Virus record (IMG/VR): IMGVR_UViG_3300027980_000019
DNA from: a virus
Strand: one strand, 5' to 3'
DNA: 38,724 nt
How positions within the stretch are numbered: position 1 is the first letter of the stretch; each line of letters begins with the position of its first letter. This document shows positions 1 to 38,724 of this stretch, one piece after another. The translations under genes and the position numbers were made by a program. A model generated the notes under the pieces. The model did not search any database. It was given only the letters and a program-made list of their open reading frames with translations, and had not been told where the DNA came from.

Positions 1-127
1 TGCTGATAAAACAGTGGGCGTGATAATTACGCAGTTTATGCTATTTATGCAGCAAGAAGGTATATGGCCTTGTCATCAGTTTATCGGTGACGATCCACAG
101 CCATTAACGCCAGATGAAGCAATGAAA
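1..127. repeat. Exact copy of 38598-38724. The window ends overlap, closing a circular or permuted genome.
   Basis: Direct comparison: tgctgataaaacagtgggcg...gatgaagcaatgaaa is identical at both ends. The overlap is 127 bp, a length typical of an assembler k-mer overlap. Confidence 0.95.
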
Positions 128-166
128 TTAAAGCGTGAATACGTTGAATTACTGAAAGGCAGCTAA
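2..166 (+). CDS. 3' part of the junction-spanning small hypothetical ORF that starts at 38539 (74 aa in total)
   Basis: The frame continues from 38539..38724 through the 127-bp overlap. Stop TAA is at 164-166. Confidence 0.5.
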   Translation, partial: ADKTVGVIITQFMLFMQQEGIWPCHQFIGDDPQPLTPDEAMKLKREYVELLKGS

Positions 167-229
167 CAGAGAGGACGCTGGCCGCAGGTCTCACGCATCC
201 GCGTGTTATAACAAAAATAGGGGATTTTA

Positions 230-1558
230 ATGCTATACAGCGAAGAGTCAGAGATTAGCGTGCTAGGCGCGCTGATGCTTGAAGATGTGGCTTTTGACAG
301 GGTCACGGAGACAGGGCTACAGGCAAGCGATTTTTACGCGCATAAGCACCGGCTGGCGTTTGAAGCGATATGCCATTTAGCTGAGAGCGGTAAGCCTGTC
401 GATGTTGTCACAGTCGCTGACAGGTTGACACTCAAAGAGCAGATACAGGACGCTGGCGGCGCTGCGTACTTGTCGCGAATGGTTGACCTCACGCCGTCCA
501 TTGACAACTGCGAAGCATACGCGGAACAGATAGTTGATTGTGCGCGGCGCAGGGCTATGCAGACGTTTTGCCTGAATAGCGTCGATATGATCAGAGATGG
601 CGCTGAGACCGACGAGATAGAGGCGCATATAAACGACTCACTCAATGGCCTGGCGGACAGTGGCAAATCACAGACGCTATACACCACCGACGAATCAGCG
701 AAAATGCTGCTAGAGCTTATCCAGAAGAGACAGGATGATGACTTCAGTAGCTACCCAACAGGGATAGACACGCTGGACGATATTTTAACCATTGAGGGCA
801 ATAGGCTGTACTTAATCGCTGGCCGCCCAGGTATGGGCAAGTCAACGCTGGCACTGAACATCGGAGAGCGTAATGCCAAGCGCGGCTGTGATGTGTACTT
901 TCACAGTATGGAAATGCCAGCGCACGAGGTCACGGCCAGGATGTGCGCGTCAATGGGTAGCGTGAATCGAGAGCTGTTTAAGTACCCGAAAGATAAAAGG
1001 CTAGTTGATGAATGGTCAAAGCTGGCAGCGACGATGGACGGGCATATCAAAGGACTCCCGCTGAGTGTTGAGACGGCCACCGGACGAACGGCGTCTCAGA
1101 TATGCAATCAGTTTAGAGCGTTCTGCCGGAAGTCGAAATCGTATCAAGAACGCGGAGAGGCGATGCTGATTGTTGACTATCTTGGTCTGGTCAAGCTACC
1201 AGGGGAATCCCGCGTAAAGTCGTTAGGTGAAGCCACAAAGATGTTTAAGCGGCTCTCAATGGAGTTGGGCGTTCCTGTAATCCTTTTACACCAATTGAAT
1301 CGAGGTCTTGAGCAGAGACCAAACAAGCGCCCCGTCCCGTCAGACTTGCGCGATTCTGGCGAAATTGAGGAAGATGCCGACGCAGTTATATTCACATACA
1401 GGGATGAGGTTTATAACGAAGACAGCCCCGATAAAGGGATTGGTGAACTGATTGTCGCCAAATACCGTGACGGAGGCACTGGAACAGCTCGCTGCGCTGC
1501 TGATATGAAGTACAGCCGATTCACTAGCCTTAACACGCCATTCCAAAGCCAAAACTAG
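230..1558 (+). CDS. dnaB: DnaB-family replicative DNA helicase
   Basis: 442 aa. N-terminal DnaB-like segment (SEISVLGALMLED), Walker A GRPGMGKST, Walker B-like MLIVDYLGL and an RDSGEIEEDAD region. RBS AGGGGAT lies upstream of the ATG. Confidence 0.92.
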   Translation: MLYSEESEISVLGALMLEDVAFDRVTETGLQASDFYAHKHRLAFEAICHLAESGKPVDVVTVADRLTLKEQIQDAGGAAYLSRMVDLTPSIDNCEAYAEQIVDCARRRAMQTFCLNSVDMIRDGAETDEIEAHINDSLNGLADSGKSQTLYTTDESAKMLLELIQKRQDDDFSSYPTGIDTLDDILTIEGNRLYLIAGRPGMGKSTLALNIGERNAKRGCDVYFHSMEMPAHEVTARMCASMGSVNRELFKYPKDKRLVDEWSKLAATMDGHIKGLPLSVETATGRTASQICNQFRAFCRKSKSYQERGEAMLIVDYLGLVKLPGESRVKSLGEATKMFKRLSMELGVPVILLHQLNRGLEQRPNKRPVPSDLRDSGEIEEDADAVIFTYRDEVYNEDSPDKGIGELIVAKYRDGGTGTARCAADMKYSRFTSLNTPFQSQN

Positions 1559-1599
1559 GCGCAAAGTGTCCTAGCGTGATGGTGCAGATTTGGTAATAT
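1556..1599 (+). promoter_or_regulatory. Class-I promoter-like motif, copy a (TAGGCGC-N3-GTGTCCTAG-N19-TAATAT)
   Basis: One of 7 aligned intergenic copies. The -10-like TAATAT is preceded by TGG, and the motif is oriented toward downstream genes. Confidence 0.5.
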
Positions 1600-1605
1600 T
1601 AACGA

Positions 1606-1663
1606 ATAACCCGGCGTTTAACTGTGAACGCCAATGAATCATTTATAACGCATTGTTATGCGC
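1606..1663 (+). repeat. Intergenic repeat R1: hairpin ggcgtt..aacgcc plus palindrome gcgcat-tgtt-atgcgc
   Basis: About 58 nt. It aligns with 2015-2074 and lies in the 5' leader of the next small gene. Confidence 0.7.
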
Positions 1664-1676
1664 TGGGAGGTTGGTA

Positions 1677-2018
1677 GTGAAAGCGAGGATTGAGAAGAAA
1701 GTCTGCAAGCGATTAGTTGAGGTGGCACCAAAGCTATTCAAAGATGCTTGGCAGGAGACGCAAGAAGAGCCTACAGAACTTGCATATGAACAAGGTAGCT
1801 GTGTTAGCGGTCTGCATTGTGTTGGAGGCGGTGTCGATTACTGGGGTGAAGGCGAGGATGCCTACACAACACTCGAATTCATGCAGAGTAACTACCACTG
1901 GTTCGGTAAGTTCCCAGAGTATCCAGAGGGGCACGAGTTTGCTCATTACCCAAATACAGAGGGTTTTAAACCGACGGTGCGGAACCTTATAAAACTTGCG
2001 CGGGAACATTGCGCATAA
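1677..2018 (+). CDS. Hypothetical protein
   Basis: ORF-track frame 1653..2018. The GTG at 1677 has a GGGAGG RBS 6 nt upstream, so I prefer it to the TTG at 1653. Confidence 0.55.
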   Translation: MKARIEKKVCKRLVEVAPKLFKDAWQETQEEPTELAYEQGSCVSGLHCVGGGVDYWGEGEDAYTTLEFMQSNYHWFGKFPEYPEGHEFAHYPNTEGFKPTVRNLIKLAREHCA

Positions 2019-2074
2019 CCCGGCGCTTAATTTTGAGCGCCAGCGAAATAAACTTACAGCGCATTGTTATGCGC
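2015..2074 (+). repeat. Intergenic repeat R2 (second copy of R1)
   Basis: ataacccggcgcttaattttgagcgcca...gcattgttatgcgc has the same two hairpin/palindrome modules as 1606-1663. Confidence 0.7.
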
Positions 2075-2086
2075 AAGGCGGTAAAA

Positions 2087-2326
2087 ATGAGAAAAGAAGA
2101 ATGGGATAATCTGACAGACCAACAGAAATACGACGTGATACTTTCCGGAACATGGACAGTTCAGTCGCAAATGGGAATTGATGCAAAATCGAAAGTTGGC
2201 GATCCGAGTGCTGCATTCATAGCCTATGCTGCGTTTAGCGATGACGTGCAGCTTAGCGACTGGAAAGAAACGAAGCTGGAAGCGGTTGAAGAGGCTGTCT
2301 CTAACGTGAAAAGGTTGGCCGCATAA
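2087..2326 (+). CDS. Hypothetical protein
   Basis: Frame of ORF 2009..2326. The ATG at 2087 follows AAGGCGG, whereas the upstream part of the ORF lies inside repeat R2. Confidence 0.5.
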   Translation: MRKEEWDNLTDQQKYDVILSGTWTVQSQMGIDAKSKVGDPSAAFIAYAAFSDDVQLSDWKETKLEAVEEAVSNVKRLAA

Positions 2327-2383
2327 CGCCGGAATCGCGCGCGAGGCACGAGTCGCGTGCATCCGTGTGTTATTGAGGTGAAC

Positions 2384-2584
2384 ATGAAACAATTTTTACA
2401 GTATCAAATAAAGTGCCTGATCCTGGGTATCGGGGTATCAGCTACGTTAACGGCGTGTATCGCTGCTATTGTGTTCGGTATACAGCTCATCGAGGCAGAA
2501 AAAACAGAGGGCCAGCGGTACGCTATGACGCTGGCTGAATACTACGAAAGCAAGGGGATTGAAGATGTCGGAATCGAAAAATAA
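2384..2584 (+). CDS. Small membrane protein (one TM segment)
   Basis: Frame of ORF 2357..2584. The ATG at 2384 is preceded by GAGGTG. Hydrophobic stretch LILGIGVSATLTACIAAIVFGI. Confidence 0.55.
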   Translation: MKQFLQYQIKCLILGIGVSATLTACIAAIVFGIQLIEAEKTEGQRYAMTLAEYYESKGIEDVGIEK

Positions 2585-3389
2585 GCTGACTATTGAACAA
2601 CTGAAGTTTGCGCTGGAGATTGAGGCGGAAGACTTCAGATTTGTTGAGAGTAGATGGTATGTAGACTACTACAAAAATATATGTATCGAATCTGGTAAGT
2701 ATGAGTTCTGGGACTACGGTTCATCCCGGTGGGTTTCTATGAATGGATTGCCTATCGACTGGAGTAGCGGAAAAGTATTTAGAATCAACTTCACCCCGCT
2801 AGACGATTACTACGCTGACAAAGACGCCGATATTCGTGCGCAGAATGCTGCTACGATTGAGGGTGGTGAGCAGCCGCTAGAGTGGCCGATTGGTGAGGAA
2901 TTGATAGGTCGAAAGGTTCGGTTTGATGGGTACAAGACGAGATTGCATTCGCACTGGGGGTTTGAACCCGGCGAGGTTTACACAGTAGCTATTGATGCTC
3001 GTGGTTATATAGGCCCAGTAAATGGCCGTGGTGCGACGGCGGTTGAGAATTTCGACGGAGATTTTAACTTCACACTGATGCCAGAAGAAAAACAAGAATG
3101 GCCGGAAGAGCGTCAGGACGCTATAGGTCAAAACGGCAACGATGGCGAGCATTACGAAAAGCCAGAAACAACGCACGACGTCAGCCACCACAAACGCAAA
3201 GACGGCACAGACCTGATTGATGAGTGGTGGGATAAGTACGAACCAGAAGTCGCCCGCGTTTTGATGTGGGAGATGGTGAACAAGTATCACAACCGTCTCG
3301 GGAAGAAAGACCCGGTGCATATCGAGGTCGCAAAGATGGCTGATTACATGGCGCGATGGTCTGAGAAGGAATTAGCACTAGCAAAGTAA
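2565..3389 (+). CDS. Hypothetical protein with a DUF3310-like C-terminal region
   Basis: ATG 2565 follows AGGGGATTGAAG. The C-terminus (GQNGNDGEHY...GTDLIDEWW...VNKYHNRLGKKDP...VAKMADYMARW) resembles the DUF3310 pattern (HY..G.D.ID...KY..R.GKK...KA..Y). Confidence 0.6.
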   Translation: MSESKNKLTIEQLKFALEIEAEDFRFVESRWYVDYYKNICIESGKYEFWDYGSSRWVSMNGLPIDWSSGKVFRINFTPLDDYYADKDADIRAQNAATIEGGEQPLEWPIGEELIGRKVRFDGYKTRLHSHWGFEPGEVYTVAIDARGYIGPVNGRGATAVENFDGDFNFTLMPEEKQEWPEERQDAIGQNGNDGEHYEKPETTHDVSHHKRKDGTDLIDEWWDKYEPEVARVLMWEMVNKYHNRLGKKDPVHIEVAKMADYMARWSEKELALAK

Positions 3390-3391
3390 AC

Positions 3392-3435
3392 TAGGCGCGT
3401 TATGTCCTACCAAAAAGCCCCAGCTTAGCTATAGT
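3392..3435 (+). promoter_or_regulatory. Class-I promoter-like motif, copy b (TAGGCGC-N3-ATGTCCTAC-N19-TATAGT)
   Basis: Aligned with the other copies. Lies immediately upstream of the recombination genes. Confidence 0.5.
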
Positions 3436-3461
3436 GGGGCTACCAACACAGGGGATTGAAG

Positions 3462-4163
3462 ATGAACGAAGTAACAACAGTTTCTCCGCAGGCATTGATG
3501 GAAAAAGCAATGCAGTCTGATGACATAGCGGTATTAGAACGAATCATTGACTTAAACGAGCGCATTGTAAGCCGTAACGCACAGTCTGAGTTTGTCGCGG
3601 CATTATCTCGTTTTCAGCGTGACTGCCCAGAAGTCAAAGCCCTAAAGCAAGGGCATAACTACAAGTACGCGCCGCTGCAAGACATTATTGCGCAGGTTAA
3701 GGCGCTGCTAGTCGAGTGCGGCCTGTCTTATCGTTTTGAGCAAAGCCAGGACGATAAGGAAATCACTGTAACCTGTTTGGTTACACATCTTTCAGGTCAC
3801 TCTGAAGCTACTACGGTTTCAGCAATGCCAGACACCGCAGGTAGTAAAAACAGCGTTCAGGCTATTGGCTCGACGATTACTTACTTACGCCGGTATTCAT
3901 TTACGGGCGCACTAGGTATTGTCACTGCCGATGTTGATTCCGATGCTCGCTTAGCTGGCCAGGCGACACAGGAATTTACCGACGCTCAGATGGTAATGGA
4001 CATCGAAGCATTGATTGAAGACACCGGATCAGACCGTGAGAAAGTATTGCAATGGGTGAGTACTTCGGTAGGTGCTGAAATAACGGCATTCAACCAGCTA
4101 TACAAGAAAGACGGCCAGAAGGTTATCAAACGTCTGAAAGATAAGGCGGCCAAGAATGTTTGA
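3462..4163 (+). CDS. erf: ERF-family single-strand annealing recombinase
   Basis: HNYKYAPLQDIIAQVKALLVECGLSY...THLSGHSE...QAIGSTITYLRRYSFTGALGIV..D.DSD matches the ERF superfamily core pattern. The 14-nt RBS/start block is the same as at gene 2565. Confidence 0.85.
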   Translation: MNEVTTVSPQALMEKAMQSDDIAVLERIIDLNERIVSRNAQSEFVAALSRFQRDCPEVKALKQGHNYKYAPLQDIIAQVKALLVECGLSYRFEQSQDDKEITVTCLVTHLSGHSEATTVSAMPDTAGSKNSVQAIGSTITYLRRYSFTGALGIVTADVDSDARLAGQATQEFTDAQMVMDIEALIEDTGSDREKVLQWVSTSVGAEITAFNQLYKKDGQKVIKRLKDKAAKNV

Positions 4164-4833
4164 GTTAGATTTTGCGCAGGGTTCGCCTGAATGGTTACGC
4201 TCTCGCATTGGTATCGTATCAGCAAGCCGCTTTAAAGACGTTCTGACAGAGCCAAAATCCAAGGCTGATAAAGAGGCTGGGAATCTATCAACAACTGCCG
4301 AGACGTACTTGTATGAGCTTGTCAGTATGATTTTAACCGATGACGCTCCGAACTTCTCAAGTGCTGCTACTGATTGGGGGCACGAGAACGAACCACTGGC
4401 CAGGCTCGAGTACAGCATGATGACTGATAATAGCGTCGTAGAAGCTGGGATCTTCTTTCACGACAACCGAAAAGTCGGGGCAAGTCCTGATGGATTGGTT
4501 GATGATGACGGCATGATTGAGATCAAGTGCCCATTCAATACCGTAAACCACGTTCGCACTGTAGTTGCTGGCGATATGCCGAAGGAACACATGCCGCAGG
4601 TTCAAGGGAATTTATGGATCAATGGACGTGAATGGTGTGACTTTATCAGTTTTGACCCGCGTATCGACGGTAATGGGCGTTTGTTTATCAAACGAATATA
4701 CCGCGATGAAACCTATATCAAAAACCTTGAGCGCCGCGTGATGGCGTTTACTCAAAAGCTAGACTCTGTATTGCTGGAATCGTTCGGCATTACATGGGAA
4801 GGCATTCAACCGCAGGAGGCCGATAATGGCTAG
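4156..4833 (+). CDS. YqaJ-type (lambda Exo-like, PD-(D/E)xK) recombination exonuclease
   Basis: [36 protein letters not shown] and QVQGNLW motifs. Overlaps the erf stop. Confidence 0.85.
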
Positions 4834-5320
4834 AAGTATCAACAAAGTGACACTCATCGGAACGCTTGGCCGTGACCCCGAATTGCAGTACATGCCGAAC
4901 GGTAACGCCGTATCAAATATCTCTATCGCTACAGATGAGAGCTACAACGATAAGCAAACAGGCCAGAAGGTAGAACAGACCGAATGGCACCGGCTGACCG
5001 TATACGGGAAACTGGCTGAAATTTGCAATCAGTACCTGAGAAAGGGTTCGCGTGCCTACTTTGAAGGTAAACTGAAAACCCGCGAATGGGAGAAAGACGG
5101 CATTAAGCGATACACCACTGAGATTATAGTCAATGAAATGATGATGCTGGACTCAAAACAGGAAACCCAGCAACCACCGCAGGCACCGCAAGGATATGCG
5201 CAGCCTCAGCCACAGCACCCGCAACAACCGCCAATGCAGCAAGGCGGATACAATCAGCAGCAGCCGCGACCACCTCAACCGCAGCAAGGTGGTTTCCCTG
5301 GCGGCGATGTGCCGTTCTGA
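4826..5320 (+). CDS. ssb: Single-stranded DNA-binding protein
   Basis: N-terminal OB fold ([36 protein letters not shown]...TEWHRL), a Q/P-rich linker and an acidic-aromatic tail ending GGDVPF. Confidence 0.93.
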
Positions 5321-5487
5321 TGTCTGACCTTCTAACCCGCGCTGAGAAGTTCGGCGCGATTAAACCAACGGAGTGCGCTTGTGACCACCAGCTTTCAGGC
5401 ACGGGCGCAGTATTTTTTCAGTCAGTCGGCTTGCTCAGATGCGCAAACTGTTACGGCTGGCAGCTAATCAGGAAACCTATTGAATGA
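5320..5487 (+). CDS. Unlisted 55-aa Cys-rich (CxC...CxxC) zinc-ribbon-like protein
   Basis: My own translation: [55 protein letters not shown]. Its ATG overlaps the ssb stop (TGATG) and its stop overlaps the dut start (ATGA). It is below the track length cutoff. Confidence 0.55.
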   Translation: MSDLLTRAEKFGAIKPTECACDHQLSGTGAVFFQSVGLLRCANCYGWQLIRKPIE

Positions 5488-5906
5488 CACCAACTCATAA
5501 AACCAAATACTCAGCAGGGGCAGACCTACACTGTGCTGAGACTGTAACAATCCAGCCCAACTGTCCGACACTGGTTAAAACGGGGGCTTACACTCCTGAA
5601 TGGTTGCGCACGTCAGATATGGTCTATCTGCTTTGTATACGCTCATCTATTGCGCTCAACAAGAGTCTGATGTTAGCCAATGGCGTTGGCGTGATTGACT
5701 GTGATTACCCTGACGAAATCAAGGTGATGATGGTTCACTTTGAATCTGAGCCTGTAACGATTGAGGCCGGTGAACGAATAGCGCAGCTAGTACCTATGCG
5801 TTATCAGCAGGGAGTATTCCCGACTGAATCAACAGAGCGTAAAGGCGGCTTTGGTAGTACGAACGAAACGGTTGACGGCGTTTTTATCAAGTCTGAAGAC
5901 CTGTAA
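5484..5906 (+). CDS. dut: dUTP diphosphatase (trimeric dUTPase)
   Basis: Motifs SAGADL, GVIDCDYPDE, GERIAQL and RKGGFGST. Confidence 0.9.
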   Translation: MTPTHKTKYSAGADLHCAETVTIQPNCPTLVKTGAYTPEWLRTSDMVYLLCIRSSIALNKSLMLANGVGVIDCDYPDEIKVMMVHFESEPVTIEAGERIAQLVPMRYQQGVFPTESTERKGGFGSTNETVDGVFIKSEDL

Positions 5907-5995
5907 CCTTTGCAATAAACAGTAAGCAAAGTGAGGCACGAACTGTACGCAGTCTGATTTGATTGCTTTGTTATATGGCAATGGGGAAATAAAGA

Positions 5996-6178
5996 ATGAC
6001 CACTAAATATGAAATGAGATATAAAACTGACGGCGCGCCTTGGGTTGTTTTTGATACTTATAAAACTAAGGACGATCCAGAGCTTTTAAGGCATTACAAA
6101 GTATACAGTAATCATAGGATAATCACAGAAGTGGAAGTTGTAGAAGTGAAAACGACCAGAAAGAGGATAGTCATATAA
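5996..6178 (+). CDS. Hypothetical protein (AT-rich small gene)
   Basis: 60-aa ORF with GGGGAAATAAAGA upstream. No recognisable motif. Confidence 0.45.
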   Translation: MTTKYEMRYKTDGAPWVVFDTYKTKDDPELLRHYKVYSNHRIITEVEVVEVKTTRKRIVI

Positions 6179-6220
6179 CAAAGAGTTTGTACGCCGAAGG
6201 TCGCACAGAATGAAGTGTAA

Positions 6221-6263
6221 TTGGCGCTAAGTGTCCTACCAGCCAAGGAAGGCACGGTATAGA
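6221..6263 (+). promoter_or_regulatory. Class-I promoter-like motif, copy c (TTGGCGC-N3-GTGTCCTAC-N18-TATAGA)
   Basis: Aligned with the other copies. Lies 24 nt upstream of gene 6287. Confidence 0.55.
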
Positions 6264-6286
6264 CTATAAAAAAATGAGGGAATGAA

Positions 6287-6589
6287 ATGAATAACGTATT
6301 TGACTTTAACGCACTGCTAAAGAAAACAAACGAGCGAGACGACTTTCCTATGCCTGGATTAGAGCGCAGACATTTAGATGCAGCAATGAATCAGTGCAGT
6401 CGCGTTGACACGTTACTGGGCATGGCTTGCGATGACCTGGATCTGATGTCAGACATCATCGAAGTGGCTTTTGATTCAGGCAAGGAAAAGGCGCGCGAGT
6501 TTGATGCCGGAGTGGCTGAGCATATTAAGGCGAACCCGGAAGGCCGGATAGCGCAGGTGCTTAAAGCAGCGCTTCAGGATTATGTTTAA
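6287..6589 (+). CDS. Hypothetical protein
   Basis: 100-aa ORF with a GAGGGA RBS. Confidence 0.55.
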   Translation: MNNVFDFNALLKKTNERDDFPMPGLERRHLDAAMNQCSRVDTLLGMACDDLDLMSDIIEVAFDSGKEKAREFDAGVAEHIKANPEGRIAQVLKAALQDYV

Positions 6590-6613
6590 CCCAGAGCAAA
6601 ACGGAGAGGAAAG

Positions 6614-6814
6614 ATGAGTGAAGCGAAGAAAGACGAGTCCGATTTGAGCTCCTTGTTATGTTGCCCAGAATGCGGAAGTGGTGACGTTAAAAAGTGCGTG
6701 ATAAGTGTCAGGCCATACTGTAATGAGTGCAATTACTGGGGAGCTATCAACTTCAATGGAACAATGCAAGACGCTGTGGAAAAGTGGAACAGCCACCCAA
6801 ACCACGCAACATAA
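6614..6814 (+). CDS. lar: Lar-family (restriction alleviation) zinc-ribbon protein
   Basis: LLCCPECGSGD...CNECNYWG...AVEKWNSH follows the Lar pattern (CPFCG..., second C..C pair, A..WN). GGAGAGG RBS. Confidence 0.55.
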   Translation: MSEAKKDESDLSSLLCCPECGSGDVKKCVISVRPYCNECNYWGAINFNGTMQDAVEKWNSHPNHAT

Positions 6815-6869
6815 CAACAATAGACGCGGGCTACGTCCCGCGCTCTGAGGTGTTATCAAGGGGTGAAAT

Positions 6870-7046
6870 ATGAGCGACGCAAAAGAACAGCTTTCGATGT
6901 GCTGTCAGACGCTGTGCGATAAATCAGTCGTGGAGCAGTATATAGAAAGTCTAGAGCTGGAAATCAGAAACCAGCGTAGACAGATAGAGCTATTGCAGCT
7001 TGAGCTGAAGGCGCAGGACAAGCGAAACGGGGAGCTCTGGAATTGA
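6870..7046 (+). CDS. Unlisted 58-aa coiled-coil protein
   Basis: My own translation: MSDAKEQLSMCCQTLCDKSVVEQYIESLELEIRNQRRQIELLQLELKAQDKRNGELWN. AAGGGGTGA RBS. Its stop overlaps the TTG start of the next gene (TTGA). Confidence 0.5.
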   Translation: MSDAKEQLSMCCQTLCDKSVVEQYIESLELEIRNQRRQIELLQLELKAQDKRNGELWN

Positions 7047-7300
7047 TCACAACAGAAAACGAATGGCGAATTGCACGCCGCGAGGGCTGGCACTTTGAGA
7101 AAGAGAAGAAAACGAGGGGTACTCCTGCGCGGACGTTTAAGACAAGTCTGGGCGCGTTGACCCTACAAGAAATCGAAGAGATGGCTGGTGTAGGTCGGAC
7201 TAAAGCGCACTACTTGATGAAGCACATGAGCGCAGACCGGGTGATTAAGTACGGCAAAGCGTTGCGAGTGGATAAACAAGGTAATCTGATTGAGGGGTAG
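7043..7300 (+). CDS. Small putative HTH DNA-binding protein
   Basis: TTG start with a GGGGAG RBS 8 nt upstream. LTLQEIEEMAGVGRTKAHYLMKH looks like a helix-turn-helix. Confidence 0.45.
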   Translation: MITTENEWRIARREGWHFEKEKKTRGTPARTFKTSLGALTLQEIEEMAGVGRTKAHYLMKHMSADRVIKYGKALRVDKQGNLIEG

Positions 7301-7303
7301 GGT

Positions 7304-7690
7304 ATGAAAGAACTACAGAGTGCCGTAAGGCAATATCAGCACAATGACTGCTCTGGCTTGGTGATGGGATACGACAGGATAGAGACAGAACTCGTTGTAT
7401 CCAATCTACTGCGCGAACGCAACGAGCTGGCCGCACAGGTGGAGAGGTTGCGTGGTGTTATTGAGCATTGTGTTTCGGCGGTTGAAGATACTCACTACGG
7501 ATGGGAAGGCGATTGCGGAGTAATAAACAAAGTAAACGTTATAGCGGATTCTGTACTAGACGAAACGCCAGCCCAGTCGCTAGAGGCGGTTAAACGGGAG
7601 GCTGCAATATGCGCTCTTGAGGATTACGAGGCGGCACTGTCTAGCTTTGAAATGACAGTCCCGGAGTATATCAAGGCTAGACTGTCGTGA
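7304..7690 (+). CDS. Ea22-like coiled-coil protein
   Basis: Coiled-coil segment plus an LDETPAQSLEAVKREAA motif. The same motif recurs in gene 38188 and resembles the lambdoid ead/Ea22 C-terminal motif. Confidence 0.5.
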   Translation: MKELQSAVRQYQHNDCSGLVMGYDRIETELVVSNLLRERNELAAQVERLRGVIEHCVSAVEDTHYGWEGDCGVINKVNVIADSVLDETPAQSLEAVKREAAICALEDYEAALSSFEMTVPEYIKARLS

Positions 7691-8127
7691 AACTCAACAT
7701 GATAAAGCAGCCGGGTGGCGTACTATATTCGGCTGATGATATAGCCGCTGAGTACCTGACAAAGCTGAAGACCGGCGAGGTCTACCCGGTAGAGATTAAG
7801 CGCAGTCGCAACCCGCAATTTCACAGCAAGGTGTTTGCATTCTTTCAGTTTGCGTTCAGCTACTGGCGCGGAGAGTGCGAGTTTCAGGAAGAAGCGGCGC
7901 AGTTTGATTCGTTTAGGAAGCAGCTAACAGTACAGGCCGGATACTATAACCAGGTTTGGACGCTGGATGGGCTAGGGTTTACGCTTGAGGCTAAATCACT
8001 AAGCTTCGGAAATATGGATCAAGCCGAGTTCGAGGAGTTCTCTGTGGCAATGCAGAACGCAGCTATGAGGACTATTTTTCAAGGCGCTGATGATAGTGTG
8101 ATTCAGGAGCTTATGGGCTTCTTTTGA
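7687..8127 (+). CDS. DUF1367-like nin-region protein
   Basis: IKQPGGVLYSADD...GEVYPVEIKRSRNPQFHSKVFAFFQFAFSYW resembles the DUF1367 N-terminal pattern (RN..FH.K.FA). The GTG start overlaps the upstream stop; the ATG at 7699 is an alternative. Confidence 0.5.
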   Translation: MKLNMIKQPGGVLYSADDIAAEYLTKLKTGEVYPVEIKRSRNPQFHSKVFAFFQFAFSYWRGECEFQEEAAQFDSFRKQLTVQAGYYNQVWTLDGLGFTLEAKSLSFGNMDQAEFEEFSVAMQNAAMRTIFQGADDSVIQELMGFF

Positions 8128-8138
8128 GATAGGGGTGA

Positions 8139-8351
8139 ATGATGAGCAAGCGTAGAAAGTTCTGAGAGCTAGTCGTCGTCGATGGTGATGTTCGGGCTGT
8201 TATTGTCAGGCTGAACCCTGACGTCGAGGGTGCAGATAAGCGCCCATGTTTTGCTTGTGATGATTGCGACTGCGAGGAGTTCGATAACTTAATGACTGAA
8301 AACAGTGATTTTATTTATCACATCAGTGAATGCAGGATGAGCGATGAATGA
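8139..8351 (+). pseudogene. Interrupted ORF with an in-frame TGA after 8 codons (recoding candidate or fresh nonsense mutation)
   Basis: AGGGG RBS, then ATGATG AGC AAG CGT AGA AAG TTC TGA(8163-8165), then 61 open codons (..DGDVRAVIVRLNPDVEGADKRPCFACDDCDCEEFDNL..). The final TGA overlaps the next gene's start as ATGA. Confidence 0.4.
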
Positions 8352-8542
8352 CAACAACACTACAGAAAGAGCGGCTGTTTGAGATTGCAAAGTACACACA
8401 GGCGCCAACACGTACACGCAAAGGCTTTAACGCAGACTGGCATAAAGCGATGGTAAAGCAGCTCATTGCGCTAGACCTAGTGACAGTTAAGTTTGGCAGT
8501 GTGGTACTGACTGATAAAGGGTGGCAGGAAATTGGCGAATAG
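8348..8542 (+). CDS. Hypothetical small protein (possibly winged-helix-like)
   Basis: 64-aa ORF with an ATGA overlap to the upstream frame. Confidence 0.5.
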   Translation: MTTTLQKERLFEIAKYTQAPTRTRKGFNADWHKAMVKQLIALDLVTVKFGSVVLTDKGWQEIGE

Positions 8543-9125
8543 CAAAAAGCGATGTAAGCACTGTAAAGGCTATTTTGACGCTGAATCAATGGTTGTGGTT
8601 CCCGCTGGAACCTTCTGTACAGCCGAACACGCTACGGAATGGGTAAAGACGGCTAATGGCAAGGCTAACGGCGAAAAGGTCAGGAAAGCGGCACACAGAG
8701 AGCAGTTAAAGAAGGTTAGACGGAACCCGCGAGCCGAGGCGCTGGTGATTGCTCAGGAGTTGGCCAGGATCTCACGCGCTGATGACAATGGCTTTTGCAC
8801 CTGCGTGACCTGCGGCCATGTTGGTCGCTGGAATGACGGCTTCGATGGTGGGCACTATATAGCGAAGGGCAGTAGCTCGTATTGGATGTTAGACCCGCGC
8901 AACATCTGGCCGCAGTGTAAGCCCTGTAACGGCAACGGGATGAAGTTTGATGGCAGGGAGTCGCTCTATACTCTTTTTATGATCAGAGAGTTTGGGGAAG
9001 AGTTTGTGAAGCACATGCAGGACGTTAAGAAAACAACGATTAAGCGAACCGCTCAGGACTATGATGATTTCATCAAATCGGCAAAGGCTGAAGTTGCTAA
9101 ACACAGAAAGCGAATTGGCGCATAG
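8532..9125 (+). CDS. ninG: NinG-family recombination protein
   Basis: N-terminal CKHCKGYF...FCTAEH, then CTCVTCGHVG...GGHY...QCKPCNGNG...Y...FGEEFV, matching the lambda NinG layout. The TTG start is needed to keep the N-terminal Cys pair. Confidence 0.8.
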   Translation: MANSKKRCKHCKGYFDAESMVVVPAGTFCTAEHATEWVKTANGKANGEKVRKAAHREQLKKVRRNPRAEALVIAQELARISRADDNGFCTCVTCGHVGRWNDGFDGGHYIAKGSSSYWMLDPRNIWPQCKPCNGNGMKFDGRESLYTLFMIREFGEEFVKHMQDVKKTTIKRTAQDYDDFIKSAKAEVAKHRKRIGA

Positions 9126-9158
9126 TGTCCTACACAAACAAAACTGATGCGGTATAGT
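9115..9158 (+). promoter_or_regulatory. Class-I promoter-like motif, copy d (TTGGCGC-N3-GTGTCCTAC-N19-TATAGT)
   Basis: Best-matching copy. Overlaps the ninG stop and faces the ORF-poor structured region. Confidence 0.6.
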
Positions 9159-9164
9159 TAAGAC

Positions 9165-9387
9165 ATGAAGTGAGCGGAAGGCTACTCCAGCGACAACTTC
9201 ATACCGACCCGTCGCGGCGTAGTTTACGGCGGGGACTTTATGCCGGTTCCTGCTGCGGACAAAAGCAGGGCGCATTGATAGAGGTATGCTACCGCGCTGG
9301 ACGTGGACCTTGGTTGCGGGTAGGTCAAGCAACCTGCCTCTTTCAATGCGCACCACCTGACGGCCCTGTCGTCGTGTTAGGTTTTTT
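9165..9387 (+). ncRNA. Candidate ~225-nt structured RNA or terminated leader
   Basis: Lies between promoter d and an intrinsic terminator. Helices: 9270-9284/9337-9351 (14 of 15 bp), hairpins 9249-9253/9265-9269 and 9312-9317/9329-9334. The only ORFs here are Arg-rich, RBS-less and overlap on both strands. Confidence 0.5.
9355..9387 (+). terminator. Rho-independent terminator
   Basis: About 8-10 bp stem (acctgacg...cgtgttaggt, including G-U pairs) followed by TTTTTT at 9382-9387. Confidence 0.65.
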
Positions 9388-9435
9388 ACTTACTTACTTT
9401 TAACACGGTGCGCATTTTTAATTTAAGGGGGATTT

Positions 9436-9684
9436 ATGAAAACATTTATAGTAAACATGCCAGTATCAGCGAATCTTTGTGCTCAGATAGAAGCTGAGAC
9501 GGAAGAGGAAGCGATTAAGAAAATGACACAGTTAGATGTGCGTCTTGATGTCATTCCATATAACGACGACGACACTGAGGCGAAAAGCGCAGAGATTGAA
9601 GATTGGGAGATGTTTCCGGAAGGAGTCAGTCAAGGCAATATCGATTATTCTGTACTTCGTGAGGCTGAAGCTTACGAGATTTGA
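9436..9684 (+). CDS. Very acidic hypothetical protein (82 aa)
   Basis: AAGGGGGA RBS. High D/E content (EAETEEEA, NDDDTEAKSAEIEDWE). Confidence 0.6.
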   Translation: MKTFIVNMPVSANLCAQIEAETEEEAIKKMTQLDVRLDVIPYNDDDTEAKSAEIEDWEMFPEGVSQGNIDYSVLREAEAYEI

Positions 9685-9859
9685 AGATCACCCACCGAAA
9701 GGAGGTGATGACTAAGCGCAGTTAGTCGAGCGCATTGCCTAAGCCGCTGGGAAGCGTGATAGGGCTCTAATACCACGCTTAGGGTGGGTGTAGCGACCGT
9801 CCCAATGAGTGAAACGAACGACTAGAGCTACTTGCTATCGTGATTTTGAGGATATTGAA

Positions 9860-10102
9860 ATGAGAGACTTTATTGATTTTTTCTTGCCTGTGATTCTTTT
9901 AATAGTTGTTGTAATCGCGGGCGCTTTATTCGGGGAGAATTACTATGAAGAATATACATGCGGGAAATACGCAGACGTGACCGGGCGGGAAACTAAGTGG
10001 GTATTCATGCACGACTGCTACATCAACACTGGCGGCGACTGGCTGACGAAGGATGAGTATGTTGTTGTACTGGTTGCACGCGAAGGACTGCAATCACGCT
10101 AA
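9860..10102 (+). CDS. N-terminally membrane-anchored small protein
   Basis: Frame of ORF 9809..10102. ATG 9860 has a GAGGA RBS 7 nt upstream. TM segment FFLPVILLIVVVIAGALF. Confidence 0.55.
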   Translation: MRDFIDFFLPVILLIVVVIAGALFGENYYEEYTCGKYADVTGRETKWVFMHDCYINTGGDWLTKDEYVVVLVAREGLQSR

Positions 10103-10167
10103 CGCCGCACACACGCAGCCGAGGAACGAGGTCTCGTGCTGGCGTGTGTTATTAGATGACGCTACAG

Positions 10168-10198
10168 TTGACCGTTGTGGCGCGAATTGTCATAATAT
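10168..10198 (+). promoter_or_regulatory. Class-II (late-type) promoter: TTGACC-N17-CATAAT/TAATAT with spacer 13-mer GTGGCGCGAATTG
   Basis: Sigma70-like hexamers read directly. The 13-mer at 10177-10189 is identical to 12168-12180. Confidence 0.6.
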
Positions 10199-10202
10199 CC
10201 AG

Positions 10203-10700
10203 GCACTTTGGCGGGTGCGAGTAGTTATAAGGTAGTCTCTGGCGTAGTTTAAAATCTCCCGCCAGAGTGTGCCGGGGATTACACTTATAGCTATTCGTTC
10301 CTTCCAGTGCCTTGGGTATCGGGCAAAACCAACGGGCACCAAGTCAAAACGCTGAGGCGCAGTACCAGAAGCCAACGCTCCAGAGTGTAAATCCGAAAGG
10401 AAGCATTCATACGGCATTAGTAGCCAGCCCTAACGGGTTCTAAGCCGTGTACAAGATGGGGAGTGGACAGACCTTAACCAGTAGTGGTCTGGGCATAAGC
10501 AGGTGGTAAGGTGGCTTTCCTGATTCGTCAGGCTGAGATAGGTTCCGGCAAGAACAGAAACTGTATCCTGATAAGTTTGGCTTTCTGGACTAACTGGCAA
10601 TGACTTGGTGTAAATGGGATGGCGTTCTAAGTATAGGCCACCAACCCCATCTAATGACCCTTATTGCCTAAATTCCAGACAGTGGTAACATAGGGAAAAC
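10203..10700 (+). ncRNA. Candidate ~500-nt structured non-coding RNA or long leader of the late operon
   Basis: No credible ORF in about 600 bp. 13-bp helix 10203-10215/10258-10270, UUCG hairpin 10519-10532, GAAA hairpin 10392-10401, 11-bp helix 10409-10420/10440-10450 with a nested hairpin, and long-range 8-bp helix 10454-10461/10645-10652. Confidence 0.45.
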
Positions 10701-10714
10701 ACAGGAGTTTGGGC

Positions 10715-10933
10715 ATGAGCTATCGAGACAAGAAAGTAAGCGAAGCGTCACCGGAAGAGCTGTTGAAGGCTCTGATTGAGTGTTCTGGTGGTGTTGAGCA
10801 AGGGCCGGTAAAAGTCACCTACGCTAATACTGTTCGCGAGTGCCTTGTCGGTATTGGCGATGATGAGACAGCATCGGTATTCATTCATACCGAAGGTCTC
10901 GAAGAGCTTGATAAGATTGTTGCCGAGGGCTAA
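10715..10933 (+). CDS. Hypothetical protein
   Basis: ATG 10715 preceded by an ACAGGAG RBS. 72 aa. Confidence 0.55.
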   Translation: MSYRDKKVSEASPEELLKALIECSGGVEQGPVKVTYANTVRECLVGIGDDETASVFIHTEGLEELDKIVAEG

Positions 10934-10935
10934 GC

Positions 10936-11169
10936 ATGATTAAGTTCATACTGAAAGAGCTGTTACTTGATATTGTGATTCCGGTTGTCTTTAGGCTGGC
11001 GCGTAAAGCACTGGACGACGTGGAAGAAACCGCAATCCGCAAGGTTGGCCAGAACGTCCCTCTGGATGCCAATGACCTTGAGTCGGTACAAAGCAACGTA
11101 AAGCAGGCAAAAGACGCACTTGAGGCCGTACAGGGGCTTAAAGAGCGATTCAAGAAGGTGGAACGATGA
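10936..11169 (+). CDS. Hypothetical protein with a hydrophobic N-terminus and coiled-coil tail
   Basis: 77-aa ORF 3 nt after the previous stop. N-terminus MIKFILKELLLDIVIPVVF. Confidence 0.55.
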   Translation: MIKFILKELLLDIVIPVVFRLARKALDDVEETAIRKVGQNVPLDANDLESVQSNVKQAKDALEAVQGLKERFKKVER

Positions 11170-11279
11170 ACAACAAAGCGAAAGCAACAAGTTACAAGCC
11201 GAAGAAGCCGAAGAAGAAAGCCAAAAAGGTCGCGGGCGGTTTTGACTACAACATCACAAAGCGTCGGAAGGCATCATGA
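11166..11279 (+). CDS. Unlisted 37-aa highly basic peptide
   Basis: My own translation: MNNKAKATSYKPKKPKKKAKKVAGGFDYNITKRRKAS. ATGA overlaps at both ends indicate coupling. Confidence 0.45.
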   Translation: MNNKAKATSYKPKKPKKKAKKVAGGFDYNITKRRKAS

Positions 11280-11725
11280 TTTTGTTTTTTGCAGTAGTTG
11301 CTCTGGTTATATTTATATTCACCGCTAAGCGACTTGCTCTCGTGTCCTTTATAGCGTTTTTCATTGCGCAGTTTATATCAACTCGAAGTGTAGTGACGTT
11401 CAGCTATGAGGCTGCTGTAATCAGTATGATGATTCTGAACTTTTCAGTATTTTCGATTGCTGTGGCTGAGTATCGCAAGCACCATACAGACCTTTCACGC
11501 TATCTTATGTGGCTCTACCTTGGTTTTCTCGCCGTCACAGGCTCTTATGCCTTTGCCACCACCGCCACTCAGGGCTATATTTTGGTCGGAATGTCTATTG
11601 TGGAATTGATTCTGCTAGTGTCTATGGATGGGTGCCGAAGTGTCTGGACTGATTTTAGACTCACTGCTGATACTATTCGTAACGGGAGTTATCGTCAGCG
11701 CCGTCATACACACCGCGAAGGCTGA
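11276..11725 (+). CDS. Polytopic membrane protein (about 4 TM; holin-like candidate)
   Basis: Four hydrophobic stretches and a basic C-terminus. Sits just before the terminase genes, where lambdoid lysis genes are found. Confidence 0.55.
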   Translation: MILFFAVVALVIFIFTAKRLALVSFIAFFIAQFISTRSVVTFSYEAAVISMMILNFSVFSIAVAEYRKHHTDLSRYLMWLYLGFLAVTGSYAFATTATQGYILVGMSIVELILLVSMDGCRSVWTDFRLTADTIRNGSYRQRRHTHREG

Positions 11726-11730
11726 GTGTA

Positions 11731-11955
11731 ATGGACGAAAGGTACCAAACGGCAAACGCAATGATTGTTCTCGGAATGGTCGGGACATGGATAATTGACA
11801 ATCCGACTGAGTTCGTCACGATGGCAGTGGCGATTGGCGGTTTCGTTATTATGCTGGCGAAGTACCTGGAGGAAAGGGTTCAGCGTAATGAGAGGCACAA
11901 TCTCGAAGTCAAGAAGACTAGGCTGGAGATAGAGAAATTGAAGAATCAGGACTAA
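11731..11955 (+). CDS. Two-TM small membrane protein with a charged C-terminal tail (holin-like candidate)
   Basis: 74 aa. TM segments AMIVLGMVGTWII and FVTMAVAIGGFVIML, then a K/E/R-rich tail. Confidence 0.5.
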   Translation: MDERYQTANAMIVLGMVGTWIIDNPTEFVTMAVAIGGFVIMLAKYLEERVQRNERHNLEVKKTRLEIEKLKNQD

Positions 11956-11979
11956 TCCTGGTTCATAGAGGCAACACGG

Positions 11980-12029
11980 CCTGCCCCTCTTGCCCTACAT
12001 GGTTGTAGGATGCTACGGGCGGGTTTTTT
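11980..12029 (+). terminator. Compound rho-independent terminator
   Basis: Outer stem cctgccc/gggcggg (one G-U pair) enclosing the cctaca/tgtagg hairpin, followed by TTTTTT at 12024-12029. Confidence 0.7.
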
Positions 12030-12085
12030 ATTGCTCACCTACCATTGTGCAGGCAGAGGTGGCCGTATCGCCCGGTCTACAATAG

Positions 12086-12159
12086 GCGACCATACCAAGT
12101 ATGAAAAAACCCCTGTCTGACCGGTGAGTGATAGCACATAGCGCGCCATACCAAGATAT
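12086..12159 (+). repeat. Two direct repeats GCG(A/C)CCATACCAAG(T/A)TAT upstream of terS
   Basis: Core CCATACCAAG at 12090-12099 and 12146-12155, 56 bp apart. Confidence 0.6.
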
Positions 12160-12160
12160 A

Positions 12161-12189
12161 TTCAAACGTGGCGCGAATTGGTGTATATT
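12161..12189 (+). promoter_or_regulatory. Class-II (late-type) promoter: TTCAAA-N17-TATATT with spacer 13-mer GTGGCGCGAATTG
   Basis: Hexamers read directly. The 13-mer at 12168-12180 is identical to that in the 10168 promoter. Confidence 0.55.
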
Positions 12190-12219
12190 TAAGTAAGTTG
12201 TGGCTGATTTGTGGTTAAT

Positions 12220-12690
12220 ATGGCAGGTAATGACGGAAAGATAACCAAAGAGAACCGGGATCGAATGCCTGGTCGCGGTCGTAGTAATAAGTCTCTGATA
12301 CTTGAGGCTTTGCGCAGGGAGTCGTTTGAGGATCTTACGGAGAACTCAAGCAACGAGGAATCAACCGTTGCTTTCTTTCGGCACATAATCCGACGCGCTC
12401 GCTCTGGTGAGGCTGATAAAGATTCTGGCATGTTGCTTAAGTGGCTGGGTGACAAAGGCTGGGCAAGTCTAAAGCCTGTTATGGGTGCGGTAGAGTTTGA
12501 ATTCGATGCCCATGCCACTGAGTCGGAGCAGGCAAAGCAGATACTCAAGGCGGCCAGCGAGGGCCATATCACTCCTGATGTTGCGCAGATGTTTGTCAAT
12601 ATGATGACGGGCATGCTCAAGATTGAAGAGGTGACAGAGATTAAAGAGCGCCTAGATCGAATAGAGCAGATGATCGAAAACAATGGCTGA
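12220..12690 (+). CDS. terS: Putative terminase small subunit
   Basis: About 156 aa, in the position upstream of terL, with a basic N-terminus. The call is positional. GTG 12211 is an alternative start. Confidence 0.5.
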   Translation: MAGNDGKITKENRDRMPGRGRSNKSLILEALRRESFEDLTENSSNEESTVAFFRHIIRRARSGEADKDSGMLLKWLGDKGWASLKPVMGAVEFEFDAHATESEQAKQILKAASEGHITPDVAQMFVNMMTGMLKIEEVTEIKERLDRIEQMIENNG

Positions 12691-12727
12691 TAATGTCCTA
12701 GCTTGATTTTTGGGCGCTGGATAGAAT
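12683..12727 (+). promoter_or_regulatory. Class-I promoter-like motif, copy g (degenerate: ATGGCTG-N3-ATGTCCTAG-N20-TAGAAT)
   Basis: The downstream half matches well and the upstream half is weak. Confidence 0.35.
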
Positions 12728-12752
12728 TAAAGCTCACATAAAGGGGGTTGGC

Positions 12753-12947
12753 ATGGTAATACTTTGGCCGATGTACGGTGAGGCAGCAATGGCTGATTCT
12801 ATTACTGTTATTGAATCTTGCGGTTATTTCATAACTCGAATCCGGAGGCGTCCGTTGGATGGTTATGAAAGAATAGAGGTTACGCGAAAGAAGTTTGGAC
12901 GCGTAAAGAGTCTGCCTGATTTCTGTGAGGTTTTACAAGTTGCTTAA
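12753..12947 (+). CDS. Hypothetical 64-aa protein between terS and terL
   Basis: Strong AAGGGGG RBS before the ATG. Overlaps the annotated terL start. Confidence 0.45.
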   Translation: MVILWPMYGEAAMADSITVIESCGYFITRIRRRPLDGYERIEVTRKKFGRVKSLPDFCEVLQVA

Positions 12948-14418
12948 GCGTAGGCTGGATGATCTTGAGCTTAAGGTGTCGGCTATTTCTGGAGATTTAG
13001 GGCTTGGCGACCAATGGAAGGTTGATTGCCGCAATAACTTGATGGCCTTTACTGAGGTTATGTTCAAGGCGAGGAAGGGCGTCGATATGCGCCACAACTG
13101 GCACCAGCAAAAAATGGTTGATGCGCTTCATAAGGTAGTGAACGGTGAAACGTCCAGGCTTATAATCAATATCCCGCCCCGCTCAGGTAAGACAGAGCTG
13201 GCTGTCATTAACTTTATGGCATGGTGTATGGGTAGGTATCCAGACTCTGAGTTTATACATGCCTCATACTCTAAGCGCCTTGCAACTACAAACACATTTA
13301 GCACTAGGGCTGTGGTTGAGCATGAGAAGTTTGCAGAGATATTCGGCCCGCCTAAGCTTCGTAACGACTCAAACGCCAAGGATGAATGGAGGACAATCCA
13401 GGGCGGTATTGTTTACGCAACTGGTGCTGACGGAACCATTACGGGCTACGGCGCTGGAAAGATGCGCGAAGGGTTCGCTGGTGCAATTGTTATTGATGAC
13501 CCGCATAAGGCTGGTGAGGCCAATTCGGATACGATGCGGTCTAATGTTATAGATTGGTTCCAAACGACAATGGAAAGCCGGAAGAACCGGCCTGATACCC
13601 CTATTATTGTGATCATGCAGCGACTCCATGAGAATGACCTGTCCGGCTGGTTGTTGGCTGGCGGTAATGGTGAAGAGTGGGAGCATTTAAACATACCTGC
13701 TGAAGTCGATGGTGAGTCATTCTGGCCGGAGCAATTCCCGATTGAAGACCTAAAGAGAAAGGAACGCTCAAACTCTTATGTTTACGCCGGTCAGTACTTG
13801 CAGCGCCCTGCCCCTATTGGTGGCGGAATATTCAAGGAGGGGTGGTGGAATTATTACGAAATGCTGCCAAAGATTGACTATAGGATAATTACCGCTGATA
13901 CCGCACAGAAGACCAAGGAGCATAACGACTATTCTGTATTTCAGTGCTGGGGCGTTACCGAAAGCGGAGACGCTTACTTGATAGACATGATCAGGGGTAA
14001 ATGGGAGGCTCCAGAGCTGTTAGTGAATGCCCGTGCGTTCTGGGAGAAGCATTTTACAACACCGGGAATGGGTGCGCTCCGGTCAATGAATATTGAGGAC
14101 AAGGTAAGTGGTACTGGCTTGATTCAGACCTTGCAGCGAGAAGGGATAACAATTAAGGCGATTCAAAGGAATACAGACAAGATTACAAGGGCGCTTGACG
14201 TTGCCCCGGCTGTTGAATCTGGAAGGGTTTACCTACCTAAGCGTGCTAGCTATTTGTCAGACTTCATAAGGGAGCATTCTCAGTTCCCTAACTCAGCCCA
14301 TGACGACTGCGTAGACCCTGCCATTGACGCCGTGTATAATTTAGTGGTAAGCCCTCCGTATAAGGCTAAAGAGACGCCGGTAGATGAGGTCTATGTCAAT
14401 CCCGTGAACTATTGGTGA
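12925..14418 (+). CDS. terL: Terminase large subunit
   Basis: Walker A-like PPRSGKTE, Walker B GAIVIDDPHK, coupling motif IMQRLHENDL, C-terminal nuclease acidic motifs (IITADTA, NIEDKVSG, HDDCVDP). The GTG start is uncertain. Confidence 0.9.
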   Translation: MRFYKLLKRRLDDLELKVSAISGDLGLGDQWKVDCRNNLMAFTEVMFKARKGVDMRHNWHQQKMVDALHKVVNGETSRLIINIPPRSGKTELAVINFMAWCMGRYPDSEFIHASYSKRLATTNTFSTRAVVEHEKFAEIFGPPKLRNDSNAKDEWRTIQGGIVYATGADGTITGYGAGKMREGFAGAIVIDDPHKAGEANSDTMRSNVIDWFQTTMESRKNRPDTPIIVIMQRLHENDLSGWLLAGGNGEEWEHLNIPAEVDGESFWPEQFPIEDLKRKERSNSYVYAGQYLQRPAPIGGGIFKEGWWNYYEMLPKIDYRIITADTAQKTKEHNDYSVFQCWGVTESGDAYLIDMIRGKWEAPELLVNARAFWEKHFTTPGMGALRSMNIEDKVSGTGLIQTLQREGITIKAIQRNTDKITRALDVAPAVESGRVYLPKRASYLSDFIREHSQFPNSAHDDCVDPAIDAVYNLVVSPPYKAKETPVDEVYVNPVNYW

Positions 14419-14422
14419 TGAA

Positions 14423-16552
14423 ATGAAGCCAGCTCAAGAAGCACTACAAGATTTCCGAAAGTCGTACTCAGCGGAGTATGACCTGCGTCAACAAGTCATA
14501 GCTGATTTGGAGTTCGCGCTCATCCCTGGTATGCAGTGGGCTGGCTCAGACGCTAAACAATGGGCTAACAAACCAAAGCCAGAAAACAACAAGCTCTTCA
14601 AAAACATCATGGCGATTAATGGCCGGTTTCAAGAGGCTGAATTTGGCGCGCGCATCTCAAGCGCAAGTGATGAAGCCACTGATGATGATGCGGAGACGCT
14701 ACAAAAGCTCTGGCGTAATGACTTCAACGGTTCTGACGGCGCCGATGCTCTGAATAAAGCATTTGAAGAGGCAAGCTTTGGTGGATTCGGCGCGTTCAAG
14801 GTAGTTGCTCGTTACGAAGACGAGGAAGACCCGCAAGATGACCAGCAGTACCTATCGTTTGAAATGATCGGCTCCGCTGCATCTAGTGTGTTCTTTAACG
14901 CTGGCGCCCTGCGTCGTGATAAGACGGACGCCGTTCAGGGCTGGCACTTACAGCGTGTTAATCGTGAGAAGACCGAGGAAGAGTACGGCGTTGATTTTAG
15001 TTCGTTTCCCGCTGGCACCATGACTAACGGTGACTTTTCTTGGATCTGTGGTGATGGTGGCCGCGATGTCTATATTGCCCACTACTATGAGCTGGTCAGT
15101 AAAACCATTGTCGAGTACTCAGTTTACGATGCTGAGGGCGGTTCTTTCCTAATCACCAAGGATGGCCGCAAGTACACAGGTCCGGATGGAGAGCGAATCG
15201 ACAAGGCAGACGTTGACCTGATACTGGAGGTGAACGAATACGACGAAAAGCGCCGGAAGGTTAAGTTTGTCGAGTACGCTGTCATGTCAGGAGATGAGTA
15301 TCTGACTAAGCCTGCTAAGTTGCCGTTTAAGAATATCCCGCTGATTCCAATGTACGGCTATCACCATGAAATAAACGGTATCGAGTTCTACTGCGGTGAA
15401 GTATGCCGCCAGCGTGATTCCCAGAGATTCCTGAATATGGGCTTTGGCGCACTGATGGAAATCCTGTCGGAACCGCAAGTGGCTAAACCTGAATACCTGC
15501 CAGAGCAGATGGAGCGACACGGACAGGCACGAGCTGAACAATCAGTAATAAACCGTCCTTTTCTTTTGAGTGACCCTGTACGAGACGAAAACGGAAATAT
15601 CACACACGTTGGCCCCATTGGTCGGTACGAGCCACCAGAGGCGCGTTCTGGTCTTGTGACGAGCCTACAGTTCCTGTCTCAGAACATACAAGAGCAATCG
15701 GCTAACGGTCAGGCAACACTACCGAGCAATTCCAGCGCCTCAGCAATTCAGCAGGTGAATGAACGTACTGATGATGCGTTCTTGCCGTTGATGACCTCTG
15801 CGTCTAGCTCTATTCGCGTTGCATGCCGAACCTGGATACCAGCGGCTCAGCAGCTTTACTTCACCAATCCCCGCAAGCGTCGCGGCATGGAAGAGGACGG
15901 CAGTTACATTCAGGTCGAGACTATGGTTCCTTCTTATGACAATCAGCGCGGTGTCTACGGAATAACCAAAAACACGGCACGCGGACGCTATGATGTGTCA
16001 GTCAGACAAGGGGAGAGCTACAGAACCAAGAAGGATGCAGAGAGAAACGCAGCAATTGAGATATTGCAATACGCTGATTCAGGCACTCCGCTTGGGCAGA
16101 TGGCGCTACTGAGCGCAATCACCAACACCACGGGCGAAGGTATGCAAGACATGCGGACACTGGCACGCATTCAGCAGATTCAGTCACTGGTGCAGCAGTC
16201 GCTACCTTTGCTGATGAATGGCTACCCACCTGAAAAGCTAGGCATCCGCTCTGAAGAAGAGCTGGCCATCATGCAAATCACTATTCAGCAGGTCATGCAG
16301 GCTCAGCAGCAGCAGAACCCACAAGCGCAAGCGATGGCAATGGAAGGGCAGGCCCGTATGCTTGAGGGTCAGGCGGCAATGGTTGATAAGCAGGTTGATA
16401 TGTTCAACGCTGAAACCAAACGCTTTGAGGCCATACAGAAAGCTCAGAAGTCTGGAATGGATGTAAACAAGATGATGACTGAGATCGAAGGTCAGCAAAT
16501 CAAGAACGCCACTGATCTTGCGAAACTTACCACAGGGGCTGCCCTACAATAG
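14423..16552 (+). CDS. Portal protein (P22-like, with a long C-terminal helical barrel)
   Basis: 709 aa immediately after terL. The Q/A/M-rich helical tail (QQVMQAQQQQNPQAQAMAMEGQARMLEGQAAMVDKQ...) is like the P22 portal barrel. Confidence 0.85.
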   Translation: MKPAQEALQDFRKSYSAEYDLRQQVIADLEFALIPGMQWAGSDAKQWANKPKPENNKLFKNIMAINGRFQEAEFGARISSASDEATDDDAETLQKLWRNDFNGSDGADALNKAFEEASFGGFGAFKVVARYEDEEDPQDDQQYLSFEMIGSAASSVFFNAGALRRDKTDAVQGWHLQRVNREKTEEEYGVDFSSFPAGTMTNGDFSWICGDGGRDVYIAHYYELVSKTIVEYSVYDAEGGSFLITKDGRKYTGPDGERIDKADVDLILEVNEYDEKRRKVKFVEYAVMSGDEYLTKPAKLPFKNIPLIPMYGYHHEINGIEFYCGEVCRQRDSQRFLNMGFGALMEILSEPQVAKPEYLPEQMERHGQARAEQSVINRPFLLSDPVRDENGNITHVGPIGRYEPPEARSGLVTSLQFLSQNIQEQSANGQATLPSNSSASAIQQVNERTDDAFLPLMTSASSSIRVACRTWIPAAQQLYFTNPRKRRGMEEDGSYIQVETMVPSYDNQRGVYGITKNTARGRYDVSVRQGESYRTKKDAERNAAIEILQYADSGTPLGQMALLSAITNTTGEGMQDMRTLARIQQIQSLVQQSLPLLMNGYPPEKLGIRSEEELAIMQITIQQVMQAQQQQNPQAQAMAMEGQARMLEGQAAMVDKQVDMFNAETKRFEAIQKAQKSGMDVNKMMTEIEGQQIKNATDLAKLTTGAALQ

Positions 16553-16573
16553 CAAGGGTGAAACCAACCAAAG

Positions 16574-16595
16574 ACCGGCCACGTGCCGGTTTTTT
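16574..16595 (+). terminator. Rho-independent terminator
   Basis: accggc-cacgt-gccggt stem-loop followed by TTTTT. Confidence 0.75.
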
Positions 16596-16611
16596 CGTTT
16601 ATAGGCAAAAG

Positions 16612-16641
16612 TTGCACTTGTCAATGATGTTGGCGTAAAAT
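16612..16641 (+). promoter_or_regulatory. Sigma70-like promoter TTGCAC-N18-TAAAAT
   Basis: Hexamers read directly. Lies between the portal terminator and the scaffold gene. Confidence 0.45.
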
Positions 16642-16700
16642 GTCATAAAGCCCCACGGTGCTTTACCGTGTTTACGTTACCACCTGACGGAGATTATCAA

Positions 16701-17606
16701 ATGGGTGATTCTGGAACTATGACTGAAGACGAGCGCGAAATTGAGCAACCTACCGATTCTGTGGTGGATGAAGTAGAGGAAGGCGTTACACCACAAGACG
16801 CCGATACCGATCAAGATGAGTACGAGTTGACGGTTGATGCCGAGCCAGATACTGAAACGGCAAAAGATGAAACGGATTGGCGAGCAGTAGCTAAAGCGAA
16901 AGCCGATAAGTTTAAGAAGGCGCGTGAAGCCCGTGAAAAGGCAGAGCGTGAAAAAGCAGAGCTTGAGGAGCGTCTTGCAAAGCAGGAAGCTATGCTGCGT
17001 GAGCTGACAGCGAAGAAGAGACCGACGCTTTCTGACCATGACTATGATGAAGAGGCGTATGCCGCTGCATTGCTAGAGTGGAATCAGAGCCAGGTTTCGA
17101 CCAAGCCAAAGCCAGCGCAACAGAATCAAGCGACAATCGATGAAAGCGTGCTAGAGGAACAGATTGAAAGTGCTGAACGTATGCGCTCTCAGTTGAAAAC
17201 CTATGATGAATCAGAGAACAAGCTGAAGTCGAAAGTTACTGATGCTGGAGCTGATTTTGACCAGGTGTCTTATGGCATTGCTGAAATCTGCTCAACTTAT
17301 GGTATTGATTACGCCACATCTGTTTTAGCGCTATCGGAAGTTCCGGGAGTGTTTGAAAAAGTGGCCGAAAGTGCTAAGGACGAGCGATCTGTTGTTCGTA
17401 TCCTTCGCAAGGCTTCGCAAAAGGTTAAGATTCAGCCAAAGCGTAAAATCGAAACCAAACCAGAACCTCAAATATCTGGCGGCGGCGCTGTTAGTAGCCT
17501 TCAGGCGGAGTTTCAAAAAGCTGAGAAGCGATATAAAGAAACTGGTCGCCTTGAAGACTTTAAAGCAATGTCAGCAGCCAAAAAACGCTTAAAGGAAGGT
17601 AGCTAA
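16701..17606 (+). CDS. Scaffolding protein
   Basis: Acidic N-terminus, long K/E/A coiled coil, basic C-terminal helix-turn-helix-like tail. Sits between the portal and capsid genes. ATG 16701 has a GGAG RBS. Confidence 0.75.
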   Translation: MGDSGTMTEDEREIEQPTDSVVDEVEEGVTPQDADTDQDEYELTVDAEPDTETAKDETDWRAVAKAKADKFKKAREAREKAEREKAELEERLAKQEAMLRELTAKKRPTLSDHDYDEEAYAAALLEWNQSQVSTKPKPAQQNQATIDESVLEEQIESAERMRSQLKTYDESENKLKSKVTDAGADFDQVSYGIAEICSTYGIDYATSVLALSEVPGVFEKVAESAKDERSVVRILRKASQKVKIQPKRKIETKPEPQISGGGAVSSLQAEFQKAEKRYKETGRLEDFKAMSAAKKRLKEGS

Positions 17607-17608
17607 AA

Positions 17609-18859
17609 ATGGCTAATTCATTCGCAAAAGATAAGATGCACACACTGTTCGGAGAGGTAGCTGAAACCACCTCAATGAACATGACACTCTCGAAGGATAT
17701 GGACGTGTATGATATGTCCGATGCTTCTGACATGGGTCGCACAACTGAGTCTGATGGCTCTGGTGCTGACATTGAATACATCCCTCAAGAATACCGCTTT
17801 ACGGTTCAGGATGGTCATGTATCTTCAGGCTCTGATTTCCAAAACCTGACAGACCGCATGATTCCAGTGCGCCGAAATAAGTCAAAGCGTATTCTGACGC
17901 AAATCAGCACAAAGGACCTGCGTGACCCGGCTCGCCTTGAGCGCGCGCGTAAGGGGATGGCTAAGGACATCGCGTACGCGGTCGATACCACCCTTTATCA
18001 GGAAATGATCAATAAGTCGTCTATCGTTGAAACCAGCGCGACTGACTTTGACTATGACCTGGCTATTGATGCTGAAACCACCATGCTTAACCGTGGCTTG
18101 AGTGCTTACGACAAGAAACTTTTCCTGTCTAACACTCACTACCGCAAAGTGGCAAAAGAGCTGGCAAACGCAAGCCGAGACGTTCGTGTTGACGATGCGC
18201 TGACTCGTGCGAAGATTCCGAATCTGGCAACGTTCGACACCATGCGTTCTGATTACCTGCTGACTCTGGCGGCGTCCACTGGTACTGGCCTCACGGTCAA
18301 CGGTGACCAGTCGCACACTGTAAGCACGTATGACAGTGCTGGTAACTTCTACGAAGATAACCGTCAGATGACCCTGAACATTACAGGCGTTACTGCGGCG
18401 AACTTCCCGGTAGGTACCAAATTTACTATCGCTGGTATCAATGCGCTGAACCCGACTACTCGCACCGACAATGGTGAGTTGCAGACCTTTACAGTTCTGT
18501 CCTCTACCACTGGCTCTGCGGTAATCTCACCAGCCATCGTCACCACTGGCCGATACGCTAACTGCTCAGACATCGCTAACACAGGTAACGCTGTTACGGT
18601 TCTGAACATTGCAAGTAATGCGCCGTCTCTGTTCTACACTCCAGAGTCTACCGTGATTGTACCGGGCCGCCTGCCTGTCGCACCTGAAGCGAATAACGTT
18701 AATGTTATCGAAGCAGTGACCGACAACGGCCTGCCAATGCGCATGACTTACGAGTGGGACTTCCACAACGAAGTTCTGAACTGTAAGACTCTGATTTACT
18801 TTGATACCGTGGTACTCCAGCCTGACATGGTTGGTTGTATCCTCGACAATCAGGTGTAA
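17609..18859 (+). CDS. Major capsid protein
   Basis: 416 aa directly after the scaffold gene, followed by the strongest terminator in the window. The call is based on position and size. Confidence 0.8.
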   Translation: MANSFAKDKMHTLFGEVAETTSMNMTLSKDMDVYDMSDASDMGRTTESDGSGADIEYIPQEYRFTVQDGHVSSGSDFQNLTDRMIPVRRNKSKRILTQISTKDLRDPARLERARKGMAKDIAYAVDTTLYQEMINKSSIVETSATDFDYDLAIDAETTMLNRGLSAYDKKLFLSNTHYRKVAKELANASRDVRVDDALTRAKIPNLATFDTMRSDYLLTLAASTGTGLTVNGDQSHTVSTYDSAGNFYEDNRQMTLNITGVTAANFPVGTKFTIAGINALNPTTRTDNGELQTFTVLSSTTGSAVISPAIVTTGRYANCSDIANTGNAVTVLNIASNAPSLFYTPESTVIVPGRLPVAPEANNVNVIEAVTDNGLPMRMTYEWDFHNEVLNCKTLIYFDTVVLQPDMVGCILDNQV

Positions 18860-18865
18860 TTCAGT

Positions 18866-18886
18866 GGGGGCTTCGGCCCCCTTTTT
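18866..18886 (+). terminator. Rho-independent terminator (UUCG loop)
   Basis: gggggc-ttcg-gccccc followed by TTTTT. Confidence 0.9.
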
Positions 18887-18904
18887 ACAAACTGAGGGTA
18901 ATCT

Positions 18905-19204
18905 ATGATTCATGTATTTAAGGCTGGTGGCGATTGGGTCGCTAAAGACGGTACGGCATACACTATTAAATCCATCAAGGAAGATAAAAAGAGTGAGTAT
19001 CTTTCTAATGGCTGGGTGTCATCGCTATCAGAAGTAAAGACCGAAGTGGAAAGCACCGGTGTTGATGGTGGCGACTACGAGCGAGAAATTCGAGATAAGC
19101 TGAAATCCTACGGCATTAATCCTGGCGGTCGTGCTAAAATCGAGACAATGGAAAAGCAGCTTGCCGAAGCCGAAGCAAAAGCAGAATTAAACGTAACTGA
19201 ATAG
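18905..19204 (+). CDS. Hypothetical structural-module protein
   Basis: 99-aa ORF with a GAGGG RBS. Confidence 0.55.
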   Translation: MIHVFKAGGDWVAKDGTAYTIKSIKEDKKSEYLSNGWVSSLSEVKTEVESTGVDGGDYEREIRDKLKSYGINPGGRAKIETMEKQLAEAEAKAELNVTE

Positions 19205-19215
19205 AGGAATCTGGA

Positions 19216-20994
19216 ATGCGTTACATTATCCCATTGGTGAATGGTTCATACACAGAAGGCGATTCTGCAATCGTGACAGAAGGTACTCGTAATGATTCCA
19301 GTACTCATAAAATTATCGTAGCTGTAAATGGTGCGCCACAAGGCGGCAAGATTACCATTCAGTCTAAATCACCTGGCCGGTCAAATTGGTCAGAGGTTGA
19401 TTATACAAATCTTTCTGAAGTCAGCCCTCAGACAATCGAGTACACAGGCGATATAAGCCAATATCGTTTTATTGTTCAAGGGGCTTCAGGTTCCGGTTCT
19501 GTAATTATCTCAGACACCGAAGAAGGCGAAGAAATTACACCGTTTGGACTGTTTGGAGCCACGATCGGCATGACGCCGGAAGAGATTGGTTTCTCACTGA
19601 GAGTTTCATACAACACTGCTGCGGGTTTAACTATACCCTCGTTCTTGTCTGCGAATGCGTCAGGCACTACCGTCAGCCTGTCGTGGACGAATCCCAGTTC
19701 AGCGTCCGATTTCAACGTATATCAGAACGGCGTTTTGCTTGGAACCGTAGTGGGCGGCACCACGTACTCGGTAGCGGGACTAGCAGAAACAACTTTGTAT
19801 TCATATACCGTTCAGCCTATTGTGGATGGCTCGCCAGTTGTGACAGCCGAAAGTAATCTAGTGTCAGAGTTGACAGGAACGCAGAGTAGTTATGTTGAAA
19901 CGTTCGTGGCATACGGCCAGCAGGCGTACCGCGCAAATAGTAACTCTTCGACAAGCAATAAGCAGCTTATGGCGCAAACCGTTTTTACGGTTGAGGAAAC
20001 GCAGACTCATTTGCGACTGGCTTTTGATAATGCGTACTCGTACACCAGTAGCTCTGGAGATGCTGCGAAAACTCCGGCACCGGGAAGTGCGACAATATCG
20101 GCCTCTATCGTTGATGCATCCGGAAATTTCACCCGCGTTACCTTTTCCGGTTCTAATGACACCGTGGTTGCTGCGGGAGGGGCAGTGGTCTCTGATGAGG
20201 TTGAGCTGACCGCTCCTATTGCTCCAGGCTCAACTCATTTTGTCCGGGTTTACTATCGCTCGGCTGACGGCATCGTGTACGGTGATAAAGTCGCGGTTGG
20301 TGTCGGTAATACGATGGAGTTCAGCACGACCACAGTTACGGACAAGACAATGTCCGGGACGATTGTTGGTACTGATGGGTTCTGCTTCCCTCCATTTGCA
20401 ATTATTGGCCGCCAGACCGGCTCCAAGCGGTCCGTGCTCTGCTTGGGTGACTCTATTTGCTGGGGCACAGGCGACCAAGAGGAGCGCGTTGACGCGGCTT
20501 ACGGTATTATTTCCCGCAGTCTTTATGGGTTTAATCCTAACGTCATCATGGGGCGCCCCGGGGGCAGGGTTGAAAACTTCCTTGTGGACCGTAGCAATAT
20601 CGGGATTGTTGATGATTATGTCGATGTTGTTATCAGCAACTTCGGAACTAACGACCTAAACAGTCGAACGGTTCAGCAGTTGTTTGATGACCTGACATCG
20701 CTTAGGAATTCTGCGGCGTATGCTGACAAGGATTTTTATATTCTCACACTAATCCCCAGAACTGATGCTGGAAATGTCCCGAATCTTGTGACTCCTAAAG
20801 TCGCTGACTTTAACTCACGACTGCGATCTGGTGAGTTCGATTCTGTATTTACAGGATATTTTGACGTTGCGGCTGTGCTTGAAGACCCGGCGGCTCCCGG
20901 TACATGGGATGATGAGACAGACACGAACGATTACATCCATCCAAACCAGCAGGGATACGACAAAGTCGCTGCATCTGGGGTGATAGTGTTATGA
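19216..20994 (+). CDS. Virion-module protein with an FN3-like domain and a C-terminal SGNH/GDSL hydrolase domain
   Basis: FN3-like segment SLSWTNPSSASDFNVYQNG...YSYTVQP. SGNH blocks: CLGDSICWG (block I), GRPGG (block II-like), FGTNDL (block III), DYIHPN (block V). Confidence 0.75.
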   Translation: MRYIIPLVNGSYTEGDSAIVTEGTRNDSSTHKIIVAVNGAPQGGKITIQSKSPGRSNWSEVDYTNLSEVSPQTIEYTGDISQYRFIVQGASGSGSVIISDTEEGEEITPFGLFGATIGMTPEEIGFSLRVSYNTAAGLTIPSFLSANASGTTVSLSWTNPSSASDFNVYQNGVLLGTVVGGTTYSVAGLAETTLYSYTVQPIVDGSPVVTAESNLVSELTGTQSSYVETFVAYGQQAYRANSNSSTSNKQLMAQTVFTVEETQTHLRLAFDNAYSYTSSSGDAAKTPAPGSATISASIVDASGNFTRVTFSGSNDTVVAAGGAVVSDEVELTAPIAPGSTHFVRVYYRSADGIVYGDKVAVGVGNTMEFSTTTVTDKTMSGTIVGTDGFCFPPFAIIGRQTGSKRSVLCLGDSICWGTGDQEERVDAAYGIISRSLYGFNPNVIMGRPGGRVENFLVDRSNIGIVDDYVDVVISNFGTNDLNSRTVQQLFDDLTSLRNSAAYADKDFYILTLIPRTDAGNVPNLVTPKVADFNSRLRSGEFDSVFTGYFDVAAVLEDPAAPGTWDDETDTNDYIHPNQQGYDKVAASGVIVL

Positions 20995-21374
20995 CCACAG
21001 AAACCGAACAATACTTCTTAGAACGCGCCGCAGAGTCAGGCATTCCGACCACAACAGACGCGATTAAAAACGACATTCAGGCCGACGCAGACGACGCCGG
21101 CTTGACGTTTAATAACCCGTCAGAGTATTCGCCGTGGTGGAAATTCCTGACCGCCATCGCAGTCAACCCGGTCAATCAATTAATTCAGTTCGTCATAACG
21201 CACGTCATGCCGAATCTGTTTTTCAAAACCGCGACAGGCGATTACCTCGACATACTGGGCGAAGATAAAGATGAGAGCACAATTTATATTACAGCCGACT
21301 GGATAGAGAAAACCAAAGCACTGAAGCTGGCAGTCATACAAGACGCCAGCCTTAACTTAAAGAGGTTAAAATGA
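20991..21374 (+). CDS. Hypothetical structural-module protein
   Basis: 127-aa ORF coupled at both ends by ATGA overlaps. Confidence 0.55.
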   Translation: MTTETEQYFLERAAESGIPTTTDAIKNDIQADADDAGLTFNNPSEYSPWWKFLTAIAVNPVNQLIQFVITHVMPNLFFKTATGDYLDILGEDKDESTIYITADWIEKTKALKLAVIQDASLNLKRLK

Positions 21375-21868
21375 CAACCAAGCAGACGATTATAGAACAG
21401 GCGCTGGACGATATATCATTTTCAGGCGACTATGATTCGTCTTTGCTTGCGCGCGGCTTGCGGACATTAGATCAAATGATGGCGGCATGGCTGAATGAAG
21501 GCATTGATATTGGATACCTTCAGGATGAGACTACGGCATTGACCGACGAGTCAGGGCTGCTGGTTCAATTCTTGAAAGTCGTCAGGATGAACTTAGCTTG
21601 TGAGCTTGCGGACCAATTAGACTTGTTTGTATCGCCTACCTACCGCCTGAACGCCGGTAACGCTTATAGGGCGCTGTTTAGCATTACGCCGCCGTCTACT
21701 GTCAGTAACCCGTTCATGCCGCTTGGTGCCGGTAATGCACGCGGAAGATGCGGTTCTGCTTATGCTCAGTATCAAGAGCTTGGTACTGATTACATCGAAG
21801 ACCTGACCGACGACGCAGGCGTTTCTGTTACCGATGATGACGGCTTTATCATTAGCTTTGAGGAATAA
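21371..21868 (+). CDS. P22 gp4-like head-completion / tail adaptor protein
   Basis: 165 aa (P22 gp4 is about 166 aa). LDQMMAAWLNEG and NLACELA resemble the gp4 segments MMAEW..G and NLACRIA as I recall them. Confidence 0.55.
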   Translation: MTTKQTIIEQALDDISFSGDYDSSLLARGLRTLDQMMAAWLNEGIDIGYLQDETTALTDESGLLVQFLKVVRMNLACELADQLDLFVSPTYRLNAGNAYRALFSITPPSTVSNPFMPLGAGNARGRCGSAYAQYQELGTDYIEDLTDDAGVSVTDDDGFIISFEE

Positions 21869-21870
21869 TC

Positions 21871-23346
21871 ATGGTTGACCTGACAAAAAAGCGCAACGTA
21901 AAGAACTATCCAGAGCGGGCGCTATCCTCAACAGACTCCGCGATTGTTTATAATCCTGATGCGGCTGAAGGAAATAGGATGGCCCGGGTTCCGTTGCGGG
22001 ACTCAATCATATCGCTTGAACAAGAAGCCTATGATGATATTGCAGAGCTACAGTCTGAAATGGATTCGGCAGAGTCTGGGTTGGCAGCTGCTCAAGCTGA
22101 TGTGGCAGCTGCTCAATCAGACATAATCACGCTTAACAGCAAGACTTTCGAGTATTTATCAGTAGTCAAAACAGCTGACGACCTATCCGGCACCCTATCA
22201 AGCAATGTTGTATATGCGGTGGATGGAGTTATTGACCTTACTGGCACTGGTGTATCAATCGAAGTTCCCTCTGGCGGCTTAAGCATTATCGGCTTATCTC
22301 TGGATAACTTCGGGCTGGTCTGTAACGACGACAGTTATACAATGTTCACCTCACCAGTCGGCGGCTCTGGAAACGTCTTTCTTCAGGATTTATATGTAAC
22401 CACGGACGGTTCTGGGTCGCAGGTTTTCGACCTTGTTTCGGTGGATGGCAACAGTGCAGTTGAATTTAATAAGGTTAATTTTGTTGGGTGTACAAGCCGA
22501 GGTGAAATAGACGGGTATCGACAGGGGCTTGAGGTTGGCTGCGGTATGTTTGGTGGTACTCCATCACTAACGCTTACTAATGCATGGTCTGGCGGCTATC
22601 GTATCAGTACTACTAATGTATTCGGAATTAGCGACGCAATGACCGACCCGCTTTTTAAGGCTGGGCCTGGCTTCTCAATGCAGAATAGATTCTTCTCTGA
22701 TGTAAATGCAAATTTAGGCTCTACAGCGGCATTTTTTGATTTCACGCCAGCCATGTTCCCTAATGACAATACGGTGCAGCTTAACGGCGCTCAGCTTCAA
22801 AGGAATGGCGTTTTTGATACATCTGATACCACTATCATCCCTAACATGGATCAGACAGACCTGTGTTCAAAGTGGGAGGGCTGTGTGGGTATTCGCAACA
22901 CATCGCAAGGCGGTAAGATTTCTGTATCATCTAGCTCTGCCACTTCGATAGCTTCTGCTGGTACTTTTTACGACTTGGCTGGTACATGGACAGCGAGCGA
23001 CCTAGACCACTTTAGCTCTCCGGCAAACGGTCAGATAAGGCATGACACATCAAGCCCACAGGAATACTCTGCAAACTACAGTATTGACTTGATCGGCGGT
23101 AGCGGTGATGAGGTGGCTATAAAGCTGGTCAAATGGGATGAGTCTGCATCTTCTTTTGTTGATGTTGCCTCCCAGACTCAGATTATAGAAAATAGAATTT
23201 TAACGGCTGACCGTGTGTCATTTGTTAATGTCGTCCCGGTTGATTTGGATGACGGTGATTACCTAAAGCTGCAAGTGGCAAACTTATCTGACACAACAAA
23301 TGTTACTGCTGACACTGAATCATTCCTGTTTCTGAGTAAACGATAA
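21871..23346 (+). CDS. Tail fibre / tailspike-like protein 1 (coiled coil plus beta-helix-like body)
   Basis: The N-terminus MVDLTKKRNVKNY is shared with the 29406 tailspike. Has the coiled coil ELQSEMDSAESGLAAAQADVAAAQSDI and G/S/T/N/V-rich repetitive strands. Confidence 0.6.
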   Translation: MVDLTKKRNVKNYPERALSSTDSAIVYNPDAAEGNRMARVPLRDSIISLEQEAYDDIAELQSEMDSAESGLAAAQADVAAAQSDIITLNSKTFEYLSVVKTADDLSGTLSSNVVYAVDGVIDLTGTGVSIEVPSGGLSIIGLSLDNFGLVCNDDSYTMFTSPVGGSGNVFLQDLYVTTDGSGSQVFDLVSVDGNSAVEFNKVNFVGCTSRGEIDGYRQGLEVGCGMFGGTPSLTLTNAWSGGYRISTTNVFGISDAMTDPLFKAGPGFSMQNRFFSDVNANLGSTAAFFDFTPAMFPNDNTVQLNGAQLQRNGVFDTSDTTIIPNMDQTDLCSKWEGCVGIRNTSQGGKISVSSSSATSIASAGTFYDLAGTWTASDLDHFSSPANGQIRHDTSSPQEYSANYSIDLIGGSGDEVAIKLVKWDESASSFVDVASQTQIIENRILTADRVSFVNVVPVDLDDGDYLKLQVANLSDTTNVTADTESFLFLSKR

Positions 23347-24863
23347 TGCAAGAAATTCCACTAAACGGCTTCTACGAATCAACTACGCCAAAGAACAGCA
23401 ACAGACGCTGTGTGAACCTGATTCCGATTAACGAGCCTCAAGGTTCGTTATCAACCAATATGCTTGAATGCCCGTCTGGCATTGTTGGCCCTATTGAGGA
23501 TGCTGGTTCTGTAGCAGGATATGCAGGAGGAGATATTACTTCTCAGGTGTTCGAGTATACAAATAACGCATTTGGAAGGAATGTTGTATTTTGCCAAGGA
23601 AATGTTCTATTTGCCACTGATGGTGATGAACTTAGCATAGTGCAAATACCAGATTTTGGCGGGGTTACGCCGAATATGTCTTATTGCCGGTTTGCATCAT
23701 CAAGCGATACCTTGGTTGCCGTTGGTGGCGGTGGTCTTACAAGTAGCGGATGTGCAGCCGAGATAAATAGAGGGCTGGGTGCGACAACAATAGACCTGAA
23801 TTCTATTTTTGGGGTTTCTCCTCATCCAATCAGGGATGTAGCCTTTCTTGGTGGTAGGTTTATATATATGAGCCTTGGGTATCAGGGTACTCACGCATTT
23901 CGTTGCTACTACACAGACATCGGGTCTGCCACTCCAGATGTGACAAATTTCTTTCAGCCTGATGTTGGCTCTACCGAATTTAGGGGCGTTCACGTATTAA
24001 ACGGCTCGCTGTGGCTGTTTGATGATGAGAACGCTTTTTTGTTTTCTTTAACGTCATCGACAACTACGCCGTTTCAGTGGCAAAGAAATGCAACTATAAG
24101 GGTTGGCCTTCTTTCTGCCAATGCGAAAACGGAGGCTATTGGAACTCTGTTCTTTATCGGGAAGCGCCCCGGAGGCGGCTATCGTCCTTTTGCATTCTCT
24201 GGTGGCTCTGCTGTTGAGATTGGAACGCCAGCGATTAACTACGCAATAAACAATGATGTTGGGCAGCCTTCCAGTTTTGTAGACCTTGGTGATGTGGTTT
24301 TTAGCTACTCAGACAAGGGGCGCGAGATGATTGTGTTTCGCACCAGTAATCACTGCTTTGTTTATAATGCAACAGATAAGCGCTGGTTTGAGCGAGAGAA
24401 TCCAGGTGGTGAAAACTGGGAGGTAATTGGAGCAGGCAGGGCTGCTGGAGATGAAACTGTCTTTATTGGTGAGTCTGTAAGTGTTGTCGCTGGCGTTTCA
24501 ATTGCTGTTAGAGGTGGAATTCTTGACCCAGATACAGGGACTGAGATTGGCGATCAGGTGGAACGGTATGTGGTATCGGCGCCGTTCAATGCAAATAATC
24601 AGACTATTCGATTGTCAGAGGTGGAGCCGATTATCGACTCTGTTGACTCGCAAAGTGCAGATGTGACAATGAGTTTGTCCACTGACTACGGCGCTACTTT
24701 CGGAACTGAACGAACAATCACCAAAACGGTTAATAATGCACGCTCCCGCTTTATGAGTTGGGGAGCTATCAGACAAGCTGCTGTATTTAAAATCAAAGTA
24801 GCCTCTGACTACCCGGTCAAGATTGTTAAACTACTAGCGAGAATGAAGGCGGGCACGCGATGA
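23346..24863 (+). CDS. P22 gp10-like tail hub protein
   Basis: 505 aa. The N-terminus (..IPLNG...NLIPINE...PSGI) and C-terminus (LSTDYGATFG...FMSWGAIRQAAVFKIKV) parallel P22 gp10 as I recall it. Confidence 0.55.
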   Translation: MQEIPLNGFYESTTPKNSNRRCVNLIPINEPQGSLSTNMLECPSGIVGPIEDAGSVAGYAGGDITSQVFEYTNNAFGRNVVFCQGNVLFATDGDELSIVQIPDFGGVTPNMSYCRFASSSDTLVAVGGGGLTSSGCAAEINRGLGATTIDLNSIFGVSPHPIRDVAFLGGRFIYMSLGYQGTHAFRCYYTDIGSATPDVTNFFQPDVGSTEFRGVHVLNGSLWLFDDENAFLFSLTSSTTTPFQWQRNATIRVGLLSANAKTEAIGTLFFIGKRPGGGYRPFAFSGGSAVEIGTPAINYAINNDVGQPSSFVDLGDVVFSYSDKGREMIVFRTSNHCFVYNATDKRWFERENPGGENWEVIGAGRAAGDETVFIGESVSVVAGVSIAVRGGILDPDTGTEIGDQVERYVVSAPFNANNQTIRLSEVEPIIDSVDSQSADVTMSLSTDYGATFGTERTITKTVNNARSRFMSWGAIRQAAVFKIKVASDYPVKIVKLLARMKAGTR

Positions 24864-25192
24864 TTCCAGGATACTCAGAATTAAATGAAGCGACTTTTGA
24901 AGAGCTAACCATAAACCATCAATTGCTGGCATGGTTTGCTGATGTCCAGCGTCAGTTGATTTCTTCAAGTGTTGAGCTTAACGGTATCGGATGCACCAGG
25001 ATAGTCTGGAATGATACAGGCTCCAGCATCCTAGAGCTTCAGGAAGTTGAGGCTTCAGACGGACTAACCCTTGCTTACTTCGATAACTTCGGTGTGCTTC
25101 AGAGGTCTGGTGTAGTTTTAGAAGGTACATGGATAGCTTCGTCAGGTGGTTCAAGTGCCGGCGATGCCAGAGAGATGACGAGGATCTCATAA
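24860..25192 (+). CDS. Hypothetical tail-module protein
   Basis: 110-aa ORF coupled at both ends by overlaps. Confidence 0.5.
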   Translation: MIPGYSELNEATFEELTINHQLLAWFADVQRQLISSSVELNGIGCTRIVWNDTGSSILELQEVEASDGLTLAYFDNFGVLQRSGVVLEGTWIASSGGSSAGDAREMTRIS

Positions 25193-25662
25193 TGTACTCA
25201 ATTAGAGTTATATCGGCATGTGATGCGCTAGAGCTAATGTCAGACCCTGAATTGTTCTCTCGCATAGGCAACGACAAATGCACAAACCCTAAAACGTCAA
25301 TAACCTTTGACGACTCAGATGTGATATACGGTTGCTTCAATAACGGAGAGCTTTGCGGGGTTGTGACCTACGAGCCTGAAAGCTCTGTTACGGTGAGCGT
25401 TCACTGCAATTTCATAGAGTCAAAGCGAAAGCATGCACATAGTCTGGTTAAGCTGACTGCTAGAGCCTTATTCAGGGAGTATCCAACCGTATCAAAGGTT
25501 AATGCCTGCGTACCTGTATGCTATCCGGATGTTATTGGTTTCTGCCGCAAGTTCGGCTTGGTGGATGAGGGTATTGATAGAAAATCAATCCTCAAAGGTG
25601 GTAAACTTATAGACAGAATGCGCCTTGGTGCGACGAGAGACGAAATAGAGAGGTTATTGTAA
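25192..25662 (+). CDS. GNAT-like acetyltransferase-fold protein
   Basis: The ATG overlaps the upstream TAA (TAATG). The KVNACVPVCYPDVIGFCRKFGLVDEGIDRKS region resembles the GNAT beta4-alpha3/alpha4 core. Assignment is tentative. Confidence 0.4.
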   Translation: MYSIRVISACDALELMSDPELFSRIGNDKCTNPKTSITFDDSDVIYGCFNNGELCGVVTYEPESSVTVSVHCNFIESKRKHAHSLVKLTARALFREYPTVSKVNACVPVCYPDVIGFCRKFGLVDEGIDRKSILKGGKLIDRMRLGATRDEIERLL

Positions 25663-26477
25663 TGGGAAAGGCTAGCGATGCACTTTCGAACCTAGACCCG
25701 ACATCCGACGACAATGTATGGTCAGATATTGACCCTACCACAGGCGGTGGAGCGCTTAACCTTATCGGTGCCCCTGTAACGCTCCCTATCAACGCCATCT
25801 CGGGCGGTAATGTTGGTGGAAGTGTTTCTGATTCGCTCGCTCAACTTGATGACCAGATTTCAGGAAGGGCACAGCAGGATGCGCTTGATGATGCGGCAGA
25901 AGAGGCTGCGGCCAAGCAACAGGAAATAACTGACCTGTATGCTGAGCAGTATCAGGGTTTTTTAGAAATGACTGCGCCTTATCGGAAGGCTGGTGAGTCA
26001 TTCTTGCCTGAATTTCAGAACTTAATATCTGGTGCTGGTAGGGAAGAATTCATGCAGGATGCCCTTGATAGCCAAGAATTTCAAAACATTGCAGGTGCTG
26101 CAACAGACCAGCTCGTTTCTAACTCAGCCGCTTTGGGTAATCGCTTATCGTCTGGTATTCAGCGTGATGTGTTAAGCAACACGGGCCAGCTTGCCACTAA
26201 CTATGCCAACCAGGCATATCAAAACCGGCTTAATGAGCTGGGGCAGGGTGTGAATCTCGGTTTGGGTGCAATGGGTACTCAGCTACAAGGACTCCAGAAT
26301 ACTACCGCTGGCCAGGCTGGGGCATTGAACAATATCGCGAATATAAACCTACAAGCGGCCAATGCGGCGGCTATGCAGCCTAACCTGCTTGGCGGTCTTC
26401 TTGGCGCTGGTGCTGGTGCTTTATTTGGCGGCCCCGCTGGTGCCAATATAGGCTACAACATTGGGAGTAACGTCTAA
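25662..26477 (+). CDS. Ejection / internal-virion-type protein (Gly/Ala/Gln/Asn-rich)
   Basis: Low-complexity composition with a glycine-zipper tail LLGGLLGAGAGALFGGPAGANIG. Position matches the P22 ejection-protein genes. Confidence 0.5.
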   Translation: MGKASDALSNLDPTSDDNVWSDIDPTTGGGALNLIGAPVTLPINAISGGNVGGSVSDSLAQLDDQISGRAQQDALDDAAEEAAAKQQEITDLYAEQYQGFLEMTAPYRKAGESFLPEFQNLISGAGREEFMQDALDSQEFQNIAGAATDQLVSNSAALGNRLSSGIQRDVLSNTGQLATNYANQAYQNRLNELGQGVNLGLGAMGTQLQGLQNTTAGQAGALNNIANINLQAANAAAMQPNLLGGLLGAGAGALFGGPAGANIGYNIGSNV

Positions 26478-27511
26478 TGGCTGGCAATATGTTTAGCGGA
26501 TTCATTCAATCTGGTCAGAATCGCTCTGATGCTATCGGTCAGGGTATTGGCGCGCTTGCTCAAGGCTATCAGGACAAGAAGGCCGCCGAAGCTACTACTC
26601 AGAAGCAGCAACAGGCCATGCAGCTACTAGACCAAGCTTCACAGCTATCTGACACTGACCCACAGGAGTCACAGCAGGCGTTCATGCAAGCAATTCAGAT
26701 TGCTCCTGATTTTGTATCTCAAGTCACTGGAATGATGAAACAGCGACGCGAGGCGCAAGGCAAGGTATCAAGCCTCAGCCAGCAAGAATTTGAGCAGCTA
26801 ACCGCTGGAATGACGCCTGAAGAAAAAGAGCAGGCACGCCGCATTAAGCTTGGCTTGGCTCCGAGGGCTGTAGGTTCTAGCGCGATGACAATATCAGATA
26901 CAGGCAAAGCTGGGGAAGTTGCCGAATCTGAATCAATTATAGCTGGGGCCAAAGCTCAAGCTGCCGAAGAAGGTAAGTCTAGAGGCATTGCTGCCACTTC
27001 TGATATCGTAGGCAAGGCCAAGGCCGATATTGCACGAGCGGTTAAAGCTGCTGAGGTGCAAGGTAAGAGCGCGGGCGAAAGCATGACGCAGCTAGATTCA
27101 GCAAAGGCGGCGCTCCCAAGTCTGATTAGGGTTGTTGATTCCCTGAAAACTCTTGCTCCGGTGGCTACCAGTACTTATTCGGGCAAGGCTTTTGACTTCT
27201 TAGCTAAAGAGGCTGGATTTGGAGCGACAAAAGGTGCTGAGGCTAGGGCTAAGTTTATTGCTATTATTGACAACCAAGTTTTACCACTACTAAAGCAAAC
27301 CTTTGGCGCTGCATTTACAGCGGCCGAGGGTGAAGCCCTGAAGAAAACAATGGGTGACCCAGACGCCAGCGCAGAAGCTAAAATAGCTCAGCTAAACGCA
27401 TTTATTGAAAACAAAATCAGAGAGATTGAAGTCAAAGAACGCGAACTTGGTGCTGAAAGTAAGCCACAAGAGCAGCAATCAGAAACTGTTATTTCATGGG
27501 ATAGCATGTAA
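26477..27511 (+). CDS. Ejection / internal-virion-type protein
   Basis: 344 aa, A/Q/K/E-rich and helical, coupled by ATG/TAA overlaps. Confidence 0.5.
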   Translation: MAGNMFSGFIQSGQNRSDAIGQGIGALAQGYQDKKAAEATTQKQQQAMQLLDQASQLSDTDPQESQQAFMQAIQIAPDFVSQVTGMMKQRREAQGKVSSLSQQEFEQLTAGMTPEEKEQARRIKLGLAPRAVGSSAMTISDTGKAGEVAESESIIAGAKAQAAEEGKSRGIAATSDIVGKAKADIARAVKAAEVQGKSAGESMTQLDSAKAALPSLIRVVDSLKTLAPVATSTYSGKAFDFLAKEAGFGATKGAEARAKFIAIIDNQVLPLLKQTFGAAFTAAEGEALKKTMGDPDASAEAKIAQLNAFIENKIREIEVKERELGAESKPQEQQSETVISWDSM

Positions 27512-29406
27512 TGAGAGTGCAGCTACCGAACGGAACGATTATTGAAGGTGTTCCAGAGGGCACCACTAAAGATCAGATAATGCAGAAGGCTATATCTGCC
27601 GGGTTATCTACTGCTGAAGACTTCGGTGTGCAACCCTCAAGCGAGACGCCGGCTAAGGGTAGTCTGACTCCTGAACAGTTTGCCGACATATACGGAGACC
27701 AGCCCGACATTGATGGCCTTATCGCTCCGTCTCAGCCTAAGCCTGAAGCTAGCATTGGCGAAAAGGCGGTAGGTGTTGGCGAAGCCGCATTGACGACCGC
27801 CACGGCTGCTACAGGCGGAACCCTAGGGCAAATGTTTGGGTTTCTTCGTGGTCTCTCTGAGGAAATAAAGTCTGGAGAGTTCGGAACCAATGAAGCTGCC
27901 GACAGAATAGAGAATTTTGCTGCCAAGATGGCGCAGGAATTCACCTACTCCCCGAAAACTGAAACTGGACAAGAATATGTTCAGGCTATCGGCGAGGCTG
28001 GCGAATCCTTGGCGCCGCTGGCCGGTCTTGGTGGTGAGCTGGCCATGATTGGTCAGGTTGCAAAGAAAGCAGCAGCCCCAAAGGCGACAGATGTAGCCAT
28101 AAAGGCATCCGAAGCGGTCAAACCGGTCAAGGATGTTGCCCAGGCTGTATTCCAATATCAAACACCTGCTAAGCGCAAAATAGCGGAGCTTTTAGAGCAA
28201 TATGATTCTGATGTTACTACTGCTAATTATCGTCTTTCAGCGCCCAGTGATCCAGGTTCTCCTAAATCTGGCATTATGCGTGCCTTGGGTGCTGGTAGTG
28301 CAAGGGTTGAGAAAGACCCGGTTTCTATTGAAGCAATAAAGCAAGGGTACGATAAAGGTATCGTATCAATGATTAAGGGTTCCGCCCCTTCTGACAAAAA
28401 CGCAATGCGCCAAATGCTCGATATTTACGAAAAAGGCCAGAGCGATGCTTTGTTTAGAGCTAAAAACAGACCAGCTCAAGTTGTTGGGCAGCGGCTGGTT
28501 GATTCTATATCTGAGATTCGGAAAGCTAACAGGAAGGCGGGCGCCGATATAGACAAGGCGGCAAATGGCCTGAAGGGTAAAGCGGTTGATTCTCAACCTA
28601 TCGGGGTTCGGTTTATAGATGACCTTGAGTCAATGGGTATTAATGTTGACGACAACCTAAAGCTGAACTTTAAAGGTTCTGACATTGAAGGTGTGCCACC
28701 TGCTGAGCGTGTCATTTCTACTGTATTCAATCGAATGACTGGCCCTAAAATACCAGACGCCTACGAGCTACACAGACTGAAACGCTTTATTGATGAGCAA
28801 GTATCATACGGCAAAGCCGGTGAAGGCTTAACTGGTCGCGCTGAGCGAGCATTAAAGACTTTGCGTAGAGATATAGATTCGACGCTAGATAATAAGTTTG
28901 CTGATTATGATTCTGCCAACACTATTTATAGTGACACCATCGGCGTACTTGATGAGGTTCAGACCGTCGCTGGTAAGCGCGTTGATTTATCCGGCCCCAA
29001 CGCAGCCGAGCAGCTAGGTACGTTAATGCGCAGAGTGCTGAGTAACGCGCAATCAAGAGCTTCGGTAATGGATATGGCAATGGCGGTTGATGAGACTGCC
29101 AGGAAATACCCATCAAAACTGATGATTGAAGGTAAGACTAAAGGTCGGCGTCCTGAGATAACGACATTGGTATTGTTCTCTGACGAGCTGGACAGAAGAT
29201 TTAAACCTGTCGCTTCAACTTCGTTTCAAGGGCAAATTGAACAAGTTGCAGACCGGGGTCGAAGTATTGCTCAGTCTCAATCACCAACGATGGCAGTTAT
29301 TGATGAGGCTGTTAGGTTTGGGGCTAGGGGCGTGGACAAAGCCAGAGGCCGAAACGACGAAAAGGCATACCAGATAATGAAAGACTTATTGAGTGAGGAA
29401 CGGTAA
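27511..29406 (+). CDS. Large ejection / internal-virion-type protein
   Basis: 631 aa. Position immediately before the tailspike is comparable to P22 gp16/gp20. Confidence 0.5.
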   Translation: MRVQLPNGTIIEGVPEGTTKDQIMQKAISAGLSTAEDFGVQPSSETPAKGSLTPEQFADIYGDQPDIDGLIAPSQPKPEASIGEKAVGVGEAALTTATAATGGTLGQMFGFLRGLSEEIKSGEFGTNEAADRIENFAAKMAQEFTYSPKTETGQEYVQAIGEAGESLAPLAGLGGELAMIGQVAKKAAAPKATDVAIKASEAVKPVKDVAQAVFQYQTPAKRKIAELLEQYDSDVTTANYRLSAPSDPGSPKSGIMRALGAGSARVEKDPVSIEAIKQGYDKGIVSMIKGSAPSDKNAMRQMLDIYEKGQSDALFRAKNRPAQVVGQRLVDSISEIRKANRKAGADIDKAANGLKGKAVDSQPIGVRFIDDLESMGINVDDNLKLNFKGSDIEGVPPAERVISTVFNRMTGPKIPDAYELHRLKRFIDEQVSYGKAGEGLTGRAERALKTLRRDIDSTLDNKFADYDSANTIYSDTIGVLDEVQTVAGKRVDLSGPNAAEQLGTLMRRVLSNAQSRASVMDMAMAVDETARKYPSKLMIEGKTKGRRPEITTLVLFSDELDRRFKPVASTSFQGQIEQVADRGRSIAQSQSPTMAVIDEAVRFGARGVDKARGRNDEKAYQIMKDLLSEER

Positions 29407-31430
29407 TGGTTGATCTTACTAAGAAAAAGCACGTTAGCGAGTACGCAACAGACAAGCTTGAGGACGGCGATAAAGTTATCGCATACCGCTCAACCAACGC
29501 CGTTGGCGATAAAGTGTTCCGAGGCGACATTGTTGAAGGTACAGCCGCTTCTATCTCTGATGGAACCAGTACCGACTTAAAGATGTATTCTGATAAAGCC
29601 CTAAAAGACTCACTCAATACCGGCGCTATTCCTATCGGTACAGCCGCAGAAATCGAAACAGGCACAGATACAACCGCAAAGCTTTACGCGCCGGATCAGC
29701 TTAATTCGGCTATTGATAGCCTGATTGAAACCGCTGTTCCTGATGGTACAGAGGCTCAGATAATCGCTGGCACGGACACTACAGAGCGCAAGTACACCCC
29801 GGCTGACATTAACGGCGCTGTAAAAGACATTGCTGGTGCTCAGTACACTGGACGCACTGCCATGAAAGCTATCACCGGCCTAGCCGCTGGCGATGTCGTC
29901 TATCTAAGCGAAGGTGGCCGCTCTGGTACGTTTGAATACCTAGTTGGCGACTACAGCGCAGAAGTGGCGGCGGATACGCTAGAGGGCGTTTTCGTTGCGC
30001 TGGATAGTGATTCAGATGGTAGTGAGGGGGTGTTGAAGCGAGTATTCAGTGGTGATATTGATGCCGAGTGGTTTGGTTACTCCGTAGGCACTGCAATATC
30101 GGACGCTGTGAACGCGGCCATAAGTCTTGGTTTCTTTATCGGAAAAAACACTATTAATGTCCCTCAAACGGCGGGAGAATGTTTTGTAGATAAGGACATC
30201 ATATTTAAGCAAGCAACTAAATTAGTATCCACTGGTTTTAGTAAGCTTTTTGTTGCTACTACAGGTGAGGGTGCGGTATGGGTTCGCAATACAGCCGGTG
30301 TCGGGATTGTCATTGATGGAGCGGCTTATGGTGAGCGACTCAGATTTAACTCAATGAACGGAATAAGCTTTAATGGTGGAGGTCTGTCGGGAGACCTGCT
30401 TAAGCTCAAGAAGACGCAAAACTTCCACATGAAGGATGTCCAGTTATTCGGGTCTCTTGGGCGAACCGTGCTTATTCAGGATATGTATGACTCGTGGTTT
30501 GATGACTCTTACTTTCAGACATCAGGCACAGCGGGGAGCGTAGCGTCCTTTGAGATTGATGATAGCGCCGGATCACCGATTTCGCACAATAACAACATTA
30601 GATTTCGAGGCTGCACGTGGGAGGCAAACAACGGTCAGCCGATTTACATCTGGGGGGCCGGAACTGGCGCTGGTAACACTCAGATTACGTTTGACAGTAA
30701 ATGCAAATGTGAAAACGTGAGTGTTAATGACTATCAAATGAAAATTGTTGATGCTGGAGCGATTGACTTTCAAGGGATGTTGATTGTTAGCTCTGGTACA
30801 TCAGGCAGTATCGGCGGGCAGGTGTATATCGAAAACTGTAGAAATATCCGTGGCTCACTCGATGTGGCACACAACTCGGGCGGTGCCACGTTAGTTTCTG
30901 TTGTCAAGTTGAATGGGTATTCACGCTGTGATTTGGAACTATTTCCCGCAGAGGCAAATGTGATTGATGGCCTCAGTGGGGATTACATCTTTGACAACTC
31001 GACAGGATCTTATGATTCAAGAAGCAGCTTCTCTTCTATGTACATGGGGTCTAAGGAATTAATAACGAACAATACAACAATCAATCAATTCCAGCCGGTT
31101 GGGATTGATGTTCCGTCCGCAGCAGGCTTGAGATTGCGGAGGAACGGCGGCACAGACTCTAATACGGCAATACATATTGACGGTGATAGTAATGGAGGTT
31201 TGTACGCTGGCAAAAATTCGTCTGGAGAGTTTGTTGTATCCACCACTAGCGACCTCGACGGATCGGCGATTTTAAAAGTGGAAAGGGACGGTACTATAGT
31301 GTACACAAAAACACCTTCATTGACTGTCGGGTCGGCGGGCGGTGCAGCGGCATTGCCAGCAACCCCAAGTGGCTACCTGACCATCAATGTGAGTGGCACT
31401 GATTTTTTAGTGCCATACTACAACGCATAA
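29406..31430 (+). CDS. Tailspike (beta-helix depolymerase-like) protein 2
   Basis: N-terminus MVDLTKKKHVSEY. Three GT(D/S)T...Y.P..L fibre repeats and a long repetitive region typical of a parallel beta-helix. Confidence 0.75.
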   Translation: MVDLTKKKHVSEYATDKLEDGDKVIAYRSTNAVGDKVFRGDIVEGTAASISDGTSTDLKMYSDKALKDSLNTGAIPIGTAAEIETGTDTTAKLYAPDQLNSAIDSLIETAVPDGTEAQIIAGTDTTERKYTPADINGAVKDIAGAQYTGRTAMKAITGLAAGDVVYLSEGGRSGTFEYLVGDYSAEVAADTLEGVFVALDSDSDGSEGVLKRVFSGDIDAEWFGYSVGTAISDAVNAAISLGFFIGKNTINVPQTAGECFVDKDIIFKQATKLVSTGFSKLFVATTGEGAVWVRNTAGVGIVIDGAAYGERLRFNSMNGISFNGGGLSGDLLKLKKTQNFHMKDVQLFGSLGRTVLIQDMYDSWFDDSYFQTSGTAGSVASFEIDDSAGSPISHNNNIRFRGCTWEANNGQPIYIWGAGTGAGNTQITFDSKCKCENVSVNDYQMKIVDAGAIDFQGMLIVSSGTSGSIGGQVYIENCRNIRGSLDVAHNSGGATLVSVVKLNGYSRCDLELFPAEANVIDGLSGDYIFDNSTGSYDSRSSFSSMYMGSKELITNNTTINQFQPVGIDVPSAAGLRLRRNGGTDSNTAIHIDGDSNGGLYAGKNSSGEFVVSTTSDLDGSAILKVERDGTIVYTKTPSLTVGSAGGAAALPATPSGYLTINVSGTDFLVPYYNA

Positions 31431-31468
31431 CTATGTAAAAGCCTATTTTATAGAGGCTCAGGACTACC

Positions 31469-31900
31469 ATGTACAAATGCAAACACTTTGACATCGAAGA
31501 GCTAGTACCACCCGAGCTGTTCGTCATGCTGCACGAAGATGCGCTTTGGCGTATGTTCAACCCTGACGTATTAAAAGCCGCAGACTGGCTTAGAGAGCGT
31601 TACGGGCCTGCTACAGTGAACGATTGGAAGTGGGGCGGCAACTTCACCCAATCAGGCATTAGAACGACTGACTCAGAGTATTATTCGCCTACGTCTCAGC
31701 ACTCTATCGGCTGTGCTCTTGATATGAAGTTTAAGAATAAAACTGCGCAAGAGATACGCGACGACTTGGCCGAGTACCAGGCGCAGGGCAATGATGTTCC
31801 TTATTTCACGCGAGTAGAGAACAAAGTCAGTTGGCTTCATATTGACACGAAGCCAACCGGCCTTGACCACTTGTATTTCTTCAATCCGAAGCGCGGTTAA
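31469..31900 (+). CDS. Endolysin, peptidase M15 (VanY / L-alanyl-D-glutamate peptidase-like)
   Basis: Zn-ligand pattern SQHSIGCALD ... WLHID. 143 aa. Confidence 0.85.
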   Translation: MYKCKHFDIEELVPPELFVMLHEDALWRMFNPDVLKAADWLRERYGPATVNDWKWGGNFTQSGIRTTDSEYYSPTSQHSIGCALDMKFKNKTAQEIRDDLAEYQAQGNDVPYFTRVENKVSWLHIDTKPTGLDHLYFFNPKRG

Positions 31901-32090
31901 TCTTACGAATCCGGCGGCGCTGAGACTTGCTTTGGCTGGTCAGGTGCCACTGGCTGCAGCAATCGCACTCATACGCTGACAACTTAACCTTCGATGGTCG
32001 TATCTTGCCTGAAGTCGTTATCTTGATATGACTCAGCGCGGTACGCCGGTCAGGGAATGCCATCTTGTTCGGGTGCCTTTCGCAGCTCAT
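31881..32090 (-). CDS. Small zinc-ribbon-like protein
   Basis: AYECDCCSQWHLTS motif and a basic tail. Last gene of the leftward operon, overlapping the endolysin 3' end convergently by 20 nt. Confidence 0.5.
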   Translation of the reverse strand: MSCERHPNKMAFPDRRTALSHIKITTSGKIRPSKVKLSAYECDCCSQWHLTSQSKSQRRRIRKINRASD

Positions 32091-32563
32091 AGCAGCCCCC
32101 GCACTTTTCGCCAGAACCAGGATGTATCGGAGGCGTAGTACGAGTGGCCCCCGCCGCGTACTGCCTTGTACATTAGGTCTGCTTTCCAGTGCGGGACGTC
32201 AGACTTACTCAGCAGGTAGTAGAAAATCACATCATTCAGAACGCGCCGTGAGCGGTTTTCATAGCCCAGGTCATGGAACATGCTTGATACTCTGAATTTA
32301 TGCGCTGTTGGCTTTCCTATGAGCCACTGGAACCGCTTAGGAATGCTTGCGCCGTCCCACTCGTAACCATTACGAAGATGGTATTCAACCTCGTGGCATG
32401 TGACGTTGTTGCCGCGGGTTTCCTCGACGTAGAACTTAACTACCTTGTCCGGGCCGTTATATCTCAGCCCAGCCTTAAACCCGACAATCCACTGCTTAAC
32501 CTGTTTTATCGGGTAGCTCTCGTATACCCGGTACTTACTGCCGTCATGGCCGTTTATAATCAT
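32087..32563 (-). CDS. DUF1353-family protein
   Basis: YEWDGASIPKRFQWLIG...MFHDLGY...SRRVLNDVIFYYLL...LMYKAVRGGG matches the DUF1353 pattern (DGAS.P, HD..Y, R...D). Confidence 0.65.
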   Translation of the reverse strand: MIINGHDGSKYRVYESYPIKQVKQWIVGFKAGLRYNGPDKVVKFYVEETRGNNVTCHEVEYHLRNGYEWDGASIPKRFQWLIGKPTAHKFRVSSMFHDLGYENRSRRVLNDVIFYYLLSKSDVPHWKADLMYKAVRGGGHSYYASDTSWFWRKVRGLL

Positions 32564-32626
32564 TGCATAATCTTCCCTATTGCTTTGGTTGTGACTTCTT
32601 CAGCCGTGATTCGTGTTTTACTTCGC

Positions 32627-33142
32627 TCATTTGATCAACTCCGGGTTTTGGTGAATGTGTTTCCATTTTCGACTGTTACAACTCCGACACATTGGCTGAA
32701 TATTGCTTATGTAGTCTGATCCGCCTTCTGATAATGGCATTATATGGTCTTTGGTTAGTGAAACATCTGATCGGCCGCACCCAACGCAACAATTGCCACA
32801 AAATTCCTTAAGCGCGTTCCACTCTTCTAACGTATGTGATCCTTCTGCTCCTCGTTCTCTTGCATATCGCCTTGCTTTTAAGTGTGCCATCCTTTCTGGG
32901 TTTTTAGCCTTCCATCTTCTATGGGATTCAGTTTGTGACACACCTCCTCGCCACGTATTTTGTTGTGATGGCTCCCATGATTTTCGATTTTCTGCATAAC
33001 AGGCCATTGAGCAAAAATGTCTCTTTTTTCTATCAAAGTGACTTTTTCTTTCACTGTTCAAAGTTCCGCAATTATCACATAGGTATGCAATCACAAACTG
33101 ACCCTTTCGAACCTCAGTTACTGAGCAAATTACTGTTTTCAT
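32627..33142 (-). CDS. HNH endonuclease
   Basis: CVGCGRSDVSLTKDHIMPLSEGGSDYISNIQPMCRSCNSRK. Start moved to the ATG at 33142 (MKTVICS) because the upstream part of the track ORF overlaps YopX. Confidence 0.8.
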   Translation of the reverse strand: MKTVICSVTEVRKGQFVIAYLCDNCGTLNSERKSHFDRKKRHFCSMACYAENRKSWEPSQQNTWRGGVSQTESHRRWKAKNPERMAHLKARRYARERGAEGSHTLEEWNALKEFCGNCCVGCGRSDVSLTKDHIMPLSEGGSDYISNIQPMCRSCNSRKWKHIHQNPELIK

Positions 33143-33530
33143 GAATATTTCCAATAACCTTAAAGTTAACGCAGTATTCAACGAGCCAGCATCCAAAGCA
33201 AATCCCACGCGGTGATATTGTGGCCTCACCCATTGTGCGCATTGCCGTCGGTCTGTTTTCTGCTGATACGACATTGAAGCTCAGAACATCCCCCTCGTAA
33301 ATCTCCGTGCCGTCACAGTCTTTCAGGCCGGTGTATTGACCCACCGTCTCAGGCTTAACATACTGCTTTCTGATTACGTTAAACCAGCCACCATTACCAA
33401 ATGCTGACTCAACTATCCAGGTCTTTGTATGGCAATGCTGCATGTGCTTGATGAATTTATCAGTAACAACTAAAGAGCCGGTTATCATTTCACCCTTTAT
33501 TGTCATACCGCGAAACTTAATGTCTCTCAT
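33114..33530 (-). CDS. YopX-family protein
   Basis: IKFRGM..., VGQYTGLKDCDGTEIYEGDVL and VIGNIHENSNLL are YopX hallmarks. Confidence 0.8.
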   Translation of the reverse strand: MRDIKFRGMTIKGEMITGSLVVTDKFIKHMQHCHTKTWIVESAFGNGGWFNVIRKQYVKPETVGQYTGLKDCDGTEIYEGDVLSFNVVSAENRPTAMRTMGEATISPRGICFGCWLVEYCVNFKVIGNIHENSNLLSN

Positions 33531-33700
33531 CACTCATCTCCTTTAGGTAGCTCTACGCGCTCGCCAATGTAATCAAACCAATCAGCTTTATAGGGAAACT
33601 CGTTGCCAGGCAAGTAATACTCTTGGTCTTTCGGATAGTGCTTCGCAACGTGCCACCCGGTATTGTTACGGACATAAACGTAGTAGGGCATCATATCCAT
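33530..33700 (-). CDS. Unlisted 56-aa protein
   Basis: My own translation: MDMMPYYVYVRNNTGWHVAKHYPKDQEYYLPGNEFPYKADWFDYIGERVELPKGDE. GGAG RBS. TAATG and TGATG overlaps with its neighbours. Confidence 0.5.
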   Translation of the reverse strand: MDMMPYYVYVRNNTGWHVAKHYPKDQEYYLPGNEFPYKADWFDYIGERVELPKGDE

Positions 33701-33801
33701 TAGCACACTCCGTAATTAAGACAATCTTGGTAGGCCAGCTCGCTGGATATAACGAGCACGACAACGAGTAGAACGAACAGCGATAGTTTGTAAGAAGTCA
33801 T
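33700..33801 (-). CDS. Unlisted 33-aa hydrophobic (single-TM or signal-like) peptide
   Basis: My own translation: MTSYKLSLFVLLVVVLVISSELAYQDCLNYGVC. TAATG overlaps at both ends. Confidence 0.45.
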   Translation of the reverse strand: MTSYKLSLFVLLVVVLVISSELAYQDCLNYGVC

Positions 33802-34085
33802 TAGTTTGTCTCCTTAAAAATCCGCACAATCGCGTCGTATAGCGGGCTTTCTTCGTTTTCGCACACACCCTTCAGGTACTTCACTAACGCCCCGTCCATT
33901 GCATCTAGGTCGTCATCTGTGGCGTTGTCGTGAAACACGGCCATAAGCGCCTCTGGGTCGTCGTATAGCATTGCAGACACCGCATGTTCAGCATCTGCCA
34001 GCCGTTGTGCTTCCTTGCGCTCAGCCGCCTCTTCAGCGTCAATTGCGTCAAGTCTGCGTTTTTCTACCATCTCGTCATAGCTCAT
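33801..34085 (-). CDS. Highly acidic 94-aa protein, first gene of the leftward early operon
   Basis: GAGAGGG RBS. D/E-rich throughout (DAIDAEEAAERKEA, DDPEAL, ATDDDLDAMD, ENEESP). Confidence 0.65.
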   Translation of the reverse strand: MSYDEMVEKRRLDAIDAEEAAERKEAQRLADAEHAVSAMLYDDPEALMAVFHDNATDDDLDAMDGALVKYLKGVCENEESPLYDAIVRIFKETN

Positions 34086-34115
34086 GTTGTTGCCCTCTCG
34101 TTAATTTGTAGATTC

Positions 34116-34159
34116 ACTATACCGCCTCAAAAATAAACTTGTAGGACACAACGCGCCAA
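34116..34159 (-). promoter_or_regulatory. Class-I promoter-like motif, copy e (minus strand: TTGGCGC-N3-GTGTCCTAC-N19-TATAGT)
   Basis: The reverse complement of 34116-34159 matches copy d almost exactly. Drives the leftward operon. Confidence 0.6.
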
Positions 34160-34213
34160 TGTGCTAGATTACTTTCATCCCCTGGCCACCCGGCCACCTG
34201 CTCAAATGAGCGC

Positions 34214-34235
34214 GCCCCTTAGTTGGGGCTTTTTT
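34214..34235 (+). terminator. Plus-strand rho-independent terminator in the divergent control region
   Basis: gcccc-ttagtt-ggggc followed by TTTTTT. Confidence 0.6.
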
Positions 34236-34246
34236 ATGCCTGAAAG

Positions 34247-34291
34247 TTGGCCCATTCTGTCCTACCATATGTCGGGCCTGCTGGCTAATAT
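34247..34291 (+). promoter_or_regulatory. Class-I promoter-like motif, copy f (TTGGCCC-N3-CTGTCCTAC-N20-TAATAT)
   Basis: Aligned with the other copies. Drives the rightward early operon. Confidence 0.5.
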
Positions 34292-34325
34292 GTGCTCATC
34301 AACTAACAACGGTGGGAGAATCCTT

Positions 34326-34655
34326 ATGAGTGATAACAAACCCAAGCGCCACACTTTAAAAGCCACAGAGCTGCGCACAATGAAAGAATGTGAGGGGTTA
34401 GGCGTTCAGGCCATGATGGAGCGGATGCCGTGGATGACCGAGATGCAAATCAGGCAGCACGCAAAGCGTCACGGAGTATCAGTTGTTAATAGGAGCAAGC
34501 CATACGGAGCAAAATACTCTGATGATGAAATAGCGGCTATCTGCGAGCTTAAAAGCACGGGCCTGGCGTGGGCTGAAATAGCTACAGCGTATAACACCAC
34601 TGTTACCAGCATTAAGAGCTGCGTAAAACGACGCTTAAGAAAGGGGGCGGCATGA
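34326..34655 (+). CDS. Putative DNA-binding regulator with a sigma-70 region-4 / LuxR-like HTH
   Basis: ATG 34326 has a GGGAG RBS, and the upstream part of track ORF 34161.. lies over promoter f. C-terminal SDDEIAAICELKSTGLAWAEIATAYNTTVTSIKSCVKRRL. Confidence 0.55.
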   Translation: MSDNKPKRHTLKATELRTMKECEGLGVQAMMERMPWMTEMQIRQHAKRHGVSVVNRSKPYGAKYSDDEIAAICELKSTGLAWAEIATAYNTTVTSIKSCVKRRLRKGAA

Positions 34656-34768
34656 TCACAGGCGGCTTTGGCTACACTTACGACATTGAAAGCGGACTAT
34701 TGCGCCGCTGGTTTATTGACAGAGACGGCGTTAAACGCTGGGTACACAATAAGGAGCAAGTGAAATGA
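34652..34768 (+). CDS. Unlisted 38-aa peptide
   Basis: My own translation: MITGGFGYTYDIESGLLRRWFIDRDGVKRWVHNKEQVK. ATGA overlaps at both ends. Confidence 0.45.
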   Translation: MITGGFGYTYDIESGLLRRWFIDRDGVKRWVHNKEQVK

Positions 34769-34959
34769 AAAAGAAACAAACACTACAAGACGCAGTTTAT
34801 GAAGCGCAACGCTTTATTGAGCGGGCGGAAAAGATTCTTGATGCTAAGGAGGATTACTGGATGCACAACAACGCCGCAGACCGTGGCGCACTTAACCGTC
34901 AGAGCATGGAGCTAACCCGCGCACTGGCTAAATACCGCAAAACGGATGCTTACGAATGA
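34765..34959 (+). CDS. Hypothetical protein
   Basis: 64-aa ORF with an AAGGAG RBS. Confidence 0.55.
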   Translation: MKKKQTLQDAVYEAQRFIERAEKILDAKEDYWMHNNAADRGALNRQSMELTRALAKYRKTDAYE

Positions 34960-35117
34960 AAATCGCAATATACATGGAGGTTTGCTAAACTAGTCACATA
35001 GCAAGGCGTGGAACCCAAGCTATAAGTAAGACCGTGGTGATATTGATATGGGCGAAAGGTAGGGCGAATCACCCGCTCTGTTCCACCCGAGTAGCCCACC
35101 TAATCAATGGTGAATCT

Positions 35118-35765
35118 ATGTTACCTGTAAGCAATCCAGAAAGTCAGACAATGAGCAGTCGCGATATAGCCGCGCTTGTTGAATCCCGTCACTCTGATGT
35201 AATGCGAACTATTGAGCGCCTTATCTCAAACGAAACAATTTCAGGGTATGCGCCAACGGCGTACACCCATGAGCAGAACGGACAACAGTATCACGAGTAC
35301 CTGATAGGCAAGCGCGATAGCTATGTCGTTGTTGCTCAGCTCTCCCCGCAGTTTACCGCCAGACTTGTTGACCGCTGGCAAGAATTGGAAGAGCAGGCAG
35401 CCCCGCAAATACCGCAAACATACTCAGAGGCACTACAACTAGCAGCGGATCAGGCAAAGCTAATCGAAGAGCAGCGGCCAAAGGTTGAGTTTGTCGATAA
35501 GCTCGTGTCACGCGATACGCTAATGAATGCGACACAGGTTGCCCAGAAGCTAGGGTTAAGCGCTGTTAAACTCAACCGTATCCTGGATGAGCTGGGTGGC
35601 GTCTACTCGAAGTCAGTGAAGCGTTCCCGGACGTTCTGCCAGAGCTGGGTAGAAAAGGGTTATGGCGAACTAAAGCAAACGCAGGAAGGCTACCCGCAAG
35701 CCCTGTTCACGCCCGCTGGTGAGGTTCGCATCTTTGAGCTTCTAACCAGTGAAGGTATTATCTAA
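35118..35765 (+). CDS. Rha-family regulatory protein fused to a KilAC/antirepressor C-terminal domain
   Basis: N-terminal SSRDIAALVESRHSDVMRTIERL (Rha pattern). C-terminal ...LMNATQVAQKLGLSAVKLNRILDELG...LFTPAGEVRIFELL (KilAC-like). Confidence 0.75.
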   Translation: MLPVSNPESQTMSSRDIAALVESRHSDVMRTIERLISNETISGYAPTAYTHEQNGQQYHEYLIGKRDSYVVVAQLSPQFTARLVDRWQELEEQAAPQIPQTYSEALQLAADQAKLIEEQRPKVEFVDKLVSRDTLMNATQVAQKLGLSAVKLNRILDELGGVYSKSVKRSRTFCQSWVEKGYGELKQTQEGYPQALFTPAGEVRIFELLTSEGII

Positions 35766-35769
35766 CCCA

Positions 35770-35797
35770 TTGCCCGCCTTCACTGGCGTGGTATAAT
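35770..35797 (+). promoter_or_regulatory. Sigma70 promoter with extended -10 (TTGCCC-N16-TGgTATAAT)
   Basis: Hexamers read directly. The -10 is a perfect TATAAT with an upstream TG. Confidence 0.6.
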
Positions 35798-35895
35798 CAA
35801 TGTGCGGCTAGGATTAGACGGCCATCTAATCTGAAGCCTACGTCTCCGGGCGCGCCGCATACTTCTTCAGGAGACAACAATTAGGAGACATCGCT

Positions 35896-36264
35896 ATGGC
35901 GAAGAAGAAAATCACGCCTAGAAACCGAACCATTGCGTTCATGAAAACCGACTTTTGTTGCTCTTATTGCGGAAGCAAGTTCAAAGATGACTTGTGGGAT
36001 GCATGCCTTGACCATGTTATCCCAGAGTCAAGAGGCGGCTCCAATAAGCATGAAAACCTAATTCCGGCTTGCAGGTCATGCAATGCATCGAAATCAACAA
36101 AGACACTAGACGAATACAGGCTTGTTTGCTGGGCTAGGAATGAGTTTCCTGATGCAAACTTGACGCTGAATCAGATTCAAACCCTTCTAAATCTTGGCGC
36201 CCTTGTGTGTCAGACAGAATATACGTCACACGCTTTCTATTTCGAGGGCAATCAAAATGATTAA
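35896..36264 (+). CDS. HNH endonuclease
   Basis: CSYCGSKF...DHVIPESRGGSNKHENLIPACRSCNASK. Confidence 0.85.
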   Translation: MAKKKITPRNRTIAFMKTDFCCSYCGSKFKDDLWDACLDHVIPESRGGSNKHENLIPACRSCNASKSTKTLDEYRLVCWARNEFPDANLTLNQIQTLLNLGALVCQTEYTSHAFYFEGNQND

Positions 36265-37258
36265 TGAGAAAGAAAAGCCGTATAGCTTCTGGCCATCAGA
36301 GGCAGTTCAGCATGGCATTGAAAAAGCCGTAATTTTATACAACCTACGATTTTGGCTAACAGTAAACAAGGCAGCCGGTAAGGAGAAGCACTACCACGAC
36401 GGCAAATGGTGGACATACAACACTGCAAAGGCTCTTGAGAACCTTATGCCGTTCTTTAATCGACGTTCAATATCAAGATGGCTGTCAGAGCTTGAGAAAG
36501 ATGGAGTCCTGCTTTCTGGGATGTTCAATAAGGTCGCCTATGACCGTACAAAATGGTACACAATACCCGCTGAGTTCAGTGATGACGCCATTGGACAAAA
36601 TGACCAAAGCATTGGACAGGATGACCAATCGAATGGCCAAGATGACCAATGGAATGGACAAAATGGCCAACCTATACCTGATTGTAATCCTGTTTCTAAT
36701 CCTGTTGATAATCTTACCCCGCCTACCGGCTCCGCGTCTGGCGACGCTGTAGGTTGTCAGGATAATTCAGACGAAACCACCAGCACTGATAAACCAGAAA
36801 CGGTTCCTCAGTCTAAAGAGCTGTTCGAGACTCAGACAAAACCAGAGGTCCCGCCTACTGACAAGACTATCAATATTCCGTTTGATGACTGGTGGAGAAT
36901 TTACGGCAAAAAGATTGACCGTAAGAAGTGCGAGCGCAAGTGGAACAAGCTGAGCAACAAAACCCGGCTGGCCATCATGGAACATACACCCAAGTACGTC
37001 CGTGCGACCCCTGACGCTCAATACAGGAAGAACCCATCTACTTACCTTAACTCTGAAACCTGGAACGATGAGCAGCTTCCTACGCCGTCACAAGGTTGGC
37101 CCAATCCGTCCTACCCAACAAACCAGAACCAGACTACAGTTGACGTAGATGCAGCGATGGCACCGAAAGCGGTCAGAAGGCAGGAATCAACGCCGGAGCA
37201 GCTAAAGCGGAACCAGGAGCAGGCTGCTAACCTGTTGAACATTTTTAAAGGGGATTGA
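36257..37258 (+). CDS. Replication initiator / replisome organiser (lambda O-like role) with internal iterons
   Basis: N-terminal winged-helix-like region (NTAKALENLMPFFNRRSISRWLSELEKDGVL), a repeat-encoded linker, and a C-terminal W..Y.KK..R...ERKW..L...YL....W pattern like the conserved phage replication C-terminus. Sits upstream of the helicase on the circular map. Confidence 0.6.
   Translation: MINEKEKPYSFWPSEAVQHGIEKAVILYNLRFWLTVNKAAGKEKHYHDGKWWTYNTAKALENLMPFFNRRSISRWLSELEKDGVLLSGMFNKVAYDRTKWYTIPAEFSDDAIGQNDQSIGQDDQSNGQDDQWNGQNGQPIPDCNPVSNPVDNLTPPTGSASGDAVGCQDNSDETTSTDKPETVPQSKELFETQTKPEVPPTDKTINIPFDDWWRIYGKKIDRKKCERKWNKLSNKTRLAIMEHTPKYVRATPDAQYRKNPSTYLNSETWNDEQLPTPSQGWPNPSYPTNQNQTTVDVDAAMAPKAVRRQESTPEQLKRNQEQAANLLNIFKGD
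36590..36673 (+). repeat. Four tandem 21-bp iteron-like repeats (candidate ori) inside the initiator gene
   Basis: attggacaaaatgaccaaagc / attggacaggatgaccaatcg / aatggccaagatgaccaatgg / aatggacaaaatggccaacct. Each has ATTGG..CCAAT dyad arms. Followed by an AT-rich stretch containing taatcctgtt twice. Confidence 0.65.
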
Positions 37259-37259
37259 T

Positions 37260-37919
37260 ATGAAAGTTTTAGTGGCGTGTGAGTATTCGGGGCGCGTTCG
37301 TGATGCGTTTATCGCTAAAGGACATGATGCGGTCAGTGTTGACCTTTTACCGTCTGATGAGCCGGGGCCGCATATTCAGGGGGATGTTCTGCGGGTATTG
37401 GGTGATGGGTGGGACTTAATGATTGCTCACCCGCCCTGCACATACCTGACGTGTTCGGCAGAATGGGCGTACAAAGAGCGTCACGAGATAAACAAAAAAC
37501 TATCGCCTGACAAACTTTACGGAGCAGAACGCAGAGCAGCCAGGGCTGAGGCATCTGATTTTTTTATGGCTTTGGCTAATGCGGACATCCCGCGAATAGC
37601 GATTGAAAACCCTATTGGCGTCATGTCATCCAGGTGGCGCAAGCCTGACCAGATTATTCAGCCGTATGAATACGGGGAAGACGCAAGCAAAAGCACTTGC
37701 CTTTGGCTTAAAGGGTTGCCGCCTTTAACACCAACCGAACGATTCCGTGGTCGTGTTGTTGAATGGCCGCGAGGAAGTGGAAAAATGGTCGAGCGGTTTA
37801 GCAATCAGACTGATAGCGGCCAGAGCAATCTGACGCCATCATCTGATCGCTGGAAAATCAGGAGTTACACCTACCAGGGGTGGGCTAACGCAATGGCAGA
37901 GCAGTGGGGATTGATATGA
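37260..37919 (+). CDS. Minimal C5-cytosine DNA methyltransferase-like protein
   Basis: 219 aa. ACEYSGRVRDAF (motif I-like), AHPPCTYL (motif IV PC-like), IAIENP (motif VI ENV-like) and a C-terminal GWANAMAEQW. No obvious target-recognition domain. Confidence 0.45.
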   Translation: MKVLVACEYSGRVRDAFIAKGHDAVSVDLLPSDEPGPHIQGDVLRVLGDGWDLMIAHPPCTYLTCSAEWAYKERHEINKKLSPDKLYGAERRAARAEASDFFMALANADIPRIAIENPIGVMSSRWRKPDQIIQPYEYGEDASKSTCLWLKGLPPLTPTERFRGRVVEWPRGSGKMVERFSNQTDSGQSNLTPSSDRWKIRSYTYQGWANAMAEQWGLI

Positions 37920-38191
37920 ACGACCAATGCAAGCACTGCGCTTATCGCGGTGACATCGAAACGTGTAGAGCCGCTGAATGTTTTACACATGAAAGCTTGT
38001 ACGCAATTCAACAGCAGCGCGAGCTAGACAAGGTGAAACAGCAGCGCGATGAGCTGTTAGCGGCAATTAAAGACCACAAGGCAAACCTTGGCCCAAACAC
38101 CAATGACAAATCTTGCGGGCACGAGTTCTTCTGTGTTTGCTCAGAAGATAGGCTGGCGAAAGCAATCAAAAGCGCGGAGGGTGAATTATGA
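37916..38191 (+). CDS. Hypothetical Cys-rich / coiled-coil protein
   Basis: ATG 37916 overlaps the upstream stop (ATGA). Sequence MNDQCKHCAYRGD...QQQRELDKVKQQRDELL. Confidence 0.5.
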   Translation: MNDQCKHCAYRGDIETCRAAECFTHESLYAIQQQRELDKVKQQRDELLAAIKDHKANLGPNTNDKSCGHEFFCVCSEDRLAKAIKSAEGEL

Positions 38192-38520
38192 ATATAGTAG
38201 ACGAATTAAGAGCACAGGCCAATCAGGACCCGCTAGATGCGGATTTGACGATGTTTGATGTTGCTGCTTCTAAGATAGAAGAGCAGCAGGCGCACATTGC
38301 GCGCTTGCGGGAGACTCTATTGAATCTAGAGGAGGCAGCAGAATATGCAGCCGATGCACATGGGCTTGGGGTATACGCCGATTTGTGCGAACAAGCTGGC
38401 GCAGCGTGCCGAGTGCTTGATGAAACCCCGTCGCAGTCGCTGGAGGCGTTAAATTACCGGGTTATGCGCAAACCGTCCTATGGCCAGGGCGGGGAGTGTG
38501 GTTTTATAACCCCAAGCTAA
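38188..38520 (+). CDS. Ea22-like coiled-coil protein (paralogous motif to gene 7304)
   Basis: LDETPSQSLEAL motif, compared with LDETPAQSLEAV in the 7304 gene. Confidence 0.5.
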   Translation: MNIVDELRAQANQDPLDADLTMFDVAASKIEEQQAHIARLRETLLNLEEAAEYAADAHGLGVYADLCEQAGAACRVLDETPSQSLEALNYRVMRKPSYGQGGECGFITPS

Positions 38521-38538
38521 CCGGAAAGGAATGTAGAG

Positions 38539-38724
38539 ATGATCAATAGCGAAGAACGGAAAGACAAGTCTGAGTTGAGCGCCTTGTTAGCTGTAAATGC
38601 TGATAAAACAGTGGGCGTGATAATTACGCAGTTTATGCTATTTATGCAGCAAGAAGGTATATGGCCTTGTCATCAGTTTATCGGTGACGATCCACAGCCA
38701 TTAACGCCAGATGAAGCAATGAAA
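38539..38724 (+). CDS. 5' part of the junction-spanning small hypothetical ORF (continues at 128-166 on the circular map)
   Basis: ATG 38539 with an AAAGGAA RBS. The frame runs off the window end into the duplicated 127 bp. Confidence 0.5.
   Translation, partial: MINSEERKDKSELSALLAVNADKTVGVIITQFMLFMQQEGIWPCHQFIGDDPQPLTPDEAMK
38598..38724. repeat. Exact copy of 1-127 (end overlap)
   Basis: Identical 127-nt string at both window ends. Confidence 0.95.

Follow-up and report, generated by a model that had tools for sequence, protein, structure and literature searches.

The window, the 38,724-nt stretch of DNA analyzed here in its entirety (IMG/VR virus record IMGVR_UViG_3300027980_000019), includes a region at 10103-10714 for which a sequence-only reading had reported no credible ORF. 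This raises the question of whether the region encodes protein, regulates the genes that follow it or specifies an RNA of its own. Only four ORFs in the ORF listing overlap it, two on the + strand (10053-10235, 60 aa; 10312-10443, 43 aa) and two on the - strand (10190-10417, 75 aa; 10430-10600, 56 aa). These ORFs of 43-75 aa, together with a 58-aa ORF over 10059-10235 annotated by a gene caller on one contig, are what speaks for one or more small proteins, such as the product of the 75-aa minus-strand ORF. However, the ORFs lie antisense or overlap the promoter within an otherwise one-directional block of genes, and all six frames contain 2-14 stops each in all four members of the family described below (the window and contigs L027, L026 and L093). 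No frame is open in all four members and none of the window's ORFs stays open in the homologues; the conserved small-protein ORF that the sequence-only reading had named as counter-evidence to an RNA was looked for, and no shared open frame was found. Substitutions between the window and L027 are spread over the codon phases as 35/27/35, and codon periodicity is therefore absent. The statement that the region has no credible ORF is borne out by these results, and we regard a coding function as extremely unlikely. No tRNA or tmRNA was predicted in the window.

Three homologues were recovered by pattern scans of IMG/VR: L027 (5367-5827; nhmmer E = 7e-90), L026 (about 1887-2472; E = 5e-10 to 2e-11) and L093 (about 1378-1845; E = 3e-11 to 4e-14 against all three other members). 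The family thereby has at least four members, on contigs of P22-like/lambdoid marine-type phages; the nearest cultured relatives of these P22-like phages infect Vibrio. The window and L027 are 88% identical, and with only four members, two of them this similar, statistical power is low. Contigs that are exact copies of the window (100% identical) are for that reason uninformative. L016, L017, L020 and L092 were rejected as members, being chance matches. L028 has the tail motif described below and a few core-like words in common with the family, its upstream homology not being established. A metagenome scan with the 5’ motif returned only the phage of the L010 type and one chance match inside a coding region, while two core motifs scanned against IMG/VR gave 12 and 45 chance matches in coding regions in addition to members already known. 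Two genome-collection scans gave no match, and a BLASTN comparison with 50,697 phage records was equally negative for the region and for 25 kb of the window.

Rfam 15 (4227 models, those for ROOL, GOLLD, group I/II introns, RNase P, tmRNA, 6S and riboswitches among them) has no match at gathering thresholds across the whole window, and at E <= 10 the interval 9800-11000 yields chance-level matches only (the best is a plant miRNA model, with 23 bits against a threshold of 54). At E <= 1, nothing in L026, L027 or L093 overlaps the RNA regions; the sole match on these contigs that reaches its gathering score is a tRNA in L027, and two weak sub-threshold matches in L093 lie outside the RNA region. 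The sequence-only reading had not recognized a known RNA family here, and Rfam 15 matches none for any member.

A promoter, P1 (10168-10196, + strand), precedes the putative RNA and consists of TTGACC, a 17-nt spacer and a TG-extended CATAAT. It matches the sigma70 consensus at 10/12 positions plus the TG and is the best site within 8000-13000. The counterpart in L027 occupies the equivalent place with a divergent sequence (TTGATA-16-TATAAT, 11/12), and L010 has TTGACC-17-GACAAT. The sigma70-like promoter proposed earlier thus holds up as near-consensus and as retained in L027 despite sequence change. A second promoter-like site, P2 (10664-10691, +; TTGCCT, 16-nt spacer, TG-extended TAACAT; 8/12 plus TG), is located between the RNA and the first late ORF. 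It has counterparts in L027 (TTGCCT-16-TACAAT, 9/12 plus TG) and L093 (TTCTCA-16-TAAAAT, 9/12) and was not found in L026. A scan of the + strand detected no terminator-like site in 10103-10714 or downstream to 13000, in agreement with the earlier claim that none precedes the first late ORF (10715), and P1 transcripts therefore probably continue into the downstream genes. On the basis of homologues, folding and covariation, we place a structured RNA of ~470 nt at 10202-10674 (+), with its 5’ end set by the promoter and its 3’ end by the limit of family conservation. No defined 3’ end was found; this, like the absent terminator, is compatible with a leader as well as with a separate RNA.

Does this sequence evolve as a folded RNA? 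Collecting homologues and testing for covariation had been suggested at the outset, and in the four-member set two-sided changes exceed those in slid controls. Between the window and L027, all 118 predicted pairs are canonical in both sequences and 9 pairs have changed on both sides, compared with 0-3 when partners are slid by 1-3 columns. The four-sequence core comprises 41 pairs, with 95.7% of 161 cells canonical and two-sided changes in 24 pairs (1-6 in slid controls); this alignment was adjusted manually to match the proposed structure, and the counts were made by script. MAFFT sub-alignments were not structure-consistent; helices P9 and P11 show their covariation on the unfitted MAFFT alignment A6 as well. 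Six helices have compensatory changes: the long 5’ hairpin, P5, the GAAA hairpin, 10468-10491, 10519-10532 and 10542-10555. Several helices contain G-U pairs, which on the other strand would be A-C mismatches, and the RNA is therefore assigned to the + strand. Single-sequence MFE structures carried to the homologue keep 18 of 52 changed pairs, compared with 15-25 in slid controls; beyond the named helices, therefore, much of the predicted fold should not be relied on.

The core, ~300 nt in length, is best described from these alignments as a putative multi-helix junction closed by P5 and containing P6 (with a GNRA loop), P7, P9, P10 and P11, its joining strands being almost invariant. Most of the helices listed by the sequence-only reading were recovered in place. 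P5 is a long-range helix (GAAGCCAA, 10368-10375, with UUGGCUUU, 10577-10584, +) that closes a multi-helix domain of ~210 nt (10368-10584). In the three homologues its strands are AUUGUUAC/GUAGCAAU, UUGAUCGC/GCGAUUGG and CUACGCAC/GUGCGUGG, and all 8 pairs are canonical in 4/4 members. Between the window and L027, P5 has four two-sided and two one-sided changes, ranking first by two-sided changes in an exhaustive enumeration of helices (one 4-bp helix, probably due to chance, had three).

Inside P5, the P6 hairpin (10383-10408, +) has an outer stem GAGUG/CAUUC, an inner stem UCC/GGA and a GAAA tetraloop at 10395-10398. Covariation of the outer stem extends to all four members (the other three have GACUG/CAGUC, GUUGG/CCAGC and GCCUA/UAGGC), the inner stem shows a U-A to C-G change and the GAAA loop is invariant, so that the GAAA-tetraloop hairpin noted earlier gains support from a covarying stem. 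The hairpin P7 (10411-10448, +) is conserved in position and variable in sequence and length; its place in L027, L026 and L093 appears, as read from the alignments, to be taken by a hairpin of unrelated sequence, and the element previously placed at 10409-10450 is accordingly upheld as a hairpin at that position. P9 (10468-10491, +; CAGACC/GGUCUG) becomes CUGCCC/GGGCAG in L093 and CACC/GGUG in L026, and this covariation agrees with the hairpin 10468-10473/10486-10491 read earlier. It is followed by the junction GGCAUAAGCAGG (10492-10505, +), which is invariant in the four members save for one R position. P10 (10519-10532, +; CCUGA-UUCG-UCAGG) has an extra C on its 5’ side and an extra G on its 3’ side in L027, adding one pair, and reads GCAUC/GAUGC in L093; of the UUCG hairpin claimed here the stem is supported and the UUCG loop is not conserved. 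P11 (10542-10555, +; GUUC-CGGCAA-GAAC) is CGUC/GACG in L026 and L093 (two two-sided changes) and keeps a conserved CGG(C/U)AA loop. The second junction, AGAAACUGUAUCCUGAUAAGU (10556-10576, +), is nearly invariant in the four members.

One further long-range helix pairs a joining strand of the core, AGAUGGGG (10454-10461, +), with CCCCAUCU, which begins at 10645, is followed by the ‘tail’ motif UAAUGACCNNUAUUGCCUAAAU and together with it spans 10645-10674 (+). Pairing of 10454-10461 with 10645-10652 crosses P5 and therefore forms a pseudoknot, the only supported one in the RNA. Eight pairs form in the window and in L027. In L093 the strands are AGAGGGG/CCCCUCU, both partners of a U-A pair having disappeared together, and L026 and L093 lengthen the helix to 9-10 pairs; it is this joint loss and extension, and not compensatory swaps, that supports the long-range pairing first read from the window. 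The tail is conserved in L027, in L026 and, more loosely, in L093. It also ends cassettes that lack the RNA, namely the T5orf172 ORF in L010, L087 and L091 and a 64-aa ORF in L026.

The 5’ part of the region is organized differently. Its left bound is a separate element, a conserved intergenic ‘hairpin block’ (TAACGCC...CUCGUGCUGGCGUGUGUUAUU; 10098-10153, +), whose 3’ arm is identical at 24/24 positions in L010 and whose inner stem CACGNG/CNCGUG covaries. The block recurs in L021-L025, L027, L087 and L089, each time right behind a stop codon. A repeated TGGCG(G/T)GTG motif occurs in or beside the region. The RNA opens with a 5’ motif, GCACUUUGGCGGGUG (10203-10217, +), common to L027 and L010 and present in weaker form in L093 and L026; the start motif of family members reads CAGGCAC-UNUGGCGG, and the distance of this start-proximal motif from the -10 element is fixed in the window, L027 and L010. 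The motif forms the 5’ arm of a 13-bp helix with 10258-10270, and the helix proposed earlier (10203-10215/10258-10270) is retained in L027 through one two-sided (U-G to G-C) and one one-sided change; L010 retains a shorter version of this hairpin. The long 5’ hairpin (10219-10296, +; arms 10219-10244 and 10270-10296) has a 26-pair stem of which every pair is kept in L027 (two two-sided and three one-sided changes, none broken). It is lineage-specific across members. The GTAGT(T/C) repeats noted in this part of the window are present, all three of them, and are not conserved: two of the three are altered in L027, where the changes are compensated within the long 5’ hairpin. Two pairings read from the window are contradicted by L027, a local 8-bp hairpin (10237-10244/10260-10267) with one broken pair and the alternative CCAGAGTGT pairing of 10380-10388 with 10203-10211 with two. 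The latter fails since compensation for the change at 10385 occurs within the GAAA hairpin stem instead.

These pairings bear on the proposal that the element is a ~500-nt leader of the late mRNA in which mutually exclusive pairings, as in an attenuator or riboswitch, tune the late genes. The 13-bp helix and the long 5’ hairpin, both well supported, do exclude each other sterically, P1 transcripts would include the late genes for want of a terminator before the first late ORF, and the ribosome-binding site of the next ORF in L010 lies within the equivalent 5’ hairpin. Neither 5’ structure touches an expression signal in the window, however, and no terminator or sequestered ribosome-binding site lies beside the conserved core. 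The presumed switch partner at 10380-10388 is already taken up by P6, and L027 does not preserve its pairing with the 5’ end; the downstream genes (an orphan ORF, a cro-like gene, a helicase operon) belong to no single functional class; the RNA is absent from the nearest relatives; and P2 intervenes before the first late ORF. The promoter-driven structured RNA of the sequence-only reading thus stands, while its leader or switch interpretation fares poorly (the broken switch pairing, the lack of a terminator, RNA-less relatives and early-gene contexts all count against it), and we consider a late-gene leader quite improbable.

Folding energies were uneven along the RNA. The whole region has z = -4.4 on the + strand compared with z = -1.9 on the - strand. 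The segment 10198-10318 folds at -62.8 kcal/mol (z = -8.9), and among 193 windows genome-wide none is more negative than the 200-nt one from 10203 (z = -4.8). In 10313-10714 the value is only z = -2.2, the local window 10403-10602 has z = +1.0, and L026 2013-2470, which covers the core and part of the 5’ domain, has z = -0.6. It is the 5’ part that carries most of the energy signal; the core is not thermodynamically unusual. The 5’ domains are unusually stable in all members (z = -8.9 in the window and -5.9, -3.8 and -2.6 in the others). An ordinary 3’ half would suit a region without RNA function, either a DNA-level regulatory stretch (promoters and sites for phage regulators) or decayed genes at a mosaic junction, as would the presence of two promoters and of the repeated TGGCG(G/T)GTG motif in or beside the region and its location in a recombination hot spot. 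Such an origin would not be expected to leave two-sided compensatory changes in six helices, one of them spanning 200 nt, or G-U pairs specific to one strand, and neither tblastn remnants of a T5orf172 gene or of neighbouring proteins nor codon periodicity were found; we give this reading only a very slim chance. A decayed T5orf172 gene had also been considered as a candidate in its own right and was rejected on the same lack of a tblastn trace.

The genomic setting varies among members. In the window and L027 the RNA lies between nin-region genes (NinB, NinG) and late/packaging genes; in L093 it precedes a cro-like repressor gene and replication genes; and in L026 it precedes small ORFs, among them one of 64 aa, and then a DNA helicase gene/operon. 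In all four phages it is co-oriented with, and directly upstream of, an operon. The first downstream ORF in the window (10715-10933, +; 72 aa) is part of a mosaic block, 9770-11166, and has no homologues beyond identical copies among 5.8 billion proteins; a neighbouring 97-aa ORF has no match in IMG/VR or phage records. The nearest relative, L009, lacks this block. The same slot holds small ORFs in L009 and in L089/L090 (two in the latter) and a T5orf172 ORF between the same boundaries in L010, L087 and L091. The nearest relatives share the late genes and lack the RNA, and homologues of the small terminase and of a 149-aa protein, used as anchors, led to relatives without it. This arrangement makes the RNA a mosaic accessory cassette in a variable slot that runs from the conserved intergenic hairpin to the promoter or first gene of the next operon. 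The slot is a recombination hot spot.

Another reading is an RNA element that processes itself or moves, for example a ribozyme or a cassette of the intron-like or homing type, with the 5’ motif and tail as processing or insertion boundaries. In its favour, this 5’ motif and the tail flank the RNA in some phages and a T5orf172 (GIY-YIG-like) ORF in others, several cassettes end in the tail, and ribozymes typically combine stems that covary with junctions that do not change. However, the models in Rfam 15, which include group I/II introns and the known small ribozymes, match neither the region at E <= 10 nor the homologue RNA regions at E <= 1. There are no flanking exon halves, the RNA is intergenic in four different contexts, and there are no target-site duplications, the 11-nt inverted match being at chance level. 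We hold a mobile or self-processing element to be very improbable. A miniature inverted-repeat element was rejected separately, since that inverted match (10148-10158/10648-10658) is no better than other chance pairs.

A further alternative is a cis-acting processive antitermination element resembling the put sites of HK022 and replacing a missing Q or N: by analogy, the nascent RNA would bind its own polymerase and make transcription of the downstream operon termination-resistant. In 4/4 phages the RNA directly follows a promoter and precedes a long co-oriented operon with no terminator between, and the start-proximal motif keeps its fixed distance from the -10 element in the window, L027 and L010. 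No Q-type antiterminator was recognized among the window proteins scanned, which leaves room for a cis-acting role, and put RNAs serve both early operons of a lambdoid phage without a protein factor (PMC9378689). Against this, close relatives with the same late genes and P2 lack the RNA, so late transcription does not depend on it; a second promoter separates RNA and genes in 3/4 members; 10103-13000 holds no + strand terminator-like site; and put is far smaller (~70 nt and two stem-loops, against ~470 nt and at least 8 helices). We therefore judge this role unlikely, if clearly worth keeping in mind.

Our preferred answer, which we hold to be probably correct, is that 10202-10674 (+) encodes a stand-alone structured ncRNA of ~470 nt that belongs to a hitherto undescribed family and that P22-like phages carry as a mosaic accessory cassette. 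Host sigma70 RNA polymerase would transcribe it from its own promoter (10168-10196), judging by the promoter sequence, and production would probably begin within minutes of infection. The combination of stems that covary and junctions that do not change is consistent with a compact tertiary fold that may bind a partner, candidates being a protein of the host or the phage, RNA polymerase or further copies of the RNA itself. It would presumably act as a folded RNA or RNA-protein particle and not as a switch on the downstream mRNA. The interchange of RNA and protein cassettes suggests an accessory role in interaction with the host.

A wider and distinctly more tentative proposal is that the RNA is the founding member of a new class, a large pseudoknotted phage RNA machine without a dedicated protein. 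It might be an RNA-only modifier of host RNA polymerase (a larger analogue of put that replaces Q or N), or an accessory RNA directed against a host factor (an immune sensor, for example), which it would neutralize or titrate, perhaps through ROOL/GOLLD-like self-assembly; marine P22-like phages would pass it among themselves as a unit of promoter plus RNA, in a hot spot otherwise occupied by protein cassettes. If the RNA does act on RNA polymerase, this would explain how these phages get by without a Q-type antiterminator. Large (>300 nt) structured RNAs of bacteria and phages are few (RNase P, group I/II introns, OLE, GOLLD, ROOL and raiA), and to our knowledge every such class found so far has opened new biology. 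The RNA described here is a compact and tractable candidate, with clear boundaries, a host-type promoter, relatives that are natural knock-outs and natural replacement cassettes, and it marks the early/late junction of P22-like phages as a hot spot at which protein genes can take the place of an RNA gene and vice versa.

How does this RNA compare with known systems? The DNAVirus_N candidate structured RNAs, 29-151 nt in length, were predicted from IMG/VR (PMC10690425) and share with it both the data source and the character of conserved intergenic structured phage RNAs. Three members of our family are IMG/VR contigs, and pieces of the RNA could therefore be among those candidates; none is described as a ~470-nt multi-domain RNA. 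A group I/II self-splicing intron was rejected: the flanking ORFs are unrelated and complete, the RNA is intergenic in four contexts and no intron model matched. Membership among attenuators or riboswitches was likewise rejected, given the lack of a terminator, the broken 10203-10211/10380-10388 pairing in L027 and the lack of a consistent downstream gene class.

The lambda late leader (PR’, qut site, 6S RNA and tR’) has the same map position as the RNA of the window and L027 and also starts from a strong constitutive promoter. It differs in that the window shows no Q gene upstream and no terminator that would end a short leader transcript, and the RNA here is far larger, is conserved in structure and has other members in early regions. 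A lambda-type Q-dependent late leader was rejected, with no Q family match among the window proteins scanned and no terminator after the promoter. A parallel in placement exists with putL and putR of HK022, which are also promoter-proximal, co-oriented, at the head of lambdoid operons and without a dedicated protein gene; the RNA heads early (L093, L026) as well as late (window, L027) operons. The put RNAs, ~70 nt with two stem-loops (PMC9378689), make RNA polymerase resist downstream terminators in cis through the beta’ zinc-binding domain. In contrast, the new RNA measures ~300 nt (core) to ~470 nt, contains at least 8 helices, with a pseudoknot and a multi-helix junction, and is dispensable in close relatives, and downstream terminators were not identified.

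ROOL and GOLLD have been described mainly from prophages of Firmicutes and Actinobacteria, and the new RNA is found in P22-like phages instead. At ~470 nt and with one supported pseudoknot it is smaller than ROOL env-120 (659 nt) and GOLLD (often >800 nt), it has no Rfam sequence or structure match, and it lacks the architecture of that class (>600 nt, multiple pseudoknots). ROOL and GOLLD are often found near tRNA genes (PMC12286853); a tRNA-Arg(TCT) gene lies about 420 nt upstream of the RNA in L027 (4874-4950), and the window, L026 and L093 have no tRNA genes. What the new RNA shares with ROOL and GOLLD is its general character: a large, structured and pseudoknotted RNA, encoded by phages, apparently free of protein and carried sporadically, not universally.

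The window is a near-complete P22-like/lambdoid podophage genome (38.7 kb), transcribed almost wholly from the + strand. Genes for a replication initiator, DnaB helicase, Erf, YqaJ, SSB, dUTPase, NinB and NinG come first; downstream lie those for both terminase subunits (small and large), a P22-type portal protein, a scaffold and a coat. The window proteins that were scanned include no recognisable Q antiterminator, CI-type repressor or integrase. The genome has no DNA-level relatives among 50,697 deposited phage genomes; judged by the small terminase, the cultured phages closest to it (44% identity) are Vibrio phages from seawater. Several JGI and ENA metagenome contigs carry base-for-base copies of it. 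Also present are two genes for HNH endonucleases (32627-33274, - strand; 35896-36264) and one Ant/Rha-like gene (35034-35765). A 255-nt gap (11956-12210) separates a 74-aa ORF from the small terminase gene; in four relatives (L009, L027, L088 and L089), two or three small genes on the minus strand lie there.

An ORF scan bore out the absence of any credible ORF in 10103-10714, a promoter-driven stretch that a sequence-only reading had proposed as a candidate large ncRNA or regulatory leader of the late transcript, with attenuator- or riboswitch-like exclusive pairings. A search against Rfam gave no match for the region, and the flanking small ORFs are orphans for which no homologues were found. 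Relatives were first reached via the small terminase, while true homologues of the RNA (10202-10674, + strand) came from IMG/VR scans, the first with its conserved 3' tail and a later one with a pattern of two core blocks. These are L027 (full-length, 88% identical, nhmmer E = 7e-90), L026 (nhmmer E about 1e-10) and L093 (E between 1e-11 and 1e-14 against each of the other three members). Other motif scans of IMG/VR yielded only chance matches in coding sequence, and genome and metagenome scans added no further members. L093 and the window phage (L004) derive from the same metagenome sample (JGI 3300027790), i.e., two different phages with members of the RNA family, a co-occurrence that fits cassette exchange within one community. 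No reading frame is open across the family: each member has all six closed. Substitutions between the window and L027 are distributed 35/27/35 over the three codon phases.

The sigma70-like promoter proposed for the region (P1, 10168-10196; TTGACC-17-CATAAT with a TG extension, 10/12 positions) proved to be the best sigma70-type site in 8000-13000, and no + strand terminator-like site occurs from P1 to the first late ORF, as had also been read. Such a promoter lies upstream of the RNA in all four members; it adjoins the RNA and is strong in the window (10/12) and L027 (11/12), and is weaker in L026 and L093 (9/12 each), where some 190-290 nt separate it from the conserved core downstream.

Relative to shuffled sequences, 10103-10714 folds unusually well on the + strand (z = -4.4), while the - strand is not better than shuffled (z = -1.9). 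Most of this signal comes from the 5' end of the RNA, where 10198-10318 forms a near-continuous long hairpin (-62.8 kcal/mol, z = -8.9). The 200-nt window from 10203 has the most negative value of 193 genome-wide (z = -4.8; reverse complement, -0.3), and the remaining 400 nt of the region are only mildly unusual (z = -2.2). Elsewhere, a second gene-free gap of ~310 nt (9126-9435, between ninG and an 82-aa ORF), in which gene callers placed nothing, gives + strand values of z = -2.6 overall and -3.4 for 9203-9402; it contains a terminator-like hairpin with a U-run (9358-9374), and its conservation in L009 stops at 9171. Both strands of 3603-3802, in the erf gene region, fold unusually well (z = -3.5 and -3.2), which suggests a DNA-level inverted repeat rather than RNA structure.

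Comparative evidence shows that the element is a structured RNA. The helices and GTAGT repeats of the sequence-only reading are all present in the window. In an RNAalifold consensus of the window and L027, 118 of 118 pairs are canonical in both sequences, and 9 are changed on both sides, compared to 0-3 in controls slid by 1-3 columns. A long 5' hairpin (10219-10244/10270-10296, +) carries seven substitutions in L027 with zero pairs lost. The strongest case is the long-range helix P5 (GAAGCCAA, 10368-10375, with UUGGCUUU, 10577-10584, +), which reads AUUGUUAC/GUAGCAAU in L027, with 6 of 8 pairs changed and all kept, and occurs at the same anchored positions as UUGAUCGC/GCGAUUGG in L026 and CUACGCAC/GUGCGUGG in L093. 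P5 had the most two-sided changes of any helix in an exhaustive enumeration (4 in its 8 bp); a 4-bp helix that is probably due to chance had 3. Covariation across the core rests on four sequences, two of them close (window and L027), in an alignment fitted by hand with each row verified as contiguous real sequence: of its 41 pairs (161 cells, 95.7% canonical), 24 show two-sided changes versus 1-6 in slid controls.

Further + strand helices are supported. P6 (GAGUG/CAUUC) encloses an invariant GAAA tetraloop hairpin, P9 (10468-10473/10486-10491) and P11 (GUUC-CGGCAA-GAAC, 10542-10555) also covary on an unfitted MAFFT alignment, P10 (10519-10523/10528-10532) gains one base on each side simultaneously in L027, and P7 (10411-10448) is a hairpin of variable sequence whose position is common to all members. 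The long-range pairing AGAUGGGG/CCCCAUCU (10454-10461/10645-10652), already noted from the sequence, is supported as well, with one pair lost on both strands in L093 and a longer helix in L026 and L093; because its first strand lies inside P5 and its second outside, it constitutes a pseudoknot. Near-invariant strands (GGCAUAARCAGG, the CGGYAA loop, AAACURUAUCCUGAUAAG and GUGGA) join the helices, and G-U at many pairs identifies the + strand as the folded strand. The previously described 13-bp helix (10203-10215/10258-10270) also gains support (in L027 one pair is changed on both sides and another on one side only; L010 has a shorter version) and is mutually incompatible with the long 5' hairpin; in L093 the 5' motif lies within a hairpin loop. 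The two are therefore candidate structures for the 5' domain. Other parts of the earlier description fail: the local 8-bp hairpin (10237-10244/10260-10267) is contradicted, as is the alternative pairing of a second CCAGAGTGT copy with the 5' end, this copy being the 5' strand of P6, where a G-to-C change in L027 is compensated, and the three GTAGT repeats are present but not conserved. Single-sequence minimum-energy folds transferred to the homologue no better than slid controls, and only the named helices should be trusted.

The RNA occupies a variable slot. Among the relatives reached via the small terminase, the closest (L009, with flanking genes ~86% identical in nucleotides) has nothing corresponding to window 9770-11166, and the more distant L010 has only three short blocks in common with the window: a hairpin (10098-10153), the promoter with the first ~20 transcribed bases (ATCCAGGCACTTTGGCGGGTG), and a 23-nt tail (CCCATCTAATGACCCTTATTGCC, 10646-10668). 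Between the last two, L010 has a T5orf172 ORF in place of the RNA, and the window bears no trace of a remnant of that gene; apparently, a nuclease-type gene has taken the place of the RNA gene's body and left both ends intact. In L010 this ORF follows the promoter and 5' hairpin of the RNA, and the hairpin covers the ORF's ribosome-binding site. The content of the slot, which is bounded by the conserved hairpin block and the tail, varies: the window and L027 have the RNA, L089/L090 have two small ORFs, L010 (3798-4238), L087 (4130-4570) and L091 (741-1181) have a 146-aa T5orf172/MUG113-domain ORF, and L009 has other ORFs. The relatives share the late genes that follow, for proteins of 149 aa and 74 aa.

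Both slot boundaries recur. The intergenic hairpin block (TAACGCC...CACGNG-loop-CNCGUGCUGGCGUGUGUUAUU) is found at window 10098-10153, L010 373-418 (upstream of dnaB), L027 5296-5342, L087 4040-4083 and L089 about 4080-4130, and in L021-L025. It starts at the preceding gene's stop codon and extends to within a few bases of the next ribosome-binding site, except in the window and L027, where it runs up to the promoter of the RNA; its 3' arm is identical (24/24) between the window and L010, and covariation is seen in its inner stem. Possible roles are those of a processing site, a weak terminator, or a hairpin recognised by a protein or in the manner of Nus sites. The tail motif TAATGACCNNTATTGYCTAAAT (window 10652-10674; L026 2450 and 2671; L010 4245; L087 4568; L091 1179; L028 3887-3867, - strand) forms the 3' end of differing cassettes (RNA, T5orf172 ORF, 64-aa ORF), and its TAA is often the ORF's stop codon. 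Its TTGCCT/TTCTCA also serves as a promoter -35 in three phages, and in L026 a ribosome-binding site directly follows it; the tail may mark a boundary of recombination, or may itself be a regulatory site.

A specifically late-gene leader is not borne out by these contexts. Besides the variable slot, a second promoter-like site (P2, TTGCCT-16-TAACAT with TG, 10664-10691, +; 9/12 in L027 and in L093), with its -35 inside the tail, lies between the RNA and the genes, so that these may do without the promoter of the RNA. Two members are in early regions: a ~700-nt divergent region contains the L093 RNA, with a cro-like repressor gene and replication genes downstream, and the L026 RNA is ahead of small ORFs and a helicase gene. 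The RNA is co-oriented with the following genes in every member. This placement, together with the lack of a recognised Q gene, lends some weight to the most serious rival, a put-like action of the RNA on the transcribing polymerase, but the size of the RNA (put properties from PMC9378689), its dispensability in relatives and the absence of terminators argue against it.

Most likely, the element is a promoter-plus-RNA cassette encoding a stand-alone structured RNA. Stems that covary around invariant junctions, together with a GNRA loop and a pseudoknot, suggest a compact tertiary fold recognising a partner, and the patchy swap-in/swap-out distribution beside protein cassettes is the look of accessory host-interaction genes. 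Given these features, our preferred reading is a folded RNA that targets a host or phage factor, a function we infer, rather than a switch controlling the downstream mRNA.

The closest known counterparts are ROOL and GOLLD, both of them large RNAs carried by phages, of unknown function and often near tRNAs (PMC12286853). A tRNA-Arg gene (anticodon TCT, L027 4874-4950) lies about 420 nt upstream of the L027 homologue, in a ~930-nt gene-poor stretch; 4950-5117, between tRNA and RNA, is likewise without an obvious gene. A 2023 IMG/VR survey predicted thousands of short (29-151 nt) candidate structured RNAs (PMC10690425), among which fragments of the RNA might be found. Since the RNA differs from ROOL and GOLLD in size and host range and shares no homology with them, and the survey describes no large RNA like it, we rate it, on a thin alignment, as a new RNA family.

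Follow-up and report, generated by a model that had tools for sequence, protein, structure and literature searches.

The segment from position 34116 to 34291 of the uncultured phage record IMGVR_UViG_3300027980_000019 carries two divergent copies of a promoter-like motif, and it raises the question of how promoters with a recognizable -10 hexamer and no usable -35 box could be read. We addressed this in the window, meaning the whole 38,724-nt stretch of DNA, of which 9% is intergenic. The motif marks a small clade of uncultured phages whose virion genes are P22-like and which do not encode an RNA polymerase. INPHARED contains no near-identical cultured phage, and the portal is at most 44.5% identical to those of Vibrio lentus phages. 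The longest ORFs encode the portal (709 aa), a 674-aa product (29406-31430) that reads as tailspike-like, and other virion-module products, while the early genes near the motif sites are of lambdoid type (DUF1367, NinG, ERF and Rha). Pfam and PHROG scans of the non-structural and most virion ORFs gave no match to RNA polymerase, sigma, MotA, AsiA, Mor, Ogr or CII; they also found no repressor, Cro or integrase, and the Pfam scans returned no AAA+ enhancer-binding protein. There are no tRNAs in the window, and an Rfam scan of its full length yielded zero families at the gathering score.

Layout and conservation of the motif

The motif consists of T(T/A)GGC(G/C)C-N4-YGTCCTAC followed, after 19-20 nt, by TAnnnT and usually by an A 6 nt past the hexamer. 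This 19-bp element precedes nearly every operon and occupies the usual -35 position. The initial annotation had listed seven copies (a to g), all of which are present in place and on the strand given, but the count was too low: two further sites, h (37096) and k (38463), follow the same plan. Allowing up to three mismatches, TTGGCGC-N4-TGTCCTA occurs 12 times against 3.2 expected, a number reached in none of 100 shuffles. With a 19-nt weight matrix the seven sites score 22-32 bits (11.5-30.7 bits leave-one-out), and the window holds nine sites above 12 bits, where 200 dinucleotide shuffles gave 0.29 on average. Seven of the nine sites are essentially intergenic despite the 9% background (binomial P ~1e-6), the exceptions, h and k, both lying within ORF 3' ends, and all nine are on the coding strand and point at the downstream genes, as the initial annotation had proposed for its seven. 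The signal is non-random and orientation-specific, and the chance and coding-region checks set for it came out in its favor.

The sigma70-like -10 without a TTGACA partner also held up. TAnnnT lies 18-20 nt past the box at each site except k, where the spacer is 23 nt and the hexamer reads TATAAC. The best TTGACA-like hexamer 16-18 nt from the -10 matches at four of six positions, at sites d and k only, and most sites match at two or three. Canonical sigma70 promoters are rarer in the window than in shuffled sequence in each of two scans (15 vs 21.4 and 16 vs 23.3). An extended -10 (TGn) does not characterize the nine sites either, where the triplets are TGG, AGC, CGG, CGG, CGG, GGC, GGA, GAC and TTT.

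The anatomy of the element could be defined from 56 distinct copies on about ten related metagenomic phage contigs. GGC and GTCCTA are 100% invariant (56/56), whereas neither the whole of TTGGCGC nor GTGTCCTAC, which the initial annotation had taken as conserved, is: sites a and b have TAGGCGC as their left box. The spacer is 19-20 nt in 46/56 copies (18-23 nt across the window sites), and the hexamer has T1 and A2 in 55/56 and T6 in 47/56. A G stands two bases ahead of the hexamer (at -14) in 33/56 copies, and 47/56 have an A 6 nt past the hexamer, at the expected start position. Beyond position 20 the sequence between box and hexamer shows no conservation, its information content never exceeding 0.63 bits. 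Numbered from the predicted start, the element spans about -50 to -32 and is centered near -41, with GGC at about -48 to -46 and GTCCTA at about -38 to -33; the two blocks are 11-12 bp apart and would therefore lie on the same helix face. Only a weak dyad, TWGG-N10-CCTA, is present, and it is the asymmetry of the element that is conserved. The nine downstream hexamers have the form of the -10 of canonical sigma70 promoters, with predicted starts 6-7 nt beyond them, and the element appears to have class II activator geometry: it covers the -35 region, is centered close to the -41.5 typical of that class and keeps a set phase relative to the -10. The activator- or appropriator-type layout proposed earlier is real and conserved, with an A where transcription would start, while dependence on a factor is what we infer from it.

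The motif is confined to its clade in the data covered. It is kept at orthologous and non-orthologous positions in several diverged lineages, including L133 and L140, and does not differ between the lineages found. It does not occur in distant cultured relatives (the Vibrio lentus phages and Aeromonas phage 4_4512), and no locus outside the clade had two or more matches in about 3.7 Mb of other phage loci. The virion module did not lead to further carriers, with no locus having two or more matches in 1.08 Mb around terminase relatives. A narrow scan of 185,579 bacterial and archaeal genomes in GTDB for the motif plus -10 gave only one conserved Nostoc locus and one site in a Cellvibrio MAG that looks coding, both of which we read as chance, and no enriched taxon. 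A literature search with the motif strings returned only unrelated primer sequences.

Operon heads and the region between e and f

Four sites precede genes in the first 10 kb of the window, all on the plus strand. Site a (1556-1599; 28.1 bits) has the box TAGGCGCAAAGTGTCCTAG, whose TAG is the DnaB stop codon, a 19-nt spacer, the -10 hexamer TAATAT (1594-1599) and a predicted start at A 1606; orthologous sites occur in L015, L040, L047 and L049. Site b (3392-3435; 28.4 bits), with the box TAGGCGCGTTATGTCCTAC, a 19-nt spacer, TATAGT and a predicted start at A 3442, heads the ERF-YqaJ-SSB-gp5320-dUTPase operon, and a conserved hairpin encloses its spacer and -10, GCCCC (3417-3421) pairing with GGGGC (3436-3440). 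Site c (6221-6263; box TTGGCGCTAAGTGTCCTAC; 28.8 bits) offers either TATAGA after an 18-nt spacer or TAGACT after 20 nt and has orthologues in L008, L015, L029, L132 and L292. The best-scoring site is d (9115-9158; 31.9 bits), which combines TTGGCGCATAGTGTCCTAC with a 19-nt spacer, TATAGT and a predicted start at A 9165. The end of the NinG-like gene overlaps this site, which forms a 58-bp island of homology in L011.

Site g (12683-12727, plus strand) is the sole motif site preceding the 19-kb terminase-to-endolysin (late) operon. Its left box, ATGGCTGATAATGTCCTAG, is degenerate, as the initial annotation had observed, and the same form is conserved in L011 at 8275; with a 20-nt spacer and the hexamer TAGAAT, it scores 22.5 bits (11.5 leave-one-out). 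Both added sites are on the plus strand. Site h (37096-37140; 20.4 bits), with the box TTGGCCCAATCCGTCCTAC, a 20-nt spacer and TACAGT, falls in the 3'-terminal part of the replication-initiator ORF and 120 bp upstream of the methyltransferase gene (37260), and is conserved in L008, L039, L040, L044, L047, L049 and L037. Site k (38463-38510; 10.5 bits) is promoter-like, reading TATGCGCAAACCGTCCTAT in the window and TAGGCGCAAACCGTCCTAT in relatives; it is the weakest and least certain member, but is stronger (17.2 bits) in L039, L040, L044, L047 and L048.

Gene order agrees with the earlier assignment of the divergent pair to two operons. Site e (34116-34159, minus strand; 30.7 bits), with the box TTGGCGCGTTGTGTCCTAC, a 19-nt spacer, TATAGT and a predicted start at A 34109, heads the sole leftward operon, which runs from 34085 down to 31881. 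Site f (34247-34291, plus strand; 27.5 bits), with the box TTGGCCCATTCTGTCCTAC, a 20-nt spacer, TAATAT and a predicted start at A 34298, heads a rightward operon whose first gene is 34326; its box, -10 and initial transcribed ATCAACTAAC are conserved in the aligned relatives and looser in L037.

Between e and f lies a putative host-type promoter of a different kind, an extended -10 sequence (TGcTAGATT, 34162-34170, plus strand) that carries the TGn triplet. AGGACA, the -35 region 16 nt 5' of it, reads as the reverse complement of the e box. This sequence is conserved across three lineages, as TGCTATATT in L039, L044, L047, L048 and L130 and as TGCTATGAT in L140, although the spacer around it has diverged, and it could act as a promoter and possibly supply the first transcripts. 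Further downstream, 11 nt upstream of the f box, is a predicted intrinsic terminator on the plus strand (34214-34238), formed by GCCCCTTAGTTGGGGC and TTTTTT. The ATGCCTGAAAG that follows it is near-invariant (ATGCCTGCAAG in L044 and L130), and in L037 a C-G pair is replaced by A-T, a compensatory change; the hairpin found at this position in L140 lacks a U-tract.

Candidate readers of the element

A conserved 19-bp signal where the -35 box would sit suggests that transcription probably depends on a DNA-binding factor that steers host RNA polymerase. We infer that the sites are the clade's host sigma70-type promoters, in which a bipartite factor site centered near -41 replaces the -35 box. A sequence-specific protein would bind both blocks, GGC and GTCCTA, substitute for the absent contact between sigma region 4 and the -35 box, and bring in the host's sigma70 RNA polymerase; contact between protein and polymerase would account for the constant spacing of 19-20 nt from the -10. 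The factor would most likely be phage-encoded. Taken as a whole, with gp34326 as the best candidate factor and the timing switch at the e box described below, this explanation seems to us the probable one, though with considerable room for doubt.

Gene 34326 (34326-34655, plus strand), one of two candidates named in the initial annotation, is the first gene past f and encodes a 109-aa protein with a predicted tandem helix-turn-helix (HTH). Its AlphaFold2 model (pLDDT 80.8) contains two three-helix bundles, and the top Foldseek matches, none of them significant (all E >=0.14), are DNA-bound structures of bipartite HTH domains: SETMAR, Myb2/3 (R2R3), Tc3, Mos1 and Pax. The match to Mor (1rr7) is likewise not significant (E = 0.62). 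The protein itself has no Pfam match, and a PDB sequence search gave nothing meaningful, but its remote HMM relatives carry HTH_38, HTH_7, Sigma70_r4, Myb and GcrA domains. All contigs in which a gp34326 homologue was found have the motif, and in the relatives the homologous gene lies within the f-headed operon. The homologue in L133 is only 37% identical, and its recognition helices differ considerably from those of gp34326, yet the DNA motif is identical. On the other side, even a broadened HMM detected no homologue on the motif-bearing L140/L288 contig, which has at least nine motif sites and of which 30 of 39 kb, apparently including all its non-structural DNA, was covered; nor was one found in the 15 kb covered of the L037/L136 contig. 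Homologues are also absent from bacterial genomes and from INPHARED, so that the bacterial search showed no prophages and gave no clue to the host. We regard gp34326 as the strongest, still putative candidate for the protein that binds the box.

Other phage proteins fare less well, and none co-occurs perfectly with the motif. The second candidate of the initial annotation, gp7043, has no clear homologue in most relatives, including those that cover its neighborhood, and was rejected as a general factor; its link to an HTH protein of L140 is weak (E = 0.007). The product of gene 5320, a 55-aa CxC...CxxC protein without a Pfam or PHROG family, is 80-96% conserved in most motif lineages but also occurs in the motif-less L289, L290 and L291 and in Pseudomonas phage DDSR119, and was rejected as a specificity factor.

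If gp34326 is the factor, its expression has to begin somewhere. Promoter f drives gene 34326 itself, which creates a bootstrapping problem that only the proposed read-through model would solve. First transcription would come from the 34162-34170 promoter, with read-through of a leaky 34214-34238 terminator into gene 34326. Once occupied, the e box would cover the -35 region of that promoter and switch transcription to the motif promoters, of which the degenerate late promoter g may fire last.

Alternatively, the element may be read by a different holoenzyme, with a host alternative sigma, or by a transcription factor of the host on which all these phages draw. The motif is common to all operons, including the presumably first-transcribed e and f, and this use at every operon fits a host or virion-delivered factor as well as it fits an early phage protein. 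Furthermore, no phage-encoded protein is shared by every motif-bearing lineage across the DNA covered, and nine invariant positions over diverged phages suggest an unchanging, possibly host-encoded reader. However, the downstream hexamer is a classic sigma70 -10, a housekeeping-type reader normally tolerates more degeneracy, and the narrow GTDB scan gave only chance matches and no enriched taxon. To our knowledge, the motif fits no promoter consensus of sigma54, sigma32, sigmaE, sigma28 or the ECF sigmas. We regard a host reader as unlikely, though worth keeping in mind.

The same box could instead be an operator, at which a phage shut-off protein or repressor represses all operons together, the promoters being weak, -35-less sigma70 promoters (-10 plus the G at -14). 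Like the gp71 stoperators of mycobacteriophage L5, the sites are not symmetric, follow the direction of transcription and fall mostly between genes; the box coincides in part with the position that sigma region 4 would occupy, and a Rha/KilAC antirepressor-like gene is encoded in the window. Yet the scans found no repressor, Cro or integrase, prophage relatives were not found in genomes, and promoters without a -35 and a full TGn would be very weak unaided. Moreover, the strict 19-20-nt phasing and a center near -41 are typical of activation rather than of simple occlusion, and we consider repression through this box improbable.

The conserved blocks might also be recombination linkers, module boundaries or another DNA signal (replication or packaging), with the promoter look secondary. 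When the window was aligned to relatives by BLAST, 52 of 274 alignment ends lay between -40 and +90 relative to a motif start, where 3% would be expected, and 18 of the 64 short alignments were isolated promoter islands. A linker role leaves unexplained the strand bias, the -10 fixed at 19-20 nt, the conserved A at the start position and the absent -35 boxes, whereas mosaic exchange is an expected by-product of conserved promoters, as in the promoter-stem-loop cassettes of T4. We therefore find it very improbable that this is the primary function. Hardly credible is a sigma54-type or phage single-subunit RNA polymerase promoter: the left box resembles a -24 element (TTGGCAC in some relatives, TGGCGC in the window) and the 19-bp length and TATAG recall T7-type promoters, but the blocks read GG-N10-CC with an invariant CC instead of GG-N10-GC, no enhancer-binding AAA+ protein was found, transcription from a sigma54 promoter would begin upstream of the conserved hexamer, the spacing differs by 1-2 nt among copies (18-23 nt in the window), and no scanned product matched an RNA polymerase family, the largest ORFs encoding virion proteins. 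The consensus sequences of sigma54, cII, PhoB, the lux-box, NtcA and CRP were compared by eye, and none fits.

Factor-dependent sigma70 promoters, the reading we prefer, would have several consequences. Early, middle and late operons would all run from one factor-dependent promoter type without a phage polymerase or sigma, which would place a new sequence-specific polymerase-redirecting system beside MotA/AsiA of T4, Mor/C of Mu and Ogr of P2 and could provide an orthogonal promoter-activator pair for synthetic biology. The motif serves as a marker of operon starts in an uncultured phage clade and as a precise 19-bp probe for finding the factor, and it shows the conserved promoters acting as junctions for the exchange of gene modules between relatives. 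More speculatively, the clade may redirect host RNA polymerase by an undescribed route, in which a small surrogate of sigma region 4 acts at every phage promoter through one 19-bp signal for the whole genome. The surrogate would be either a gp34326-like two-HTH protein, from a family without a described member, or a factor that enters along with the DNA or is taken over from the host, and the extended -10 promoter overlapping the e box would be the switch at the start of infection; we offer this fuller scenario only tentatively.

Comparison with known systems

The initial annotation had likened the layout to T4 middle promoters, and the general logic of that comparison stands: a sigma70 -10 is kept, a phage-specific box replaces the -35, and there are many copies per genome. 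In T4 the box is read by a phage DNA-binding protein, MotA, together with sigma appropriation by AsiA. The likeness does not extend to detail. The MotA box is one element of 9 bp, with the consensus (a/t)(a/t)TGCTT(t/c)A (TGCTTtA), centered at -30, whereas the sites here have no such box, their two blocks lying near -35.5 and -47.5 with no conservation of the sequence between box and hexamer; Pfam and PHROG scans of the non-structural ORFs found no MotA or AsiA homologue, though remote analogues could have escaped them; and the motif precedes early, middle and late operons, while T4 middle promoters are one temporal class.

The geometry is closer to that of Mu Mor/C and class II promoters (CRP/FNR at -41.5, MarA/SoxS), which have a -10 without a usable -35 and an activator site that abuts or overlaps the -35 region; the Mor site spans about -51 to -33. 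MarA, SoxS and Rob carry two HTH motifs and occupy their asymmetric 20-bp site as monomers, the arrangement proposed here for gp34326. In contrast, Mor and C sites are dyads bound by dimers, whereas this element has only a weak dyad, and neither a Mor-family protein (no Mor Pfam match) nor an AraC-family protein is encoded. The promoters of lambda cII (TTGC-N6-TTGC) and PhoB (7-4-7 direct repeats) likewise lack a -35 and share a 10-11-bp periodicity with the element (TGGC-N6-TGTC, 7-N4-7), and the genes around the sites here are of lambdoid early type. However, the two halves of the element are not repeats of each other, it sits some 10 bp upstream of where cII or PhoB sites are placed, the scans turned up no CII homologue, and the motif is genome-wide, compared with three lysogeny promoters for cII.

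A mapped parallel comes from the Pseudomonas phages YuA and 14-1, which depend on host polymerase, have no RNA polymerase of their own and carry about ten copies of a conserved non-sigma70 motif upstream of mapped starts (PMC10914365). Those motifs are inactive in reporters without infection, so that a phage or host factor has been assumed (PMC10914365). The sequences, hosts and phage types differ from ours, and the starts were mapped there and are predicted here. Finally, the stoperators bound by gp71 of L5 resemble the present sites in being asymmetric, oriented with transcription and located in short intergenic spaces across the genome. No repressor or integrase was found here, and L5 stoperators are repressive and mostly uncoupled from promoter elements, whereas every copy of the motif described here has a phased -10.

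Motif sites and box anatomy

All seven copies (sites a-g) of the bipartite motif described in the initial annotation were found where it had placed them, among them b (3392-3435, +), g (12683-12727, +, before the terminase-to-endolysin late operon) and the divergent pair e (34116-34159, -) and f (34247-34291, +), which head a leftward and a rightward operon, respectively. With up to three mismatches, the core pattern has 12 matches in the window against 3.2 expected, a count attained by none of 100 shuffles. Scored with a weight matrix of the 19-nt box, the seven sites reach 22-32 bits (11.5-30.7 bits when each is left out in turn); the same matrix adds two of like build, h at 37096, with 20.4 bits, and k at 38463. 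The enrichment that the initial annotation proposed to assess is clear: the window has nine sites above 12 bits, and 200 dinucleotide shuffles average 0.29. All nine are on the coding strand, and seven fall essentially between genes in a genome with 9% intergenic sequence. Their reported lack of a -35 element also held, since the best -35-like hexamer at 16-18 nt matches at most four of six positions at every site. Canonical sigma70 promoters are therefore rejected, as are extended -10 promoters, because the motif sites have no TGn; canonical sigma70 matches are, if anything, rarer in the window than in shuffled sequence.

In a pool of 56 distinct copies taken from the window and from its relatives, two blocks are invariant, GGC at box positions 3-5 and GTCCTA at 13-18; T1, W2, C7, W9, Y12 and C19-C20 are favoured. 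A TAnnnT hexamer follows the box by 19-20 nt in 46 of the 56 copies, G is frequent at -14, and an A stands 6 nt past the hexamer in 47, the position expected of a sigma70 start. Numbered from this predicted start, GTCCTA would span roughly -38 to -33 and GGC roughly -48 to -46, with the box centre near -41. The blocks are spaced 11-12 bp apart and thus occupy the same side of the helix. Both the dyad (TWGG-N10-CCTA) and the direct repeat (TGGC-N6-TGTC) within the box are weak, and its asymmetry is conserved. Judged from sequence, the sites are probably factor-dependent class II-type sigma70 promoters with the bipartite box in place of the -35 element. Graded box quality could set timing, c, d and e being strong and the late promoter g weak.

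At promoter b, the spacer and -10 lie within the loop of a hairpin (GCCCC...GGGGC, 3417-3440, +) that every orthologue retains; in locus L015 both bases of a G-C pair change, giving A-T, and L008 has a G-U. This hairpin may act on read-through RNA. Past the portal gene (16570-16650, +), a strong terminator (16570-16594) is followed by a half-degenerate box, TTGGCGTAAAATGTCATA (12.7 bits, without a -10), which may be the remnant of a promoter or, within the late operon, a site for factor binding.

Candidate readers of the box

The best candidate for the factor, if a tentative one, is gp34326, the 109-aa product of the first gene past promoter f. Its family is very small: 5.8 billion proteins searched by word index gave three 90%-identity clusters, and 1.84 billion representatives gave two full-length relatives. 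The protein has no Pfam match. AlphaFold2 (7-sequence alignment, pLDDT 80.8) predicts two three-helix bundles and a linker. Its closest fold matches, SETMAR, Myb R2R3, Tc3, Mos1 and Pax, are without exception DNA-bound bipartite HTH domains, none reaching significance (best E-value 0.14), and remote sequence relatives are HTH repeats. The predicted fold is no more than suggestive; a monomer with two HTH units would suit an asymmetric site whose two blocks are 11-12 bp apart.

All contigs in which a gp34326 homologue turned up carry the motif, among them L133, whose version shares only 37% identity. The converse fails, because the L140/L288 contig carries at least nine motif sites and no homologue was detected in the 30 of its 39 kb searched, apparently all of its non-structural DNA; none was found in 15 kb of the L037/L136 contig. 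The left block is relaxed in L140 (TTGTCCC, TAGTCGC) with GTCCTA still invariant, which could reflect a different reader there. In L049 (UViG_3300011126_000128, 692-1486), two gp34326-like units stand in tandem in one stop-to-stop frame, a duplication or fusion of the candidate regulator.

A second protein, gp5320 (5320-5487, +; 55 aa), has a zinc-ribbon-like CxC...CxxC pattern and is among the most conserved early proteins, at 80-96% identity in most motif lineages, where the other early proteins held in common often reach only 33-65%. Its occurrence in unrelated, motif-less phages counts against it as box reader. Pseudomonas phages DDSR119 and Torfinnsbu have a homologue as an unannotated ORF, and neither Pfam nor PHROGs has a family for gp5320. 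Of the two candidate factors named in the initial annotation, gp34326 and gp7043, the latter falls away, as its gene is not conserved.

A host factor is a serious alternative to gp34326, and reading of the box by a host alternative sigma factor or activator is possible, if unlikely. Pfam or PHROG scans of the non-structural and most virion ORFs found no sigma factor, MotA, AsiA, Mor, Ogr or RNA polymerase. The same scans found no integrase, CI/Cro or CII; that the box is the operator of a global repressor acting on weak -35-less promoters is improbable.

Genome, relatives and host-type promoters

An exact 127-bp repeat at both ends (1-127 and 38598-38724), as is usual in circular contigs assembled at k=127, identifies the window as a circular assembly of ~38.6 kb (about 38,597 bp); its GC content is ~48%. 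It belongs to a tailed phage whose virion genes form a P22-like module: terminase (12925-14418), portal (14423-16552), scaffold, coat, adaptor, head-closure and gp7-like ejection proteins, with a 674-aa ORF (29406-31430) read as tailspike from position and translation. Portals of cultured Vibrio lentus phages are at most 44.5% identical to that of the window, and INPHARED held no close relative. The remaining genome is a lambdoid-style early region encoding DnaB helicase, replication initiator, ERF recombinase, YqaJ exonuclease, SSB, dUTPase, DUF1367-family (NinB-like) and NinG-like proteins, a methyltransferase, two HNH endonucleases, a Rha/KilAC protein and an M15 endolysin. As the initial annotation had it, there is a single leftward operon (31881-34085), at which GC skew flips; all other transcription is rightward.

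Searches by motif and by protein brought in about ten related metagenomic contigs, which belong to several diverged lineages: L040, close to the window; a group of L039, L044, L047, L048/L132, L049 and L130; and L133, L140/L288 and L037/L136. All carry the motif, at orthologous and new sites, and most have the divergent e/f pair. Orthologous promoters hold their own sub-type, that of f being constant (TTGGCC(C/T), 20-nt spacer, TAATAT-like hexamer) and that of g degenerate in every case. The motif was not found in Aeromonas phage 4_4512 or Vibrio phage 1.061.O, and no locus had two or more matches in ~3.7 Mb of unrelated phage loci (1.08 Mb of it around terminase relatives). Its absence outside the clade, terminase relatives included, indicates that it tracks the clade's early/regulatory part rather than the virion module.

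Between window and relatives, 52 of 274 alignment ends adjoin a motif (3% expected), and promoter islands make up 18 of 64 short alignments. Conserved promoters are often homology islands at module junctions, and since homology often begins or ends there, they seem to be junctions for module exchange. As the primary role of the sites, recombination linkage is very unlikely. Several promoters are isolated 27-133 bp identity islands flanked by unrelated genes. The Rha/KilAC (~35034-35765) and HNH endonuclease (35896-36264) genes form an insert (34655-36264) relative to L040; a sigma70-type promoter (TTGCCC-16-TGnTATAAT, 35770-35797) precedes the HNH gene, and roughly in its place L040 and other relatives have another motif promoter, TTGGCACGTCTTGTCCTACC.

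An extended -10 host-type promoter (TGcTAGATT, 34162-34170, +) lies between e and f. It reads TGCTATATT in L039-type relatives and TGCTATGAT in L140, the flanking spacer having diverged, and in the window the reverse complement of the e box forms its -35 region (AGGACA at 16 nt). Short hairpins follow, then an intrinsic terminator (34214-34238) with a compensatory stem change in L037, and a near-invariant ATGCCTGAAAG separates terminator and f box. The predicted ~60-nt transcribed stretch (34162-34238, +), with three hairpins and a terminator end just upstream of f, could give a small RNA, an attenuated leader of the early operon, or both. Host polymerase alone would make the first transcripts here, part of them would read through into the f operon, and e-box occupancy would later shut the promoter off.

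The genome's best sigma70-type promoter (TTGACC-17-TGtCATAAT, 10168-10196; TTGATA...TATAAT at this position in relatives) precedes ~490 nt (within 10168-10690, +) that lack a credible ORF on the + strand, small minus-strand ORFs being present. L011 and L029 share ~80% identity with this stretch. It folds well (MFE -176 kcal/mol, z = -3.9; the first ~100 nt form a long hairpin), matches no Rfam family and is a candidate for a large structured non-coding RNA driven by a host-type promoter of its own.

Comparison with known promoter systems

Promoters for sigma54 or a single-subunit polymerase are scarcely credible here. The box reads GG-N10-CC with an invariant CC, no enhancer-binding protein is present and a sigma54 start would fall upstream of the conserved hexamer; T7-type promoters are rejected for want of a phage polymerase and because the spacer varies. 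The likeness to T4 middle promoters drawn in the initial annotation does not hold in the strict sense, there being no MotA box at -30 and no MotA/AsiA. Sites for cII (TTGC-N6-TTGC) and PhoB (7-4-7) share the periodicity of the box but differ in sequence, repeat character and distance to the -10. Conserved phage-specific promoter motifs are known in phages that use host polymerase, such as YuA and 14-1, and several, including those of YuA and 14-1, have no identified factor (PMC10914365). The kind of system is thus already known; what is new is this motif, the arrangement of its two blocks about a centre near -41, its placement before every operon and its candidate reader.
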